DNA of 63,843 nucleotides from Schmidtea nova. Taxonomy: Eukaryota. The stretch spans positions 69,750,158-69,814,000 of the forward strand of contig CM097884.1 in assembly GCA_044892505.1 (NCBI GenBank). Direction: 5' to 3'. Shown here in pieces: positions 1-63,843 of the stretch. Below the pieces are notes generated by a model that saw only the letters and a program-made list of their open reading frames with translations, did no database searches and had not been told where the DNA came from. The stretch's first letter is position 1. Each line of letters starts with the position of its first letter. The translations under genes were made by a program, and so were the position numbers.

Positions 1-216
1 TATTTTGATATTTAGTAGTACAATTATTAACATGGAAAATATTTATTTAAATAAAAAGAGATCAAATGTGAAACTAAAAGATGATTATAATAATAATAAA
101 AATAAAAGATAATGATAATAATAAATAATAAATTGAGAAAATTATTAATGAAAGAAAAATGACAATTCTTAGTTGTAATTAATAGATATAAATATGTATT
201 AATAATAGGATCATAC

Positions 217-379
217 CTGGATACTGGGTCAATGAGATTGAGAATATTTTTGTTAATATTTTTGTTTATTTGGAAAAGCCCATAAATTGCAATAATAATC
301 GAGCACAGAAAATGCAAAGTGCCACATGATAATATTTTTACAATTCTTGGATACGACTGATAAATGGAATAAAAATTCT
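217..379 (-). CDS. Exon of divergent SLC30/ZnT (CDF) transporter-like gene, TM5-TM6 region
   Basis: Flanked by AG acceptor (380-381) and GTATGA donor (216). Translates (K)NFYSIYQSYPRIVKILSCGTLHFLCSIIIAIYGLF...NLIDPVS, which aligns by eye with ZnT1 RGVFLHVLGDALGSVIVV...YLDP. Confidence 0.6.
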
Positions 380-421
380 CTAAATTATAATAACAAAAAC
401 CAGAACAAGTGATAGATTAAC

Positions 422-545
422 TGTAAAATCCCATCAACAATGATCTGGGGTTCCCATTTTTAACAATTATAGTTTCATTTTCAGCTTTTATACAAATGGA
501 ATTAGAAACATCTGAAGGAAATCTCCGAAGTGATTGAGAATTGAA
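422..545 (-). CDS. Exon of ZnT-like gene, TM4-TM5 loop
   Basis: 124 nt exon with phase-0 start. A 42-nt GT-AG intron (380-421) removes an in-frame TAA and joins it in frame to exon 217-379. Confidence 0.55.
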
Positions 546-1579
546 CTAAATATTTTTATCTATAAATTAAATAAAGAACGTATTTAAAATTAAACAAATA
601 TGTCTAGTAATAATCAGGGCTAGATCAAGGGATGTTACATGCCCTAGACCCTTTTGTATTTGGTCTTCCTCATCAATTCCTCATAGAAAAGACAATTGAG
701 TACAATGCTTTCCTAGCAATATCGTGTGAAATAAAAATGAAGACAAAAGTAGAAATATCATAAATATAGACACTCATTCTAAGATTTTTTAATCCACATA
801 TTTCTGAATTTTAATGTTAGAATGATCTTCAAATTTATATAGGATATTCGTTTGTACTAGATATTCAGTTGCTAATGAGAAGGCACAATTAGAGATATCG
901 GACCGTGATGGATGTAGACACACTCATACCCCGTTATACGGCCGCTCACATTCAATTTACAACCCAAAAATCTTCAATATACGAGTAGGGGATAGTGAGC
1001 TTTCTGGGCCAAGTCATTTATCCCTAAACTGTGTATATTACATAATAATCACACAGTTCCCCGTTAAATAAAGTTACGTTATTGATATGTAAGCATTACA
1101 TAATTATTTCATAATTATTATGCAGTAAATGAGATGTTACGTAATTTTATATAAAACTTTAAATTCTTGCATAATACAATAATTATTTTACAACTGATGA
1201 TGTAATACTGAAATTTATTAATTTTTATTTATTTTTTCATAATTTTTACAAAAAATATTTAAAAATATAATTTTTTCAAAATTTTTTCCAAAACTTTCAA
1301 AATTGCTCAGATTTAAATAATTTTTATACCAATCTACTGAGAATTCAATGACGAACAAAAAAGGATCAAAAAGTAAAAACATGAAAAATTGGTCTTCTCC
1401 GGCAAATTTAACATGAAAAAACCTTACTTGGTTAAAAATGTTTAAAATTCAAGAACTTTTACATTTAAATAATCACAATTTAACGCTCAACAATAAAAAG
1501 TAATATTAACTAGAAAAACAACAAAAAACACAAAGTATTTAAAAAAAATAAAACTTTATTTAAATAAATCTTCTCATCT

Positions 1580-3464
1580 TCAGGCAAATTGTTCATCAGC
1601 AGCATCTTCACGCACCCCCTCCATAACCACATCAATTCCCTTATAATGTCCATAAGACAGACTAACATTTTTTCCTACCCAAAGTCTTTTGTCGTCAAGA
1701 TTAGTCAAGGCAATCTTAGAAGATTTATTAGTAAAGAGTTGATGATTCTTACTAACAATTCTCGACTGATTAACAGAAACTATTGAATTATTATTATAAC
1801 AATCCAGATACGACTGATGATTCAGTTTAGTATCCTTCAATGTTATACCCTTAGCCTTAATGCACTCTTCATCACCTAAAAAAATATAACACTTTGGCCA
1901 AAGAAACACCCACTCATCATACTTGAATCCTTTATTCTCGTCTTTGAATTTACCAATGACGGAATCTAGGGTTTTCGAGTTCAAGGTATGATCTGGGTCA
2001 TAATTCGAAGTATCTAATAACCTATCCCTAACCATAGCAGATAAAAGAATATCCAACTTACAATTCTTAACTTCCAAGAAGAAAGAATCTGTATCACCAG
2101 CAACGATGTTAATTTCGCAGTTGAATTCATTACGATATTTTTGTAATTTTTCATACTGCAGTTGATACATCCTAAGTTTAGATAAATCCAGTACAGTTTG
2201 GCCAATGTAGCTGGGTCTATCTAAACACACAGAGTCCTTATTAAGCAAGACAGAAAGTAGGTCATCGTCAATTGTATAAGTTTTTTAAAGGTAGGTTTTG
2301 AAGTATATGTAATCAGTTTTGATTCTGAATTACATAGTCGTAAATTGAGTCGTTTTTTAAGATTTTCAACAGTTTTCCCATAAATATTATTATTCAAGAG
2401 TTTGTAATAGTTTTTATCTAAAGCCGTAGAAGAAGCTGCCCTAAGTTCAGTGTTCGTATCAATATATTTTTTAAAGATAGGTTTCTGTTTGTACTGAACA
2501 GCCCGATGAACTCGTGTTATTTTAACACCCAAAGAAACAAAAAGCTTGAGAAGCCTCCAATGAACAACATAGTTGAACTTTGGATAATGCGTAAGCATTA
2601 ACTTCTCAACTTTTGAACCGGGAGCACACATTTTCTCTGCTGCTACCGGGAAATCATTTAATTTATCGTGAATTTCTGAAGGGATTTCAAGATCCACTTC
2701 AAAAGTCACGCCATAAGTCAAAATAACCAAATCAGCATCCATTAATTTTATTTATTTATTTAATTTATTTTGATCTGTGATCCAACTTAATTCCCCATAA
2801 GGTAATTTTTGAATTAAAGCCCACACGTATAAATTATTTTTGTCAATATATAAAAGTTCAGTCGTTTCGGAGGATACTACATGATGCTTGTTGACAAATG
2901 TCAAACCACCACGGATCCCCCCTTCGAAAAAATTATAAATCTCCATATCCTGGAGCAACTCAATAGGTTCATCCAAAGTAATAAGCGCAGAAGCCCACGA
3001 CATACCTGGAATCCCCAAGAAATTCAAAGGCTCAAGTCTATTGTGAGCTATAAATTTAGCCCTAAACTGTTGAAAGAAATCAGCAAGAAGAAAAACATCC
3101 AGTTTTAGGTAGACCATCAGATAGTCACACAGAATTTGACACTGGGATTCTCTCCAAATCACCTATGCCTTGTCATATTCGTCTTGTTTAACACCTTCCC
3201 ATTTTGGTGGCAACTCATAAGTGTTGTTAAGTATTTCTAAAGATGTTGCAAAATCATAAGGAAAAATACCCTTACAATCAACAATAGTCCCGGTGAATTC
3301 AGATCTAGTCAAAGGCAAACAAGTAAGAGTCTTAACGGCGTCATTTAAGCTAGAGTTAACAAACTGGAGAGAATCGATGAATTTAATAGTCAAATCACCA
3401 ACCCTTGCAGATAAAGTTAAAAATTTTTCGCTAGTTGTAGGAATACAAGAAATTTTCCAAGTTT
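1580..3464 (-). pseudogene. Protein-primed family B DNA polymerase (Polinton pPolB), ExoII to C-terminus, disrupted
   Basis: Motifs FIDS, KGIFPY, IRGGLT, YIDKNNLY, KLLNNNIYGK, LDLSKLRMY, GDTDSF, GKFKDE, KAKG, DDKR, YGHY are spread over ORFs 3163-3393, 2752-3162, 2221-2742 and 1580-2248. Confidence 0.92.
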
Positions 3465-4176
3465 CATTATTTAAAGGGCTATGACTTGCACAATATTCTT
3501 AAATGTGGTTTGGCTAATTTCAAAACTTGGATAATTTCTTGTATTCCTACAACTAGCGGACTCTGTGTGTTTAAATAGCTACATTGGTCAAACTCTACTG
3601 GATTTATCTAAACTTAGGATGTATCAACTCCAGAATGAAGAAATACAAAAATATCGTAATGAATTCAACTGTGAGATTGGCATAGTCGCTGGTGATACAT
3701 ATTCTTTCTTCTTGGAAGTTAAGAATTGTAAGTTGGATATTCTTTTATCTGCTATGGTTAGGGATAGGTTATTAGATACTCTGAATTATGACCCAAATCA
3801 TACCTTGAACTCGAAAACCCTAGATTCCGTCATTGGTAAATTCAAAGACGAGAATAAAGGATTCAAGTATGATGAGTGGGTGTTTCTTAGGCCAGTGTTA
3901 TATTTTTTAGGTGATGAAGAGTGCACTAAGGCTAAGGGTATAACATTGAAGGATACTAAACTGAATCATCAGTCGTATCTGGATTGTTATAATAATAATT
4001 CAATAGTTTCTGTTAATCAGTCGAGAATTGTTAGTAAGAATCATCAACTCTTTACTAATAAATCTTCTAAGATTGCCTTGACTAATCTTGACGACAAAAG
4101 ACTTTGGGTAGGAAAAAATGTTAGTCTGTCTTATGGACATTATAAGGGAATTGATGTGGTTATGGGGGGTGCGTGA
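3465..4176 (+). pseudogene. Second, internally deleted pPolB copy in opposite orientation
   Basis: 3465-3558 encodes HYLKGYDLHNIL...ISCIPTTS (ExoII) and is fused directly to the C-terminal DSVCLN...SYGHY segment, which is the reverse complement of 1580-2236. Confidence 0.88.
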
Positions 4177-5338
4177 AGATGCTGCTGATGAATAATTTGC
4201 CTGAAGATGAGAAGATTTATTTAAATAAAGTTTTATTTTTTTTTAAAATACTTTGTGTTTTTTGTTGTTTTTCTAGTTAATATTACTTTTTATTGTTGAG
4301 CGTTAAATTGTGATTATTTAAATGTAAAAGTTCTTGAATTTTAACCATTTTTAACCAAGTAAGGTTTTTTCATGTTAAATTTGCCGGAGAAGACCAATTT
4401 TTCATGTTTTTACTTTTTGACCCTTTTTTGTTCGCCATTGAATTCTCAGTAGATTGGTATAAAAATTATTTAAATCTGAGCATTTTTGAAAGTTTTGGAA
4501 AAAATTTTGAAAAAATTAATTTATTTTATATTTTTTGTAAAAATATGAAAAAATAAATAAAAATTAATAAATTTCAGTAGTACATCATAATTTGCATAAA
4601 AATTTATATGAAGTTACGTAACATCCAATTTGCTGCATAATGATTACGTAGTAACGGCGCAATGGTTACGCAATGATAAGATAATAATTATGCGATAATT
4701 ACGTAATAACAACGTAATGAATACGTAATGGTTACATTATATAAAAAGCAATACGAAATTTTGGGGGTGGGTGGGGGAACTGTATAATATATACAGTCTA
4801 GGGAAAAATGGCTTGGTCCAGAAACCTCACTATCCCCTACTTATACGGCTATCAAAACAGGCAAAAACGAATACTTACTAACAAAAAAGGCTGATATGAT
4901 GTTTGGATTGTTTCATTAAACGGCATTTCGCTTTATGGACGATTTTTTAGGAACGTATCTAGCGCGTAAAACAAGGTATTGGTATTGGAGTTATTTGTAA
5001 TGATTTACTCTTTTACTTTGCAAATTTTTTTAAAAACTATATTTTTCTTTTGTTTTAATTTGATACATTAGACTAATTTGACCAATTAGAATATGATTTT
5101 GAGTGGAAATATCTGGTGTCATATAGAAATTATAAAGAAAATTGAAATCTTAAAGTTTGATTGCCTTTTTTTCAAAAAAATAGAAAGTTTTATTTTAGCA
5201 ACTTCAAACATATGAATTTAACAATTAAAATTCTTTCAAAAACACATTATACTTCTAATAGCCCAGCGGTTTTTGTCTGTTTGTGCGTAACGCTAAATCA
5301 AAGTAATATAAATATTTTTAATAAAAATAAATAAATAA

Positions 5339-5395
<57 letters not shown>

Positions 5396-5400
<5 letters not shown>

Positions 5401-5641
5401 ATTATTATCAATAATTCTCATAATGATGACTATAGATCAAAAAAAATTTTTTTTTTAAAAATACCACAATATTTCGGCACAGCCTTTATCAAGTGTGTAT
5501 TTCATATACACACTTGATAAAGGCTGTGCCGAAATATTGTGGTATTGTTTAAAAAATATTTTTTTGATCTATAGTCATCATTATGAGAATTATTGATAAT
5601 AATAATAAAAAAAAGATTAAAGGTGAAAAAAGATAATTATG

Positions 5642-5646
<5 letters not shown>
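5396..5646. repeat. Fold-back (hairpin) MITE-like element between (TA)n tracts
   Basis: Near-perfect arms of about 95 bp around AAGTGTGTAT-TTCAT-ATACACACTT. Same family at 40836-40973, 51099-51328 and 54217-54425, with diverged copies near 1-120, 16945-17105 and 51955-52175. Confidence 0.85.
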
Positions 5647-5702
<56 letters not shown>

Positions 5703-6211
5703 TCGGTAGTGGGGTTACTGGATATCCCATCAGAATCTGAAATTTGATGCATAACGTTACCGATGAATTGCATGAGAATAGAAATCAACAGTTAGACTAA
5801 ATTCACAGGTTAATTGTTGATTAAATATTAGGAAATATGTTTAAAAGACCTCGAAGTAGTAAAGTTGATAAAGGCCGCGAATGAAACTACTGATTATTTG
5901 TAATCGACATCTGATGATGAAATAGCGATAGAAATCACGTAATAGAGGTCCATAATGATACTTATAAACAAAAATAACTTCAGATATGCTAGATAAGTTC
6001 AGAATGTGAAAATGACAGCCGGATATTCAACTGATTAATGACATCATTACTTTATTTGTATTCACATAAATCAAATTTTGATTTTTCCCATGTAAATTTT
6101 GATACTAAAATAACTTTCGAAAACAATTTTAGTTTATTTCAGTATAATTGAATTAGAAAATATTCGGACTTATTATTATTTCCACGACTTTTCCATCATA
6201 TATTGAGGTGG

Positions 6212-6423
6212 AGACTACTGAAAGAATACATTGTATTCTTTAATCCTTACTTTATTGACATTGTAAAATCTATAGTGTAGGATCTACACTGTAGATTATA
6301 CAATGTCGCTATATTACACCTACATCTACGGTCAATATAAATTTCATTATATGGAAGAGGGGTTCATTTAAAATTTCCTAGGCTTGAAGGAGGTCGCTAT
6401 ATGAAAACGTTTAAGAAGCCCTG
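6212..6423 (-). mobile_element. Truncated copy of the hAT MITE at 7435-7672
   Basis: Reverse complement of about 7435-7645, ending in AAGAAGCCCTG. Confidence 0.8.
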
Positions 6424-6681
6424 ATATTTGTATGTTACCATAAATTTTTAAAGATATTTATTTCCAAGTCTCTCATAAAACAAAACGTAGAAACTCTAAA
6501 ACATCCAATGTTATATATTAATCAAGTAGAAATCAATAAATTTTAATTTATAACTTCCAGAATGTCTATCAGTAACTGAAATCGAGACTTTAAATTTATT
6601 GAAAAACATTTGGCAGATGTCTGTTTGTTTTTAAAAAAGTAATAAAAGATAAAGCTTTGTGATACCAAGTGCAAAACCCCA

Positions 6682-6723
6682 ATAGCAAACTAGTTTCGAG
6701 CTTTTGGCTCTCGTCAGTGCTAT
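6682..6723 (-). ncRNA. Type I minimal hammerhead ribozyme (Penelope/retrozyme type)
   Basis: ATAGCA-CTGACGA-GAGC(CAAAA)GCTC-GAAA-CTAG-TT-TGCTAT. Perfect 6-bp stem I, 4-bp stem II, palindromic stem III and GUU cleavage triplet. Confidence 0.85.
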
Positions 6724-7434
6724 GCTGGAGACGCGAAAATTGCTCTTCAAATGATTGAAATAATAAAGTTAAGGCAGTCAGGTGCGCTTGCAAACAGTTT
6801 CTGTTGAACAATTTTAGTGCGCCGAAGCGAATATATATTTTCAGTAAAATGTCACTGAGTGAAAATAATTCTTGAAGGAAAATGCTATGGAAATGATACA
6901 AGAACAATATGTGTCTATATGTTTTAAAGTTTTGGACATAAGACATGCTCAAACAGCATGAGAGGTAGTCAGTAAACCGTTACAATGTGACTTCAATCCG
7001 ATGCCATAAAAACGCATCAAAATTAAATATTGTCAGGATAAGATGCATTACTAAAGTGGTATAGGATTCGACAAAAGAATTCTTTCTCTTTCATTTACAT
7101 CTCAAATCTATGTAATTTTAGTAAATTTTTTATGTTTAAGGAGTCACACGATTGTTATTTAGCGAAATTTAAAACTTGAAAGGAAGAGAAATAGTTGTTA
7201 ATGATTACATATATAACCTACAGAATCTTTGCGCAAAGTTTTATCAAAATTACATAATTTTCAAAAGATTTACATGCTGAGTCACGCTTGCAATGCAAGT
7301 CATGACGCTTTTTAGAAGTAGTTATGTTTGCGAGTAATTATTTTCCACAATGAAAATAATTAAAGGCGACAATAGATCGAAGCTAAATGAGGTAGGATTG
7401 GAAAGCTACGTGCGAGTTGTTGTGTCGTCTATAT

Positions 7435-7672
7435 CAGGGCTTCTTAAACTTTTCCATATAGCGACCCCCCTCAAGTCTAGGAAATTTTAAATGAACCCCT
7501 CTTCCATATAATGAAATTTATATTGACCGTAGATGTAGGTGTAATATCGCGACATTGTATAATCTACAGTGTAGATTCTACACTATAGATTTTACAATGT
7601 CAATAAAGTAAGGATTAAAGAATACAATGTATTCTTTCAGTAGTATCGCGACCCACAGTTTAAGAAGCCCTG
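7435..7672. mobile_element. hAT-family MITE
   Basis: TIRs CAGGGCTTCTTAAAC / GTTTAAGAAGCCCTG; exact 8-bp TSD GTCTATAT. Confidence 0.92.
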
Positions 7673-8558
7673 GTCTATATAACCAATTGGTTGCAAAGAA
7701 GCAATGCCAAATTTCTCATTAAAATTTGTTTAATAATTTTTCACATCATAATTATCTTTTGCTTTTTTTATTGCATTTCTATATTATTTTTTATAAGGTT
7801 TTTATTATGTTATTATTTTAATAGAGATAATTTGTGTTTGTTAGAAGATGGGCGTAGAATTGGGGTTTTAAAATTAAAATATTATACAGAGGGAAATGGA
7901 AAGTACAGAATAAATATACATGTGAATCGAATGGAAATGACAATTCAATAATCATTGGAAAATATCAACTTCAATGACATTATGAGTTTAGTGATTTTAT
8001 ATGATGATATTTTACTATTGATCTTATTTGACTTTTGTTTTATGATGATAATTATCTATTCATGACAATTATGTGATTAAGCTGTGACTATCTGACAATT
8101 TTTATTTTATGGGATAATTTTATTTTGTTACTGTTAATAAAATATTGTTGACAATTAATTTTTGTTATCTATCATCATGACAATTTATCAGCATGACAAT
8201 TTATAATTTGACAATTTATCGTTTGTGATCTTGCGAATATTTATTGACATTTTTATGGTGATGGACAAAATTTTATGTAATTCTGAAAGAATATTTTGTT
8301 TTGAAAATATTTTATCTAAATTAATTTTTTAAACTATTTTTAAAATGGATTATATTTTCATTTATATTTTAATATTTTCATTCAAAATTATAATAATAAA
8401 ATAAATAAATGCAGATTGTTTAAATTAATTATATTTATGACCTACAAATGTCAGCAAAATGAAATAATATTCCAAGGTTAAAAATAATTTTGAAAACAAT
8501 TGTTTTTCAAAACAATTTCAAAAAAATAATCGTTAATTTTTAAGGTTAACAATTTATT

Positions 8559-8646
<88 letters not shown>

Positions 8647-9687
8647 ATTTAATAAAACCTTTGAAACCAGTGTTTGTGTTCTTATTTATATAGGAACCTT
8701 AAGTTGGGATTTTCGGAACCTTAACATGTTTATCATCTAGTCACTGTTACTAGATTCTAGTTTTTGTATTTTAATACGTTTTTTATATGTGACTCGTACA
8801 AAATATTTTAATTTGTAGTGGTCCCGTTGTAAAAAAAGTTGCTAATATCTAGACTTACGTATTATTAGATAATAAGAGTATAAAAATTAGAATGTTATTA
8901 GATAAAAATGATAATTAGATTTAAAAAATTCCAAATATTTTAAATGTGGCACAAATATTTTCATATTTTATTAGTGTGACCCAAGCCAAAAAAAGTTAGG
9001 AATCAGTGGTATACAATGCTGTATGAACCCCTATACATAAATTAGGTGAAGTAAGCGTTTACAGAGTGAAGGTTTATCAACGACACGTGCAAAACATCGA
9101 ATATCTAAGATATAGAATATTTTATTATTACAATATATTCTATTTATTACAATATTTCGATAAAAACGTTATTATATAATTATATATAATTATATATTAT
9201 ATAATTATATATAATTATATATAATTGGAGTTATTTTTTAAATACTTGTTATCGATACCCTTGGTCGTTTGTTTGCAAATTTTTCACTGTGAAGGCAAAA
9301 AATCTAAACTTATGCATGTTATATATTTATTTTAAAACATTTTTAACAAAATAAATACACACTTAAAAATCCTGTACCGAAATTTCGTGTATAGACCCAT
9401 AGTCTATAAAAAGATAAAAATAAAAAGCTCAAAAATAATAAATGATGTAAATGAAAATATTTTTATTACTAGTGATAGATTTAACCTTGGTGATTATTGC
9501 TTATTTTAATATATGTTGAATGTTTTTGACAAAATACAAATAAGTGTTCTTAATTTCTAATTTTAAAATATAACAATAATATTGTATTCAGATGAAATTA
9601 TAATTAGAGATAAACATAAAAAAAATAAATGTGTGAAGTATTACACGATAATAAATATTTATTATACATTAAAATTATTTTCTAGAG

Positions 9688-9983
9688 CAGGGATGGGCAA
9701 ACTACGGCCCGCAGGCTGCATGCGGCCCGCTAAGACCAAGTTAGATTTCTTTTAAAAAATTAAAAAATAAAATTTCAACAGAGTTTATTTATTTTTCAAG
9801 CAAATATGTGTAATGTACCTTTCAACCTTAAAATAATAAATGGGGGAACATTGTTTTTTCTTCAAAAACCTTCTATTTTATAGCTATTATCAATATTAAT
9901 TATTTCACTTTTATACTATGCGGCCCTTCAAAATTTTGAAATTATGTATGCAGCCCGTGTACTAAAAAGTTTGCCCACTCCTG
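9688..9983. mobile_element. hAT (Charlie-like) MITE
   Basis: TIRs CAGGGATGGGCAAACT / AGTTTGCCCACTCCTG, GCGGCCC subterminal motifs, exact 8-bp TSD TTCTAGAG. Confidence 0.92.
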
Positions 9984-10031
9984 TTCTAGAGAAATTATTT
10001 ATAGTAATGTAACTAAAGTAATTACTTAGAC

Positions 10032-10447
10032 CAGGGTTGGCCAACCCGAGGCTCATGAGCCGCATGTGGCTCATTACAAGAAAATTTGCGGCTCACAAAA
10101 CAGTTTATAAATATTTTTTAAATATACTAAAAATCAAAAAAAATAATTAAAGCAAGATATATATAACTGAATCACCATTTTCAGTGTAAATGAAAATTTT
10201 ATTTTATTTTCCCTTCATTTAACTTATCCAAAATCAATATCAGTAATTCTTTTTAGTAACCTCGACATGTACTGATTTTTCAACTATTAACCAATATATT
10301 CATATAAAATAAAAATTTATTGTAATGTATTATAATAAAGAAATGAATTAAAATTTATTTAAAACACTGTTTTTTGTGGATTTTTTGCGGCTCATGAAAT
10401 TTTAAACTTTTTTGGGTACTTCATTCGATTAAGAATGGCCAGGCCTG
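10032..10447. mobile_element. hAT MITE
   Basis: Ends CAGGGTTGGCCA...TGGCCAGGCCTG, GCGGCTC motifs, exact 8-bp TSD ACTTAGAC. Confidence 0.9.
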
Positions 10448-11700
10448 ACTTAGACATTAAAAATCTTTACAAAAATACGCTTGTATTAGTAGCAGCATGC
10501 ACAGTAAAATTCATTGTGTTACATGTGAGTTTATAAATGCAATTTAATACCAACCAGAAAATTATCTGTATTTATCTTTCCAAATTCACCATTTAATAAT
10601 ATAAGGAACGATGATATTTATTAATGGGATTTTAACTTTTTTATTATTCCACGATCATTAGATTGTATAATTGAGTTCAGATTTGATAAATTCTAACAAA
10701 GGTGTTATCGAGACCGTTCAAAAAATGCTGGACAATTGCCCGTTTTCTGTTATATAAAAATAAAATTTCATTCTGATTGTAAAGTAATTGTTTTTTTAAG
10801 AAGTAACCATTTTTTCTGAATGACTATTTGTCTCAAAGTGTCATTTAGCCCTAAAAATAGCTCATATTATCTGTATAAATTTGAAGGACCAGATTTTTGA
10901 CTGAAAAAGACTAACTTAAAGTAACAATTTATATTAAAAGTTGATTGCAAATATTTTTTATTACTGAGAAAAACAAATGTGAATAAAAATACACAAATTA
11001 AAATTTACAATAAAATTTGTTTTAATCATGTCACCTTGATTATTATTCATTACTTAATTTTATAGCTGATTTTTTTAATCTTGTATTTATCTTTTTTATG
11101 AATCAGACACGAATTTTTTGCATAACCATTCTTAATATTTTAATTAATATTTATGTCTACTTTTTTAAATTCACAAATTCTTAAAAAAGGTTGTATTGAT
11201 TAAATATTATTGATTTAATAGAAATCATATTATCTAAACATCTCTTATTTTCATTTTTGATCTTTTAGTTTCTATTTCAAAAATTTTCAATTTTTTTCAT
11301 AAATCAAAATATTTTGATAAAGACTAGTCTTTATAAAAAATGAGAAATCATACTAAAGCATATTAACATCTTCAATTTTCGTCTCCTTTGACATTTTTTC
11401 CAATTTCATATATTTTCTTCTGGATTTAGTACCTTAAAATTGAGATATATGAAATAGAAATCCTATTATCCAGAAGACCAAATGGGCCAATTCATTACTG
11501 GAAGGTTGTGAAAATTAAAATTCTAATCTTATTTCATATTAGCCACAGAGATTATGGCGAATGCATAAATATATAACACGATTATTTAATACAAGAATAT
11601 ATAAAAAACTATGAATTCTTATAGAGTTTCTGGAATAGAAATTAATGTATATTTTGGGATATCAAATTATGTATGTGAACCACACGCAATAATAAATTAA

Positions 11701-12720
11701 CCCATTTTTACCTAGTTTTCAGCATGTAGCTCCAAAACATATTAATTTTTCTGTACGAATTTCCGGTCGTTTTTCTACATGTTAACGTTATCATAAAACG
11801 AATTTTGCTGTTTAATTTTATCCAAGTATGATATTATTGCAGACTTAAAATGCCAGTTTATTAAATGTTAAAGCTGTGTTTAAAAATGTACTATTTCGTT
11901 AAGTCACACGTGAATTGTAAAGCAATTTTTTTAATACTGTTCTTAATCCTCTAAAGAATTTTTCTATTCGCTATTTCTTTAAAGCAGCATCCATCACAAT
12001 TCTCATAAGCGTATTTCTTAGCTCTCCTATAAATGTGGCACTAGCCACCTGACAGTATAACTGCATGTTTTAAGTAACTTGTACTTGTTCAATGAAAGGT
12101 TCGCATGTCAACAATGATTTATGCTATTCATCAGTTTTATTCAAAATAATTTTATTTTGTAGTTCAGCTAATTAATAGAATTATGTAATAATAGATTATA
12201 ATTTGACAACATTATATAATATTTTTTTAGTTTTAATGGTACGAACAAAGCATTATCCAAATGCAAAAGAAGTAGCCCAGAAGTTACTAAGTGATAAGGG
12301 GAAGGATGTTACGGTTGTCTCCTCAAAGACAGTGGATGACTTATCGGAAGATAATAACATTGGAGAAGAAACTATTAAGAATGCTGTGCTGGTTGGTGAT
12401 GTTTCTGGGGATTTTGAAGTTATTGCGGATGATGAAGGATTTGAGCATGAAGATGACACAGAAAAATACGCTAGCAAAGTGGCAACATCCAACAATGAAT
12501 TTCCCTCGTGTTGTAAAATAATCTTTCAAGAAGGAATAAATTGACGGAGTTATAAGCAACACTATATTGCAAATGAAGTACAATTGTTTGAGGAATTCTT
12601 ATCAGAAGACATTATCAATCATATTGTTTATCAATTACATCTGAATGGTTCTTAACATAATGTTCACAATGTGAAAATTGATGAAACTGATTTTAAAAAA
12701 TATAATTGATATAAGTTATT
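11701..12720 (+). mobile_element. piggyBac remnant (left end and 5' part of transposase)
   Basis: TTAA|CCCATTTTTACC terminus. ORF 12203-12544 has a PGBD-like acidic N-terminus (VDDLSEDNNI...GDVSGDFEV), followed after a stop by QLFEEFLSEDIINHIVYQ, resembling ELFELFFTDEIINHIV. Confidence 0.65.
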
Positions 12721-13549
12721 TAATACGCATCACATCTTGCATAAAGCAGAATGATGGCTCAGCAAAAGCTAAATTTTGACGAAATATGTAAATTTAATGG
12801 CAGATAAAATAAGTTCCTTCAATCAAGAAATCAAATGTTTGATCAATTAGGCGATTCTTACTGGTTGTGAATATTCTCATCTGAAAAAATTGAACTCTTG
12901 AAACTTTGTGCTTCGTGGAAGACAAATCTATAAAGATATGTAGATGACAGTGATGAATTTTTTATTCATTATGTTAGCCATTTTTAAAAATGGATATCAG
13001 GTAAGTTTATTTATCAAGATATCTTGTAAGGCTTCTATTTTGATCTTACAATGACATGAAATCACTGTAGAAGCTTTTAAAGTTTATCAATATTCTACAA
13101 TATTATTTTGATTTTATATTTATTTACTTTGTAGGAAAACATGATTTTTATGAAGTTTTTTGGAAATATTTTACATTAAACGTAAGTAAAAATACTTTTT
13201 AACAGTAGTTAATTAATGAAATAAATCAGTCTTCGAATATTTCCACTATCCTTGTCCTACAATTTTATTTTTTTAATTTTTAAATACTTTCTAGGAAATC
13301 ATGATTTTTTAACATGTTTTTGGAATTATTTGCATTAAACGAAAGTTAAAAAATCATTTTTAACTAAGATTTATTATAATAAGTATTAAATAAAATTTTC
13401 TATTTATCTCTGAAATATTTTTTAAATATTCCAAGAAATAATATAATTTAATTAATTTAATTTAATTTTTATTTCTAGAATTGCCAAATTTTATTTTCCT
13501 GCATTATTTGAAACTTCAAAATGATCTAGATTGCAGTGTAAATATGTTT

Positions 13550-16482
13550 AGGCTTGTATTTATTGGGTCAGTATTTTTTTACATTTTTGGTCAGTATTTT
13601 AAATAAATGGTTAGTATTTATATTAAAATGTCAGTACGTAATACAAATGGTCAGTATTACAGCGATCAGTATAAAAACGATCAGTATTTTAATTAAAATG
13701 CAGATAGATATATTAATTGGTCAGTATTATAAATAAATGGTCAGAAATTAAAATTATGTATCAGTATCTGCAAATATAAATGTCAGTAACAATAATTTTA
13801 AATAAAATTTAAAAAAACCTCATTTGGAATTTTATACTTATGTCTTATTTTTATTATTATAATTAATTTTTATAAAAAGCTATATTGTCTCATTGATAGT
13901 TTAAATTAAAATATATTTTATAAGAAATTTATTGAAAATTCTAGTAATGTGGTTTAATGTATAGGAGTCATTATTTTTCTTGTTGCAAATTTCAGAATTT
14001 TGTAAATTTAAATAATTTCTTTTTTATATGCACTAAGAATATTATTTTAATGAAGTAGCCAGTTTTGATTGCTATATTCTGAAAATAATCGCAGACTTTT
14101 GTCAAAATTACGCATTTTATAACAAAATCAGTGAATTGACATTAGTCAATTTGTCCGCTGTGTTACTCGAATGTGTAATGTTATTTAAATATTAAATCAT
14201 CTCCGTTTAAGATAAAATTAAAAAAAATAACATAATTAAAATATATATTATAAATTCAAGTCTCCAACTTATTTTATACTAATATATTTGTTGTTCTTGA
14301 TTATTAATGATGATTGTTTTATTTGTTTATTTCTGAAAAACCATTTTTGTTTATTATTTGTTTGTTTGAAATTTAAAATAATTGAAGGTTCAAAATGGCA
14401 TCAAATATAGACGAATATCTATCATCAGATGATGAAGAAATAAATGAGATTTTAACTATTAAAACTCGTAGGACAAAAATACAACACAAATGGAATATGG
14501 TTTCAACATTTAATAGCAAAGAAGATGCTATGATTGTTATAAATTCAGAAGAAATTTGGAGTTTCCATTATCGGAATAATACGGCTGATGGAGGTAAAGC
14601 TTATTATCGATGTAACATGGTAAAAAGACGCGGACAACAATGCGAGGCTGGAATATATTTGCTGTTTAATAATAACAACGATAGTGTAACAATGTTTAGA
14701 GCAGAAAACAAGCATACGCATGGAAACTCACAGCAACAAACTTTAAAGCTTTCAAATCAGATGAAAGAAGAAATTAAAAAGCTTTTTAAACTAAAAATAA
14801 AACCAAAAAAAATTTTAGAAATATTAAATGATAAAGGTTTAAAGCTTAAAAACAAGACACAAGTTTCTAATTACTTAGTGCAATTAAGAAAAGAAGCATA
14901 TGGGCCAGCCGCAATAAGCCTTGGAGAATTTGAGCAGTGGTGTATTGATCATAGCGAAATTCCAGATTCTGATGAATTACCTTTTGTGGTGTCACATCAA
15001 GTGAAATATTGTGATGAATTAGATGATGCAGAGGATGAATACAATGAGGGTTCGCACTTCAGAGTTTTAATTTCAACAAAACGTTTGCTTAAAAACTGTA
15101 GCATGTCGAACAAAATTCATATTGATGCCACTTATAAACTGGTATGGGAAGGTATGCCAGTTATAATTGTTGGAACTACAGATCTTGATCGTCATTTTCA
15201 TCCGATTGGTATTGCTGTATGTACGAATGAAAAAAAAGCAGATTTTCAATTTATTTTTGAAACAATTAAGAAAATAAATGAAGAAATTGAATATTTAATA
15301 TCAGATGCATCAAATGCCATTCGTAATGCATTCATCGCAGTATTTGGTGTGAATAAACGTTTAATTATGTGTTGGGCTCATATGCGACGCAATGTTACGA
15401 AAAAAGTTGAGTCTCTTGTTGAAAAAAGCATGAGAAAGGAAATAATAGATGACATCGATACATTACAGTTAGCTTCAAGCAAGCAAATATTTGATAAAGC
15501 ATTACCATTGTTTATCAAGAAATGGCTTCAGAAAAGCCAAACTGAGTTTATTAACTACATGAAACTTCAATGGTTTACAACACATCAATATTGGTACGAA
15601 GGTGCTGCACAATACACGCCTTCTACGAACAACTCATTGAAATCTTTCAATTTAGTGGTAAAAAAAGAAGAAACATTTCGTGAACGACTACCACTCTCAA
15701 GATTTCTTGAATTAATCAATAAATCTGTAGCAAAGTGGTCAAACGAATATTCATCCAACAGTCGAATATTCAATACTTCAACTACAATTGAATTGTCCCA
15801 ATGGACAAAAGGATATCAATGGGCAAAAACTAATGTAAACGTCTCATCAGCAATTTCTAACGATTCAATACAATATTTTTGTCCATCAAATCAGCAATGT
15901 AAGGCATCAGAAGAGGAAGCAGCATATGTATTGGAAATGCGTTGGAAAACATTTGATCAATTCAAACGTAAAGGTTTCAAAGTTTGGATTATAAATCTGC
16001 CAAAAGAAGCAGAAAACTGGATGCATGGTTGCTGTACTTGTCCAGAATTCTTAAAGAAATTTATATGTTTTCATATAATAGGTTTAGCTATTCGCTTAAA
16101 ATATATTAAACCTCCTCCAGCAGCTAAACAAATACCAATAGGGCAAAAACGTTCGAGGGGAAGGCCAAAATTAGCAACGCGTGCGCTTTTAATTGATTAA
16201 AAAAATTTATTTATATTATAAAAATAAATACTATCATATTTTTTTATGTTATATTTTAAGGTATTAAATTTTTTCTAAAAAAAAATAACTGCTCTTTTAT
16301 TGTTTATACAGACCAAAAATTTTAAATTAACTTACCAAAAAAGAAAATTATACTGTCCAATACACAAAAATATACTGACACTTAATTATTTATACCGACC
16401 AAAATATTATTTTATACTGATATTTTATTTAATAAAATACCGACCAATTATTAAAAAAAATACTGACCAAATAAATAAACCT
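13550..16482 (+). mobile_element. Full-length MULE (Mutator-like) DNA transposon
   Basis: Long imperfect TIRs built from GGTCAGTATT/AATACTGACC repeats. 9-bp TSD AATATGTTT / CATATGTTT with 1 mismatch. Confidence 0.88.
14395..16200 (+). CDS. MULE transposase, 601 aa
   Basis: N-terminal YYRC..C..HTH zinc finger, HIDATYKL (D1), ISDASNAI (D2), CWAH, TNNSLKSFN (E position is K), SWIM finger CTC-x7-CFH, C-terminal RGRPK AT-hook. Confidence 0.95.
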   Translation: MASNIDEYLSSDDEEINEILTIKTRRTKIQHKWNMVSTFNSKEDAMIVINSEEIWSFHYRNNTADGGKAYYRCNMVKRRGQQCEAGIYLLFNNNNDSVTMFRAENKHTHGNSQQQTLKLSNQMKEEIKKLFKLKIKPKKILEILNDKGLKLKNKTQVSNYLVQLRKEAYGPAAISLGEFEQWCIDHSEIPDSDELPFVVSHQVKYCDELDDAEDEYNEGSHFRVLISTKRLLKNCSMSNKIHIDATYKLVWEGMPVIIVGTTDLDRHFHPIGIAVCTNEKKADFQFIFETIKKINEEIEYLISDASNAIRNAFIAVFGVNKRLIMCWAHMRRNVTKKVESLVEKSMRKEIIDDIDTLQLASSKQIFDKALPLFIKKWLQKSQTEFINYMKLQWFTTHQYWYEGAAQYTPSTNNSLKSFNLVVKKEETFRERLPLSRFLELINKSVAKWSNEYSSNSRIFNTSTTIELSQWTKGYQWAKTNVNVSSAISNDSIQYFCPSNQQCKASEEEAAYVLEMRWKTFDQFKRKGFKVWIINLPKEAENWMHGCCTCPEFLKKFICFHIIGLAIRLKYIKPPPAAKQIPIGQKRSRGRPKLATRALLID

Positions 16483-17423
16483 CATATGTTTAATTGTCTA
16501 TGAATTGAAAATAATTAGATGGAATTATTTTTCGGCAACTGAAAACGAAAACATTTTGAGAAATAAATTTATATTAACATTCATTAAAATAAAACTAACG
16601 TTGTTATTTATCCATTTGCTCGACAACTCCCCGAGGAAATATTCCAAATATTTACCCAAAAACCATATTTTAAAAATAAATAAATTTATTATAAGCCTTT
16701 TAATCACGTAAAAAATGTACCCTTAAAAGTGTGCATGCAATTTTCATTATGTGTTGTGTTTGTATGTATAATTAGTTTTTTCTTACACATGTTTTAAGAT
16801 AATAAATGTTTTAAACTACGTTAATTCAAATTTTAACATCAACCTAAGTTTTCATTTTCTATTGGTAATTTTTAACTTATATTATAGAAACTTTTAATGT
16901 AAAACATTATTTTTGTTATTTTTGGTTGATAAATAGACGATATTTCAACTCAGCCTTTATCAATACACATTTGATAAAGGCGGTGCCAAAATATCGTGTA
17001 CTTAACAACCAAACAAACAAAAACTTTTGATCTAAAGTTATAAAATTATGAAAATTATTAATATAAATAAAAAGAGATCAAAAGTGAAACCAAAAGAATT
17101 ATTTTAATAGTAAAGTGATATAAAATAAATATAAATAACAAATATAAATAATACAAAATTAGGTGCTGCAAAAAATTTATGGTTATTAGATATTTTAAAA
17201 ATGTTATTAATTTAAATTTAAAAAAAATCAAAGTGGTCCAAATAAGTCAAAAATTTCATTGATATCAAAGTTTTACTCTTAATACTCTTTATTACTTTCA
17301 TACAATTTTAAACCAGACATTTCTTTGTTGAAATGTTTAATTATAATTTAATATCTAAATTTAATTCAGAATAAACAAAAATAAACATTTTGAATTAAAA
17401 CAAAACAATAAAAATTCACTAAC

Positions 17424-17843
17424 CACAATAAAATTATTTTCTTGAGAATAGATGATATCTGTGATAATCTCAATAAAATTGCAAGCCATTCCAAAAATTC
17501 CGATTATAATCAATCTACTGGGGTCTGCAACTTCATTCGGGTGGAAAAATTCTTGAATTGAGTGGATAATACAAGTGAAAAGGAATGTATAGAAGACCAA
17601 ATAGTTAATTATCTCAAGTAAAGTATACAAACGTGGCACTCCTAACTTTTGATTTTGTAAAATACATACAGTTTTTATTATAATAATATTTCCAACAAAA
17701 ACACTCAAGACATTGATAAGATTTATAAATGCTAAGACGCATTTTTGAGTAAAACACACATAAATCGATGATGGAATAAACAATATTTCAATAAGAAGAC
17801 AAGGAATATAACAAAACACTTTTCTCCTAAATTTATTCTTCAT
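17424..17843 (-). CDS. First exon of divergent SLC30/ZnT (CDF) transporter-like gene, TM1-TM4
   Basis: 140 codons ending at a phase-0 GTTAGT donor. LGVPRLYTLLEIINYLVF...IQEFFHPNEVADPSRLIIIGIFGMACNFI resembles ZnT1 FGWIRAEVMGALVN...IERFIEPHEMQQPLVVLGVGVAGLLVN. Confidence 0.7.
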
Positions 17844-18239
17844 GATAAAACAGCAACTTCAAAAATTAAATTAAATTAACTGATTGTCAAAACTTTCAAT
17901 TTATTTCATATATTCAAGGTCATTTTTAAATTATTAAAACAAGTTGTTGTTTTTTAGAAATAATATAGCGCGAGAAAACTTTAAAATATATTTGGCACAT
18001 AATATCAACAATTAAGTTCTGATCTCAAAACATGAAGCTCAAGTTTTATTAAAAAAATAATAATAATTACATTGGATTTAATATCATTGATAATAATTAT
18101 TAATAACTCTTAATATCCTTAATTTATATTATTTAAATCAACAACAAACAATGCCAAATATCTAAACAACTAATTATTTAAATAATCGTCATCACTCTTC
18201 TTTTCTTAAAATCTTTGTCATTTTTTAGTCATCCTATTC

Positions 18240-18620
18240 ATTATATTGTTGTATCTTGAGATTAAAGTTTGACTAGATGCGAAGAAAAGAATTTGATAAT
18301 TTTGTAAGGGCCTTCATATTGCATTCTGTCATACTATCTTTTATGTTGTTTTTTTGAGTACTAATACTTTCTTAAATTCAATAAATTCGAGAAGCCTCTT
18401 TTGCCTTCTTCATAACGCTCATCTTTTCTTCCACTTTGTCATAGTTATAATTTGAATCAATTTTTTTCTATAAGTTTGCGTACTGCAAGTTAGAATGCAA
18501 ATTATCGCTCCGTTCTTAAATTGCATTGAAAGGAGATAAATCCATTCCTCTCTGCCGACTGTTGTATGAGGTGAATCCCATTCTAGTTAACAGTTTATGC
18601 CAATTTTTTCTTCATATTGT
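18240..18620 (-). pseudogene. Degenerate Gypsy integrase C-terminal fragment
   Basis: Broken frames give ...KVLVLKK...YEGPYKIIKF (GPY/F motif). Confidence 0.5.
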
Positions 18621-19192
18621 TAGTGTTTAGGTTATTAAATTTGATTGTTACGGGGACATTGAAAACTTCATGACTTGAAAACAATAAACTCACTAATGTG
18701 TCCATAAAAATACGTTTTTTTATTATTAAATCATGCATGCTTTTAGTATCATCTGTTGGGGTCATGCTTAGATAAGGGTGTGCTGGTGTGTTGGTAAGAT
18801 GTTCAATTGAGATCCTATTTGATTTTATATGTTAGGGTAATCTCGCCAACATAAAAACATCCCCCCGCTGACACCCATGATGTATCCCTAACTACTCATC
18901 ATGTTGGTGCTGTGTCAACGTTGTGAAATGACAAGGCAGGTGAGCAACCTTGCGGCCACTATTCCCTTGTTTATTCACGGGTCCACCACTACCGTTAGAA
19001 GGTTTATGTAGTTTTATTTCGGTCTCTTCTTACTCGCTCTCTTTATCTCCTCTAGGGTAAGTTCGATTTCGGTACGCCCTGTAGCACAAAATGAATCAGC
19101 TTCGCACAATCAATTTTTGATTAGATCACCCATACATATCTCAAACATTCAAATCAAGCAATTTAACTAACATACATTTATTTTCAATTCAA

Positions 19193-19741
19193 TTACACCA
19201 ATGGATTAATTACAGAAATCAACTGTTTCTCGGTTAGACCACTTAGAAGGTCTACCTCTATCCCAATTCGCTCGGCATATTCCCTTCGTTCTCGTCTTCG
19301 TTTCGCTCCCAACCGATTCCGACGCTTCGTTCGCTTGGAGCCCTCAGGTTGCGACATGTTCGTTGGAGTATTCGTTATAGTGTTCGAATCCATATCGGTT
19401 TGTATACCCGTAGATACATTGGTGGTTTCTATCCAGCGATTGAAAGTGCTGGCTCGGATGAGGGGCCGCAGCTGCTGCGTTATGAATTCTTTGGTGGAGG
19501 CCCTCATATAGTTGTTTAATTCCAGCTTTACGGCGGCAGTTTCTCGAGTTTGTTCTTCAGCCATTCGTTCGGCTCTATACCTGGCTTGTTGAATAAGCTT
19601 TACACGCTCCGGATGAAACCACGTGGTTTTCACTATCTGATGTTCCTCCCCCAGCTGCCGTAGTCTGCTCTCGAGAACTCTAACTCGCAACTTATACTCC
19701 TTGGCTTCTTTCCTATAGTCACGATCTTTTCTCGCATTCAT
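19193..19741 (-). CDS. Orphan 182-aa coiled-coil protein with Arg/Lys-rich C-terminus
   Basis: Uninterrupted ORF, much more GC-rich than its flanks. ATG directly follows a polypyrimidine-AG acceptor. Contains STGIQTD and KRTKRRNRLGAKRRRERR. Confidence 0.55.
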   Translation of the reverse strand: MNARKDRDYRKEAKEYKLRVRVLESRLRQLGEEHQIVKTTWFHPERVKLIQQARYRAERMAEEQTRETAAVKLELNNYMRASTKEFITQQLRPLIRASTFNRWIETTNVSTGIQTDMDSNTITNTPTNMSQPEGSKRTKRRNRLGAKRRRERREYAERIGIEVDLLSGLTEKQLISVINPLV

Positions 19742-19999
19742 CTAAAAAGGAGGAAACGAAGATCAACATGCATTATGGTCTATTTACGGTCTTATGTCCC
19801 CCTTCTACCCTCAAATTTTATATCATTAGTATTCCCGAGACATTCTCCCACTTTACTCTTTATCACACAGTCACCCATTTGCAAATCAACATCACACCTG
19901 GCATCATTCTCTTTAGATTAAACACAAGAGGTCTTAATACAACTATGTATTAATTTTATCACAACGCATGAGACTTTCGCGTTCATTCGACGATTTTTC

Positions 20000-20278
20000 T
20001 CAGAAGAACTCCAATAAGTCCTGGTTAAATTGTCGGTCTGCTCGTCCTTTCCCGTCTGGCTGGTAGATCTCAGGGCACGGGTCCCAACATAGACGGTCAT
20101 GATATACAAAGACTTCCCATAGTCTTTCGTCGTCCTGTCCCAACGTAGTGTTCATGTTTACATTTCCTGGTGCGTGAAGAAAGGGTTGCCTTTCTCCCGT
20201 GTAGGTACATCCGGGTTGATCCATTAGGATGTATCCGAGTTCGTAGAAGTCGGAGCCTGTCATGGAATGGTCACTCAA
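20000..20278 (-). CDS. Orphan 92-aa ORF
   Basis: GC-rich island, co-oriented with neighbouring ORFs; no recognised motif. Confidence 0.35.
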   Translation of the reverse strand: MSDHSMTGSDFYELGYILMDQPGCTYTGERQPFLHAPGNVNMNTTLGQDDERLWEVFVYHDRLCWDPCPEIYQPDGKGRADRQFNQDLLEFF

Positions 20279-20311
20279 TACCCACCTGGATTGGCTTCGT
20301 TGGTTCTCAAA

Positions 20312-20653
20312 CTATATAAACCATCGGCTGCGGGCTCGACCCGGCATCTTCGACGATATTGACCACTCAGGATCGCCTTCCCACCGCACTCTTAGTTGGA
20401 AAGACCATATAGTTCCTCGGGTGACTGGGTCGACGTGGCGTCGCATCCAGGCTCTCAGCTGTCGTTCGGCCGATCGCTTGATAGCGTTGGGAATGAGTTC
20501 TGAATCTTCGAAGTTTATTTTTCGGGTAGCATGACTCCATCGTTGTACTCTCTTGTGTTGCATTTTCTGAATTATAGAAGCATTAATAGCAGGGTCAGAC
20601 CTTTCTCCCATCATCCCATCGCAGATCAACAGTTTCACGCATACTCTCACCAT
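20312..20653 (-). CDS. Orphan 113-aa ORF
   Basis: GC-rich island; LRVRWEGDPEWS is weakly chromodomain-like. Confidence 0.35.
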   Translation of the reverse strand: MVRVCVKLLICDGMMGERSDPAINASIIQKMQHKRVQRWSHATRKINFEDSELIPNAIKRSAERQLRAWMRRHVDPVTRGTIWSFQLRVRWEGDPEWSISSKMPGRARSRWFI

Positions 20654-21560
20654 ACCTCACTCATACCTCATCATACGCTATCGCCTTAATCATACAAACC
20701 ATTATTTAAGATGATTACCTGGAGGAGTTCGCTTATATTTTCTGTCATTTTTGTCAAAATTCTGATCGTTCGATAGCATTCATTCGGATTTCACCACTAC
20801 CATCCTACTAATTCCTACTGCTTGATATATGACTGGTGATTGGTATACTACTACTACTCAGATTTATAACGTTGATATCGCTTATTTTTGTAGGCCTGAT
20901 CGTAACTCTATATCATATTGATCAGCAGTCACTCACATTTTCATAGCAATCGACACAACATACACTAAACATTCAACAAACCTTGGTCAACTTGTTCATC
21001 GGTATTTAATCGGGAAGGTCTTGTAGTTGATTGGATTCATAAACGATAACTATTATTGCGGGGAGCTTGACCCTGGGTTGACTACTTAGTAGACGATAGT
21101 GTGAACTCCTATCCCTAAATGCTGTACGAATCGAATTCAGTTTTTAGTATTCTGGTTTTTCTCGTGTTATAGATTATCATTTGCAATGATTGGGTCTGAC
21201 TTTAACTCGGTTCACCTATCACTCTCGAGTCATCTGATTCTATTCCTCCTCTCGCTCAATACTTGAATATTCTATGTGCACCCTTCTCCTTCCGAATTAG
21301 TTAGAACACCTATAGTCTTGCCGCATCAGCATCTCACATAAAAATGTGTTGTGTCGAGAGGCCGAGAATCCCGTCAGATCGTTTGACCTTCGGGACAAAA
21401 CTTATGTATTTTAATATGAGGGGTTAATAATAATAACAATAACAACTAATTCACGTACCTTTTATTCGTAGTAATCGTTGTTATACAAAGTCTTCCGATA
21501 GTTCGATTTATGCTTGATCAGAGAAAATGTCTCTCAGTAAGAATTTTCTCACAGAAAAAA

Positions 21561-21968
21561 ATGACTACCCCTACTGATTTCACTGCAGTATTTATACTGA
21601 ATGACATTGCTGGCCAACCAATCAGAATTGAGCATGTGTGTATTTATTGGTTATTTTTCATGCTTAATGATTTTTTTATGTATTCAATTCGGTGAGTCAT
21701 TATTTGCTCGTTTTTCATTCTTTTATTAATCTTTTGTTATATTTTAGATTCATTGATGTCGGCCCACGCCTGTCAGATTTTGTTCCATCTGAGTAAGTTT
21801 TTATATTGTTATTTATTTTTGCTTTAATTCTTTTGTTAGCTTTCAGGCTTTGATGTGTATTGATAATATGCCGACTGGTAAGTTATTTTTGCTCAATTTC
21901 TTGTATTATTTGTTGTTATTTTATTTAATTTATTTAATGTTTTTATTTCAGATTGCTTGGCCCAACAG
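21561..21968 (+). CDS. Putative micro-exon gene fragment
   Basis: Strong GTGAGT/GTAAGT donors at 21692, 21793, 21878 (weaker GTGAAA at 21969) and T-rich acceptors. Exons 21561-21691, 21748-21792, 21840-21877 and 21952-21968 can be joined in one open frame. Confidence 0.4.
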
Positions 21969-21974
21969 GTGAAA

Positions 21975-22818
21975 CAAAATAAAAGCACAAAACTATGTGC
22001 AAATCAATGAAAAACACAAAATCATAAGTAGATAATTAAAGTTCCAAAATTAATTAAAAAATTTTTTAAATTAAAAATAAAGATTTAACAGGAAAAATTG
22101 ATATGTACGGATGGCAAATGTAAAGACGAGTACGAATATGATAGTAAAATATTAATGGGGGATCCCCAGAAAAAGATATTAAGTAAATAGAAATTAATTA
22201 AAAATTAATGAATAATTTATTAGTTATGTAGAAAACCCGAGTCAATGGAAAGTCCGAGGGCATGGGAGGTCCGGGCTAGTGGAAAGCTTGAGCAAAAGGA
22301 AACCCGAAATGAAATCAAATTACGAAAAGCGCGGATAAAGTAAATCGAATTATAACAAATTACAATCGACAAAAAATCAAATTACTGAAATCCATAATCT
22401 AATTTCATCTCAAGTTTGCAAACATAATCAATTTATTGACAAGTTAGAAAACTATAAAAGCGGCACTGAAACAACACCGAATTGGCAGTTTTGTCAAAGA
22501 AAATTGTCATTAGTTATGATTTTGTTACTTTAGATTACTTACGATTTGGTTAATGAAAAGGAAGTTATTGTAAAAGAAACATTTGCAAATCAGAGCGTAC
22601 CAGAAAGGGCAATCTATCCTTGGTAGACCTATCCCTATCGCTTAAAAAAGAGTGCAGAAAGTGTGTGCAGAAACTTGAGAAAGTTGTATTAGTTTTAGTC
22701 TTTGTATATTGTCATATTAAAATAAATAAAAATTTATTGTGTTGGGTCTTAATTATTTTATCATTTAACGGAGCACGAAGAGTCTGAAAATAGACAGACT
22801 CAAATTAATTACCCAACA
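21975..22818 (+). repeat. 5'-eroded, diverged copy of the TGTTGGG...CCCAACA LTR family
   Basis: Shares the ACCCGAG sub-repeats and the TGTTGGGTCTT...TACCCAACA 3' end with 24318-25213. Confidence 0.65.
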
Positions 22819-22934
22819 TATCTATTTTTGTAAATTGTCTGTCCTCTTCGTGTATTCTTTCATTTCGCCTTGTATTTTTTTGAAATTTACATTGCCTCGG
22901 AATTCTTGCCTCTCTTTGTCACATATTAAACATT

Positions 22935-23796
22935 TGTTGAGTATTTGTTGGTTAAGTCAGTGTTTATCTGACTCCTCAGTGTTCTTAGTAAAATCAATGA
23001 ACAAGACCCAACACAGTAACTTTTATTAATAATCAATCTAATACACAATTTTCTTTACAATTTATTTAACTGCTTTTCAGTATTCTCTGGAAGGCACAGG
23101 GATATATCTCCCAACGGCAGATGTCCCTTTCTGATGCGCGTACTAACAAATGAATTCAAATTAAAATTTCACTGACCTAGTCGCTCTTTTCAATTTTCAC
23201 ACTTCGACCGTAACTGGCAGTTTTGTTGATTCTGCCTCTCTTTTTATATGAAATTTTGCGAATTCATTTATTTGTTTTTCAAATGGTAAATCGCCCGTTA
23301 AAGGCTATTAATCGTCAATTTTTAATCTTGACATTCCAATTTAGATTTTGAGGCAATTTAGATTCTAATGTTATTTGCCTTCTGCCGGGAACATTATTTT
23401 TCAAGGCAATTTACTTGTCACCTCGGGTTCTCCTCATCGCTCGGGTTATCCATTGGCTCGGGTTTTTCTCATCACTCGGGTTCTCCATTGGCTCGGGTAT
23501 TACGTTAGCTCGGGCTTTCCATTAGCCAAATAATTCTTAATTAATATTTTAATATTTTTAATTATTTCTTTCTGGAGACCCCCATCGATTTTATTTTTAT
23601 ATATTTGAATTCGTCTCATCAATGGGCATACATCCATACCAATTTCCCCGCCATATGTTGATTTTCAATTTTCTTAATTTTTTAATTAATGTTTTTGTAT
23701 TTTAATTAATTTGTAGATTTTTGTGTTTTTCTTAAATTCTATTTAATTATTTTAAATTTTTACTTTATTTTAAGTCACTTATGACAAACCCCAACA
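22935..23796 (-). mobile_element. Solo LTR (Gypsy-type)
   Basis: TG...CA with inverted termini TGTTG(A/G)G...CCCAACA, 4-bp TSD CATT; reverse complement of 24318-25213. Confidence 0.8.
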
Positions 23797-24317
23797 CATT
23801 TAATGTCAAGTGGACTTTCAAATCTTCTATGTCTTCTTTCACCACAGTAAAAATAGTCACCTACTGCTACGTGTTTATTTGCTTGGGAGGAAACCTCTAC
23901 TTTTATTATAGTCTTTTTACTATAATCTTCATAGACACAGTTTGTAATTTTCCTTTAGAACTATTTACTTTCTTTCTTTTATACGTAATATTTTACTTGG
24001 GAATTGTTCGCTTTTTTCTTGACGGTATTCTAAGTGTTGTTCTGATTTTCGTCATATTCATCTCTCATGATATTCATCTCTCGTGATATTCATCTCTCTT
24101 TGATTGCTAATGGTTTATCAGTTCATTTTATCGTCCTCTTGGTGACAGTGTTCGTATTGCATATTGCATTTTGGGCTGAACATTCCTCTATTTTCATTTT
24201 AATAAGATTTATAGCCAGGGAGTTGGGAAAGATGCTAGACATAATTTCCATCATAGTTATCATATTTATGCACAACAGAGTTCATAAATTTCCAAACAAG
24301 AATAAAGCTTTTAAAAT

Positions 24318-25213
24318 TGTTGGGGTTTGGTAGAAGTGACTCAGAAGTTAAATGAAAATTTAAAAAATTAAGTAGAAATTAATAAAAACACAGAAAACTA
24401 CAAATTAATTAAAATACAAAAACATTAATTAAAAAATTAAGAAAATTGAAAATCAACATATGGCGGGTAAATTGGTATGGGTGTATGCCGATTGATGAGA
24501 CGAATTCAAATATATAAAGATAAAATCGATGGGGGTCTCCAGAAAGAATTAATTAAAAAATGAAAATATTAATTAAGAATTAATTGGCTAATGGAAAGCC
24601 CGAGCTAACGTAAAACCCGAGCCAATGTAGAACCCGAGTGATGAGGAAAACTCGAACCAATGGAGAACCTGAGCGATGAGGAGAACCCGAAGTGACAAGT
24701 TAATTGCCTTGAAAATTAATGTTCCAGGCAGAAGGCAAATGTCAATTAGCATCTAAATTACCTCAGATTGTAAATTGGAATTTCAAGATTAAAAATTGAC
24801 GGTTTAATGGCCTTTAACGAGCAATTTACCATTTGAACGAAAGAAAACAAATAAATCAACTCTCAAAATTTTACATAAAAAGAGAGGTAAAATCAGAAAA
24901 AACGCCAGTTATGGTCGAAGCAAAAAGCGTCTTGAATCAAGGAAAGTGTGAAAAGTAAAAAGAGCAACGCGATCATTGATACTCTAATTTAAATTCATTT
25001 GTTAACACGCGCACCAGAAAGGGACATCTGCCGTTGGGAGACATATCCCTGCGCGTTTGTGAAAAGTCTAAAAAGCAGTTAAAAAATTTTTGTAAAGACA
25101 ATTATGCATTAGATTGATTATTAATAAAGGTTACTGTGTTGGGTCTTGCTCATTTATTTTAATAATAACTGACGAGTAAGATTAAACTGACTTAACCATT
25201 TAAATACCCAACA
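24318..25213 (+). mobile_element. Solo LTR (Gypsy-type)
   Basis: TGTTGGG...CCCAACA termini, 4-bp TSD AAAT. Confidence 0.82.
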
Positions 25214-25244
25214 AAATATATTTATTTCCAATCAACATGAAATT

Positions 25245-25379
25245 NNNNNNNNNNNNNNNNNNNNNNNNNNNNNNNNNNNNNNNNNNNNNNNNNNNNNNNN
25301 NNNNNNNNNNNNNNNNNNNNNNNNNNNNNNNNNNNNNNNNNNNNNNNNNNNNNNNNNNNNNNNNNNNNNNNNNNNNNNN
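25245..25379. other. Assembly gap
   Basis: Run of N. Confidence 1.
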
Positions 25380-25849
25380 TATTTGGGAAAAATATAAGGG
25401 CAACAAGTCACTCCAAGTACATTTTGAACGAAATCTCTCGATTTTAAAATAGATTTCGCAGGTTCTATAATTACTTAGGAATTTTCCCGTGGTGGTTCAT
25501 GGTATAGTGGTGTTATTTGTTTCTCTTTGAAATGGAGGTGGTAGTATTTAAAATCTTGAACCATTATCGAAGAGAAATTTTAGTGTGGTGTTTATCTATT
25601 CTGAAGTTAAAAGATTTTAAGTTAACATATACTAAAAATATTAGCAATTTTGAGTGGCAATTAAGAAAATGAAGGTAAATCAGATGGTAGAGGTAGCACG
25701 ATAATATGGTATAGTAATCTTCCATTGTCCACTGCCTTAGCAGATTGCGTTTACTCGTTTTTTGGTGCTTTAGCGCTTCTTTGATTGTTGTAATACTTTC
25801 ATCTTTCCTGGTGTGCAGAAGTTGGATCGCGATGTTTTGAATGATAGAT

Positions 25850-26430
25850 ATAAAATGGAAGGACAATGCTCGTTTTAGGTTTGTTTCTTCACTTGCATTC
25901 TATTTAATAATTAAAGGCTTGGTTGTGATTATTTTTTGAGATAGAAGGACAAATCTGTTGACCTTTTGTGAACTATTTTTTATCTTTTCTTTTTTGTGAA
26001 ATATCTGAGTTCAGAGAGATTTGTTTTAAATTCTCTGATTGCCTCGATTAAGATTTGTTGGTTATTGTTTACTGATGATAAAGTTGTGATCATTTGATTA
26101 GATGTCTACGACAATATTTCAAAGGTTTTATCGACTACCTTTGAAAATTGATTGAAGTCATCAGAGGTTGACACTACTATAATTGCTTGTGTTGATGGCA
26201 GAAATGTTGACAGAAAGAACTCTTTAAGGGTGTCATCTGTAGACTCGATCTTAAACTTTAATATTTTTATGTCTTATATTGCTTTGTCTAAAATTTCAGA
26301 TGAACTTTTAATTCTAAATTTTGTTCTTTGAAGAATCGTCTAAGTATTGGTAGGTGGATCTTCGCCAAATGAAAGTAGCATCTTTTTATGAGTCTCAAAA
26401 GGTGTTGAGTGTTCTAGATTTTTATACTTA
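25850..26430 (-). pseudogene. Degenerate Gypsy gag remnant
   Basis: TLKEFFLSTFLPSTQAIIVVSTSDDFNQFSKVVDKTFEI resembles the gag LRQLFLQRLP..QAILA..DDL..LA..ADKI pattern; many stops. Confidence 0.4.
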
Positions 26431-28092
26431 AATCTATTCACACTTTTGCTGTGACAATCATATAATTTATATATCATTTTATTAAATTAATTTTCTTTCA
26501 TTGTGATAAATAGTGTGTGCAATTATTAATGAAAATAAATAGAAAGTTAATTTATGAGATAATGTTGGGTTATTGGATTGTTGGTGAAATTGAAATTTAC
26601 TAATTAATTCTCTGACTCCAAGAGTGTTTATTTGATCAATAAAATAATAATTAACAACAGGAATCTTTATTGATATCAAAACTGGCTTCACAAATTACAC
26701 TGGTACTATAAATTTAAAAAAATTCAATAATAAGTGCTTATTACGACACTCGGTGAGGAATAGCACTCATGTACAATATCTCCGTCTACTGATTTAGATT
26801 CAACAATGCGTAACTGATAGTTGTTTTCTTGCTTTGACTTGGAAATTAACTTTTAAAATTTCGACTCTTATTCAATTAATTTCTCGGTTCGCTAAATTCA
26901 CTTCAATCTTCTCAAGTCTTTCTTTGATCCACTTTTTCTAATAATACTCCTTGATTCTTTTCAATTTCAATTTTCTTCGCAGATTTCCTTTTTGAATCTC
27001 ACACTTTGTCTTCTTTCTCGTCTACTGTTGTTTCTTCGATTTATAGTTGGTCAAAATTGTGGTCCTTGAGATAATTTTGTTTTTTATTTTTGCCTCTTGC
27101 ATTCTCCATAGCTTCTGTCATATTACTAACAGCTGTCGAGATATGTCATACTTCTCTTTTTTGTTATTCTGACATTTATTCCTGCAACCTGAAATCTCTG
27201 AAGAGCTGTCAAGATATGAACTTTCCTCTTGTTTTTGTTTTTCGATTTTGGTATTCCTTTTGCCTTTTTGTACTTCTTAATTTGGAGTGACCTTTTCTGG
27301 TTAATTGTTCGATTTATTTTATTTCGCTGCCATCTTCTCATTTTTAAATTTTTGCTCTTTCTTCCTCTTTCTCTGAATTTCAAAACATTACATCATTTAC
27401 CCTATCAATTTCCCCCCAATCACTTTAGTTATTTGTGATAATATTTAATTTATTTTTTAGATATCCTCAACAATAATAATGTTGAGGATACCTAAATAAT
27501 AAAATTAAATAACATCATAAATAAAATAAAATAATTAGGGGGGAACGATAGGATAAATCAGATGATCTTATGGAACTTGGAGAAGATGAAGGAAGAGCAA
27601 TAATTGAGAAATGAGAAAAAAATATCAAAATAAAAGATATCAAACAGCAAAGCAGGAAAAGGTCATTAATAATTAATAAGTACAAAAAAAGAAAGGAATT
27701 CCACAATTGGAAAACAAAAATAAGAATAAAATGTATATGTTGACAGCTTGTCAGAGATATCAGGAATACAGAAAAAAAGAGCGGAATAACAAAATGAGAA
27801 GAAACGGCATATCTTGACAGATGTCAGATATAATGTGATAGATACGAGAAAATGTGAAGTATACTGGAGGCAAAACGGGAAAAACAAAAGAGGAAAAAAC
27901 AAGAGCCAGAAAATAATGAGCTATAAAAGTATTGAGGATAGTATCCTCAGGATACCTAAATAATTAATAATATTATAAATAAATGGAATAACTTTAGAGA
28001 AAACCGATAGGGTGATTGAGATAGCATCCTGGAACTTGGAGAAGAAAACGGAAAAGTAACAAATTGAGAAATGAGGCAGGGGTAACAAAATA

Positions 28093-29454
28093 CAGGATAA
28101 ACCAATAGGTTTTGTCGGGTGAAACATGTATAAATTTCAAAATATCAAAAATGTCAATCATCTGTATCAAAGAGATGTTCAAAATATGCACCATTATGAA
28201 GGACACATCGGTGCCATCGATCAAGCAGTTTCCTGATTCCATCGGCCAAGAAGCTGCGTGGTTTACTGTGCAACCAAGCGTCCAGAACCTTTTGAATTTC
28301 ATCAACTCCGTTGAAATCTCTTCCACAAATCGCAGATTTCAAAGGGGAAAACAAATAAAAATCGGATGGTGTGAGGTCTGGGGAGTAAAGGGGATGTGGT
28401 AGAACAGTAAAACCAATGTCAGTAAGTTTTTGCACAAATTTGGCTGCCGTATGGGATCGTGCATTGTCGTGGAGATAGTGAATTTGATGAAACCCACCAC
28501 CAAGAAGATGACGTCGTTTTTGTGGCATTGCCATCACCAGACGTAACAGCTGTTCGCAGTAAACATCGGCAGTGATTGTAGTTCTCTGCGGCAGACTATC
28601 CATCATAATCACACCTTTACAGTCCCAAAAGACGGACATGAGATGTTTCCTGGGTGAGAGTGTGCGGCGAACTTCCACATCAGGGGCATCACCTGCGCCT
28701 CTCCACGAACGGTGGTGATAGGTTCCTCGTTGTTCCAATAGATTCAGACTTTGTCCATTGTAATGAGCTGACTGAGAAAATCATTAGCAGCATACTTGCA
28801 CAGCAGCTCTTTGCATATTTTCTCACGGTTGGCCATTTTTTGCTCGGACAACTTTTGTGGGACCCAGTGGTTGCACAGGTAACGCATGCCCATTGCAAGC
28901 AGGTGATTTTTAATTGTTTGCTGACAAACTCCAAGCTCCATGCTCATTCCACAGTACTGTTGTGCTCCTCCAAAAGAGCTAGAATTTTGTCGTCGATATC
29001 AAGAGAGGGGCTACCACATCGCTCTTTGTCTTCAACATCAAAGTTTCCTTCCTTGAAGTTTGCAACCCAGCGTCGACAAGTGCCCTCATTTATTGTGTCC
29101 ATCCCCAGTGTCAAATTTATTTCATTTGCAATCTAGGAAGGCACTAATCCACGTTTCCAATTGTTGTAGATTAACTTGTGGATATCCTCTCGTGCGAAAT
29201 TCATTTCAAATCAACGTATTCTAATGAAAACAAAAAGTATTTCAGTCAAACAAGAAATTTATCAAAAGTGCTTAATCCAAGTAAGATATATCAAAGTTAA
29301 TAGCAATGTTAAAAATTATTAATAAGTGATTTTTTTAAATTTTACAAATCTACAACATATATAGCATAGACGCACAAAGTTGCAGACCTATACGCTCATT
29401 ACAGCATTGGAAAGCTGAGTATGAGCACTGGACAAAACTTATTTGTTTATCCTG
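28093..29454 (-). mobile_element. mariner (DD34D) transposon, defective
   Basis: About 30-bp TIRs CAGGATAAAC(C/A)AATA(G/A)GTTTTGTC with TA TSD on both sides. Confidence 0.95.
28154..29204 (-). pseudogene. mariner transposase with stops and frameshifts
   Basis: HWVPQKL, ITMD, HDNARSH, YSPDLTPSDF; 34 residues between D2 and D3. Confidence 0.95.
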
Positions 29455-30781
29455 TATATGAAATAAAACAATAAAACAGAGAAAGGTCATTTATAATTAA
29501 TAAGTGCAAACAAACAAAAATGAATTCCAAAATTGGAAAACAAAAACAAAATCAGCATCTCGACAGTGGTCAGAGATAACACGGGAACTGAAAAACCTTT
29601 GGAAAGTGTCAGGGGCAAAAAGGGAAAAAACAAATTATCACGAGGTCCGAGCTGTCATGGGTAACACTGGAGCTGAAAAAGAAAACGGGAAATGTCAACA
29701 GAAGGAATGGAAAAATGAATTATCATGAGTGCCGGAGAATGGCGAATTATAAAAGAGAAAGACATCAGTTTTATGACAGAAGGTTTATGGCAAGTATTTG
29801 TGACAGAAATTCATTGAAACTTTTCGAGAGAAATTTATTGAGAAATTTATTGAGAAACATGTCGAGAGAAATTTGTGGAGAGAAATTTATTGAGAAAAGT
29901 TTATTGAGTCGAATTTCAAGACAAAGCAAGGAAAGCAATTAGTTGGTTACCCATTATTATATCTAAATCAGTAGCTAGTGATTGTTAGACGGATATTATT
30001 TCCGAGTGCTTTTCTTCACATAATTGTCGTAATAAGCACTGAATAATTGTTCCATACTAGTGATGAATTATACCAGTGTAATTATGAAACCAGTTGTGAT
30101 ATCGATAAAGATTCATGTTGTAATTGTTATTCTATTGATTAATAAAGCACGCATTTGGAATCAGAAATTTGATTGGTAAATTTAAAAATTTTCCGACAAC
30201 CCACTAACCCAACAAAAGGGAAAGCCAGAGTGGTTGAATCAGAAGTTTAGATTGAAAAACTTTAAAATGCAACTTGTATCGAAGAGAAAATTCTATTAGA
30301 GAAAAGAAATCAGCTTTGATAAATTAGAGTCACATTATTGGAAAACTTGTAATGAGAAGATAAAGTGAACGAAGCAAACAAAAATTAGAAAGAGTCAAAG
30401 TATATTGAATAAAATATTAGGTCAAAACACGAATACAACCAAAATCGATTGCTAATTTATTGAATCTAAATCAGTGGTCAATGATTGTTGTATTCTAGGT
30501 ATTATACATTTTTCTAAAGCCTTTTTTAAGTTTTTAATCGCTAAATATTAATCTAATGCCACCTAATAATAATGAGCAATTTTCAATTAATAGAGAATTT
30601 CTAAAAAAAATATTTACAGACATTTTCAAAATTTATTTTAAAATGCAAAATTTTTAAAAAGTTTTCTTTTTAAAATTATCACTTTTATTTTATTTAGAAC
30701 ATAAAATAAAATTTTGCTATTATTAACAAAATATGAGTTTTAATCTTTTGGATTTTAATTCCTAATTCTGTGAAAAGAATA

Positions 30782-31486
30782 CTAGTTGGTCGAGAGGGCT
30801 TTCAACGCAGCTTTTTGCAGAACCTTTGAGAAAGATTTAAACATTTGCTGAGGCACTGAGTAATGAATTCGTTCGGTAAAAACACCATAAAGTAATAAAG
30901 CGTTAAATGAATAGAAATTTTCAGAAAATATCAAAGTTTTCGTTCGCGGTAAAGAGTTGACAAAGTTTGAATTATAAGTAGGATCATCTGTGAAATAAAA
31001 GATCTCTCGGCGATTCTCGTAATTATATGAGGTCATATTCGAAGATGTTAAAGCTAGGAAAAAATTAAGCGTTTCTCTGAATTGTTGCATTAATACACGG
31101 TGAAACATGTTGGAATTCTTTTTCTGAAGAGAATAAATTAACATCGGAATCAGTTCATCTCGTAGCATGTCGTTGATCATTTGAAGATTTCCCAAGAGGC
31201 GAGCTTCCAAATTTACTCCCGGAATAATTAGTTGAACCATTTCCATTTCAAATGTATTTTTAATAGTTCTCAAATATGTTATGAATCGTTTGACATATGT
31301 ACTATGAGATACCCCGTCAATTATGACTTTTAGTTCTTTATTCTCGGTAAAGAACTTGTAGGATTTAATCGTGTGGGTTTGTGGCTTGGCATGGGATCGC
31401 TTAAGGCATGATTTTCCTGGTTGTTTCTGTAACGTTGTAGCGATTTCTAAATCAGGATCAACGCCTAAAATTAAATTCAGAAACAA
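30782..31486 (-). CDS. Orphan 234-aa ORF, probably the frameshifted C-terminal domain of 31458-32738
   Basis: Overlaps the upstream ORF by 29 nt at a T-run (AATTTTAGG); globular-looking composition; no recognised family. Confidence 0.5.
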   Translation of the reverse strand: MFLNLILGVDPDLEIATTLQKQPGKSCLKRSHAKPQTHTIKSYKFFTENKELKVIIDGVSHSTYVKRFITYLRTIKNTFEMEMVQLIIPGVNLEARLLGNLQMINDMLRDELIPMLIYSLQKKNSNMFHRVLMQQFRETLNFFLALTSSNMTSYNYENRREIFYFTDDPTYNSNFVNSLPRTKTLIFSENFYSFNALLLYGVFTERIHYSVPQQMFKSFSKVLQKAALKALSTN

Positions 31487-32738
31487 TTAAACGACGAATA
31501 ATGTTACCTGCTTCCCAATCTCGGTCCTCTGGAATGTATTCTTCTTGTTGAGTAACATTGGTAGGAAAGTACATTGTTTGGTCAAATATATCCTCTCTGG
31601 CGTCCTCAAATTCCAGCTCTTCTTCTTGTTCACCTGGATAATCTAAGTTTTCCGGTTGTTCGATCACTTGAACATCATTTTGCATTTGATCAGAAAACGT
31701 CGCGGGTTGTTGTTCAAGTGGGCATATTTGCTGGCTTTCATCTATATTCTGAATTGGATATTGGTCTTCTACGATGTTTTGAATTCCAAATTGGGTTTCG
31801 TTTACATTCGGGATTTCATACTGATTTTCATCAGTGAATTCAGTGGGTTGTGGAATATTTTCTTCAACCATCAAAGTTTCTAAAACCTTATCAGCTTTCT
31901 TTTTACCTTTTGAACTTGCTGCGGTTGCAACTTTCTTTCTTGTTTTGCGCTGAGGCTTTTCAGGAGCAGGTTCAATATTTTGAATGTCATACTGATGTTC
32001 ATCAGTATATTCAGTAACTGGTTGAACGTTATGGTCGCAGGTCACGTTTTCTAGATTTTCTGGTGGTATATCTTGTTTGGTTTTTCGAGTTCTTGTTGTT
32101 GCAGCTCTTTTTCTTGTTTTAGGTTCAAGTTCCGTAAACGTTTCTGGGGTTTTTACTCCTCTGATTCTCGCACTTCTTTTTAAGGTTTTTGAATCGGTGG
32201 GTTCTATTTCGTCTTTCATTAAATATTGTGCTGTTTGCTCAATATTTGGAGTCTCCTGATCTATTTTAGATCTTGATTTGCTACGCTTTGCAACAGTTGA
32301 AACGACTTCATTTTCAATATCACTTTGAGTTTGTGGCTTTTTTCTCGTACGTTTAACGGCAGTTGGTACAACTTCATTTTCAGTACCAGCTTGCGCTTTT
32401 GGTCTTCCTCTGGTACGTTTAACTGCAGGTGAAACAACTTCCTTTTCAGAATCGTTTTCAATTTTCGGTTTTGGTTTTGATTTACTAGCAGCTCTTGTTT
32501 TTTTCGTTTCAGCTCTAACTTCAGCACTAGCACTTGTAGAGGGTTCAGCATTAGCACTTGCAGAGGGTTGAGCTTCGTCACTTTTTGTTTTTTTACAGGC
32601 ACGAGGTTTTCTGTTATTAGCGTTTAAGTCGAAACATCTATATTTTTGAAAAATAACTGGATATTTTCTTTTAAAATCTTTGAAAATCTTTCTTCGTCTC
32701 GACGAGGTTGCAAAGGATTTCTTTTGTAAAATATGCAT
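31458..32738 (-). CDS. Orphan 426-aa low-complexity protein with basic repeats (RGRPK AT-hook-like) and Q/E-rich region
   Basis: 1.28 kb stop-free ORF in very AT-rich DNA; repeated EVV(S/P)xAVKR(T/S)R units. Confidence 0.65.
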   Translation of the reverse strand: MHILQKKSFATSSRRRKIFKDFKRKYPVIFQKYRCFDLNANNRKPRACKKTKSDEAQPSASANAEPSTSASAEVRAETKKTRAASKSKPKPKIENDSEKEVVSPAVKRTRGRPKAQAGTENEVVPTAVKRTRKKPQTQSDIENEVVSTVAKRSKSRSKIDQETPNIEQTAQYLMKDEIEPTDSKTLKRSARIRGVKTPETFTELEPKTRKRAATTRTRKTKQDIPPENLENVTCDHNVQPVTEYTDEHQYDIQNIEPAPEKPQRKTRKKVATAASSKGKKKADKVLETLMVEENIPQPTEFTDENQYEIPNVNETQFGIQNIVEDQYPIQNIDESQQICPLEQQPATFSDQMQNDVQVIEQPENLDYPGEQEEELEFEDAREDIFDQTMYFPTNVTQQEEYIPEDRDWEAGNIIRRLIVSEFNFRR

Positions 32739-32910
32739 TTACTTTATATCAGTTAGAATTGATATTAATTTAATAGGAAATTAATTAATCCATAAATTGG
32801 ATTGAAATTGTTTTAATATGGCCACTTACAGAGGCCTAGCATTGGAAACAGAGATGGGCATAATGTCTCCGCGCGCCGCAAACAACGGACACTAAAACTA
32901 ACAAGAAATA

Positions 32911-34300
32911 CCCTGGCCTACCAAAAGTCTCCAGTCAGGCAGTTATTTACATATTGCAGTTAATAATGAACAGCAATGGGAAAAAATATCACAAACACAC
33001 ACGAATTCTGAATGTCTGTAGTGCTGAGAGAGTTAGTACTTCGTTATATTACCTTTCATTTGGATAACAAGGCGCACTCGTTTAGGCATTGTATCGATCA
33101 CTTTTGCCAGGAAATCAGGGGAGATGTGTGACCATTCCTCATGCAGATGCGTTTCCAGTCGGAGGTGTTACGGGCAATGGGAATCCTTTTGCGAACTCGT
33201 TTACCAAGGATGTCCCACAGAAACTCAATAGGATTCAGACCAGGGCTTTGTGGAACCCAATCAAAAACGTTGATGCTGTGCTGCAGAAAGAATTCCTTCA
33301 TAATGTGTGAACTATGGATTGGTGCATTATCCTGTTGGAAAATGAGCCCCTCAATTTCTGAGAGAAAGGTACAAGCTCATTTTCCAAAATGGCATGGTAT
33401 TCCACTGACGTCATGTGATTGTTGCATTTCACTAGAGAGCCAGTTCCATGAGCTGAGAAACGACTCCAAAACATGATGAAGCCTCCTCCAAATTTCACAG
33501 TTACCTGAATGCATTCAGAGTGAAATCGTTCTCCTACACGACGCCAGCTGAATTGCTGTCCATCAGATTTGAAAAGAGTGAAACGTGATTCATCATTCCA
33601 AATGACTGAGCGTCATTGTTCTGCTTTCCAACTCCTTCTCTCCCGGCACCACTTCAAGCGACGACGATAAATTGCTTCTGTAATCAAAGGCTTCCTTGAG
33701 CAGTATCTGCCATAGAAACCATGAAAATATAGTGTGCGACGAATGGTGGACATGCTGACATGCATAAGGCCAGTGTTAAATGTGGACACTAACTTGTAAA
33801 AGGAAACCGACGATGAGCCACCCCAAGTCGTTTCAGCTGCCATTGTGTACTGGTGCTCAAAAGCTTAGGGTGGCTTGAACGTTGCTTGTTGACATGTGTC
33901 TGCTCCTGGCGGTACTTCCTCAGGAAGTAGTTAATAGTTCCTTTGGGATGACCAGTCAATGCAGCAGTTTCACTCTGAATTTTTCCACAAAGGTAACATC
34001 CGTAAATAATGCCTTTCTGAAAGTCTGTAAGCTCTCTCCGAGTAACCATATTCTAAGAAAATGACAATCCTTAATTAACATGACTAACTGTTATCACTGT
34101 TGTGTGTCTGGTGTGAGTAGTCATATTCTGTGTATGTCTGTGTATGAATGCGTGCGTGCGTGTGTATATGTGCGCATGCAGCATGTTGAAGGTGTTGGTG
34201 ACATTTGTCCCCATTGCTGTTCATATTTGCACTGCAGACGTTCATTATAAACTGCAAAATGTAAATAACTGCCTGACTGGAGAGTTTTGGTAGGCAGGGG
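32911..34300 (-). mobile_element. Tc1-like (DD34E) transposon, defective
   Basis: TIRs CCC(C)TG(G)CCTACCAAAA.TCTCCAGTCAGGCAG with TA flanks. Frameshifted transposase with DESRF, QQDNAPIH and SPGLNPIE (34 spacing). Confidence 0.93.
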
Positions 34301-34968
34301 TATATTTTTCTTTCAAAGAATCATGTTTTTTTTAATAAATAAAATCATAATAAAAGTGAAAAGTCAAGCTTCTCCAAACATCATTACTTGACTATCGGTT
34401 ATTAAAAACATAAATGCAAAGAAAACTCGTGTATGTACGCAGGGCGACGACAGGTTAATTAGAATAAAACTAGCTTTAAAATTTATTCTTAATTTAAATT
34501 ATTCATTCTACTTAAACTGAACTTTATATTTTAACGGTTATATGTGTGGTGGGTTGTTGACCGTCAATATGACCTTGACGTTGTTATGGCTCACATCAAA
34601 AACTCGATATACGAAACATTAGTTTAACCATCTTGTTGTCCATCACAATGTAACGTTGGTAATGCAACAAATGGGGGAATGTCCGCAAACAGTGAGCGTT
34701 AAAAGAAAATCGAAACTATGATTGACCTAACATCTCCTGGGTTCAAGGGCTACCGATAGAAGGTTTAATGCCCATTTTATCCCCTAACAGAATTTATTAT
34801 GTCATTTGTGTTCGATTATATGTAGGTGAAATTATTATAAGAGTTCTGCGTTTAATACTTATATTATATTCATTTTAATTACCATTAACTACTTTTATTA
34901 TAATACTTGATAATAAAGAAAAATCAATTTACATATGAGAAAATTATAATTTAATACGTTCAATGAAA

Positions 34969-35660
34969 TTATATGAAAAGAAAAATAACAAAAACTAAAT
35001 CACAATGTTGCGAGTCAAGTATTGTTAAATCAATGAATTCCATAGATGTTTTGCGAATCTTCCCCAGTACGCGGGCTTCTTGTCTTCGTTTTTGCCGTGC
35101 CCTGCTCCCTTTCTGGGCTTCCAGCGTTTCGGATTTTCGGGTTTTTGAATGACAGGCGGTTCCTCTTCTGCTCTTACCGGAAATAATTTGAGTGCTTGAA
35201 GGACCATTTTGGGCAGGATGGACGAGATGATGCCGCTCTCTGTTTGTAGTTTTGCGTTTATTGCATCCGTCTCTCGGACCATCATATTTCATGCCCTGAA
35301 CTGTACAGTATTTTCGGTGGCCTGTTGCTGTAATATTTGATTTTATCTTTTTAATTTATCTACATTTTCCTTGCTAGTCCATGTCGCCTCCATTGCGCGA
35401 CAGCGGGACCGAAATTTGTCCATTGGGATTGTCATTATTTTCTATGCCTCTGCATTCATATGCTTTTCCGCCTCCAGGTCTGTGAGACGGATGTCAACGT
35501 GCCGGTTTGCCGTGCGGTTTTGGCGGCCCTTCGCAATAATTCGTCTATTTTCTGTTCCATTTGCTAAAGTTATCAAAAAATATTTAAAAACATCTATCCT
35601 AACATTACATCAAACTGCGACATTCAATCAAAGTTTCTTTCCATCATTCAAACAACTTTA
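34969..35660 (-). pseudogene. Possible degenerate retrotransposon gag-like remnant
   Basis: GC-richer coding-like sequence with broken frames and a basic C-terminal segment; no intact motif. Confidence 0.25.
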
Positions 35661-35849
35661 ACTTTATTTTCATCATATATGGCAATTACACGATTAATAG
35701 TATAAAACGTTAATGAATGGAAATAAGGTAAACCAATGCTATAGGGTGTTATAAATAAAAAAAACGAAATAATATTGAAGGGTTATCGTCATTTTCAAGT
35801 TAATTTCCCGTCATCGAATGTTAATCGGTGTAAGTGGGTTGTAGATAGG

Positions 35850-36400
35850 ATATTGTTATTTGTAAGGGATGCATACTGTCGGGTGAGACGAGTAACTTAT
35901 TAATGGTTATCGATGAACGGATTCTGGATGAATTTTTGGATGTAGTATACTGTGCATTGGATGCTGATAAAAGGAACAAGGTTATTTGAATGTATGTGTG
36001 GATAGAGAATTTATCGTGTATAGTATTGGACGTGGATGTTGATTGTTGACTGAACTGATCGAATGAGTTTGTGAATAAGGATGGTGTGAGATATAAGTAA
36101 ATTATGTTAATGGATGTTGTGATATGCAAGTATTTATATTATGAAATGTTGTGATTTGCAATGAATCGTGACGTGGGATCCTCTAGCTGCGAGTTAATGA
36201 TTATTTATACTTCCATGGATTTAATAACAAATTTTAGTGTGGTGATTGCATTCAAGAGATGAAATAGAATGAAATGGGTAGTTTGATGATGGAAGTGATT
36301 GAGTGAGCTCCTGTGTGGATTTTCTGGGGGTAGAATGCCGATGGGTGTTAATGAATGAAATTATATAGTCTGTGTGTATTGGTAAATGAGTAGATTGTCT
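35850..36400 (-). pseudogene. Possible non-LTR retrotransposon APE endonuclease remnant
   Basis: A/C-rich minus strand; fragments LECNHHTK, SRFIANHNIS and NIIYLYLTPSL resemble the GDFNxHH, ..FI..HNL and SxIDLxLT segments. Confidence 0.35.
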
Positions 36401-38519
36401 GGTGTGGTATTAAATATAGATAGTGTTAATGTGTGATATGGATGTATTAATTTGCAAAGATTGTTTTATGGATTATTTCCATTTTTAGATGGGGTAAGTA
36501 ATGAAATGACGGTCCTTAACTTAACAGTGATCCACCTAAACTACTTTCATCAGTAAAGCTCAAGGCCGGACTGACTTCAGAATGTATGGAAGATAAGAAA
36601 AGTTTATTTAGATATAATAATTATGTAATCAATAGTTCGGTAAAATATTAGGTGGCATGGTTTCATGTAACAGAGTTTAATAATGAAAGAATGAAAAAAA
36701 TATTTTTATAGTGATAAATAAGTTAGCATAAAATAAATCAATAATTAAAAACGGTATAAATTGAAATATATAAAATTTTTTGTAAATCGAAATAAGATGA
36801 GGTACGTATAAAATATAACATACAAAAGAAAATAAAATGCAATAAAATGACAAATAAAATAAAATAACCAGCATGTTTAGTGGGGCATGATCACCAACCA
36901 TGCGTTAAAATCATTAGATTTTCCTCAAATGTTAGGAGATTCTCGTTTTCAAAACGGCAATGGCTCTCGTTGGATTCTCTCAACAAGATACTGGAGTGTC
37001 AATGAATTGGTTTGGACTCGTGTAAGATAGATCCGTCTGTTTGGAATTGAGAGTGGGAGTTAAACTGATTTCGTTGTTGTTGTTTTATGTTGTTGTCTCG
37101 ACATCTCTGCTTTTGAGCCCTGTTCCAGATGCTTCAGGATCGATTTTGGTTTTCGAATTTCAGTGGTAAATCTTCTGATACGTAGGATTGACTCTTGAAA
37201 ATCTTTCAAGGTTCCACATAATAGATTTGAACCAGTTGGTAGTTAAGAATGTCTTCAAATCTTCCTAGTAAAAGTTTTTCGAGAAATATTTTTGCAAAAT
37301 TCTGGCGATTTTGATTTTGATAGCGGTGTTCTGTGTGTTGTTTTCATTGATGCAGTAAAACAAATTGTTCTAGAAGGAATTTTCGACTTTTCCAAAATTA
37401 ATTTTAACAATTTTAAGCGAAATTGAATTATTTTAATAAAATTTTAATAAAACTTTAAATAATTTATTTTTAATCCAAAATTTTACTTTTGAATTAAAGT
37501 ATTTCCTAATTTAGTTTAATTTGCTAAATTTTTAACTAAAACAATTTTCTTTCATATTTTATGAGTTTTTTAAGATAATAATCGAAATTTTCTTTCTAAA
37601 ATTATGTTAATTTTTCCTATTTTGTAATTTTATTGCATAAATTGATGTTTTCATGTTATTTTTGTGTTTTTCACGTGTATATTTGATGCGCTTTGTTCAT
37701 TTTAAATTGTTAAACGTGTTTTATTTAATTATTACAGTGTTTTGTGATTACTTTGTTTTACTTGGTGTTTTAGCTAATAGAATTTTTCTTCTTGTGCGCT
37801 CTCTACATGCTATGTTACCGCTTCATTCAAACAAATCTCAATTTTTGCCCAACATGTGTTTAAATAGGAGGGGCGCCGGAAATTATAGTTACGCCTTTGA
37901 TCACCCACTAAATAATATTAACTGTCAATTGAGAATGGAGATGCCTGATGTAACCACATAAATAACTCGCTTTATATATTTGCACATCCGTGTCTATCCA
38001 AATGATTATTATTCCAAAATATCTTAGTAAAAATTTTTATTGTTTTATTTCTTAAAGATTTTCTTGTGTATGTGTCACAAAAGAAATAACTCTTTCGTAG
38101 TTTTTGCGTAGATTTTCTAACTATACAAATTCTTATATAAATAAAGTGTCAGTGTCAGTGGAAGAACGTATAATATCTTTAACAGGCAATTAAGAACATT
38201 ATTTATTTTCCGAACTTCATTTTAATCAGTCAGTATTCTGAAAACCAAAATCGATTTTATTATATTTGATTAATTACCATCTCCGGATGGAATTAGAAAC
38301 TTTAACTGTATTTACATCTGTGGTGCCACAGTAATGTTATGAATTTCTCAGAACCCAACAAATAACAACGTTTATTTTATTATGATACAAATACACAATC
38401 AATCAGTATCAACAACTTTGAAAATTGAGTAAGTTTACCAAAGCTCAACTACTCAAGTAACCCTTGAATATGCTGATGCTTTGAAAGAAAACATTTATTT
38501 TTTATAAATATTTTTATAA

Positions 38520-38720
38520 TATTATTTCGACAATAACTTGTCCTTTTATTCATAATATGATTTCTCGGTTGATGCCTTTATGATTTTTAAGATGTTTCTC
38601 TAAGTTCAGACTTCTCCATAGTTTCTTCTGGTGCTTTTGTCTCCAATTTATGCAGTTGTGTTAATCCGAACGAATAATGGACTTTTCTCGACAATAACTG
38701 TTCCAATTCTGGATTAAACG
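38520..38720 (-). pseudogene. Possible Tc1-type transposase N-terminal remnant
   Basis: LIQNWNSYCREKSIIRS...QKKLWRSL resembles the paired-like HTH linker region. Confidence 0.3.
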
Positions 38721-39022
38721 ATCATCTCACAACAATGGCTCCAGAGGTCTAGAGAAAATTTAAAAAGCCTCTATTAAGCCTCAATTTGACAAGCCACTAC
38801 TGTGCCGGCATCACTCTGGATTATCAAAAATATTTTGTATAATTAATAAATTTGTTAATTAGTTTTGTTACTCACTCATACCTTCCCACCGTAAAATATT
38901 GATTTTGATTTTATTAATTTACAATTAGTTTTGCTTATAATTTAAATTTCGGGATTTTGGTGCTTTTCAGTTGATTCTTTACACTTAATTTTAATTTATA
39001 CATGTTAATGCAACCCCAAACT

Positions 39023-39070
39023 ATTGTACTGAAGAGAGCCACATAAGTTCGAAACGCGTTTGTCATCAGT
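39023..39070 (+). ncRNA. Type I minimal hammerhead ribozyme, degenerate stem I
   Basis: CTGAAGA-GAGC(CACATAA)GTTC-GAAA-CGCG-TT; palindromic stem III AACGCGTT. Confidence 0.7.
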
Positions 39071-39222
39071 AATCGCATTGAATATCACAATCAAACTTTA
39101 TATTTATCAGTCAGTATGCAAAAAGCCAAAACAATATGATTCTAAAATTTTAAATTTTAAATACAGGTTTATTCATAAATATATATATGTTATTCATAAC
39201 TATATATATGTTATTCATGATT

Positions 39223-39367
39223 NNNNNNNNNNNNNNNNNNNNNNNNNNNNNNNNNNNNNNNNNNNNNNNNNNNNNNNNNNNNNNNNNNNNNNNNNNNNNN
39301 NNNNNNNNNNNNNNNNNNNNNNNNNNNNNNNNNNNNNNNNNNNNNNNNNNNNNNNNNNNNNNNNNNN
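39223..39367. other. Assembly gap
   Basis: Run of N. Confidence 1.
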
Positions 39368-40589
39368 TGTACTCATTTACTGAGTTTTGTACTCTTTTTT
39401 CGCAAACCGTACTTTTTTCAAATCCTGTACTCTGAAAGTACTCATTTGTATTTCTAAAACATTTTTTTAGACTATTTTATTTCAATTTTATTAATTAAAT
39501 ATTTAAATTCTATCTCTCCAATATTTGTGTACGCTATCCCCAGGCTGATCTTTGATGTGCAATATGTACGGAATGCAATATGTAAAATTATTAAATTAAT
39601 TTAATTTAGTAAATTATTTAAAATATTAAAGTATTATCACTGGAGTCTTCAATTTTCATCGACTCTGATCTTTTTTTTCAATTTCATATATGTTCATTTT
39701 TAAAACAAAAGATCAAACCCTTTTCCTGCTCAACACGGTTTTCCAGCTTTTTCTTTCTTTAACACCTAAAAATGGCTTTGCCAAAAATTCTTACTGTATA
39801 AGATTAAATTATTAATTTATTAAGCTTCAATAATTATCATTAATTTTTAAAAAAAAATCGTCCCTCAATAATAAATGCACTACAGTTTGAAAATTGTCAA
39901 CTTTCTTTAAAGTATTTCTTTATATTTATAGACATTTAGCATTTTACTTTATATATCTATCATGTCATGTGCATAATTTCTAACACGAAAAGTGATTTTC
40001 TTTTTGAGCATTTTTATCTCTTTTTATTGTAAAATCTTTTTTTCTGTCTGATTAACTTCTAGCAACATTTACGATTGCTTTTATATGTTTTAAATTAAAT
40101 TATTGCGCGCTAACACTTGGGCGGTGCCATGATATACACACATTTTGTTAAAAATTAAAAATTAACTCTATCCGGTGGATTAAAAAATGAATCACTTAAA
40201 GAATAGGTGCGCATTGACAAATTTAATATCTTCTGAATTTATCCGCGCAAAACTTATACTGCGGGTGAGAAATATTTTGCACATGACGCATTAAACCTGA
40301 CAGCCGAGTACGTGGCGTCAACAAAAATTCAGTATAAATAAGATGCTGAAATCAATAATTGAATTTCGTTCTTACCAGTTAAGTTCACTAATTAGGCAGA
40401 ACGTTATGCAAAGTATTTTTAAATGATTATTTGAAAGACAACGTTTTGTTGAGGATAACTAAATAATTTGAATAAGTTGGGGAAAAACCGATTGGATGAT
40501 TGAGATAGCATTCTGAAACTTAGAAAAGAAGACGAAAAAGCAAAAAATGGAAAATTAGAATGGTAACAAAATAAATGAAATAATACAGA

Positions 40590-40790
40590 AGTAGGGGATG
40601 GTGAGCGGTCTTGCACAAGCCATTTATCCCTAAACTATATATATATATATAACATAATAATAATAATGTAGTTTACACCCCGAAAATTACATATTACTTT
40701 ATATATTACGTAAACATTACGGAAACACACCGTAAATTACGTAATCATGTCGTAATCATTTCATAATACTTTATGCTCCGTAACAATGCC
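40590..40790 (+). mobile_element. Isolated Polinton terminus inserted into a TGTTGAGG LTR-like repeat
   Basis: AGTAGGGGATGGTGAGC...CAAGCCATTTATCCCTAAACT matches the termini at 984 and 4841 and is followed by ATTACGTAA subterminal repeats. Confidence 0.75.
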
Positions 40791-41094
40791 GAAATATTTT
40801 ATATTCCACAATAATGCCATGACATTATAAAATTGTCATAATTATCTTTTTTCACCTTTGATCTTTTTTTATTATTATTATCAATAATTCTCATAATGAC
40901 TATAGATCAAAATTTTTTTTTTTTATAAACAATAACACAATATTTCGGCACAGCCTTTATCAAGTGTGTATTTCTATCGTTATATTTACTTAATCCTAAA
41001 TAGTAGCCTTAATTATTTTTTTAATATTTTATAATGATTTTATTGGATGAAAAAATTTTTATTTTATTTTAATTTTTTTGTGCGAATTGAATGT

Positions 41095-42640
41095 TGATGG
41101 ACGGTTTGTATTTTTTTATGAAAAAAGTCTCGGAAGCTAATCTTTGTAATGAATTTTTGAATCACTCTTGTAGGATCTGGCATTTTGTTTCTTCTATAGA
41201 TGGAGTTGTTTTATGTACTTTTTTCCCAGTGTTCGTAATAATTACTGGTTTTGATTTTAGTATGTTCATTAAGTCGGGTGCGAAAAGTTCTATGTGTTTC
41301 TCCTATGTAAGTAGCGTCACATTTTTGACAAGAAAGTATCCATTTTGGAGGAATCGTATTTTGAAGTTTTCTAATGTTTCTTGTATTTTGTTTGCGTCTG
41401 AACAGTTTCTTATGGCTCTTTTTCTTTCTCCTATTAGTAATGCGATTTTGCGTTGAAGTGGAACGTGGCTTTTCCATGGGAGGATATGACCGCTATGTAA
41501 ACCTTTAGAATATAGCTCGGTGTTTGCATTTAGTGTATCTTGGCCTTTTGTGAAACTTACCATGGTATCTAAAAACGGTATTTTACCTTCTGTGTTCGGT
41601 GTTTCAAAAGTAAATTGTATGTTGGTGTTAGTAGAATTTGCGTGTGATAGGATTTGATTGAGAGGGATTGTGGAGACTATGAAGATGTCGTCGATGTATC
41701 GTTTCCAGAAAAGTATTTTGTCCCCAAAAAAAGATATGATCTTAGATTCTATAAAGTTCATGTAGAAGATGGCTAAGATGGGAGAAAGGTTATTACCCAT
41801 GGCTAATCCATGAATTTGTTTGAATGGTTTTTCTTTAATTATGACAGTATCTGAATTTATTGCTAATTTTAGAAGTTCTATAAAGTTTTGTTTAGTTAAG
41901 TCTGCGAGGTCAGTATTGGCTTTATGAGTTTCAAAGAAAGAAGCTGCGATATCGAAAATGTTATTCTCTCCGTGAAGAGGAATAGATCCGTAAAGATTGG
42001 AAACGTCAAGAGATCCCCAGAAGTACTGTTGTCCTGAGTTTAACGGAAGAGACGTATTTGTAATTTCGGAGACGAATTCAGTTGTGTTTTTAAGATGAGA
42101 AGGAACCAAAGGCAAAAGTGTTTTTAGAATTTCTGAAAGAACTTTAGAAAGTGTTGTGGAAGGAGTGTCAACTGCAGATACAAGAGGTCTACCTTTTAAA
42201 GGACTTTTGTGATCTTTAGGTAACATAGTCATATTACTAGGTAAAGGCTCACTGCAGTTGCATTTTAAAAGTAAATCTTTGATTTGAAGGTTAATTTGTT
42301 TATTTGCAAGTGTTGAAAGTTTCTTATTGTATAAAATCTGAGTCGATGCAGGTAAGATTATTTTGTTTATCGGTTCATAGTTCGAGAGATGTTCTTCAAA
42401 TAGAGTATTGTATTGTTCTGTGTCAAGAGCAATTAGTCGATTTGTTTTATCTGATGGAAGAATTGTGAAGTCTTTGGAATTCTTAATTTTCTTTATGTTT
42501 GAAGTGAAAGAATTTTGTGTTGAGCAATGTTTTTCAAGAAAGATAATTTGTTCTCTGACTAAAGTTTTGTCACCGGTCACCCACCACAACGACTGGCATG
42601 TTTCAATAAATAAAGGGTGAAAACGGAACCCACTCATCAT
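41095..42640 (-). mobile_element. Penelope-like element (RT + GIY-YIG endonuclease), frameshifted
   Basis: LPKDHK..GRPLVS, SLDVSNLYGSIP, GLAMGNNLSP, RYIDDIF, IPFLD in ORF 41303-42640; CQKCDATYIGETHR...RLNEH in ORF 41211-41477. Confidence 0.93.
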
Positions 42641-42937
42641 AATATATTTTTAAATAAAACACAAATAAAATTTTTATTTTCTTTTGCTATAAAGCCTCTG
42701 ATTTTATCTAACATTAATGAATAATTTAATTTTCAAATTAATTACCATTTCCAGAGGTTTTGCCCAGGCCTTTGAAATAATTATCTAAAAAAAAGTTTAA
42801 ATTAATAATAAATATCAAATTTGTTTTAATTAAGTGAAATGCGTATATTTAAAAATAATAAAACTTTTTCCTAAATAAACTATTAAATAAAAATGGCAAT
42901 TTATTCATATAAATAAGAGAACACCATTTTTTAAATA

Positions 42938-42986
42938 TATTAATGCAATATATTTCAACAGCTTAGCTGTCATCATCAGGCTTCCC
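42938..42986 (-). ncRNA. Hammerhead ribozyme in the 3' end (pLTR) of the Penelope element at 43.1-44.3 kb
   Basis: GGAAGC-CTGATGA-T-GACAGC(TAA)GCTGTT-GAAA-TATA-TT-GCATT; palindromic stem III, extra U after A9, imperfect stem I. Confidence 0.65.
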
Positions 42987-43129
42987 ACAATCTCAATAAA
43001 ATAAAAATTGATCTTATTTATACGCTTATTAGTGATTACATAATTATATGTGTATAATCCAATAAAACTTTTATTTACCCTAGTAAAATTAATTAAACAC
43101 TCTCAAAATGCATGTAGATATTGCATTTT

Positions 43130-44330
43130 GTATATTTATTTTTGAATTAAATGATTTTATCATCAAATCCTCACAATTCACACGTTCATAATAATTTTTA
43201 AAACCCCTAGAAAGTATTTTGAAATTAAAAATATCAATGCTCTTCTTGCAAGTCTAATGCTCAATAATGTTACTCTTTCCGCTCTTTCTGTCATGTTCTT
43301 GAACTCGTGTATAGAGATGACGGACAGTCTCTCGAATGTATGTGGCATTACACCCATTACAAGTAAAACGATGTACAAGATCAGAACACAGACCAAATGG
43401 CGTCACAGATTTATTACTGAACATGTCCCAAACTTTGCAAGACTTAGAAATTATTTTAACATTAGTATTTCCAATATATTTTATAATAGATTTTTTTAAA
43501 TTTACAAATCCCTCAGAAAACGGTAAAACTATAACAGAACAAATGCAATCATTCAAGTTACTTTTATTTATTTCATTATTATTATTACAATCAACACCAT
43601 CATTCATTCCCATAACAACATCACCTGTTTCAATCAAAGGAGCACTATCAGAGGTATTGAACGGATCAACACCATGAAAAATTTTTTCATCAATCACATT
43701 CAACTTATTAATACACTTATCAACAGTTTCAATCACCATTCGTTGCAAGATACATTTTGAATATCCATTATTCTGTAGTAATTTAAGTAATTTAACAATA
43801 CTATTTATAGATTTACAATAAGTTGACGGCAATGTCCAAGAACGATAAACCAATCCCCTTATCATATTTCTTTTATATTTAAAATCACAAAAGCTTTCCG
43901 GTGATGTATACAAACCAGTATCTGTTGTTTTCCTATAAATTTCCGTTTCAAAATGTTTCTCTTTCTTTTCAATCAACAAATCAAGAAATGATATTTTAGA
44001 ATTAATTTCTTCTTCAAAAGTAAATTTAATATTTTTATGCAAATTATTTATATAATACAAAAAAACTCAACATGTTCTTTATTATTAAATACAAGAAAAA
44101 TATCATCAACATAACGTTTATATACTAAGAGTTTATTCATACTACAATATATAAATTTATTTTCTAAACTTGACATAAAAATATATGCCAGTGTAGGAGC
44201 TAAAGGTGAACCCATGGCAACACCATCAATTTGCTTATACCATTGATTATTAAAGATAAAATGGACATTAGAAGTAGCAAATGTCAAAAGTTTACGAAAA
44301 GCAACAACATCAATAATATTATGAAGTGAA
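43130..44330 (-). mobile_element. 5'-truncated Penelope-like element of a second family
   Basis: YKQIDGVAMGSPLAP, RYVDDIF, ISFLDLLI, YRKTTDT; FTCNGCNATYIRETVRHLYTRVQEH (GIY-YIG). Confidence 0.92.
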
Positions 44331-45181
44331 GTGTTACTAAAAAACTATTGTTAATTTACTAAATAAAATTTAAATTATCAAAACTAAAAGTAATTTGTTT
44401 TAATTAATAATTTTCCTATTAGTGTGAAAATTTAAAATGTTATAAAATAGTCAATTTAAAATTATCACAAAGTTTAATTATTATTAAATTTACTAATTAA
44501 ATTTGTTGGTATTAATAGTTTTCTTTAAAATGCAAAAAAAAATTAAAAAATTATACTAAAATTATCTAAAATATCACATGTTATTTGTTTTGATAAATTG
44601 ACTTGAATTAAAAATACTTACAAAAATTGATTAATTAACTTAAATTGAATTACTTTTCCAAAAAATTGCTTCGATATAATTCTTTTTAAAAATAATTACT
44701 TTAATTAGATTTATGTCAGTCTTTATTTAGAAAATTAATTACTTAGCAAATATTATAAAAATATACTTACCTAACCAACATAACCAATTTTGACTTATTT
44801 TTTCTCCATATATTAAAAAACCTAAATAATCAAAATGAAAAGTATATTTATAAATTAAAAATAAACTTACATATATCCAATTTCATTTCATTTAAAAATA
44901 AATATCTAAAGGAAAAGTTAATTAATTATTAAAAATTATACAGTTTCTTACTTTCTATTTTGAATATTATCTAAAATAAAATAATTAATTTGAAATAATA
45001 AAACAAAAAAACTTACTTGATTAATTTAAAATTTTATTTTTAATAGGTTTTTACTTAAAATTTGCATTTAACTAAATTAAACTTATAAATTAATGTAAAC
45101 TATAATTTGTAATATAACTTTGAAAATTTAATTTAATTTATAATTTGTGATATAACTTTGAAAATTTTATTTAATCTATAA

Positions 45182-45846
45182 CAGGGGTGGCTGCCAAATT
45201 TTGAACAACCGACTCGCTATTATTTCAAAAAAAACGGTAAATGCGTACATTGTCTTCATTTATTTTTGTACAGTATAAAATATATATATATATATATATA
45301 ACAAAACATTTATTGCACAAAATAACTAAATAAAATATTTATTGCACAAAAAAACTGATAAATTCCAAATTTAACATACTATGCTATGTATATGCCTAAT
45401 TAATTAATTAATTAATGTAGAGTCTATATGCCTTGTTACCTTAGCAATAAGACTAATTAATTGTATTTTGTATTGTCAATTCAGTAAACAAAGTAAGTTT
45501 TCATAGTAATTTACAAATTATAAAAATAATAAAGTTGCAACAAGTAACGAAGGAAATAATAAAGCGGGCGATAACATGTGCAGTGTGCCGACTTGTAACT
45601 CACTCACAAGCAAGATCGAAGCACTTCGTATTTTACGTACGCACATGATGTGTGTATTGTGTTGCGCACATGATATGTTTGCGAGTGTGTGGCACATCTG
45701 CGCGATGTGCATATTTTGCATAAACATACTATTAAAATGGCTTATTTTTGGTTTTAGGGTTTATTTACCAAGTGGCTCGCCGAGTTTCAAAAATTTTAAC
45801 AACCGGCTCGCGTGAGCCGTACCGAGCTGGCTCCAGCTCACCCCTG
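45182..45846. mobile_element. Non-autonomous hAT element
   Basis: CAGGGGTG...CACCCCTG termini, GGCTCGC subterminal motifs, exact 8-bp TSD ATCTATAA. Confidence 0.88.
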
Positions 45847-47461
45847 ATCTATAATTTGTAATATAACTTTGAAAATTTTTATTTAATAATTTGTAAACTA
45901 ACTTATATTAAGATTTTATTTTAGAGTTTGTAATAAATTTTATTTTAACTTTAGATTTAATTTTCAATTTAGTTGAATTGTGAGTCATGTGAGTCATGTG
46001 TTCAATAGTGAGTCATGTGTGAATTATTCACGATATGCATTTGTTGAGTTGCATACTTATGTGAGTCACTTCATGTTTGTTGTACGCGCATTGCATGGAA
46101 ATTGCTTTACAAATATCCCGAAATTTTAAAATTAAACACTTAAATATTTTAATAAAAACTTTAATAAAAAGAAACACAAATATACCGATTTATTAATAAT
46201 TCACAATAGATGTGAAATGATATTTTCTCAACTCCTTTCTCAAAATGATAAGTCGTCAACAGATCTATGCATTTTTTCCATCGGTATGTTCATCGGTACA
46301 GTACTGCCGGAAGTTACTTGTCAATCGTCTTTAAAAGATTCATTAAAATAAAATTCAGATCAATCCCAGTTGACATCCATATTCAAAATGATATAATTTC
46401 TGGATACCAATATATAACAAATCTTTTAATTGATAGAAAACCTGTCTTGGATATTAAAATGTTCATCAGTTTTTTCTAAAAATCAAATTTAAAATGAAAA
46501 TAATTAAAATTTGTCATTTGATGTTATATTTGACATTAAATAAAAAACAAATGGTATTGTATTGTGCCAAAAACAATACAAATGGGTTTTTAATCACCAA
46601 GATTCTGCTACTAGGGTTCTGGTACTCATTAACTTTGTTAGTCAGAAAAACCAATTACATCTGTTAAAGAAAATCAGAGTAAACACTGTCTTATTTGGTA
46701 TGTGTTAAAATGATAGTTTACTGGGTAACATGGACATTTCTAGCAAGGTAGCATTTTTATCATGGCCATTATCAAATATACTGAAATTCATATGATCATA
46801 CATTGATTTGAAAATAAGATTTTAAGCTCAAGGTTTAAAATATCATTTTATAGTACAAAATTATCAATTTTCTTTTAGAAACAGAATATTTGTTAATAAA
46901 AATATGTTCAAGTGGAAAGACTTTGGGCTCAAAAACCGTCGCAAAATGGTTCTGTTACCAAAGTTCTGTCACTATGATAAATAAATGACGAAAAGCATCA
47001 CACGAAAACATACACACACTAAATATTCTTACACTAGTACAAACACGCACACAAAATATAGAAATTTATGATAAACACACAAAATATCATCACATTAAAA
47101 TGCAAAACACACATGAAATATCATTAAATACATGAAATACACACAAAGAATATCATCACATACATAGAAAATCATCACACACACATACAAAATATAATCA
47201 CAAAATGTCATCATACTATTGTGTAATAACACATAAAATATATCAAAAATCATCAAAAATATACAAAATATCAAAGTCACATAAAAATCATCAAAGATAC
47301 AAACAAAATATCAAGAATACATAAAGCTTTGTGTTGTGTTTGTGTGTATAATTAATTTTTTCTTACACATTGTCTATCACATAATAAATCTTTTAAACTA
47401 CGTAAAATCAAATTTTAACATCAACGTAAGTTTTCATTTGCTATTGGTAATTTTTAACTTA

Positions 47462-48060
47462 CAGGGTGTTCGGGATAAATTTGACAATTTCGTAAGTAAA
47501 AAGGAAATCTTCTTTGTAACTACTAAATTTAATGAATTGAAAAAAATAACAGGTACAGAAATTACAATACTATCAACAAGTTTCACTCAAAATAACCACC
47601 ATTAGCATCGATCACAGCTTCAATCCTGCTTCGGAACCTGGAACAAGCTGATGCTACAGTCTCCCGGCGAAGGGCCTCAAAAACATTCTTAATTTTATCC
47701 ATTAACTGGGCTTTTGTATTACTGGCACAACAATTGGTGTCTTTTACAACTGCGCATCATTCAAAATAATCCATAGGGTTAAGGTCTTGGGAGTAAGGAG
47801 GCCAAACATTTGGACTGGTGAAGTCGTAAATATTTTCAGACAACCATTTTTGACTTTTCCCAGAGGTGTGGCAAGGGGCCGAATCTTACTGCCATACATA
47901 CGGCCTACTATTGACTATTTTTGTTATCCAGGGCTTGACTATAGTGTTTAGCAACTTCACGTAGCCATCTGAATTCAACCTGAGGCCCTCTCTGAAAAAA
48001 TGCGGAGGCATTACATCGCCCTCAGAGGACACACATTCGAAAACCATCACAGTTTGGGGA
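47462..48060 (-). mobile_element. Truncated maT/DD37D (Tc1-mariner) element, 3' half
   Basis: TA|CAGGGTGTTC terminus; VMVFECVSSEG...WQ*DSAPCH...WPPYSQDLNPMDY with 37 residues between D2 and D3; stop at 47583-47585. Confidence 0.85.
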
Positions 48061-48776
48061 AATTATATTATAAAACCTTTATTGTACGAAACCAGAAAAG
48101 AAAGGATTGTGATCCGATGGACTTTAACTACAGCATTTATTTTATTTCCAAAGTTGTTTTATTATTTTGAAATTTTATTTGATAACAATTCGGTTAGTAC
48201 TTTTTAAATAATTTTAATTTCAAATATATTTTTTCTTTTCTTTTACGTATTTAGGATCCTGTCTTCAAATTTCTACTATTTAATAATTATATTATTATAT
48301 TTCTTTTTAATTTGTTCCCAAAAAAAGAAAATAAGTAGCAAATTACTTCTTTTAATATTTATATTTGATTATTAAATTATTTTATTTGTTAAATAAAATT
48401 TAAAGTTGATACTTGAAATTTTATTTAATTTTAGAAACTTTACTTTTTATTAAATTTTAATTAATTAATGTTATAACCTAAGCATTCAAAAGAAAAAAAC
48501 ATAAATGGTTTTAAAATGAAGTTAAATTAGGAAATTTTATTATTTATTTTCTATTATTAAATTTTTTAATCTTATTTAACCTTTGGTCTGTTATTTACGA
48601 TTTCGTTTATTTTTATTCTTTTAGACTAGAGATCAATATTTTTTTGATTTATAATAGATTTTTTATATTGCTTTTTTCAAGTTTTCAAGTGTCTAGTGAA
48701 TATATTTCTACAGGACTAAATTTAAAATTTTTCAAATATTTGTTTTAAAAATTATAAATTATTTGTATTTTTAGAA

Positions 48777-50036
48777 ATGGAGAAAATCCTTAATCAAATC
48801 CAAAAAACATCCTTAAAACATAATAGTATTATATTTTAATTTTAATTTTATTTAAATAAATATAATTAAGATGGTTATCTCGAACTATTGATAGATGAAT
48901 TTCAGATAAAGCTTAAAAATTCCATTCAGTCCAAAGAAAACGAATTAGAAGAATTAAAACAAACAAATAAATATTTAAAATCACAGTAAAACATTAGTGA
49001 ATAATATTTATAAATTATTTATTAAGAATAAATTTAGATGATCATCCAGCTAAATATAAATCATTTATGAATGAGAAAAATTTTTCAAATGAAATTCACA
49101 GTGAAATTTGCCAAGATTACACCAAATTCAGGAATACCAATGGTAAAATATCGAATGAAAAAAATAAAACGTTAAAAAATGTATTAGAAAATGCCGACAA
49201 AATTTCTAAAAATTTTAAATATCGAACGGAAAAACCGAATTTCAAAAATATAAATTCTGATAATAAATATAATTTTAAAACAGCAATAAGCAATTTAAAA
49301 GCTCAACAGTTGAATTTACATAATGAAAAAGTCAAAGAATTTTCATCAAGTAATTTTTCATTATTTTTTCAAAATTAATAATTATTTAAATTAATAAATC
49401 ATATTTTTTAAATAATATATTTTAATTAAAGATTCATTGGAAACAAAAGTTAAAAAATCTATATCAAAAGACCAATCAAATCGTAGGGAAAGTCAAAGAA
49501 AATTATCCAATAAAACTGAAGCAAAAGTTGTTGTAAAAATAAAAGTTTACTAATTTTGAATTTTGTCTTTTTATATAAAATTTTAATATTTTGATTTATT
49601 TTATTTTACAATTTAATTTAAATTTTTCAGTATATTTTATTTTAAACTTCTGTGTATTTTAAAATTTTTTCTTATATTATTTTTAATTAAAATTTAAAAA
49701 TAAAATTTTATAATTATTAATTTAATTATTAAATTGTTTGAAAAATATTAAATTTTGACTATGTTCAACGATTATTATGAAGGGGAACAATTGACAACTA
49801 GCGGATTAATGCACTGCTTTAAAAAAATATACAGAGAAGCGTCATTAATTAAAGGTTATATATATTTTTTGAAAATCAATCTATTTTTTTATAGAAAGTC
49901 TAATTTTTTAGACATGGAACTCCTCAATTTATTAGACAACTATAAAGTATTACTACAAGAAAAAATAAATCATTATGATTATGAGACTGAAAAGTTAGAG
50001 AAAGAAAATTACATTTTAGAAAAAAGGTTTGATTAA
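48777..50036 (+). CDS. Multi-exon K/N-rich coiled-coil protein (about 6 exons), unknown family
   Basis: First four exons join in frame over short GT-AG introns: MEKILNQIQKTSLKHN|NGYLELLIDEFQIKLKNSIQSKENELEELKQ..|..NSLETKVKK..; later exons ending DMELLNLLDNYK...LEKRFD* were not phase-checked. Confidence 0.6.
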
Positions 50037-50705
50037 ATATTTTTGCTTACACTAAATTTCAACAATATTTATGTAACAGTAAAATATTTTATTTTTCACC
50101 ATTAATGATAAATCTATTTTTTTGAAAAATGACAATTTATTAATAAAAATCAATAATTGTTTTGATAAACGTGTAAACTTGAACTGCAGCCCCCCTCTAC
50201 AGTGCTCTCCGTGATTAAATAGAAACCAACTACAAGGACGACCCATTAATGAAAAAAAATTTAAAAAAATGGAAAGTCATTTATTTTGTACACGTTTTGT
50301 AATTTCCTTTCATTTCTTCTAACCTATGCATTTTAGCATATAAAAAGTCTCTTTATTAATAATTTAAAAATTCGAAATTGACTAATCATATTTTTAAAAA
50401 AATGTATACCTAAATCCGAATAAACCTCTAAGGTTTTTGAATGAAGTATATATCGAAGTATTGTAGGAGTGTTGATAAATGAAGGTAATTCCATAAATAA
50501 TGTTTAATAATCATATTCACCCCTTCGGTGCGCCACTGATTTACACACATACAGAATGGTATATTACGATATAAAAAGGTTTGTAGCCTTTATATTTTTT
50601 ATATTATTTTTACAACACAAATTTTGGAAAATGGGACATTTTAAAAATAACTGAAGCCCCTAGGGAAAAGATTCTGGTGCGACACTGTTTGAGTACGGTA
50701 TTTTT

Positions 50706-50793
<88 letters not shown>

Positions 50794-51064
50794 ATACATT
50801 TAAAAAAAAAGTCTCGCTGTACTTGTTTGAATATTATGCTCAGCCTGTGTCAACAATCTATATAATGTTAAAGTATCCGTTTCATTTACACTGGTCTTTT
50901 CAATCGCTACCAAAATTCGAATATTTTGTTTTAAAAGTCGTATCAATTTTACATATAACAATTTAATTGATAAAAGAAAGCTTGTTATTAATCCCTTGAA
51001 CGGCTTGATGCATTGTATGAAGTGGCTAGGCTAGTGGCCACGCATTTATGTCGGTAATACACAT

Positions 51065-51098
<34 letters not shown>

Positions 51099-51323
51099 TC
51101 ATAATTATCTTTTTTCACCTTTGATCTTTTTTTATTATTATTATCAATAATTCCTATAATGGATGACTATAGATCAAAATTTTTTATAAACAATAACAAA
51201 ATATTTCGGCACAGCCTTTATCAAGTGTGTATTTCAAATACACACTTGATAAAGGCTGTGCCGAAATATTGTGTTATTGTTCATAAAAATTTTTGATCTA
51301 GTCATCCATTATGGGAATTATCG

Positions 51324-51328
<5 letters not shown>
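51099..51328. repeat. Fold-back element between (TA)n tracts
   Basis: Same hairpin family as 5396-5646. Confidence 0.85.
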
Positions 51329-51411
<83 letters not shown>

Positions 51412-52245
51412 TCATATGTCATGTTTTCCATATCGTAAATAGCGCGATACTCAAAGCAGTTGAAGCTTGCAATGTATACATCCCTTCTCTATTACTAGGA
51501 ACGATTATGCGTGTATGTATTCGACATAATCATTAAAAATACAAAGCAAATTTGTGATGCAAATATATTAGTCATAAGCGCTACGCAATACAATAGACCA
51601 TGGAGGCTTTATACGACATGGCCACTTAAGGGATTAAATAACATTATTTAAAAATTTAAAAATTTCCATAATTCGATTAAAACAGCATGATTCTGGAAAT
51701 AAATATTTTAGTGATTGAGTTCCTTAAAATTAGTGATTTTTGATCAGATATTGCCAGTAAAATTTTCTTTCCTGATTCTACAGTAAAATATTGCAGTAAA
51801 ATATTAAAGACGTCTATAAGCATACAGAAATACATGAAACGTATGAAACGATTATGAATTGTATATGTAAATAAAAATTACAATGTATTAAAATTAACTA
51901 ATGGTTTCGCTTTCGATATATTTTTTAATTCAATAATTTTTATATTGATTTTTCTAAGACTAGATCAAAACAATTAATTTAACAATTACACAGTATCTCG
52001 GCACAGTATATATGAACTGTGTATTTCTACAATTGATAAAAGCTGTGCCAAAATATTGTGTACTTAACAACCAAAAAAACCCAAAAAACATTTTGATCTA
52101 TAGTCATACAATTATGAAAATTATTGATATAAATAAAAAGAGATCAAAGGTGAAACCAAAAAATAATTATGATAAAATGCAATGTGTAAAGAATTGAAAT
52201 ATTTCGCCATAAATAAATTTATAAAATCATATTTTGTTAATTAAG

Positions 52246-52890
52246 ATTATCAACGAAGATAAACTCAAAGAGCATAAAAGATTCAACATCTCAGAAGCAG
52301 TCTGCTTACTCAAAAGTGAAAACCGATTCATTCATAAACGGAAATAGGGAAACTAAATCAACGAATTACGCATTTTTTGTCAGGGACAACAAAAATTATG
52401 AAGTTTCAAGAAATAGTAAATTAATGTCAAGTGAAAAGCCTCCAAATTATCCAAGAAACAAAAGTAAATTAACTTTTTCCTTTGAGTTTTTAAAAAAAAG
52501 TACTTTCTAGGTCAAGATATGATATCTTCAAAATTTCGAAAAGAATACGAAAATCACTTAATTACTTCAATCAAGTATGTTTCATGCAATTATTAATAAT
52601 TATCAGAAGTTTTTTTAAACATTTTTTATGTCCTCTTTTGACCATTGTGTAGATTATCAGAAAACTCATATCAAAGGAATTCGACAGTCGATTCGTTGAA
52701 AGAAACAGAACCCATCCCAAAAGTAAGCTCGTGGTTAAGAAAGAACAGAAATTTTAAAACTCTACCGACAAACGAAATAAATCTTCAAACAAATTCTAAT
52801 GGCAGAACTAGTTCCAAAAATTCATTTTTGCCAAACGCTCTTCCTTATGGCGCTAATGGTAAAATCATTCCGAAAAATCAAAACTTTTAA
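52246..52890 (+). CDS. Probable terminal exons of another S/K/N-rich host gene
   Basis: Two open stretches (52246-52470, 52650-52890) preceded by AG acceptors; last one ends ...LPYGANGKIIPKNQNF*. Confidence 0.35.
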
Positions 52891-53894
52891 TTCAAGTCGA
52901 AGTTGTATTACTTTAAAATAAATTTTTTGTTTTCATTTGTATAAAGATTATATATTTCATTTGTATAAAGATTATATATTTCATTTGTGTATATATTTGC
53001 GAAAATATATTATTAATTAAATAAATTATTAAGCTACTTATCATAGTAAGTAATATATTTTGATAACTTTTTACGATTTATCTGTCGGAACACAAGCAAG
53101 AATTAGGTACTCATAAATATGAGTAGGTTGGAGATTAAATTTGTTAGAAAGTAAGAAAAATATCCTGTCATTAAAGTCAAGAAGAAAGCTTGTGACAAAA
53201 AATCTGAAAAGCAACAAAATAAATAAAACTTTATTTTTTAGAACATGATAGGCTAAAATTATTCACTGTCAGAAATAGAGTCAGATTCAGCAAAAAGCTT
53301 TTCAGCTTTTCCTGGAGTAATTGTGTCACTGTACATTTCGTACTCGGTGTATAATAATAAAAATTATTATTATTTTTCTTTTAATATAGTCACAAGTTTA
53401 AGTCACAGGCGTTTTTAGAAGATAATTTAGAGTTTATAAATTGTGACTCATACACGAAGATATAAGATAAATAAACAATAAATAAATATTTTAATAGGAC
53501 TGAATTTTAAATATAACTACACGAATTGTTGATCAATAACAATAATTACTCAAGTAAAGGGTATCTATCTATCTAGATCAAGCCGCCCATCGTTTTTTTG
53601 TGACCCCCCCTCTAATGTTTAGCATACCCCCCTAAAAAGTTTTTGAAAATTACATAATGTTGGTGTGTATAACATGTAATTTTGAAAATATTTTGAAAAA
53701 TTGCGTAATTATCCATTTCTATTGTGTAATTTCACATAAAAATACATAAATTACATAATATTTTTATAAATTTATATATTTATGATCTAATATTGATATA
53801 ACTATATTATGCAATAATGTATATTGATCCGTATAGTTAGTGTATAATACTATATGTTGATTCATATAGTTGTAATGTAATAATATATTGATTC

Positions 53895-54216
53895 NNNNNN
53901 NNNNNNNNNNNNNNNNNNNNNNNNNNNNNNNNNNNNNNNNNNNNNNNNNNNNNNNNNNNNNNNNNNNNNNNNNNNNNNNNNNNNNNNNNNNNNNNNNNNN
54001 NNNNNNNNNNNNNNNNNNNNNNNNNNNNNNNNNNNNNNNNNNNNNNNNNNNNNNNNNNNNNNNNNNNNNNNNNNNNNNNNNNNNNNNNNNNNNNNNNNNN
54101 NNNNNNNNNNNNNNNNNNNNNNNNNNNNNNNNNNNNNNNNNNNNNNNNNNNNNNNNNNNNNNNNNNNNNNNNNNNNNNNNNNNNNNNNNNNNNNNNNNNN
54201 NNNNNNNNNNNNNNNN
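53895..54216. other. Assembly gap
   Basis: Run of N. Confidence 1.
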
Positions 54217-54425
54217 TCACCTTTGATCTTTTTTATAATTATTATCAATAATTCTCATAATGACTATAGATCAAAATTTTTTTTTTATAAACAATAACAC
54301 AATATTTCGGCACAGCCTTTATACACACTTGATAAAGGCTGTGCCGAAATATTGTGTTATTGTTTATAAAAAAAAATTTTGATCTATAGTCATTATGAGA
54401 ATTATTGATAATAATAATAATAATG
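54217..54425. repeat. Fold-back element with central deletion
   Basis: Same family; centre reduced to CCTTTAT-ACACACTTG-ATAAAGG. Confidence 0.85.
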
Positions 54426-55570
54426 ATAATAATAATAATAATTAATAATAATAAATTGAATTTAAATTTAAATTTAACTTAAATTTAATTTAAATTAAAT
54501 TAAAATCAAATCAAAATCAAAATTTAATGTTTGATAAAATTTTTTTTCAATAAATTGTTCTATATTTATTTTTTGATAAATACTTGTCAGAAATTAAAAA
54601 ATTGAAATCAAATTCAATATATAGAAACTTTGGAATTTGATCCTGGGTCTCTGTTATTGCATTTTCCAACCAAATATTTTAATTTTCAACGAAATTTCAT
54701 AATTTTCAATCATATTTTTTCCAACGAAATTTCATAATTTTCAATCATTTTTTTTCAACCAAATTATTATTATAAAACTTTTAAGCAAAAACAATAAAAA
54801 ATTTTAAGATATGATAATTATTAAAGAATTTTACTTGAAAAGAAATACTCTCATATAAAAAAGTTAAGAAAAAAATGATCTATTTAATTTTATATATAAA
54901 TTACATTTGATAAATATTACTTTACATGAATTTAAGCACTTTTTATCATATTATAGAGACATAAATACAGATTAATCTCGAATTTTTATTGTAAATGGTT
55001 AAATACATGTAAATTTTTTTTAATGGCTTCAGATATCTGTCGTAAATTATTTTAAATGGGCAAATACATGTAAATTATTGAAAATGGATAAACACGTGTA
55101 AATATTGTAAATGGGTAAATAGAATTTTATCCCTCAATTTTCTAATAGATATTAAAAATTTCTAAGCGATTTCAATGTATTAAGTTCAAGATAGATATCA
55201 AACATACAATCTAACTAGTTTGACATTAAAGAATTTTTTTAAATACAATAATATTTTAAAAAGGTATAATAATGACAATAAAAAAGTTTAAAATGAATTT
55301 TTTTTCAAATTAGTTTAATGATATCAAAAATAAATTATCAGAAATATGAGATTGAACAAAATTAATTTAAATTAATTTAAAATTAAATTCAGTAGAAAAA
55401 TAATATTCAGCAAGAAGTCAGTTGGAAAAAATTTCGTATTGGAGTGATTAGGATCTTTTTTTAAATCGAAACTTTGCGGAGAAAGGCCTAATATTTTTAC
55501 ATTATTATTATATTTTAATAAACTCTGCTAACGAGAAAACAATATATTTTATAACTTTTATTATGTTGTG

Positions 55571-55758
55571 TGTTATATCTCTAAATGAATTAACTAATTT
55601 ATATAAATAAATTACCACGATTCGGAAATAATAATTCTAATAATAAATCAATAAATTACGATATTCAAAAATCTCTATTTTACAACACAATATTCAAACA
55701 ATATTCTAATCATTATAATATTAAACGAATTTGTAATATTATTAATTCACATATAACA
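55571..55758 (-). repeat. 3' LTR
   Basis: Preceded on the minus strand by PPT GACGGGGGAA (55759-55768). Confidence 0.97.
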
Positions 55759-55768
55759 TTCCCCCGTC

Positions 55769-57130
55769 TTATTCGGCTCTCAACTCGAAATCGTCGTATA
55801 ATCTCGGCTTCACATTTCTATTGTGTCTTTTCGGGTATCTTCCTGTGGTCTCTTTATTCTCTTCCGTTGACGTTGCTTCGTTAACCTCTTCCAATCTCTC
55901 CGATTCCTTTGTTCTTGACCATATACTTGTTCCCCAACTGTTCATCTCTATCTTTGCTATTTCTGATCTTTCTGGGATAATCTTAATCTGGTTAAAATTA
56001 CGCTGTATTATCTTCCCATCAGCCTCGCTTCTTAATTTAAAAGTCCAATCATTTACTTTCTCCAGTATTTCATATGGGCCGCAGTATTTCTCCCCAAATC
56101 CTTGTTTCTGAACTACTTTTACTAATGCCGAATCTCCTATTTTGACGTCTTTATTCCATCTATTTCGATTGTAAATCTTTTCGTTATATACTCTCACTTT
56201 ATCAGTTCTCTTTTTTACTTCCTCTTCTATGTTCGTTAACTCTGTTCTCAGTTTTCTCATGAATTCTCCGTAGTCTTGTGATCCTATTATGTCGCTTGTT
56301 TCTTCTCTTACTTTTGGTGTTCTGCCGAACATTAATTCTATCGGTTTATATCCAGTACTTTTATGGACTGTGTTCCTTACTCCATATTCTACCGTGTGTA
56401 CTGTTGAATCCCATTCCTTCGTCTTCCTGTCGAACATGGTTGCTGCCATCATACTTTTTGCTGTTTGGAACATTCTTTCGATTAAGCCGTCAGATTGTGG
56501 GTAGTACGGTGATGTACAGGTTTTCTTTGTTCCTATCAGACTGCACAAACCCTTAAACATATTTGACTCAAAATTCTTTCCCTGATCTGAGTGAATCCTT
56601 TCTGGTATACCGAATTTTGTGATCCATTCTTCCCATATTGCTCTAGCCACTGTTTCTGTCGTAATTTCTGGGAGTGGTATTAGACATGGATATTTTGTGA
56701 AGTAGTCAATTAATCCCAGAATGTATCTATTTCCTTTTTTTGTCATTGGAAAAGGTCCGGTAATGTCTATTCCCAAAATTTCTAAAGGTCTACTGCTTAT
56801 AAAACTCTGTAGTGGTGCTCTAACTCTTCCGTTTATATACTTGTTGTGTTGACAGGCTATACATCGGTTTACTCTATCTATAACGTTCTCGTTGATATTT
56901 GGCCAATAGTATCTTTCTTTGGCTGCTCTCGTAGTTCTTTCAATGCCAACATGTCCCAATTCCCGATGTAACTCGTCAATATATCTATTTCTTTCTTCTT
57001 CTGGTAGTATTTTCCTATGTCCTTCTGCTTTCTTAATCATAAGATTTCCTTCACTGACATACATAAGCTCCCTTTTCTCCATAGTTCTAAGTTTTTCCGG
57101 TTTTGTTCTTTTCTCCCTTGCTGTATCCAA
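55769..57130 (-). CDS. Integrase (HHCC, DDE core, GPY motif), frameshifted from pol
   Basis: HRELGH..YYWP..CIAC, GIDITGP, IHSDQG, SDGLIERMF, YCGPYEI. Confidence 0.95.
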   Translation of the reverse strand: MDTAREKRTKPEKLRTMEKRELMYVSEGNLMIKKAEGHRKILPEEERNRYIDELHRELGHVGIERTTRAAKERYYWPNINENVIDRVNRCIACQHNKYINGRVRAPLQSFISSRPLEILGIDITGPFPMTKKGNRYILGLIDYFTKYPCLIPLPEITTETVARAIWEEWITKFGIPERIHSDQGKNFESNMFKGLCSLIGTKKTCTSPYYPQSDGLIERMFQTAKSMMAATMFDRKTKEWDSTVHTVEYGVRNTVHKSTGYKPIELMFGRTPKVREETSDIIGSQDYGEFMRKLRTELTNIEEEVKKRTDKVRVYNEKIYNRNRWNKDVKIGDSALVKVVQKQGFGEKYCGPYEILEKVNDWTFKLRSEADGKIIQRNFNQIKIIPERSEIAKIEMNSWGTSIWSRTKESERLEEVNEATSTEENKETTGRYPKRHNRNVKPRLYDDFELRAE

Positions 57131-59238
57131 TCGATTATTTGCCTAACTTCTGAATCCGTCTTCGTATTTATCTGACATATAATTCTTTCTGACTTGTTCT
57201 CTTCTGTAGAAGTGTTTTCTTCCTCGTAAACTTTTACATTTCGTTTCTTTCTTGGGTCCGCGTGTTTCAGTCGGCATTGTTCGCATGGTGTAATTCTTGA
57301 CAATGCATCCGCATTGCAATGGTCTTTTCCTTTTCTAAATTCCACTTTCAAGTCATATATTTCTAGTTCTGCTTTCCATACACAATATTGAGAGGTGTTT
57401 GGGCTACTCCAATCTAATAACCATTTAAGTGCTTGATGATCTGTTCTTACTGTGAACTTTTTACCTACTAAATAATACTTGTATTTTAATACAAATGTAT
57501 AAATTGCCAAAAGTTCCTTGCGTGTGATACAGTATTTCCTCTGCGTTTTCGTCATAGTCTTCGATCCATACGCAATAACTCTCTCCTTTCCATCTTGGAT
57601 TTGAGACAGGACGGCCCCTATTGAATCGTTAGACGCGTCTGTGTCTAAAACGTAGTATCCATCTGTAGTTGGTAATGCTAATATTGGCGGTGATAGTAAA
57701 GCCTGTCTTAATCTCTCGAACGATCCTTGTCTTTCCTCCGTCCATTCAAATTTGTTTTCTGTTCGAAGCATTTCGTTTAAAGGTTCTGTCGTCTTAGCGT
57801 AGCCTTTAATGAAGTTTCTGTAATATCCCGTCATTCCTAAAAATGTCCTTAACTCTTTCTGACACATTGGCTTCTTATATTCTCTTATCGCTTTGGTTTT
57901 GTCTGGGTCCGTCTGTACTCCTTCTTCGTTTATAATGTGTCCCAAATATCTTACCTCGTTTTTTAGCAAGTGGCATTTCTCCGGTGATAATTTTAGTCCC
58001 GCTTCTCTCATCTTTTGTAGTACTCTATCTAATCTTTCGTTGTGCTCTTCAATTGTTTTCCCGAATACCAGAATATCGTCCAAATATATCACACAGTTAG
58101 TCCAGTTCTCTCCTCTTAAGACTACGTTCATTATTCTTTGAAATGTTGCTGGTGCGGCACACAATCCGAATGGCATTCTTGTGAACTCGTATTGGCCAAA
58201 TCTCGTGCTGAATGCTGTTTTCCTTATATCCTCTTCTGTGATTGGAATTTGATAGTATCCACTGGACATGTCTAATGTGGAAAAGAATTTCGCATTTCCG
58301 ATCGTATCAAAGACTTCGTTTGCTGATGGTATTGGAAATATTGCTCTTTCTGTTTTTGCATTTAAAGCTCTGTAGTCGATGCACATTCTCATATCCCCAT
58401 TCTTTTTTTTTGTTACCACTATGGGAAAATTCCATGGTGAATTGCTTTCTCTAATAATTCCCGCTTCTTCCAATTCTGTAATGTATCTTCTCACATCTTC
58501 CTCCAATCCCCTTGGTATCCTTCTATGTTTGAATGCTATCGGTGTTGTTTTCCCCGTTTCTATAGTGTGTTGTCCCACATTTGTCTTCCCAATATCCATT
58601 TTGTAACTACTGAATACATCTTTGTTCCGCCATAAAATTTGTGAAATCTTCTGTTTTTCTGTTATTGTTAATCTATCGTCTAGTTTGTTTATCAACCCTT
58701 TCACAATTTTGTCTATACTTCTCTTTTCTTTGTTTTGGTCGATTGTTGACAATTTCATCAATGTGTTATTTTTTCCCTCCTTGTCCGTCCATTCTTCCAC
58801 TTCTCCCAGTGTTGTTCCTGTATGTAGACTTTTCACTCCTCCTTCCTGCATATTAATTCGGACCCAAATCAATCCCTCGGAACATGTTGCTAGTCCATCT
58901 GCTACCAGTATACCTCTTTCCTCCATCTTGTTCTTGTTTCCTGTAAATAAACAATTAGTTACGTCTTCCTTTATCCTTTCGTTCTCCTTATCTACTATCA
59001 TCCCTTTGATCCAATACTCTCCCTCTCCTTTCAATGTCACATTTTCTGCTACCACTACTTTTCTCGTTTCTTCTTCCGTCCCTTTAACTATTCTTCCCAC
59101 TCCTGGACGCCTGGGAGTGGTCTTTAACAGTTTAAAGACGATGGTATCGATGTCTTGGATAGAAATGGAATTTGAATACCCTTTACCTCGATACAGTCTT
59201 CTGTCGGTTTCATTATTACTCCCAGTTCTTTCATGCAT
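57037..59238 (-). CDS. pol: reverse transcriptase and RNase H
   Basis: CIDYRALN, FSTLDMSSGYYQ, MPFGL, YLDD, DTDAS, ELLA, TDHQAL, ADALSR. Confidence 0.97.
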   Translation of the reverse strand: MHERTGSNNETDRRLYRGKGYSNSISIQDIDTIVFKLLKTTPRRPGVGRIVKGTEEETRKVVVAENVTLKGEGEYWIKGMIVDKENERIKEDVTNCLFTGNKNKMEERGILVADGLATCSEGLIWVRINMQEGGVKSLHTGTTLGEVEEWTDKEGKNNTLMKLSTIDQNKEKRSIDKIVKGLINKLDDRLTITEKQKISQILWRNKDVFSSYKMDIGKTNVGQHTIETGKTTPIAFKHRRIPRGLEEDVRRYITELEEAGIIRESNSPWNFPIVVTKKKNGDMRMCIDYRALNAKTERAIFPIPSANEVFDTIGNAKFFSTLDMSSGYYQIPITEEDIRKTAFSTRFGQYEFTRMPFGLCAAPATFQRIMNVVLRGENWTNCVIYLDDILVFGKTIEEHNERLDRVLQKMREAGLKLSPEKCHLLKNEVRYLGHIINEEGVQTDPDKTKAIREYKKPMCQKELRTFLGMTGYYRNFIKGYAKTTEPLNEMLRTENKFEWTEERQGSFERLRQALLSPPILALPTTDGYYVLDTDASNDSIGAVLSQIQDGKERVIAYGSKTMTKTQRKYCITRKELLAIYTFVLKYKYYLVGKKFTVRTDHQALKWLLDWSSPNTSQYCVWKAELEIYDLKVEFRKGKDHCNADALSRITPCEQCRLKHADPRKKRNVKVYEEENTSTEENKSERIICQINTKTDSEVRQIIDWIQQGRKEQNRKNLELWRKGSLCMSVKEIL
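59077..59136 (-). promoter_or_regulatory. -1 programmed ribosomal frameshift signal (UUUAAAC + H-type pseudoknot)
   Basis: T TTA AAC in the Gag-PR frame two codons before TAA; the -1 frame is pol. 9-nt spacer, stem 1 CCACTCC/GGAGTGG, stem 2 CGTCC/GGACG. Confidence 0.85.
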
Positions 59239-59978
59239 CTGAGTCCGATATACGCATGTGGGAATACCCCGTTCATTATTTCGAATTTGGGTTTGGTCGT
59301 CCTTGGACCCAAACTCAGTGACAATACTAATTGTCCTCGGCTTTTTCCTTTACTTCCATCTGCGTACGCTACTCTAACGTTTGAATCCCTGACTTCTATT
59401 GTCGAATCTCGTTGTATTATTTTCTCTGCCAGTTCTTCACTAATGACATTCAGATCTGCTCCCGTATCGAATAGTGCTTTAACTTCTTCTCCTTGGATTT
59501 TGCAACAAATGATTGGCTTGTTGGTTGCCCTTTCCGATCGTCTTTGCGATATTACTGTTGTGGCTTTTTTTATATATTTTTCCTTTGGTTTGTCGCCATT
59601 ACCTCCGATAAACTGTGCCCACTTCTCTTCCATTGTTAGCTTACTTTTCTTTGTCTTTTTTTCTTTTTGTGTAATCGCTTTCATAATTCGTTCTGATGGG
59701 TCGTCTTCTTCGTATTCGCTATCTGAACTTGTCCCTTGTACGGATACTTCTTCTAATTGTCGTACTCTTCTATAATCGTCCCTCTTGTTTGGGCATTCTC
59801 TACTTATATGACCCTTTCTATTACAATTAAAACATGTTACCTTTTCTCGATACTCTCGGCAATTGCTCGATATGTCCTGTTTTCTTGCATCGGAAGCATC
59901 TTTCGTTCTTCTTTTCTTCGCAGAAACGTGCAATATGACCGGTTTTGCCGCAATTGTAACATTCCACTTGTTGTCCAT
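59124..59978 (-). CDS. Gag C-terminus (third CCHC knuckle) and aspartic protease
   Basis: CFNCNRKGHISREC; ALFDTGADLNVIS. Confidence 0.93.
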   Translation of the reverse strand: MDNKWNVTIAAKPVILHVSAKKRRTKDASDARKQDISSNCREYREKVTCFNCNRKGHISRECPNKRDDYRRVRQLEEVSVQGTSSDSEYEEDDPSERIMKAITQKEKKTKKSKLTMEEKWAQFIGGNGDKPKEKYIKKATTVISQRRSERATNKPIICCKIQGEEVKALFDTGADLNVISEELAEKIIQRDSTIEVRDSNVRVAYADGSKGKSRGQLVLSLSLGPRTTKPKFEIMNGVFPHAYIGLRCMKELGVIMKPTEDCIEVKGIQIPFLSKTSIPSSLNC

Positions 59979-60759
59979 TGTGGAATTCTTTTCTACTTCT
60001 ATCTTGGTTATTCGGTTCTTTTAAACTTTTTATAATTTCCTGAAGTCTCTTAATCTCTTCTCTTAATTCTTGTAACTCCAATGTGGCATTTTTATCTACC
60101 CGCATTTGCCTAGCATTGTTGTTTCCTTTCGCTTGATTAATTCCTTTCCCGTCTCTCCATGCATTATAGCTCTCTTCTCGTAGTTGTGATAATCTGTATT
60201 CTGGAATTATTTCTTTCTGGTCATCTTCTTCCTTTATTAGTTCGACAGCTTCTTCTATGGTTTTGGGCCGCAATATTTTCAATGTCTTTCTCATGATTTC
60301 ACTTTTTAAACCTTCTCTAAAGATCATTAATTCTATTCTGTTTCGATCTTCTTTTGTGTCTTTCGTCGTTCTTTTTACCCGTCTACTGAAATCTACTATC
60401 GTCTCTCCTTCGTCCTGTTTGGTCGATAGAAAAATTCTAACCTTCTTGGCTCTTGACTCCTTTATTGGGAACATTTCTGTTAATGTTTTTGTGTACCACT
60501 CTACTGTGTTGTTTTCTTCTCCATACGTACTTTTTGATTCCACCTCGAATAAGATTTCTGGATCAAAATATCTTCTTAATAATCGGACTTTGTAAGCCTC
60601 TTCCATCTCAAACATCGCCAAAAAGGATGTTATATTCTCGAGATGTGTCCTCACATCCCTTTTACACTTCCTTGTGTATAGATATAGGGATCCCTCTATC
60701 TCTTGTGCCAATAAATTTTTGACAAAAGAATTGTCAAACGTAACTGCTCGTGACGCCAT
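59827..60759 (-). CDS. Gag (capsid and CCHC knuckles), frameshifted inside knuckle 2
   Basis: CYNCGKTGHIARFC, then CFRCKKTGHI continuing as SSNC in the next frame. Confidence 0.92.
   Translation of the reverse strand: MASRAVTFDNSFVKNLLAQEIEGSLYLYTRKCKRDVRTHLENITSFLAMFEMEEAYKVRLLRRYFDPEILFEVESKSTYGEENNTVEWYTKTLTEMFPIKESRAKKVRIFLSTKQDEGETIVDFSRRVKRTTKDTKEDRNRIELMIFREGLKSEIMRKTLKILRPKTIEEAVELIKEEDDQKEIIPEYRLSQLREESYNAWRDGKGINQAKGNNNARQMRVDKNATLELQELREEIKRLQEIIKSLKEPNNQDRSRKEFHNGQQVECYNCGKTGHIARFCEEKKNERCFRCKKTGHIEQLPRVSRKGNMF
60744..60758 (-). promoter_or_regulatory. Primer binding site, probably tRNA-Ser
   Basis: TGGCGTCACGAGCAG directly after the 5' LTR; complementary to a ...CTGCTCGTGACGCCA 3' end resembling tRNA-Ser(CGA) from memory. 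Confidence 0.75.
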
Positions 60760-60946
60760 GTTATATCTCTAAATGAATTAACTAATTTATATAAATAAAT
60801 TACCACGATTCGGAAATAATAATTCTAATAATAAATCAATAAATTACGATATTCAAAAATCTCTATTTTACAACACAATATTCAAACAATATTCTAATCA
60901 TTATAATATTAAACGAATTTGTAATATTATTAATTCACATATAACA
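60759..60946 (-). repeat. 5' LTR
   Basis: Matches 55571-55758. Confidence 0.97.
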
Positions 60947-62079
60947 TTGTGGTATTTTAGTTTTTAAAGTTTCATTCCATATCAAAACCTTGGTAGCAAA
61001 GATTTTGGTAGATCCATAATCAAAAATAATGATAAAAACTAATTTTCGAAGACTCAATATTCAAACTATTTCAATAAAAATGACTGTTTTTACATATATT
61101 ACAAATATCAAAGATATTGAGTAATAAATTTTTTAATAGATGTCCCTTGTTATCCCTTGTCTTTTCACTTGAAACTCTAAAGATTTCCTAAATTCAAAAA
61201 TAACTAAAGAATTGCATTGTAAATATTAAAATACTCACAGAAAACATGGAAATTGATCATGTTTTTATAAAAAAGATTCCCATTTAGCCCATTTTGTACC
61301 ATCAAAAATTAACAGAAAATCATACATAATTGATTTGTAAATGACTGATTCTTTAACAATCTATTAACTATAATAGAGAAATTGCCAATATTTTCACCAG
61401 CTTGTATTAAATTTACTTTACAAAAACAATTCACATGCTTGACTTAAATAAGCAACGAGTAACCCAATATCATAACAGTAGGTAGTTAATGGCCCTTTGG
61501 CGCACTTCAAATTCTACCCACATCCCCCCTAAAAAAATGTTCTCTGCGTTTACGTGCCACTATGTTTTTCTGGCCATTTTTGTACTGGAAAATTTTTGTC
61601 GGTCTTTTGTACAGAGATTTTGAACTCCGAGATTTTTTTCGGGCAAAAAGGGACTCTTGTATTTTTGTACATGGAATTTTGGTCTGGATTATTTTTGTAC
61701 AGGGATTTTGGGCTCTGAGATTTTTCCGGGCAAAAAGAGACTAATAATTTTTATACAGATATTTTCAAGAGATTTTTATGGTAAATAAAAACATGTGTAA
61801 ATTTATCAAAATTTCTAATAGATTTAAATGGTTTTTATTTCTATGGTAAAATACAAAGACAAAAGAATGACATAATATTTTAAATTTAAGAAAAAAAGGG
61901 TAAAATCAAGGCAATGTGAGAGTTGAAATGACACAATATTTAAAATTTAATAAATAAAAAGGGTAAAATTAATTTTTTGGAGAAATCAGAGTGGGTAAAT
62001 TTTTAAATATCAAATTAAATTCTTTTTCACAAAATGAAATTCTTTTTTCACAAAATTCTTTTTTAAACCAATAAAAGTC

Positions 62080-62210
62080 TTAACTAATAAAAAGAAAAAT
62101 TTTTAACTAATAAAAAAGAAAAATTTTTAACTAATAAAAAGAAAAATTTTTAACTAATAAAAAGAAAAATTTTTAACTAACAAAAAGAAACATTTTTAAC
62201 TAATAAAAAT
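62080..62210. repeat. 23-24 bp tandem repeat AACTAATAAAAAGAAAAATTTTT, about 5 copies
   Basis: Directly visible. Confidence 0.9.
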
Positions 62211-62230
62211 TCAAAAAAATAAAAATTTTA

Positions 62231-62938
62231 TTAAAATAAATCTTCTTCATCGTCTTCTTCTGTAACTTGATTGAATTCTCTGTCATTGTTTGTGATGAAA
62301 AGCAACACTGTTCCCAGGATTTTATTATTATTAAACATTGTAAGAAGGTTCAGTCTGAAGGATTCATTTGAATCATTGCGAAAGCGGCATTTGTGGAATT
62401 TTGAACCGGGATTTGATATTGGAGACAATAGAGCGCTTTGACCAACATTGTGTGTCGACAGAACTGAAGGCTCCTCGTAATCAAATAACACAGTTTCGAA
62501 AATGGCAAGGTCATAATTAAAGTCATCCAAAGTGGGAGTCGACAGGAAAATCGATACGCATCCTGGAGGCAGATTTTCAATGGCATCGACATTATATACC
62601 GATTCTTTAGCATTGACAATTGACATTCTTGACGATCGACGATCGTATTTAGATTTAGATGGTCGGGCGCTTTGGTTTTCTTGTGTTTCTAACAGATTAT
62701 TGTTGGTCAATGCAGTTACATCGATATGGGAGTTAATTTCTGAGATTTCCACATCAGCTTCTATAGAATTGTTATCTTTGTTTTCAGAAAGCATTGTGTC
62801 TTCTTTTGCTGGATTATTTTCATTATCATCTGTATTCATATCATCATCTTCTTTTTCATCATTTTCTGTTAAATCGTCGTCAGATAAATCAGTATTATTA
62901 ACTTCATCGTTTTCTACTTCGTTTTCACTTTCATTCAT
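62231..62938 (-). CDS. Orphan acidic protein (about 235 aa) with D/E/N-rich N-terminus and globular C-terminus
   Basis: Stop-free ORF; TACAG acceptor 2 nt before ATG (62938); AATAAA just after the stop. Confidence 0.6.
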   Translation of the reverse strand: MNESENEVENDEVNNTDLSDDDLTENDEKEDDDMNTDDNENNPAKEDTMLSENKDNNSIEADVEISEINSHIDVTALTNNNLLETQENQSARPSKSKYDRRSSRMSIVNAKESVYNVDAIENLPPGCVSIFLSTPTLDDFNYDLAIFETVLFDYEEPSVLSTHNVGQSALLSPISNPGSKFHKCRFRNDSNESFRLNLLTMFNNNKILGTVLLFITNNDREFNQVTEEDDEEDLF

Positions 62939-63322
62939 AGCTGTATTTAAATTATACCAATTCAAATTCAACTTCAAATTAATTTCAAATATTGAATTAG
63001 AAAATTCTAAAATCCACAAACTGGAATAATAAAACAAAATCCTAAAGGCATATTAAATCAATTCTCCAAATCGAAACTTAATCAAAATTTTCTAAAAACT
63101 AAAATACCCAATTGGAGTATTAAAACAACCATATTCCTACAATTCAATTATCAATAAAAATCAATTAATTAATTCCAATCTAAAAATATTAAATCACCAT
63201 ATACAATTCTATCTCCAATTAAACTCACACCAAAGGTGAGAAAAGCAACGCGCACACAGACGCGATTAAGAAAATACAAATATATGAAATACCATGAAAA
63301 TTGGTGGTAGCGCACACAGACG

Positions 63323-63843
63323 CTATAAACTGAACAAAATAAAATGCACAACAAATAGCCAAAGTTTGCTCAGGCAAACTTTGGCTGAAACATTTCCCCC
63401 CACCTTGATCCCTTCTAGCGGATCAACCGACCTATTCATCTCTGGGGGACCAACCTTCAACTTCCTAACTTTATTCTTCCACTTCGGCTTATACCCCAAT
63501 TCGCTCGCTTTTATTTTACATTTAATACTAGAATTTCCGATAACATCTTCATAATTTCCTAGATCTGTGTCAACATCGTTAATTTTTCCATTTTCCCTTT
63601 TATCAACATTGGAATTTTCAATTATTCCCTGCCTAATGTTTTCACCATTAAAAGAGTTCTCTCCAATAATTTCCTCAAAATTACAATTTTCTTCAATATC
63701 GCTAATATTTCCCACAACTTTCTCATCGACCATGCAGTTTTCTTTAATATCGTTAATATTTTCTACAATTTTCTCATCGACAATGCCGTTTTCTTTAATA
63801 TCGTTAATATTTTCTACAATTTTCTCATCGACAATGCAGTTTT
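63323..63843 (-). CDS. C-terminus of an ORF running off the window, with 17-aa repeats (IVDEKIVENINDIKEN-C/G), reading through the PPT
   Basis: 51-nt tandem unit at 63683-63843, in frame with ORF 63323-63733. Confidence 0.6.
   Translation of the reverse strand, partial: NCIVDEKIVENINDIKENGIVDEKIVENINDIKENCMVDEKVVGNISDIEENCNFEEIIGENSFNGENIRQGIIENSNVDKRENGKINDVDTDLGNYEDVIGNSSIKCKIKASELGYKPKWKNKVRKLKVGPPEMNRSVDPLEGIKVGGNVSAKVCLSKLWLFVVHFILFSL

Follow-up and report, generated by a model that had tools for sequence, protein, structure and literature searches.

A broken 3.9-kb Polinton remnant folded back within its polymerase gene: a possible record of Polinton replication

Introduction

Most genomic copies of Polintons, which are virus-like transposons, are defective fossils (96% in vertebrates). 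The replication of these elements has been deduced from gene content and end motifs, and PMC8097293 likens it to the jumping-back of adenovirus. A locus of Schmidtea nova raises the question of how one such fossil came to be folded back within its polymerase gene (pPolB), and whether this happened during replication or in a chromosome. It lies in a window of 63,843 nucleotides (contig CM097884.1, 69,750,158 to 69,814,000, forward strand), to which all positions refer. The element at 984-4841 is a broken Polinton remnant of 3.9 kb, folded back within pPolB, and it may be a record of Polinton replication. Its birth junction lies in coding sequence, which allows a base-level reading of copying direction, microhomology and event order. 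The original prediction had described two polymerase-side ends fused head-to-head and integrated as one unit.

Results

A folded-back element between two copies of one hexamer

The element measures 3.86 kb, contains no N bases, and is bordered directly outside both of its AGT ends by the hexamer TATACG, at 978-983 on the left and at 4842-4847 on the right, in two exactly matching copies; a random pair of 6-mers from the window is identical with a probability of 7.7e-4. The exact 6-bp target-site duplication (TSD) claimed around the whole unit is indeed present. Beyond it, neither flank is an inverted copy of the other (7/30 matches), and no further match for either flank was found within the window. 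The AGTAGGGGAT end and pPolB 3' sequence are present on both arms, and the AGT terminus, the AT-rich region downstream of pPolB and the pPolB 3' end lie on each arm where they had been placed. Aligned as 984-2237 against 4841-3558, the arms are 89.2% identical over 1298 columns. The fold-back structure occurs once in the window.

A strand switch inside the polymerase gene

The centre of the element is a 36-bp inverted repeat, with its left copy at 3429-3464 (minus strand) and its right copy at 3523-3558 (plus strand), which differ by one mismatch and enclose, as predicted, a loop of 58 nt (3465-3522, plus strand, in pPolB sense) encoding the ExoII motif. The reading direction of pPolB reverses here, running on the plus strand in the loop and on the minus strand in the left arm from 3464. 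The analysis confirmed the strand switch at 3464/3465 and its microhomology, TTT at 3462-3464, which is common to both sides; this triplet encodes Phe, and the same column is Phe in 54/54 homologues. The segment 3429-3558 folds at -35 kcal/mol (z -11), a stability equalled by 0/200 shuffles. For the internal arms, one end is duplicated head-to-head across a strand-switch junction, as in a copy-back defective genome, and a fold-back origin of intramolecular type is supported; had two independent ends been joined, an offset no larger than 58 nt at the junction would be expected by chance in about 6% of cases.

The right arm has no equivalent of 2237-3428, a loss of 1192 nt with a 1-bp microhomology (about 1190 nt had been claimed). 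The deletion junction lies at 3558/3559, and after this deletion arms of 1.25 kb flank a spacer of 1.3 kb. The loop continues without a break into the right arm, which makes the left arm the copy; as the left arm still has the 1192 nt, the right-arm deletion is most simply placed after the fold-back.

Unequal decay and mosaic arms

The main pPolB remnant (1580-3464, minus strand) is truncated at its 5' side, beginning just past ExoII and extending as far as the C-terminus. Pfam PF03175 was detected on three of its four ORF pieces, and its identity to intact pPolBs ranges from 51 to 69%, the closest homologue reaching 69% over the C-terminal piece. It carries lesions that the first reading had missed, namely in-frame stops at 3163-3165 and 2752-2754 and a frameshift near 2266-2284. 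The pPolB 3' end recurs at 3559-4176 (plus strand), where its inner 250 nt or so are degraded, with a 6-nt deletion, an altered polymerase motif C and small deletions near 3890-3910. A tblastn search with 11 proteins from relatives gave no integrase, ATPase, protease or capsid match inside the element. The sole match of these proteins in the window was the integrase of an LTR retrotransposon at 56.3-56.9 kb. With a broken pPolB, no integrase or virion genes found, and a size below 12-25 kb, the element does not have the make-up of an autonomous Polinton.

Decay of the left-arm gene is uneven. Its unpaired core (2238-3428, minus strand), which is absent from the right arm, departs from the homologues at 17/124 conserved columns, versus 3/93 in the paired C-terminal part (post hoc); the core lies above the homologue background and the paired part at or below it. 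A gap of this size was reached by 0/79 intact homologues (post hoc), and a model of common decay for both parts gave p 0.016 (post hoc).

Divergence between the arms is also uneven, another feature missed in the first reading: it amounts to 11-19% in the outer 220 bp or so, to 0.9% in the middle and to 7% near the centre, the terminal value of 19% varying with the alignment and that of 11% referring to the ungapped first 53 nt. The left terminus (984-1205, plus strand), with two short stem-loops, and the right terminus (4580-4841, minus strand) both have a TTACG-rich subterminal tract. Both begin with AGTAGG, five of the six letters of (AGT)2, and are identical over their first 16 nt. Terminal stem-loops are modestly more stable than shuffles (z -2.9, -1.4 and -1.3), which we treat as a lead only. 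Over the first 53 nt the termini differ at 6 positions, with large indels besides, as against 7/776 in the middle (p 6e-5). This middle, near-identical part (1206-1990, minus strand, in the left arm) comprises the AT-rich downstream region, whose right copy lies at 4177-4579 (plus strand), and the pPolB 3' end. The inner paired part (1991-2237, minus strand) shows 17 substitutions in 241 positions relative to the right arm, 6 synonymous changes included, and here the left copy mostly resembles the homologues. Overall, substitutions are clustered, and indels of up to about 28 nt separate the arms.

The arms thus form a mosaic, and the two termini do not look like the product of one recent self-copy. 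The same-side origin proposed for both ends accordingly stands for the internal arms and is less secure in the outer 220-260 bp. Divergence there exceeds the possible decay of the near-intact pPolB 3' end, so the termini look like different family variants. The end motif has three matches in the window, the third being a further end variant at 40590 whose similarity declines at about 200-245 bp. Decay after insertion was considered as the source of the unlike termini and fits poorly with the few departures in the adjacent pPolB end. As the sole explanation, we rejected a right arm descended from a lineage that was separate and still working: in 7/10 amino-acid differences the right copy is the one that opposes the homologues, and motif C is altered there. 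This right-arm bias is itself weak (7 to 1, p 0.07), and its departure rate over the same span is reached by 11/85 homologues.

Kinship and the layout of the parent

Derivation of the element from a Polinton is supported by its sequence, and probably lies in the lineage of pPolBs with an endonuclease VII (HNH-type) domain, many of the homologues having both PF03175 and PF02945. Homologue loci adjoin genes for rve integrase, A32 ATPase and adenain. The original prediction required a parent with pPolB facing a terminus. Among relatives this is a minority layout, hinted at in two loci, L018 and L008, where candidate motifs resembling element ends lie 1.5 and 1.1 kb beyond pPolB. The case for such a parent is weakened because a core gene comes next after pPolB in 7/13 informative relatives, which usually places the pPolB 3' end internally, and because vertebrate Maverick modules are usually oriented inward (PMC8097293). 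pPolB was found on both strands in 0/34 related loci, most of them short and none with both ends. Scans of viral contigs confirmed no relatives (11 and 101 pattern matches), a further homologue search brought up 6 fragments, none from a close family member, and an atlas search gave no usable match for two unrelated ORFs. A search of sequencing runs with sampled words listed five runs of two studies, four of them of one organism with 0.53-0.63 of the words, possibly the source of the assembly, and one with 0.16; these runs do not enter the evidence. In literature judged by titles, the beginnings of abstracts and some passages, we found no snap-back or palindromic Polinton.

Discussion

Tentatively, and with nearly even confidence, we favour the reading that the element is a non-autonomous, helper-dependent Polinton derivative, formed by fold-back, which underwent recombination with intact copies before its integration in trans. 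This reading is favoured because of the geometry and polarity of the fold-back, because an exact TSD abuts both AGT ends, because decay is heavier in the core than in the paired arm, and because the termini look like different family variants, of which the window holds a third. From a mechanistic point of view, a strand begun at the polymerase-side end would have halted at ExoII, and its 3' end would have re-primed 58 nt back via the 3-nt match, with either the same strand or the displaced parental single strand as template. Copying of some 2.5 kb to the end would then yield a hairpin genome in which origin and integrase end are each present twice; the product of this first step is seen at the junction, and its replicative setting is what we infer. 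In a second step, visible in the sequence, the loop-bearing arm lost 1192 nt, converting a near-perfect palindrome into arms and a spacer. The mosaic suggests a third, in which persistence without coding function may have led to decay of the core, while arm segments would have been swapped among themselves and with intact members of the family, so that the arms stayed fresher and the termini came to differ. Finally, a helper integrase would have inserted the derivative, generating the 6-bp TSD. AAV offers a DNA-virus precedent for both symmetric and asymmetric snap-back genomes (PMC8235507).

Several points count against the derivative reading. A single copy-back predicts identical termini, so extra exchanges must be assumed to account for the unlike ones; ectopic gene conversion between chromosomal copies could produce the same mosaic; and the chance offset of about 6%, the weak right-arm bias, the core gene after pPolB in 7/13 informative relatives and the single known copy of the junction weigh on the same side. 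A bolder form, which we consider rather unlikely, is a multi-copy family of snap-back defective Polinton genomes, born by displaced-strand template switching during protein-primed replication, refreshed by co-replicating helpers and integrated in trans. Integration as one unit after the fold-back, part of the original prediction, is not established: the TSD is blind to whether the fold-back preceded or followed integration because an in-place fold-back retains the old TSD. One copy by itself does not imply extrachromosomal strand-displacement replication, as had been claimed.

The best-surviving alternative, possible although we lean against it, is indeed an in-place fold-back inversion within an already integrated full-length Polinton, leaving a single-locus fossil never replicated in fold-back form. 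The TSD would come first; a break in pPolB would fold back via the 3-nt match, host repair would copy the polymerase side, the copy would be joined by homology to the opposite terminal repeat with deletion of the rest of the element, and a later deletion would stabilise the palindrome. This directly explains the unlike outer 220-260 bp beside a 99% identical arm, the divergence boundary being the inner edge of the parental terminal repeat, in line with the fading of the end at 40590. In two yeast studies, fold-back inversions are commonly resolved on oppositely oriented homology of the same chromosome, which produces a shape like that seen here, and their loops have a median of 35.5 nt with wild-type MRE11 and SAE2 (PMC7467729, PMC10622511). 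A TSD would survive the 11-19% divergence with a probability of 0.28-0.5. However, this route predicts equal decay along the left-arm pPolB, in conflict with the contrast between core and paired part; the 7% inner segment requires a further event; and the parent must have had ends already unlike, or an age not shown by the intact pPolB 3' end.

It is improbable that the right arm was pre-existing and inverted, whether as a parental terminal repeat that was long and contained genes or as an end contributed by a second, different family member. The centre would then be one complex template-switch junction (a jump, 94 nt copied, a strand switch) and not a 2.5-kb copy-back followed by deletion. 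Polintons with terminal repeats of about 2 kb holding duplicated genes (10.1101/2025.02.07.637071), vertebrate terminal inverted repeats (TIRs) of up to 1447 bp (PMC8097293) and the frequency of short templated inversions at yeast breaks (PMC11724301) lend it some plausibility, and it would account for both the unlike termini and the 7% inner segment with its synonymous changes. Yet the loop runs on into the right-hand copy of the repeat and not into the long left arm, the opposite of what a simple left-arm fold-back insertion predicts; pPolB on both strands has no parallel among the 34 mostly short related loci; and the 0.9% middle still requires conversion. Although amplified or long-read libraries are known to produce artefactual palindromes, it is very improbable that a chimeric fold-back read or a mis-joining of two loci explains this one, given clustered substitutions and indels between the arms, an inversion that stops exactly at the element end before the TSD and unrelated flank, and a sequence without N.

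The number of loci sharing the junction bears on its meaning. The same junction at several loci, each with its own TSD, would mean that hairpin-type defective genomes were replicated and integrated in trans, and would suggest a route of origin for gene-containing TIRs; a single occurrence would mean that a dead transposon was rearranged by fold-back in an ordinary way. Should the snap-back family reading hold, the element would preserve defective-interfering dynamics as a fossil in the germline, and it would document at base level the long-assumed single-stranded intermediate of Polinton replication.

Among known systems, the element resembles Polinton/Maverick elements (adintovirus-like, with a pPolB carrying endonuclease VII) in its pPolB sequence, its 6-bp TSD and an end that starts AGTAG, near the (AGT)2 motif (PMC8097293). 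It differs from them in its size (3.86 kb versus 12-25 kb), its imperfect termini, its truncated, broken and head-to-head duplicated pPolB, and the lack of any integrase, ATPase, protease or capsid match. Lepidopteran polintons with gene-containing TIRs of about 2 kb also have coding sequence in both inverted arms, but in these full-length elements the duplication takes in entire capsid and protease genes, whereas here it takes in part of the polymerase gene and the remainder of the element has been lost (10.1101/2025.02.07.637071). As in AAV snap-back genomes, one end is duplicated head-to-head around an asymmetric loop; those genomes need helper proteins, a dependence proposed here too, and they were sequenced from virions with replication shown, whereas the present case is a single mosaic copy in a chromosome (PMC8235507). 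Yeast fold-back inversions likewise start from a hairpin formed through short microhomology, its loop some tens of bases long, and are then resolved on oppositely oriented homology (PMC7467729, PMC10622511). Here, by contrast, the two transposon ends and the TSD enclose the whole event. Non-autonomous Polintons, reportedly described by Kapitonov and Jurka in 2006 and in Repbase, are said to share Polinton ends and a 6-bp TSD without working genes; the present element is small, and its birth junction is still readable within pPolB.

Structure and identity of the element

The head-to-head arrangement described in the original prediction was reproduced in every part, and the structure of the element is real. 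The element (984-4841; 3858 bp, no N) is bordered directly outside both ends by the target-site duplication (TSD) TATACG (978-983 and 4842-4847), the chance identity of a random hexamer pair from the window being 7.7e-4. Sequence outside the TSD copies gave 7/30 inverted matches, indicating that the inversion halts at the element ends, and neither flank had a second match within the window. The arms (984-2237 versus 4841-3558) align with 89.2% identity. At the centre (3429-3558), a 36-bp inverted repeat, perfect save for a single mismatch, encloses a 58-nt loop, and its fold (z -11) was equalled in stability by 0/200 shuffles. Comparison with intact homologues placed the ExoII region at 3462-3557 (+), and the gene of the protein-primed family B polymerase (pPolB) resumes on the - strand from 3464 in the left arm. 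The TTT common to both sides of the strand switch encodes Phe, which occupies the same column in 54/54 homologues. The equivalent of 2237-3428 is missing from the right arm, with a 1-bp microhomology at the deletion.

Of the four ORF pieces in the left arm, three matched PF03175, one of them over the curated cut-off. With the C-terminal piece as query (E <= 0.001), 297 proteins were found, the best 69% identical, and many carried PF03175 and endonuclease VII PF02945; a pPolB2 bearing HNH appears in 10.1101/2023.08.22.554363. On metagenome contigs, 34 of 117 pattern matches were confirmed as relatives (loci L001, L002 and so on), and the longest loci carry rve integrase, A32-type ATPase and adenain-like genes, which identifies the relatives as Polintons. 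The element ends start AGTAG, close to the (AGT)2 end motif that, with 6-bp TSDs, is typical of Polintons (PMC8097293). Eleven proteins from the relatives, searched against the element, had no match inside it. In the left arm, the 5' half of pPolB is missing, and what is left of the gene is broken by stops (3163-3165, 2752-2754) and a frameshift near 2266-2284.

Other features of the window

The end motif of this family had three matches in the window versus 0 in 100 shuffles. The third is an unpaired end of the same family (40590-40835, +), with the same terminal motif and a TTACG-rich tract, 9-10 mismatches over 53 nt to each element end, and stretches of 11 nt and ~60 nt in common with the left and right ends, respectively. 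A dispersed repeat of another kind adjoins it downstream, and no partner was found in the window. By eye, a GGGAT...ATCCC-type pairing is retained at all three ends (984-1062, 4768-4841, 40590-40675), as is another stem, CT...AG, of differing internal sequence, with one apparent two-sided change; folding gave modest support (z -2.9, -1.4 and -1.3).

Two further inverted-repeat structures, at 6211-7647 (217-bp arms, 96%, ~1 kb between) and 22933-25215 (~910-bp arms, 84.5%, ~0.5 kb between), had no Polinton end motif in the motif scan of the window. A MULE transposase of 604 aa (14386-16200, +) looks intact, with FLYWCH and SWIM matches. Two adjacent ORFs of 234 and 426 aa (30782-32738, -) had no Pfam match, the first giving low-score Atlas leads only. 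Two reverse-transcriptase-related ORFs (41303-44066, -; RVT_1 on the first) are presumably Penelope-like by their features. An LTR retrotransposon with gag/pol-like ORFs (55571-60948, -), which we take to be Ty3/Gypsy from its features, has two identical 190-bp LTRs, hence a recent insertion. An acidic 273-aa ORF (62231-63052, -) had no family over the cut-off and no Atlas match; its stop region resembles the sequence ending pPolB (85% over 46 nt, low complexity). A scaffold gap (N run, ~53900-54200) is distant from the element.

Mosaic divergence between the arms

Divergence between the arms was clearly uneven: 37 substitutions/195 aligned bases with 7 indel events in the terminal part (984-1205; an alignment-dependent figure), 7/776 in the middle (1206-1990) and 17/241 in the inner part (1991-2237). 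The middle and inner parts differed with p 1e-6, matched in 0/400 permutations with the breakpoint free, and the ungapped terminal 53 nt, with 6 substitutions, differed from the middle with p 6e-5. A single copy-back with uniform decay afterwards would not yield this pattern. Of ten scored amino-acid differences, the homologue-like state was on the left in 7 and on the right in 1, with 2 ambiguous (p 0.07).

Among alignment columns with >=80% conservation across 85 homologues, departures numbered 17/124 in the left core (2290-3162), 1/24 in the left piece 3166-3462, 3/93 in the left C-terminal piece, 2/15 in the loop, 6/55 in the right inner piece and 0/26 in the right outer piece. The core-minus-C-terminal difference exceeded that of every one of the 79 homologues that could be used when close kin were excluded from the scoring; a common-decay model fitted with p 0.016. 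This comparison was post hoc. The right inner excess is unexceptional alone, being equalled by 11/85 homologues. Overall, the core is decayed, the mid-arms are fresher and almost the same as each other, and the two termini differ.

Direction and order of events

The loop continues in native order into the right-hand copy of the repeat, which would make the loop-bearing right arm the original strand; the left arm would be a copy, probably primed from the 3-nt match. Since the left arm keeps the 1192 nt that the right arm lacks, its template had them; the deletion presumably came after fold-back, or the copy may have been taken from a complementary strand that was still intact, for example the displaced parental one. 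If two independent ends had been joined, an offset of <=58 nt would arise by chance in ~6% of cases, and the microhomology at the switch probably makes this still less likely.

Layout of pPolB among relatives

Under the original prediction, pPolB would face one terminus in the parent. Thirteen of the 34 loci were informative (at least 1000 nt beyond pPolB), and a core gene came next in 7/13: a virion module converging on pPolB in five (L001, L009, L010, L011, L022), an ATPase in two (L017, L028). A core gene likewise came next in three shorter loci (L016, L027, L029). Other ORFs lie beyond pPolB in L013, which has a dual-specificity phosphatase gene there (2923-3234, -), and L023; a convergent ~100-aa ORF does in L006 and L008; nothing was recognised in that interval in L002 and L018. 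As end-like motifs, AGTAGGG occurs 1492 nt downstream of pPolB in L018 and AGTAGT 1097 nt downstream in L008, both single-sided and possibly due to chance. The L002 contig (1-1519) opens with poly-C and short tandem repeats; 190 nt later, pPolB is represented by its C-terminal ~440 aa alone, and this is possibly another internally deleted Polinton. None of the 34 loci has pPolB on both strands. In vertebrate Maverick modules, inward orientation is usual, with exceptions (PMC8097293). The relatives are 34-65% identical, so their layout does not fix that in the host; a terminus-facing pPolB in the parent is possible, and the parent could already have carried an internal deletion of its own.

Mechanism and comparison with known systems

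We tentatively favour, at somewhat under even confidence, a scheme in which copy-back would occur during free replication, one inner arm would lose sequence by deletion, arm segments would be swapped with intact copies, and the product would integrate in trans. This scheme explains why the arms are fresher than the older core between them, and why the termini differ beyond the decay of the adjoining coding sequence. Whichever reading is taken, one or more later events of conversion or recombination must be assumed.

A possible but less probable course is that a Polinton already in the chromosome underwent fold-back repair in place, with resolution using the terminal repeat at its other end. 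This course fits the boundary near 1205 well and has a yeast precedent of similar loop size, resolved on an oppositely oriented homologue (PMC7467729, PMC10622511), but leaves the uneven decay unexplained. The exact TSD agrees with integration as one unit after fold-back, as originally proposed, but repair in place retains the original TSD, which cannot therefore separate these two readings. It is unlikely that a long repeat already present, or a second molecule, was joined by a complex switch: 2-kb terminal inverted repeats holding genes do exist (10.1101/2025.02.07.637071), but the polarity of the loop is hard to square with a plain short insertion like those in PMC11724301. The arm differences and the TSD make an assembly or amplification artefact highly improbable.

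Non-autonomous Polintons are already known. The literature searched, limited in its coverage, held no description of a snap-back Polinton; it included Polinton-linked chromosomal rearrangements (PMC11414722) and further work (PMC6431247, PMC3014272, PMC9415595, PMC11161782). The model for the favoured copy-back scheme is provided by the snap-back genomes of AAV (PMC8235507).
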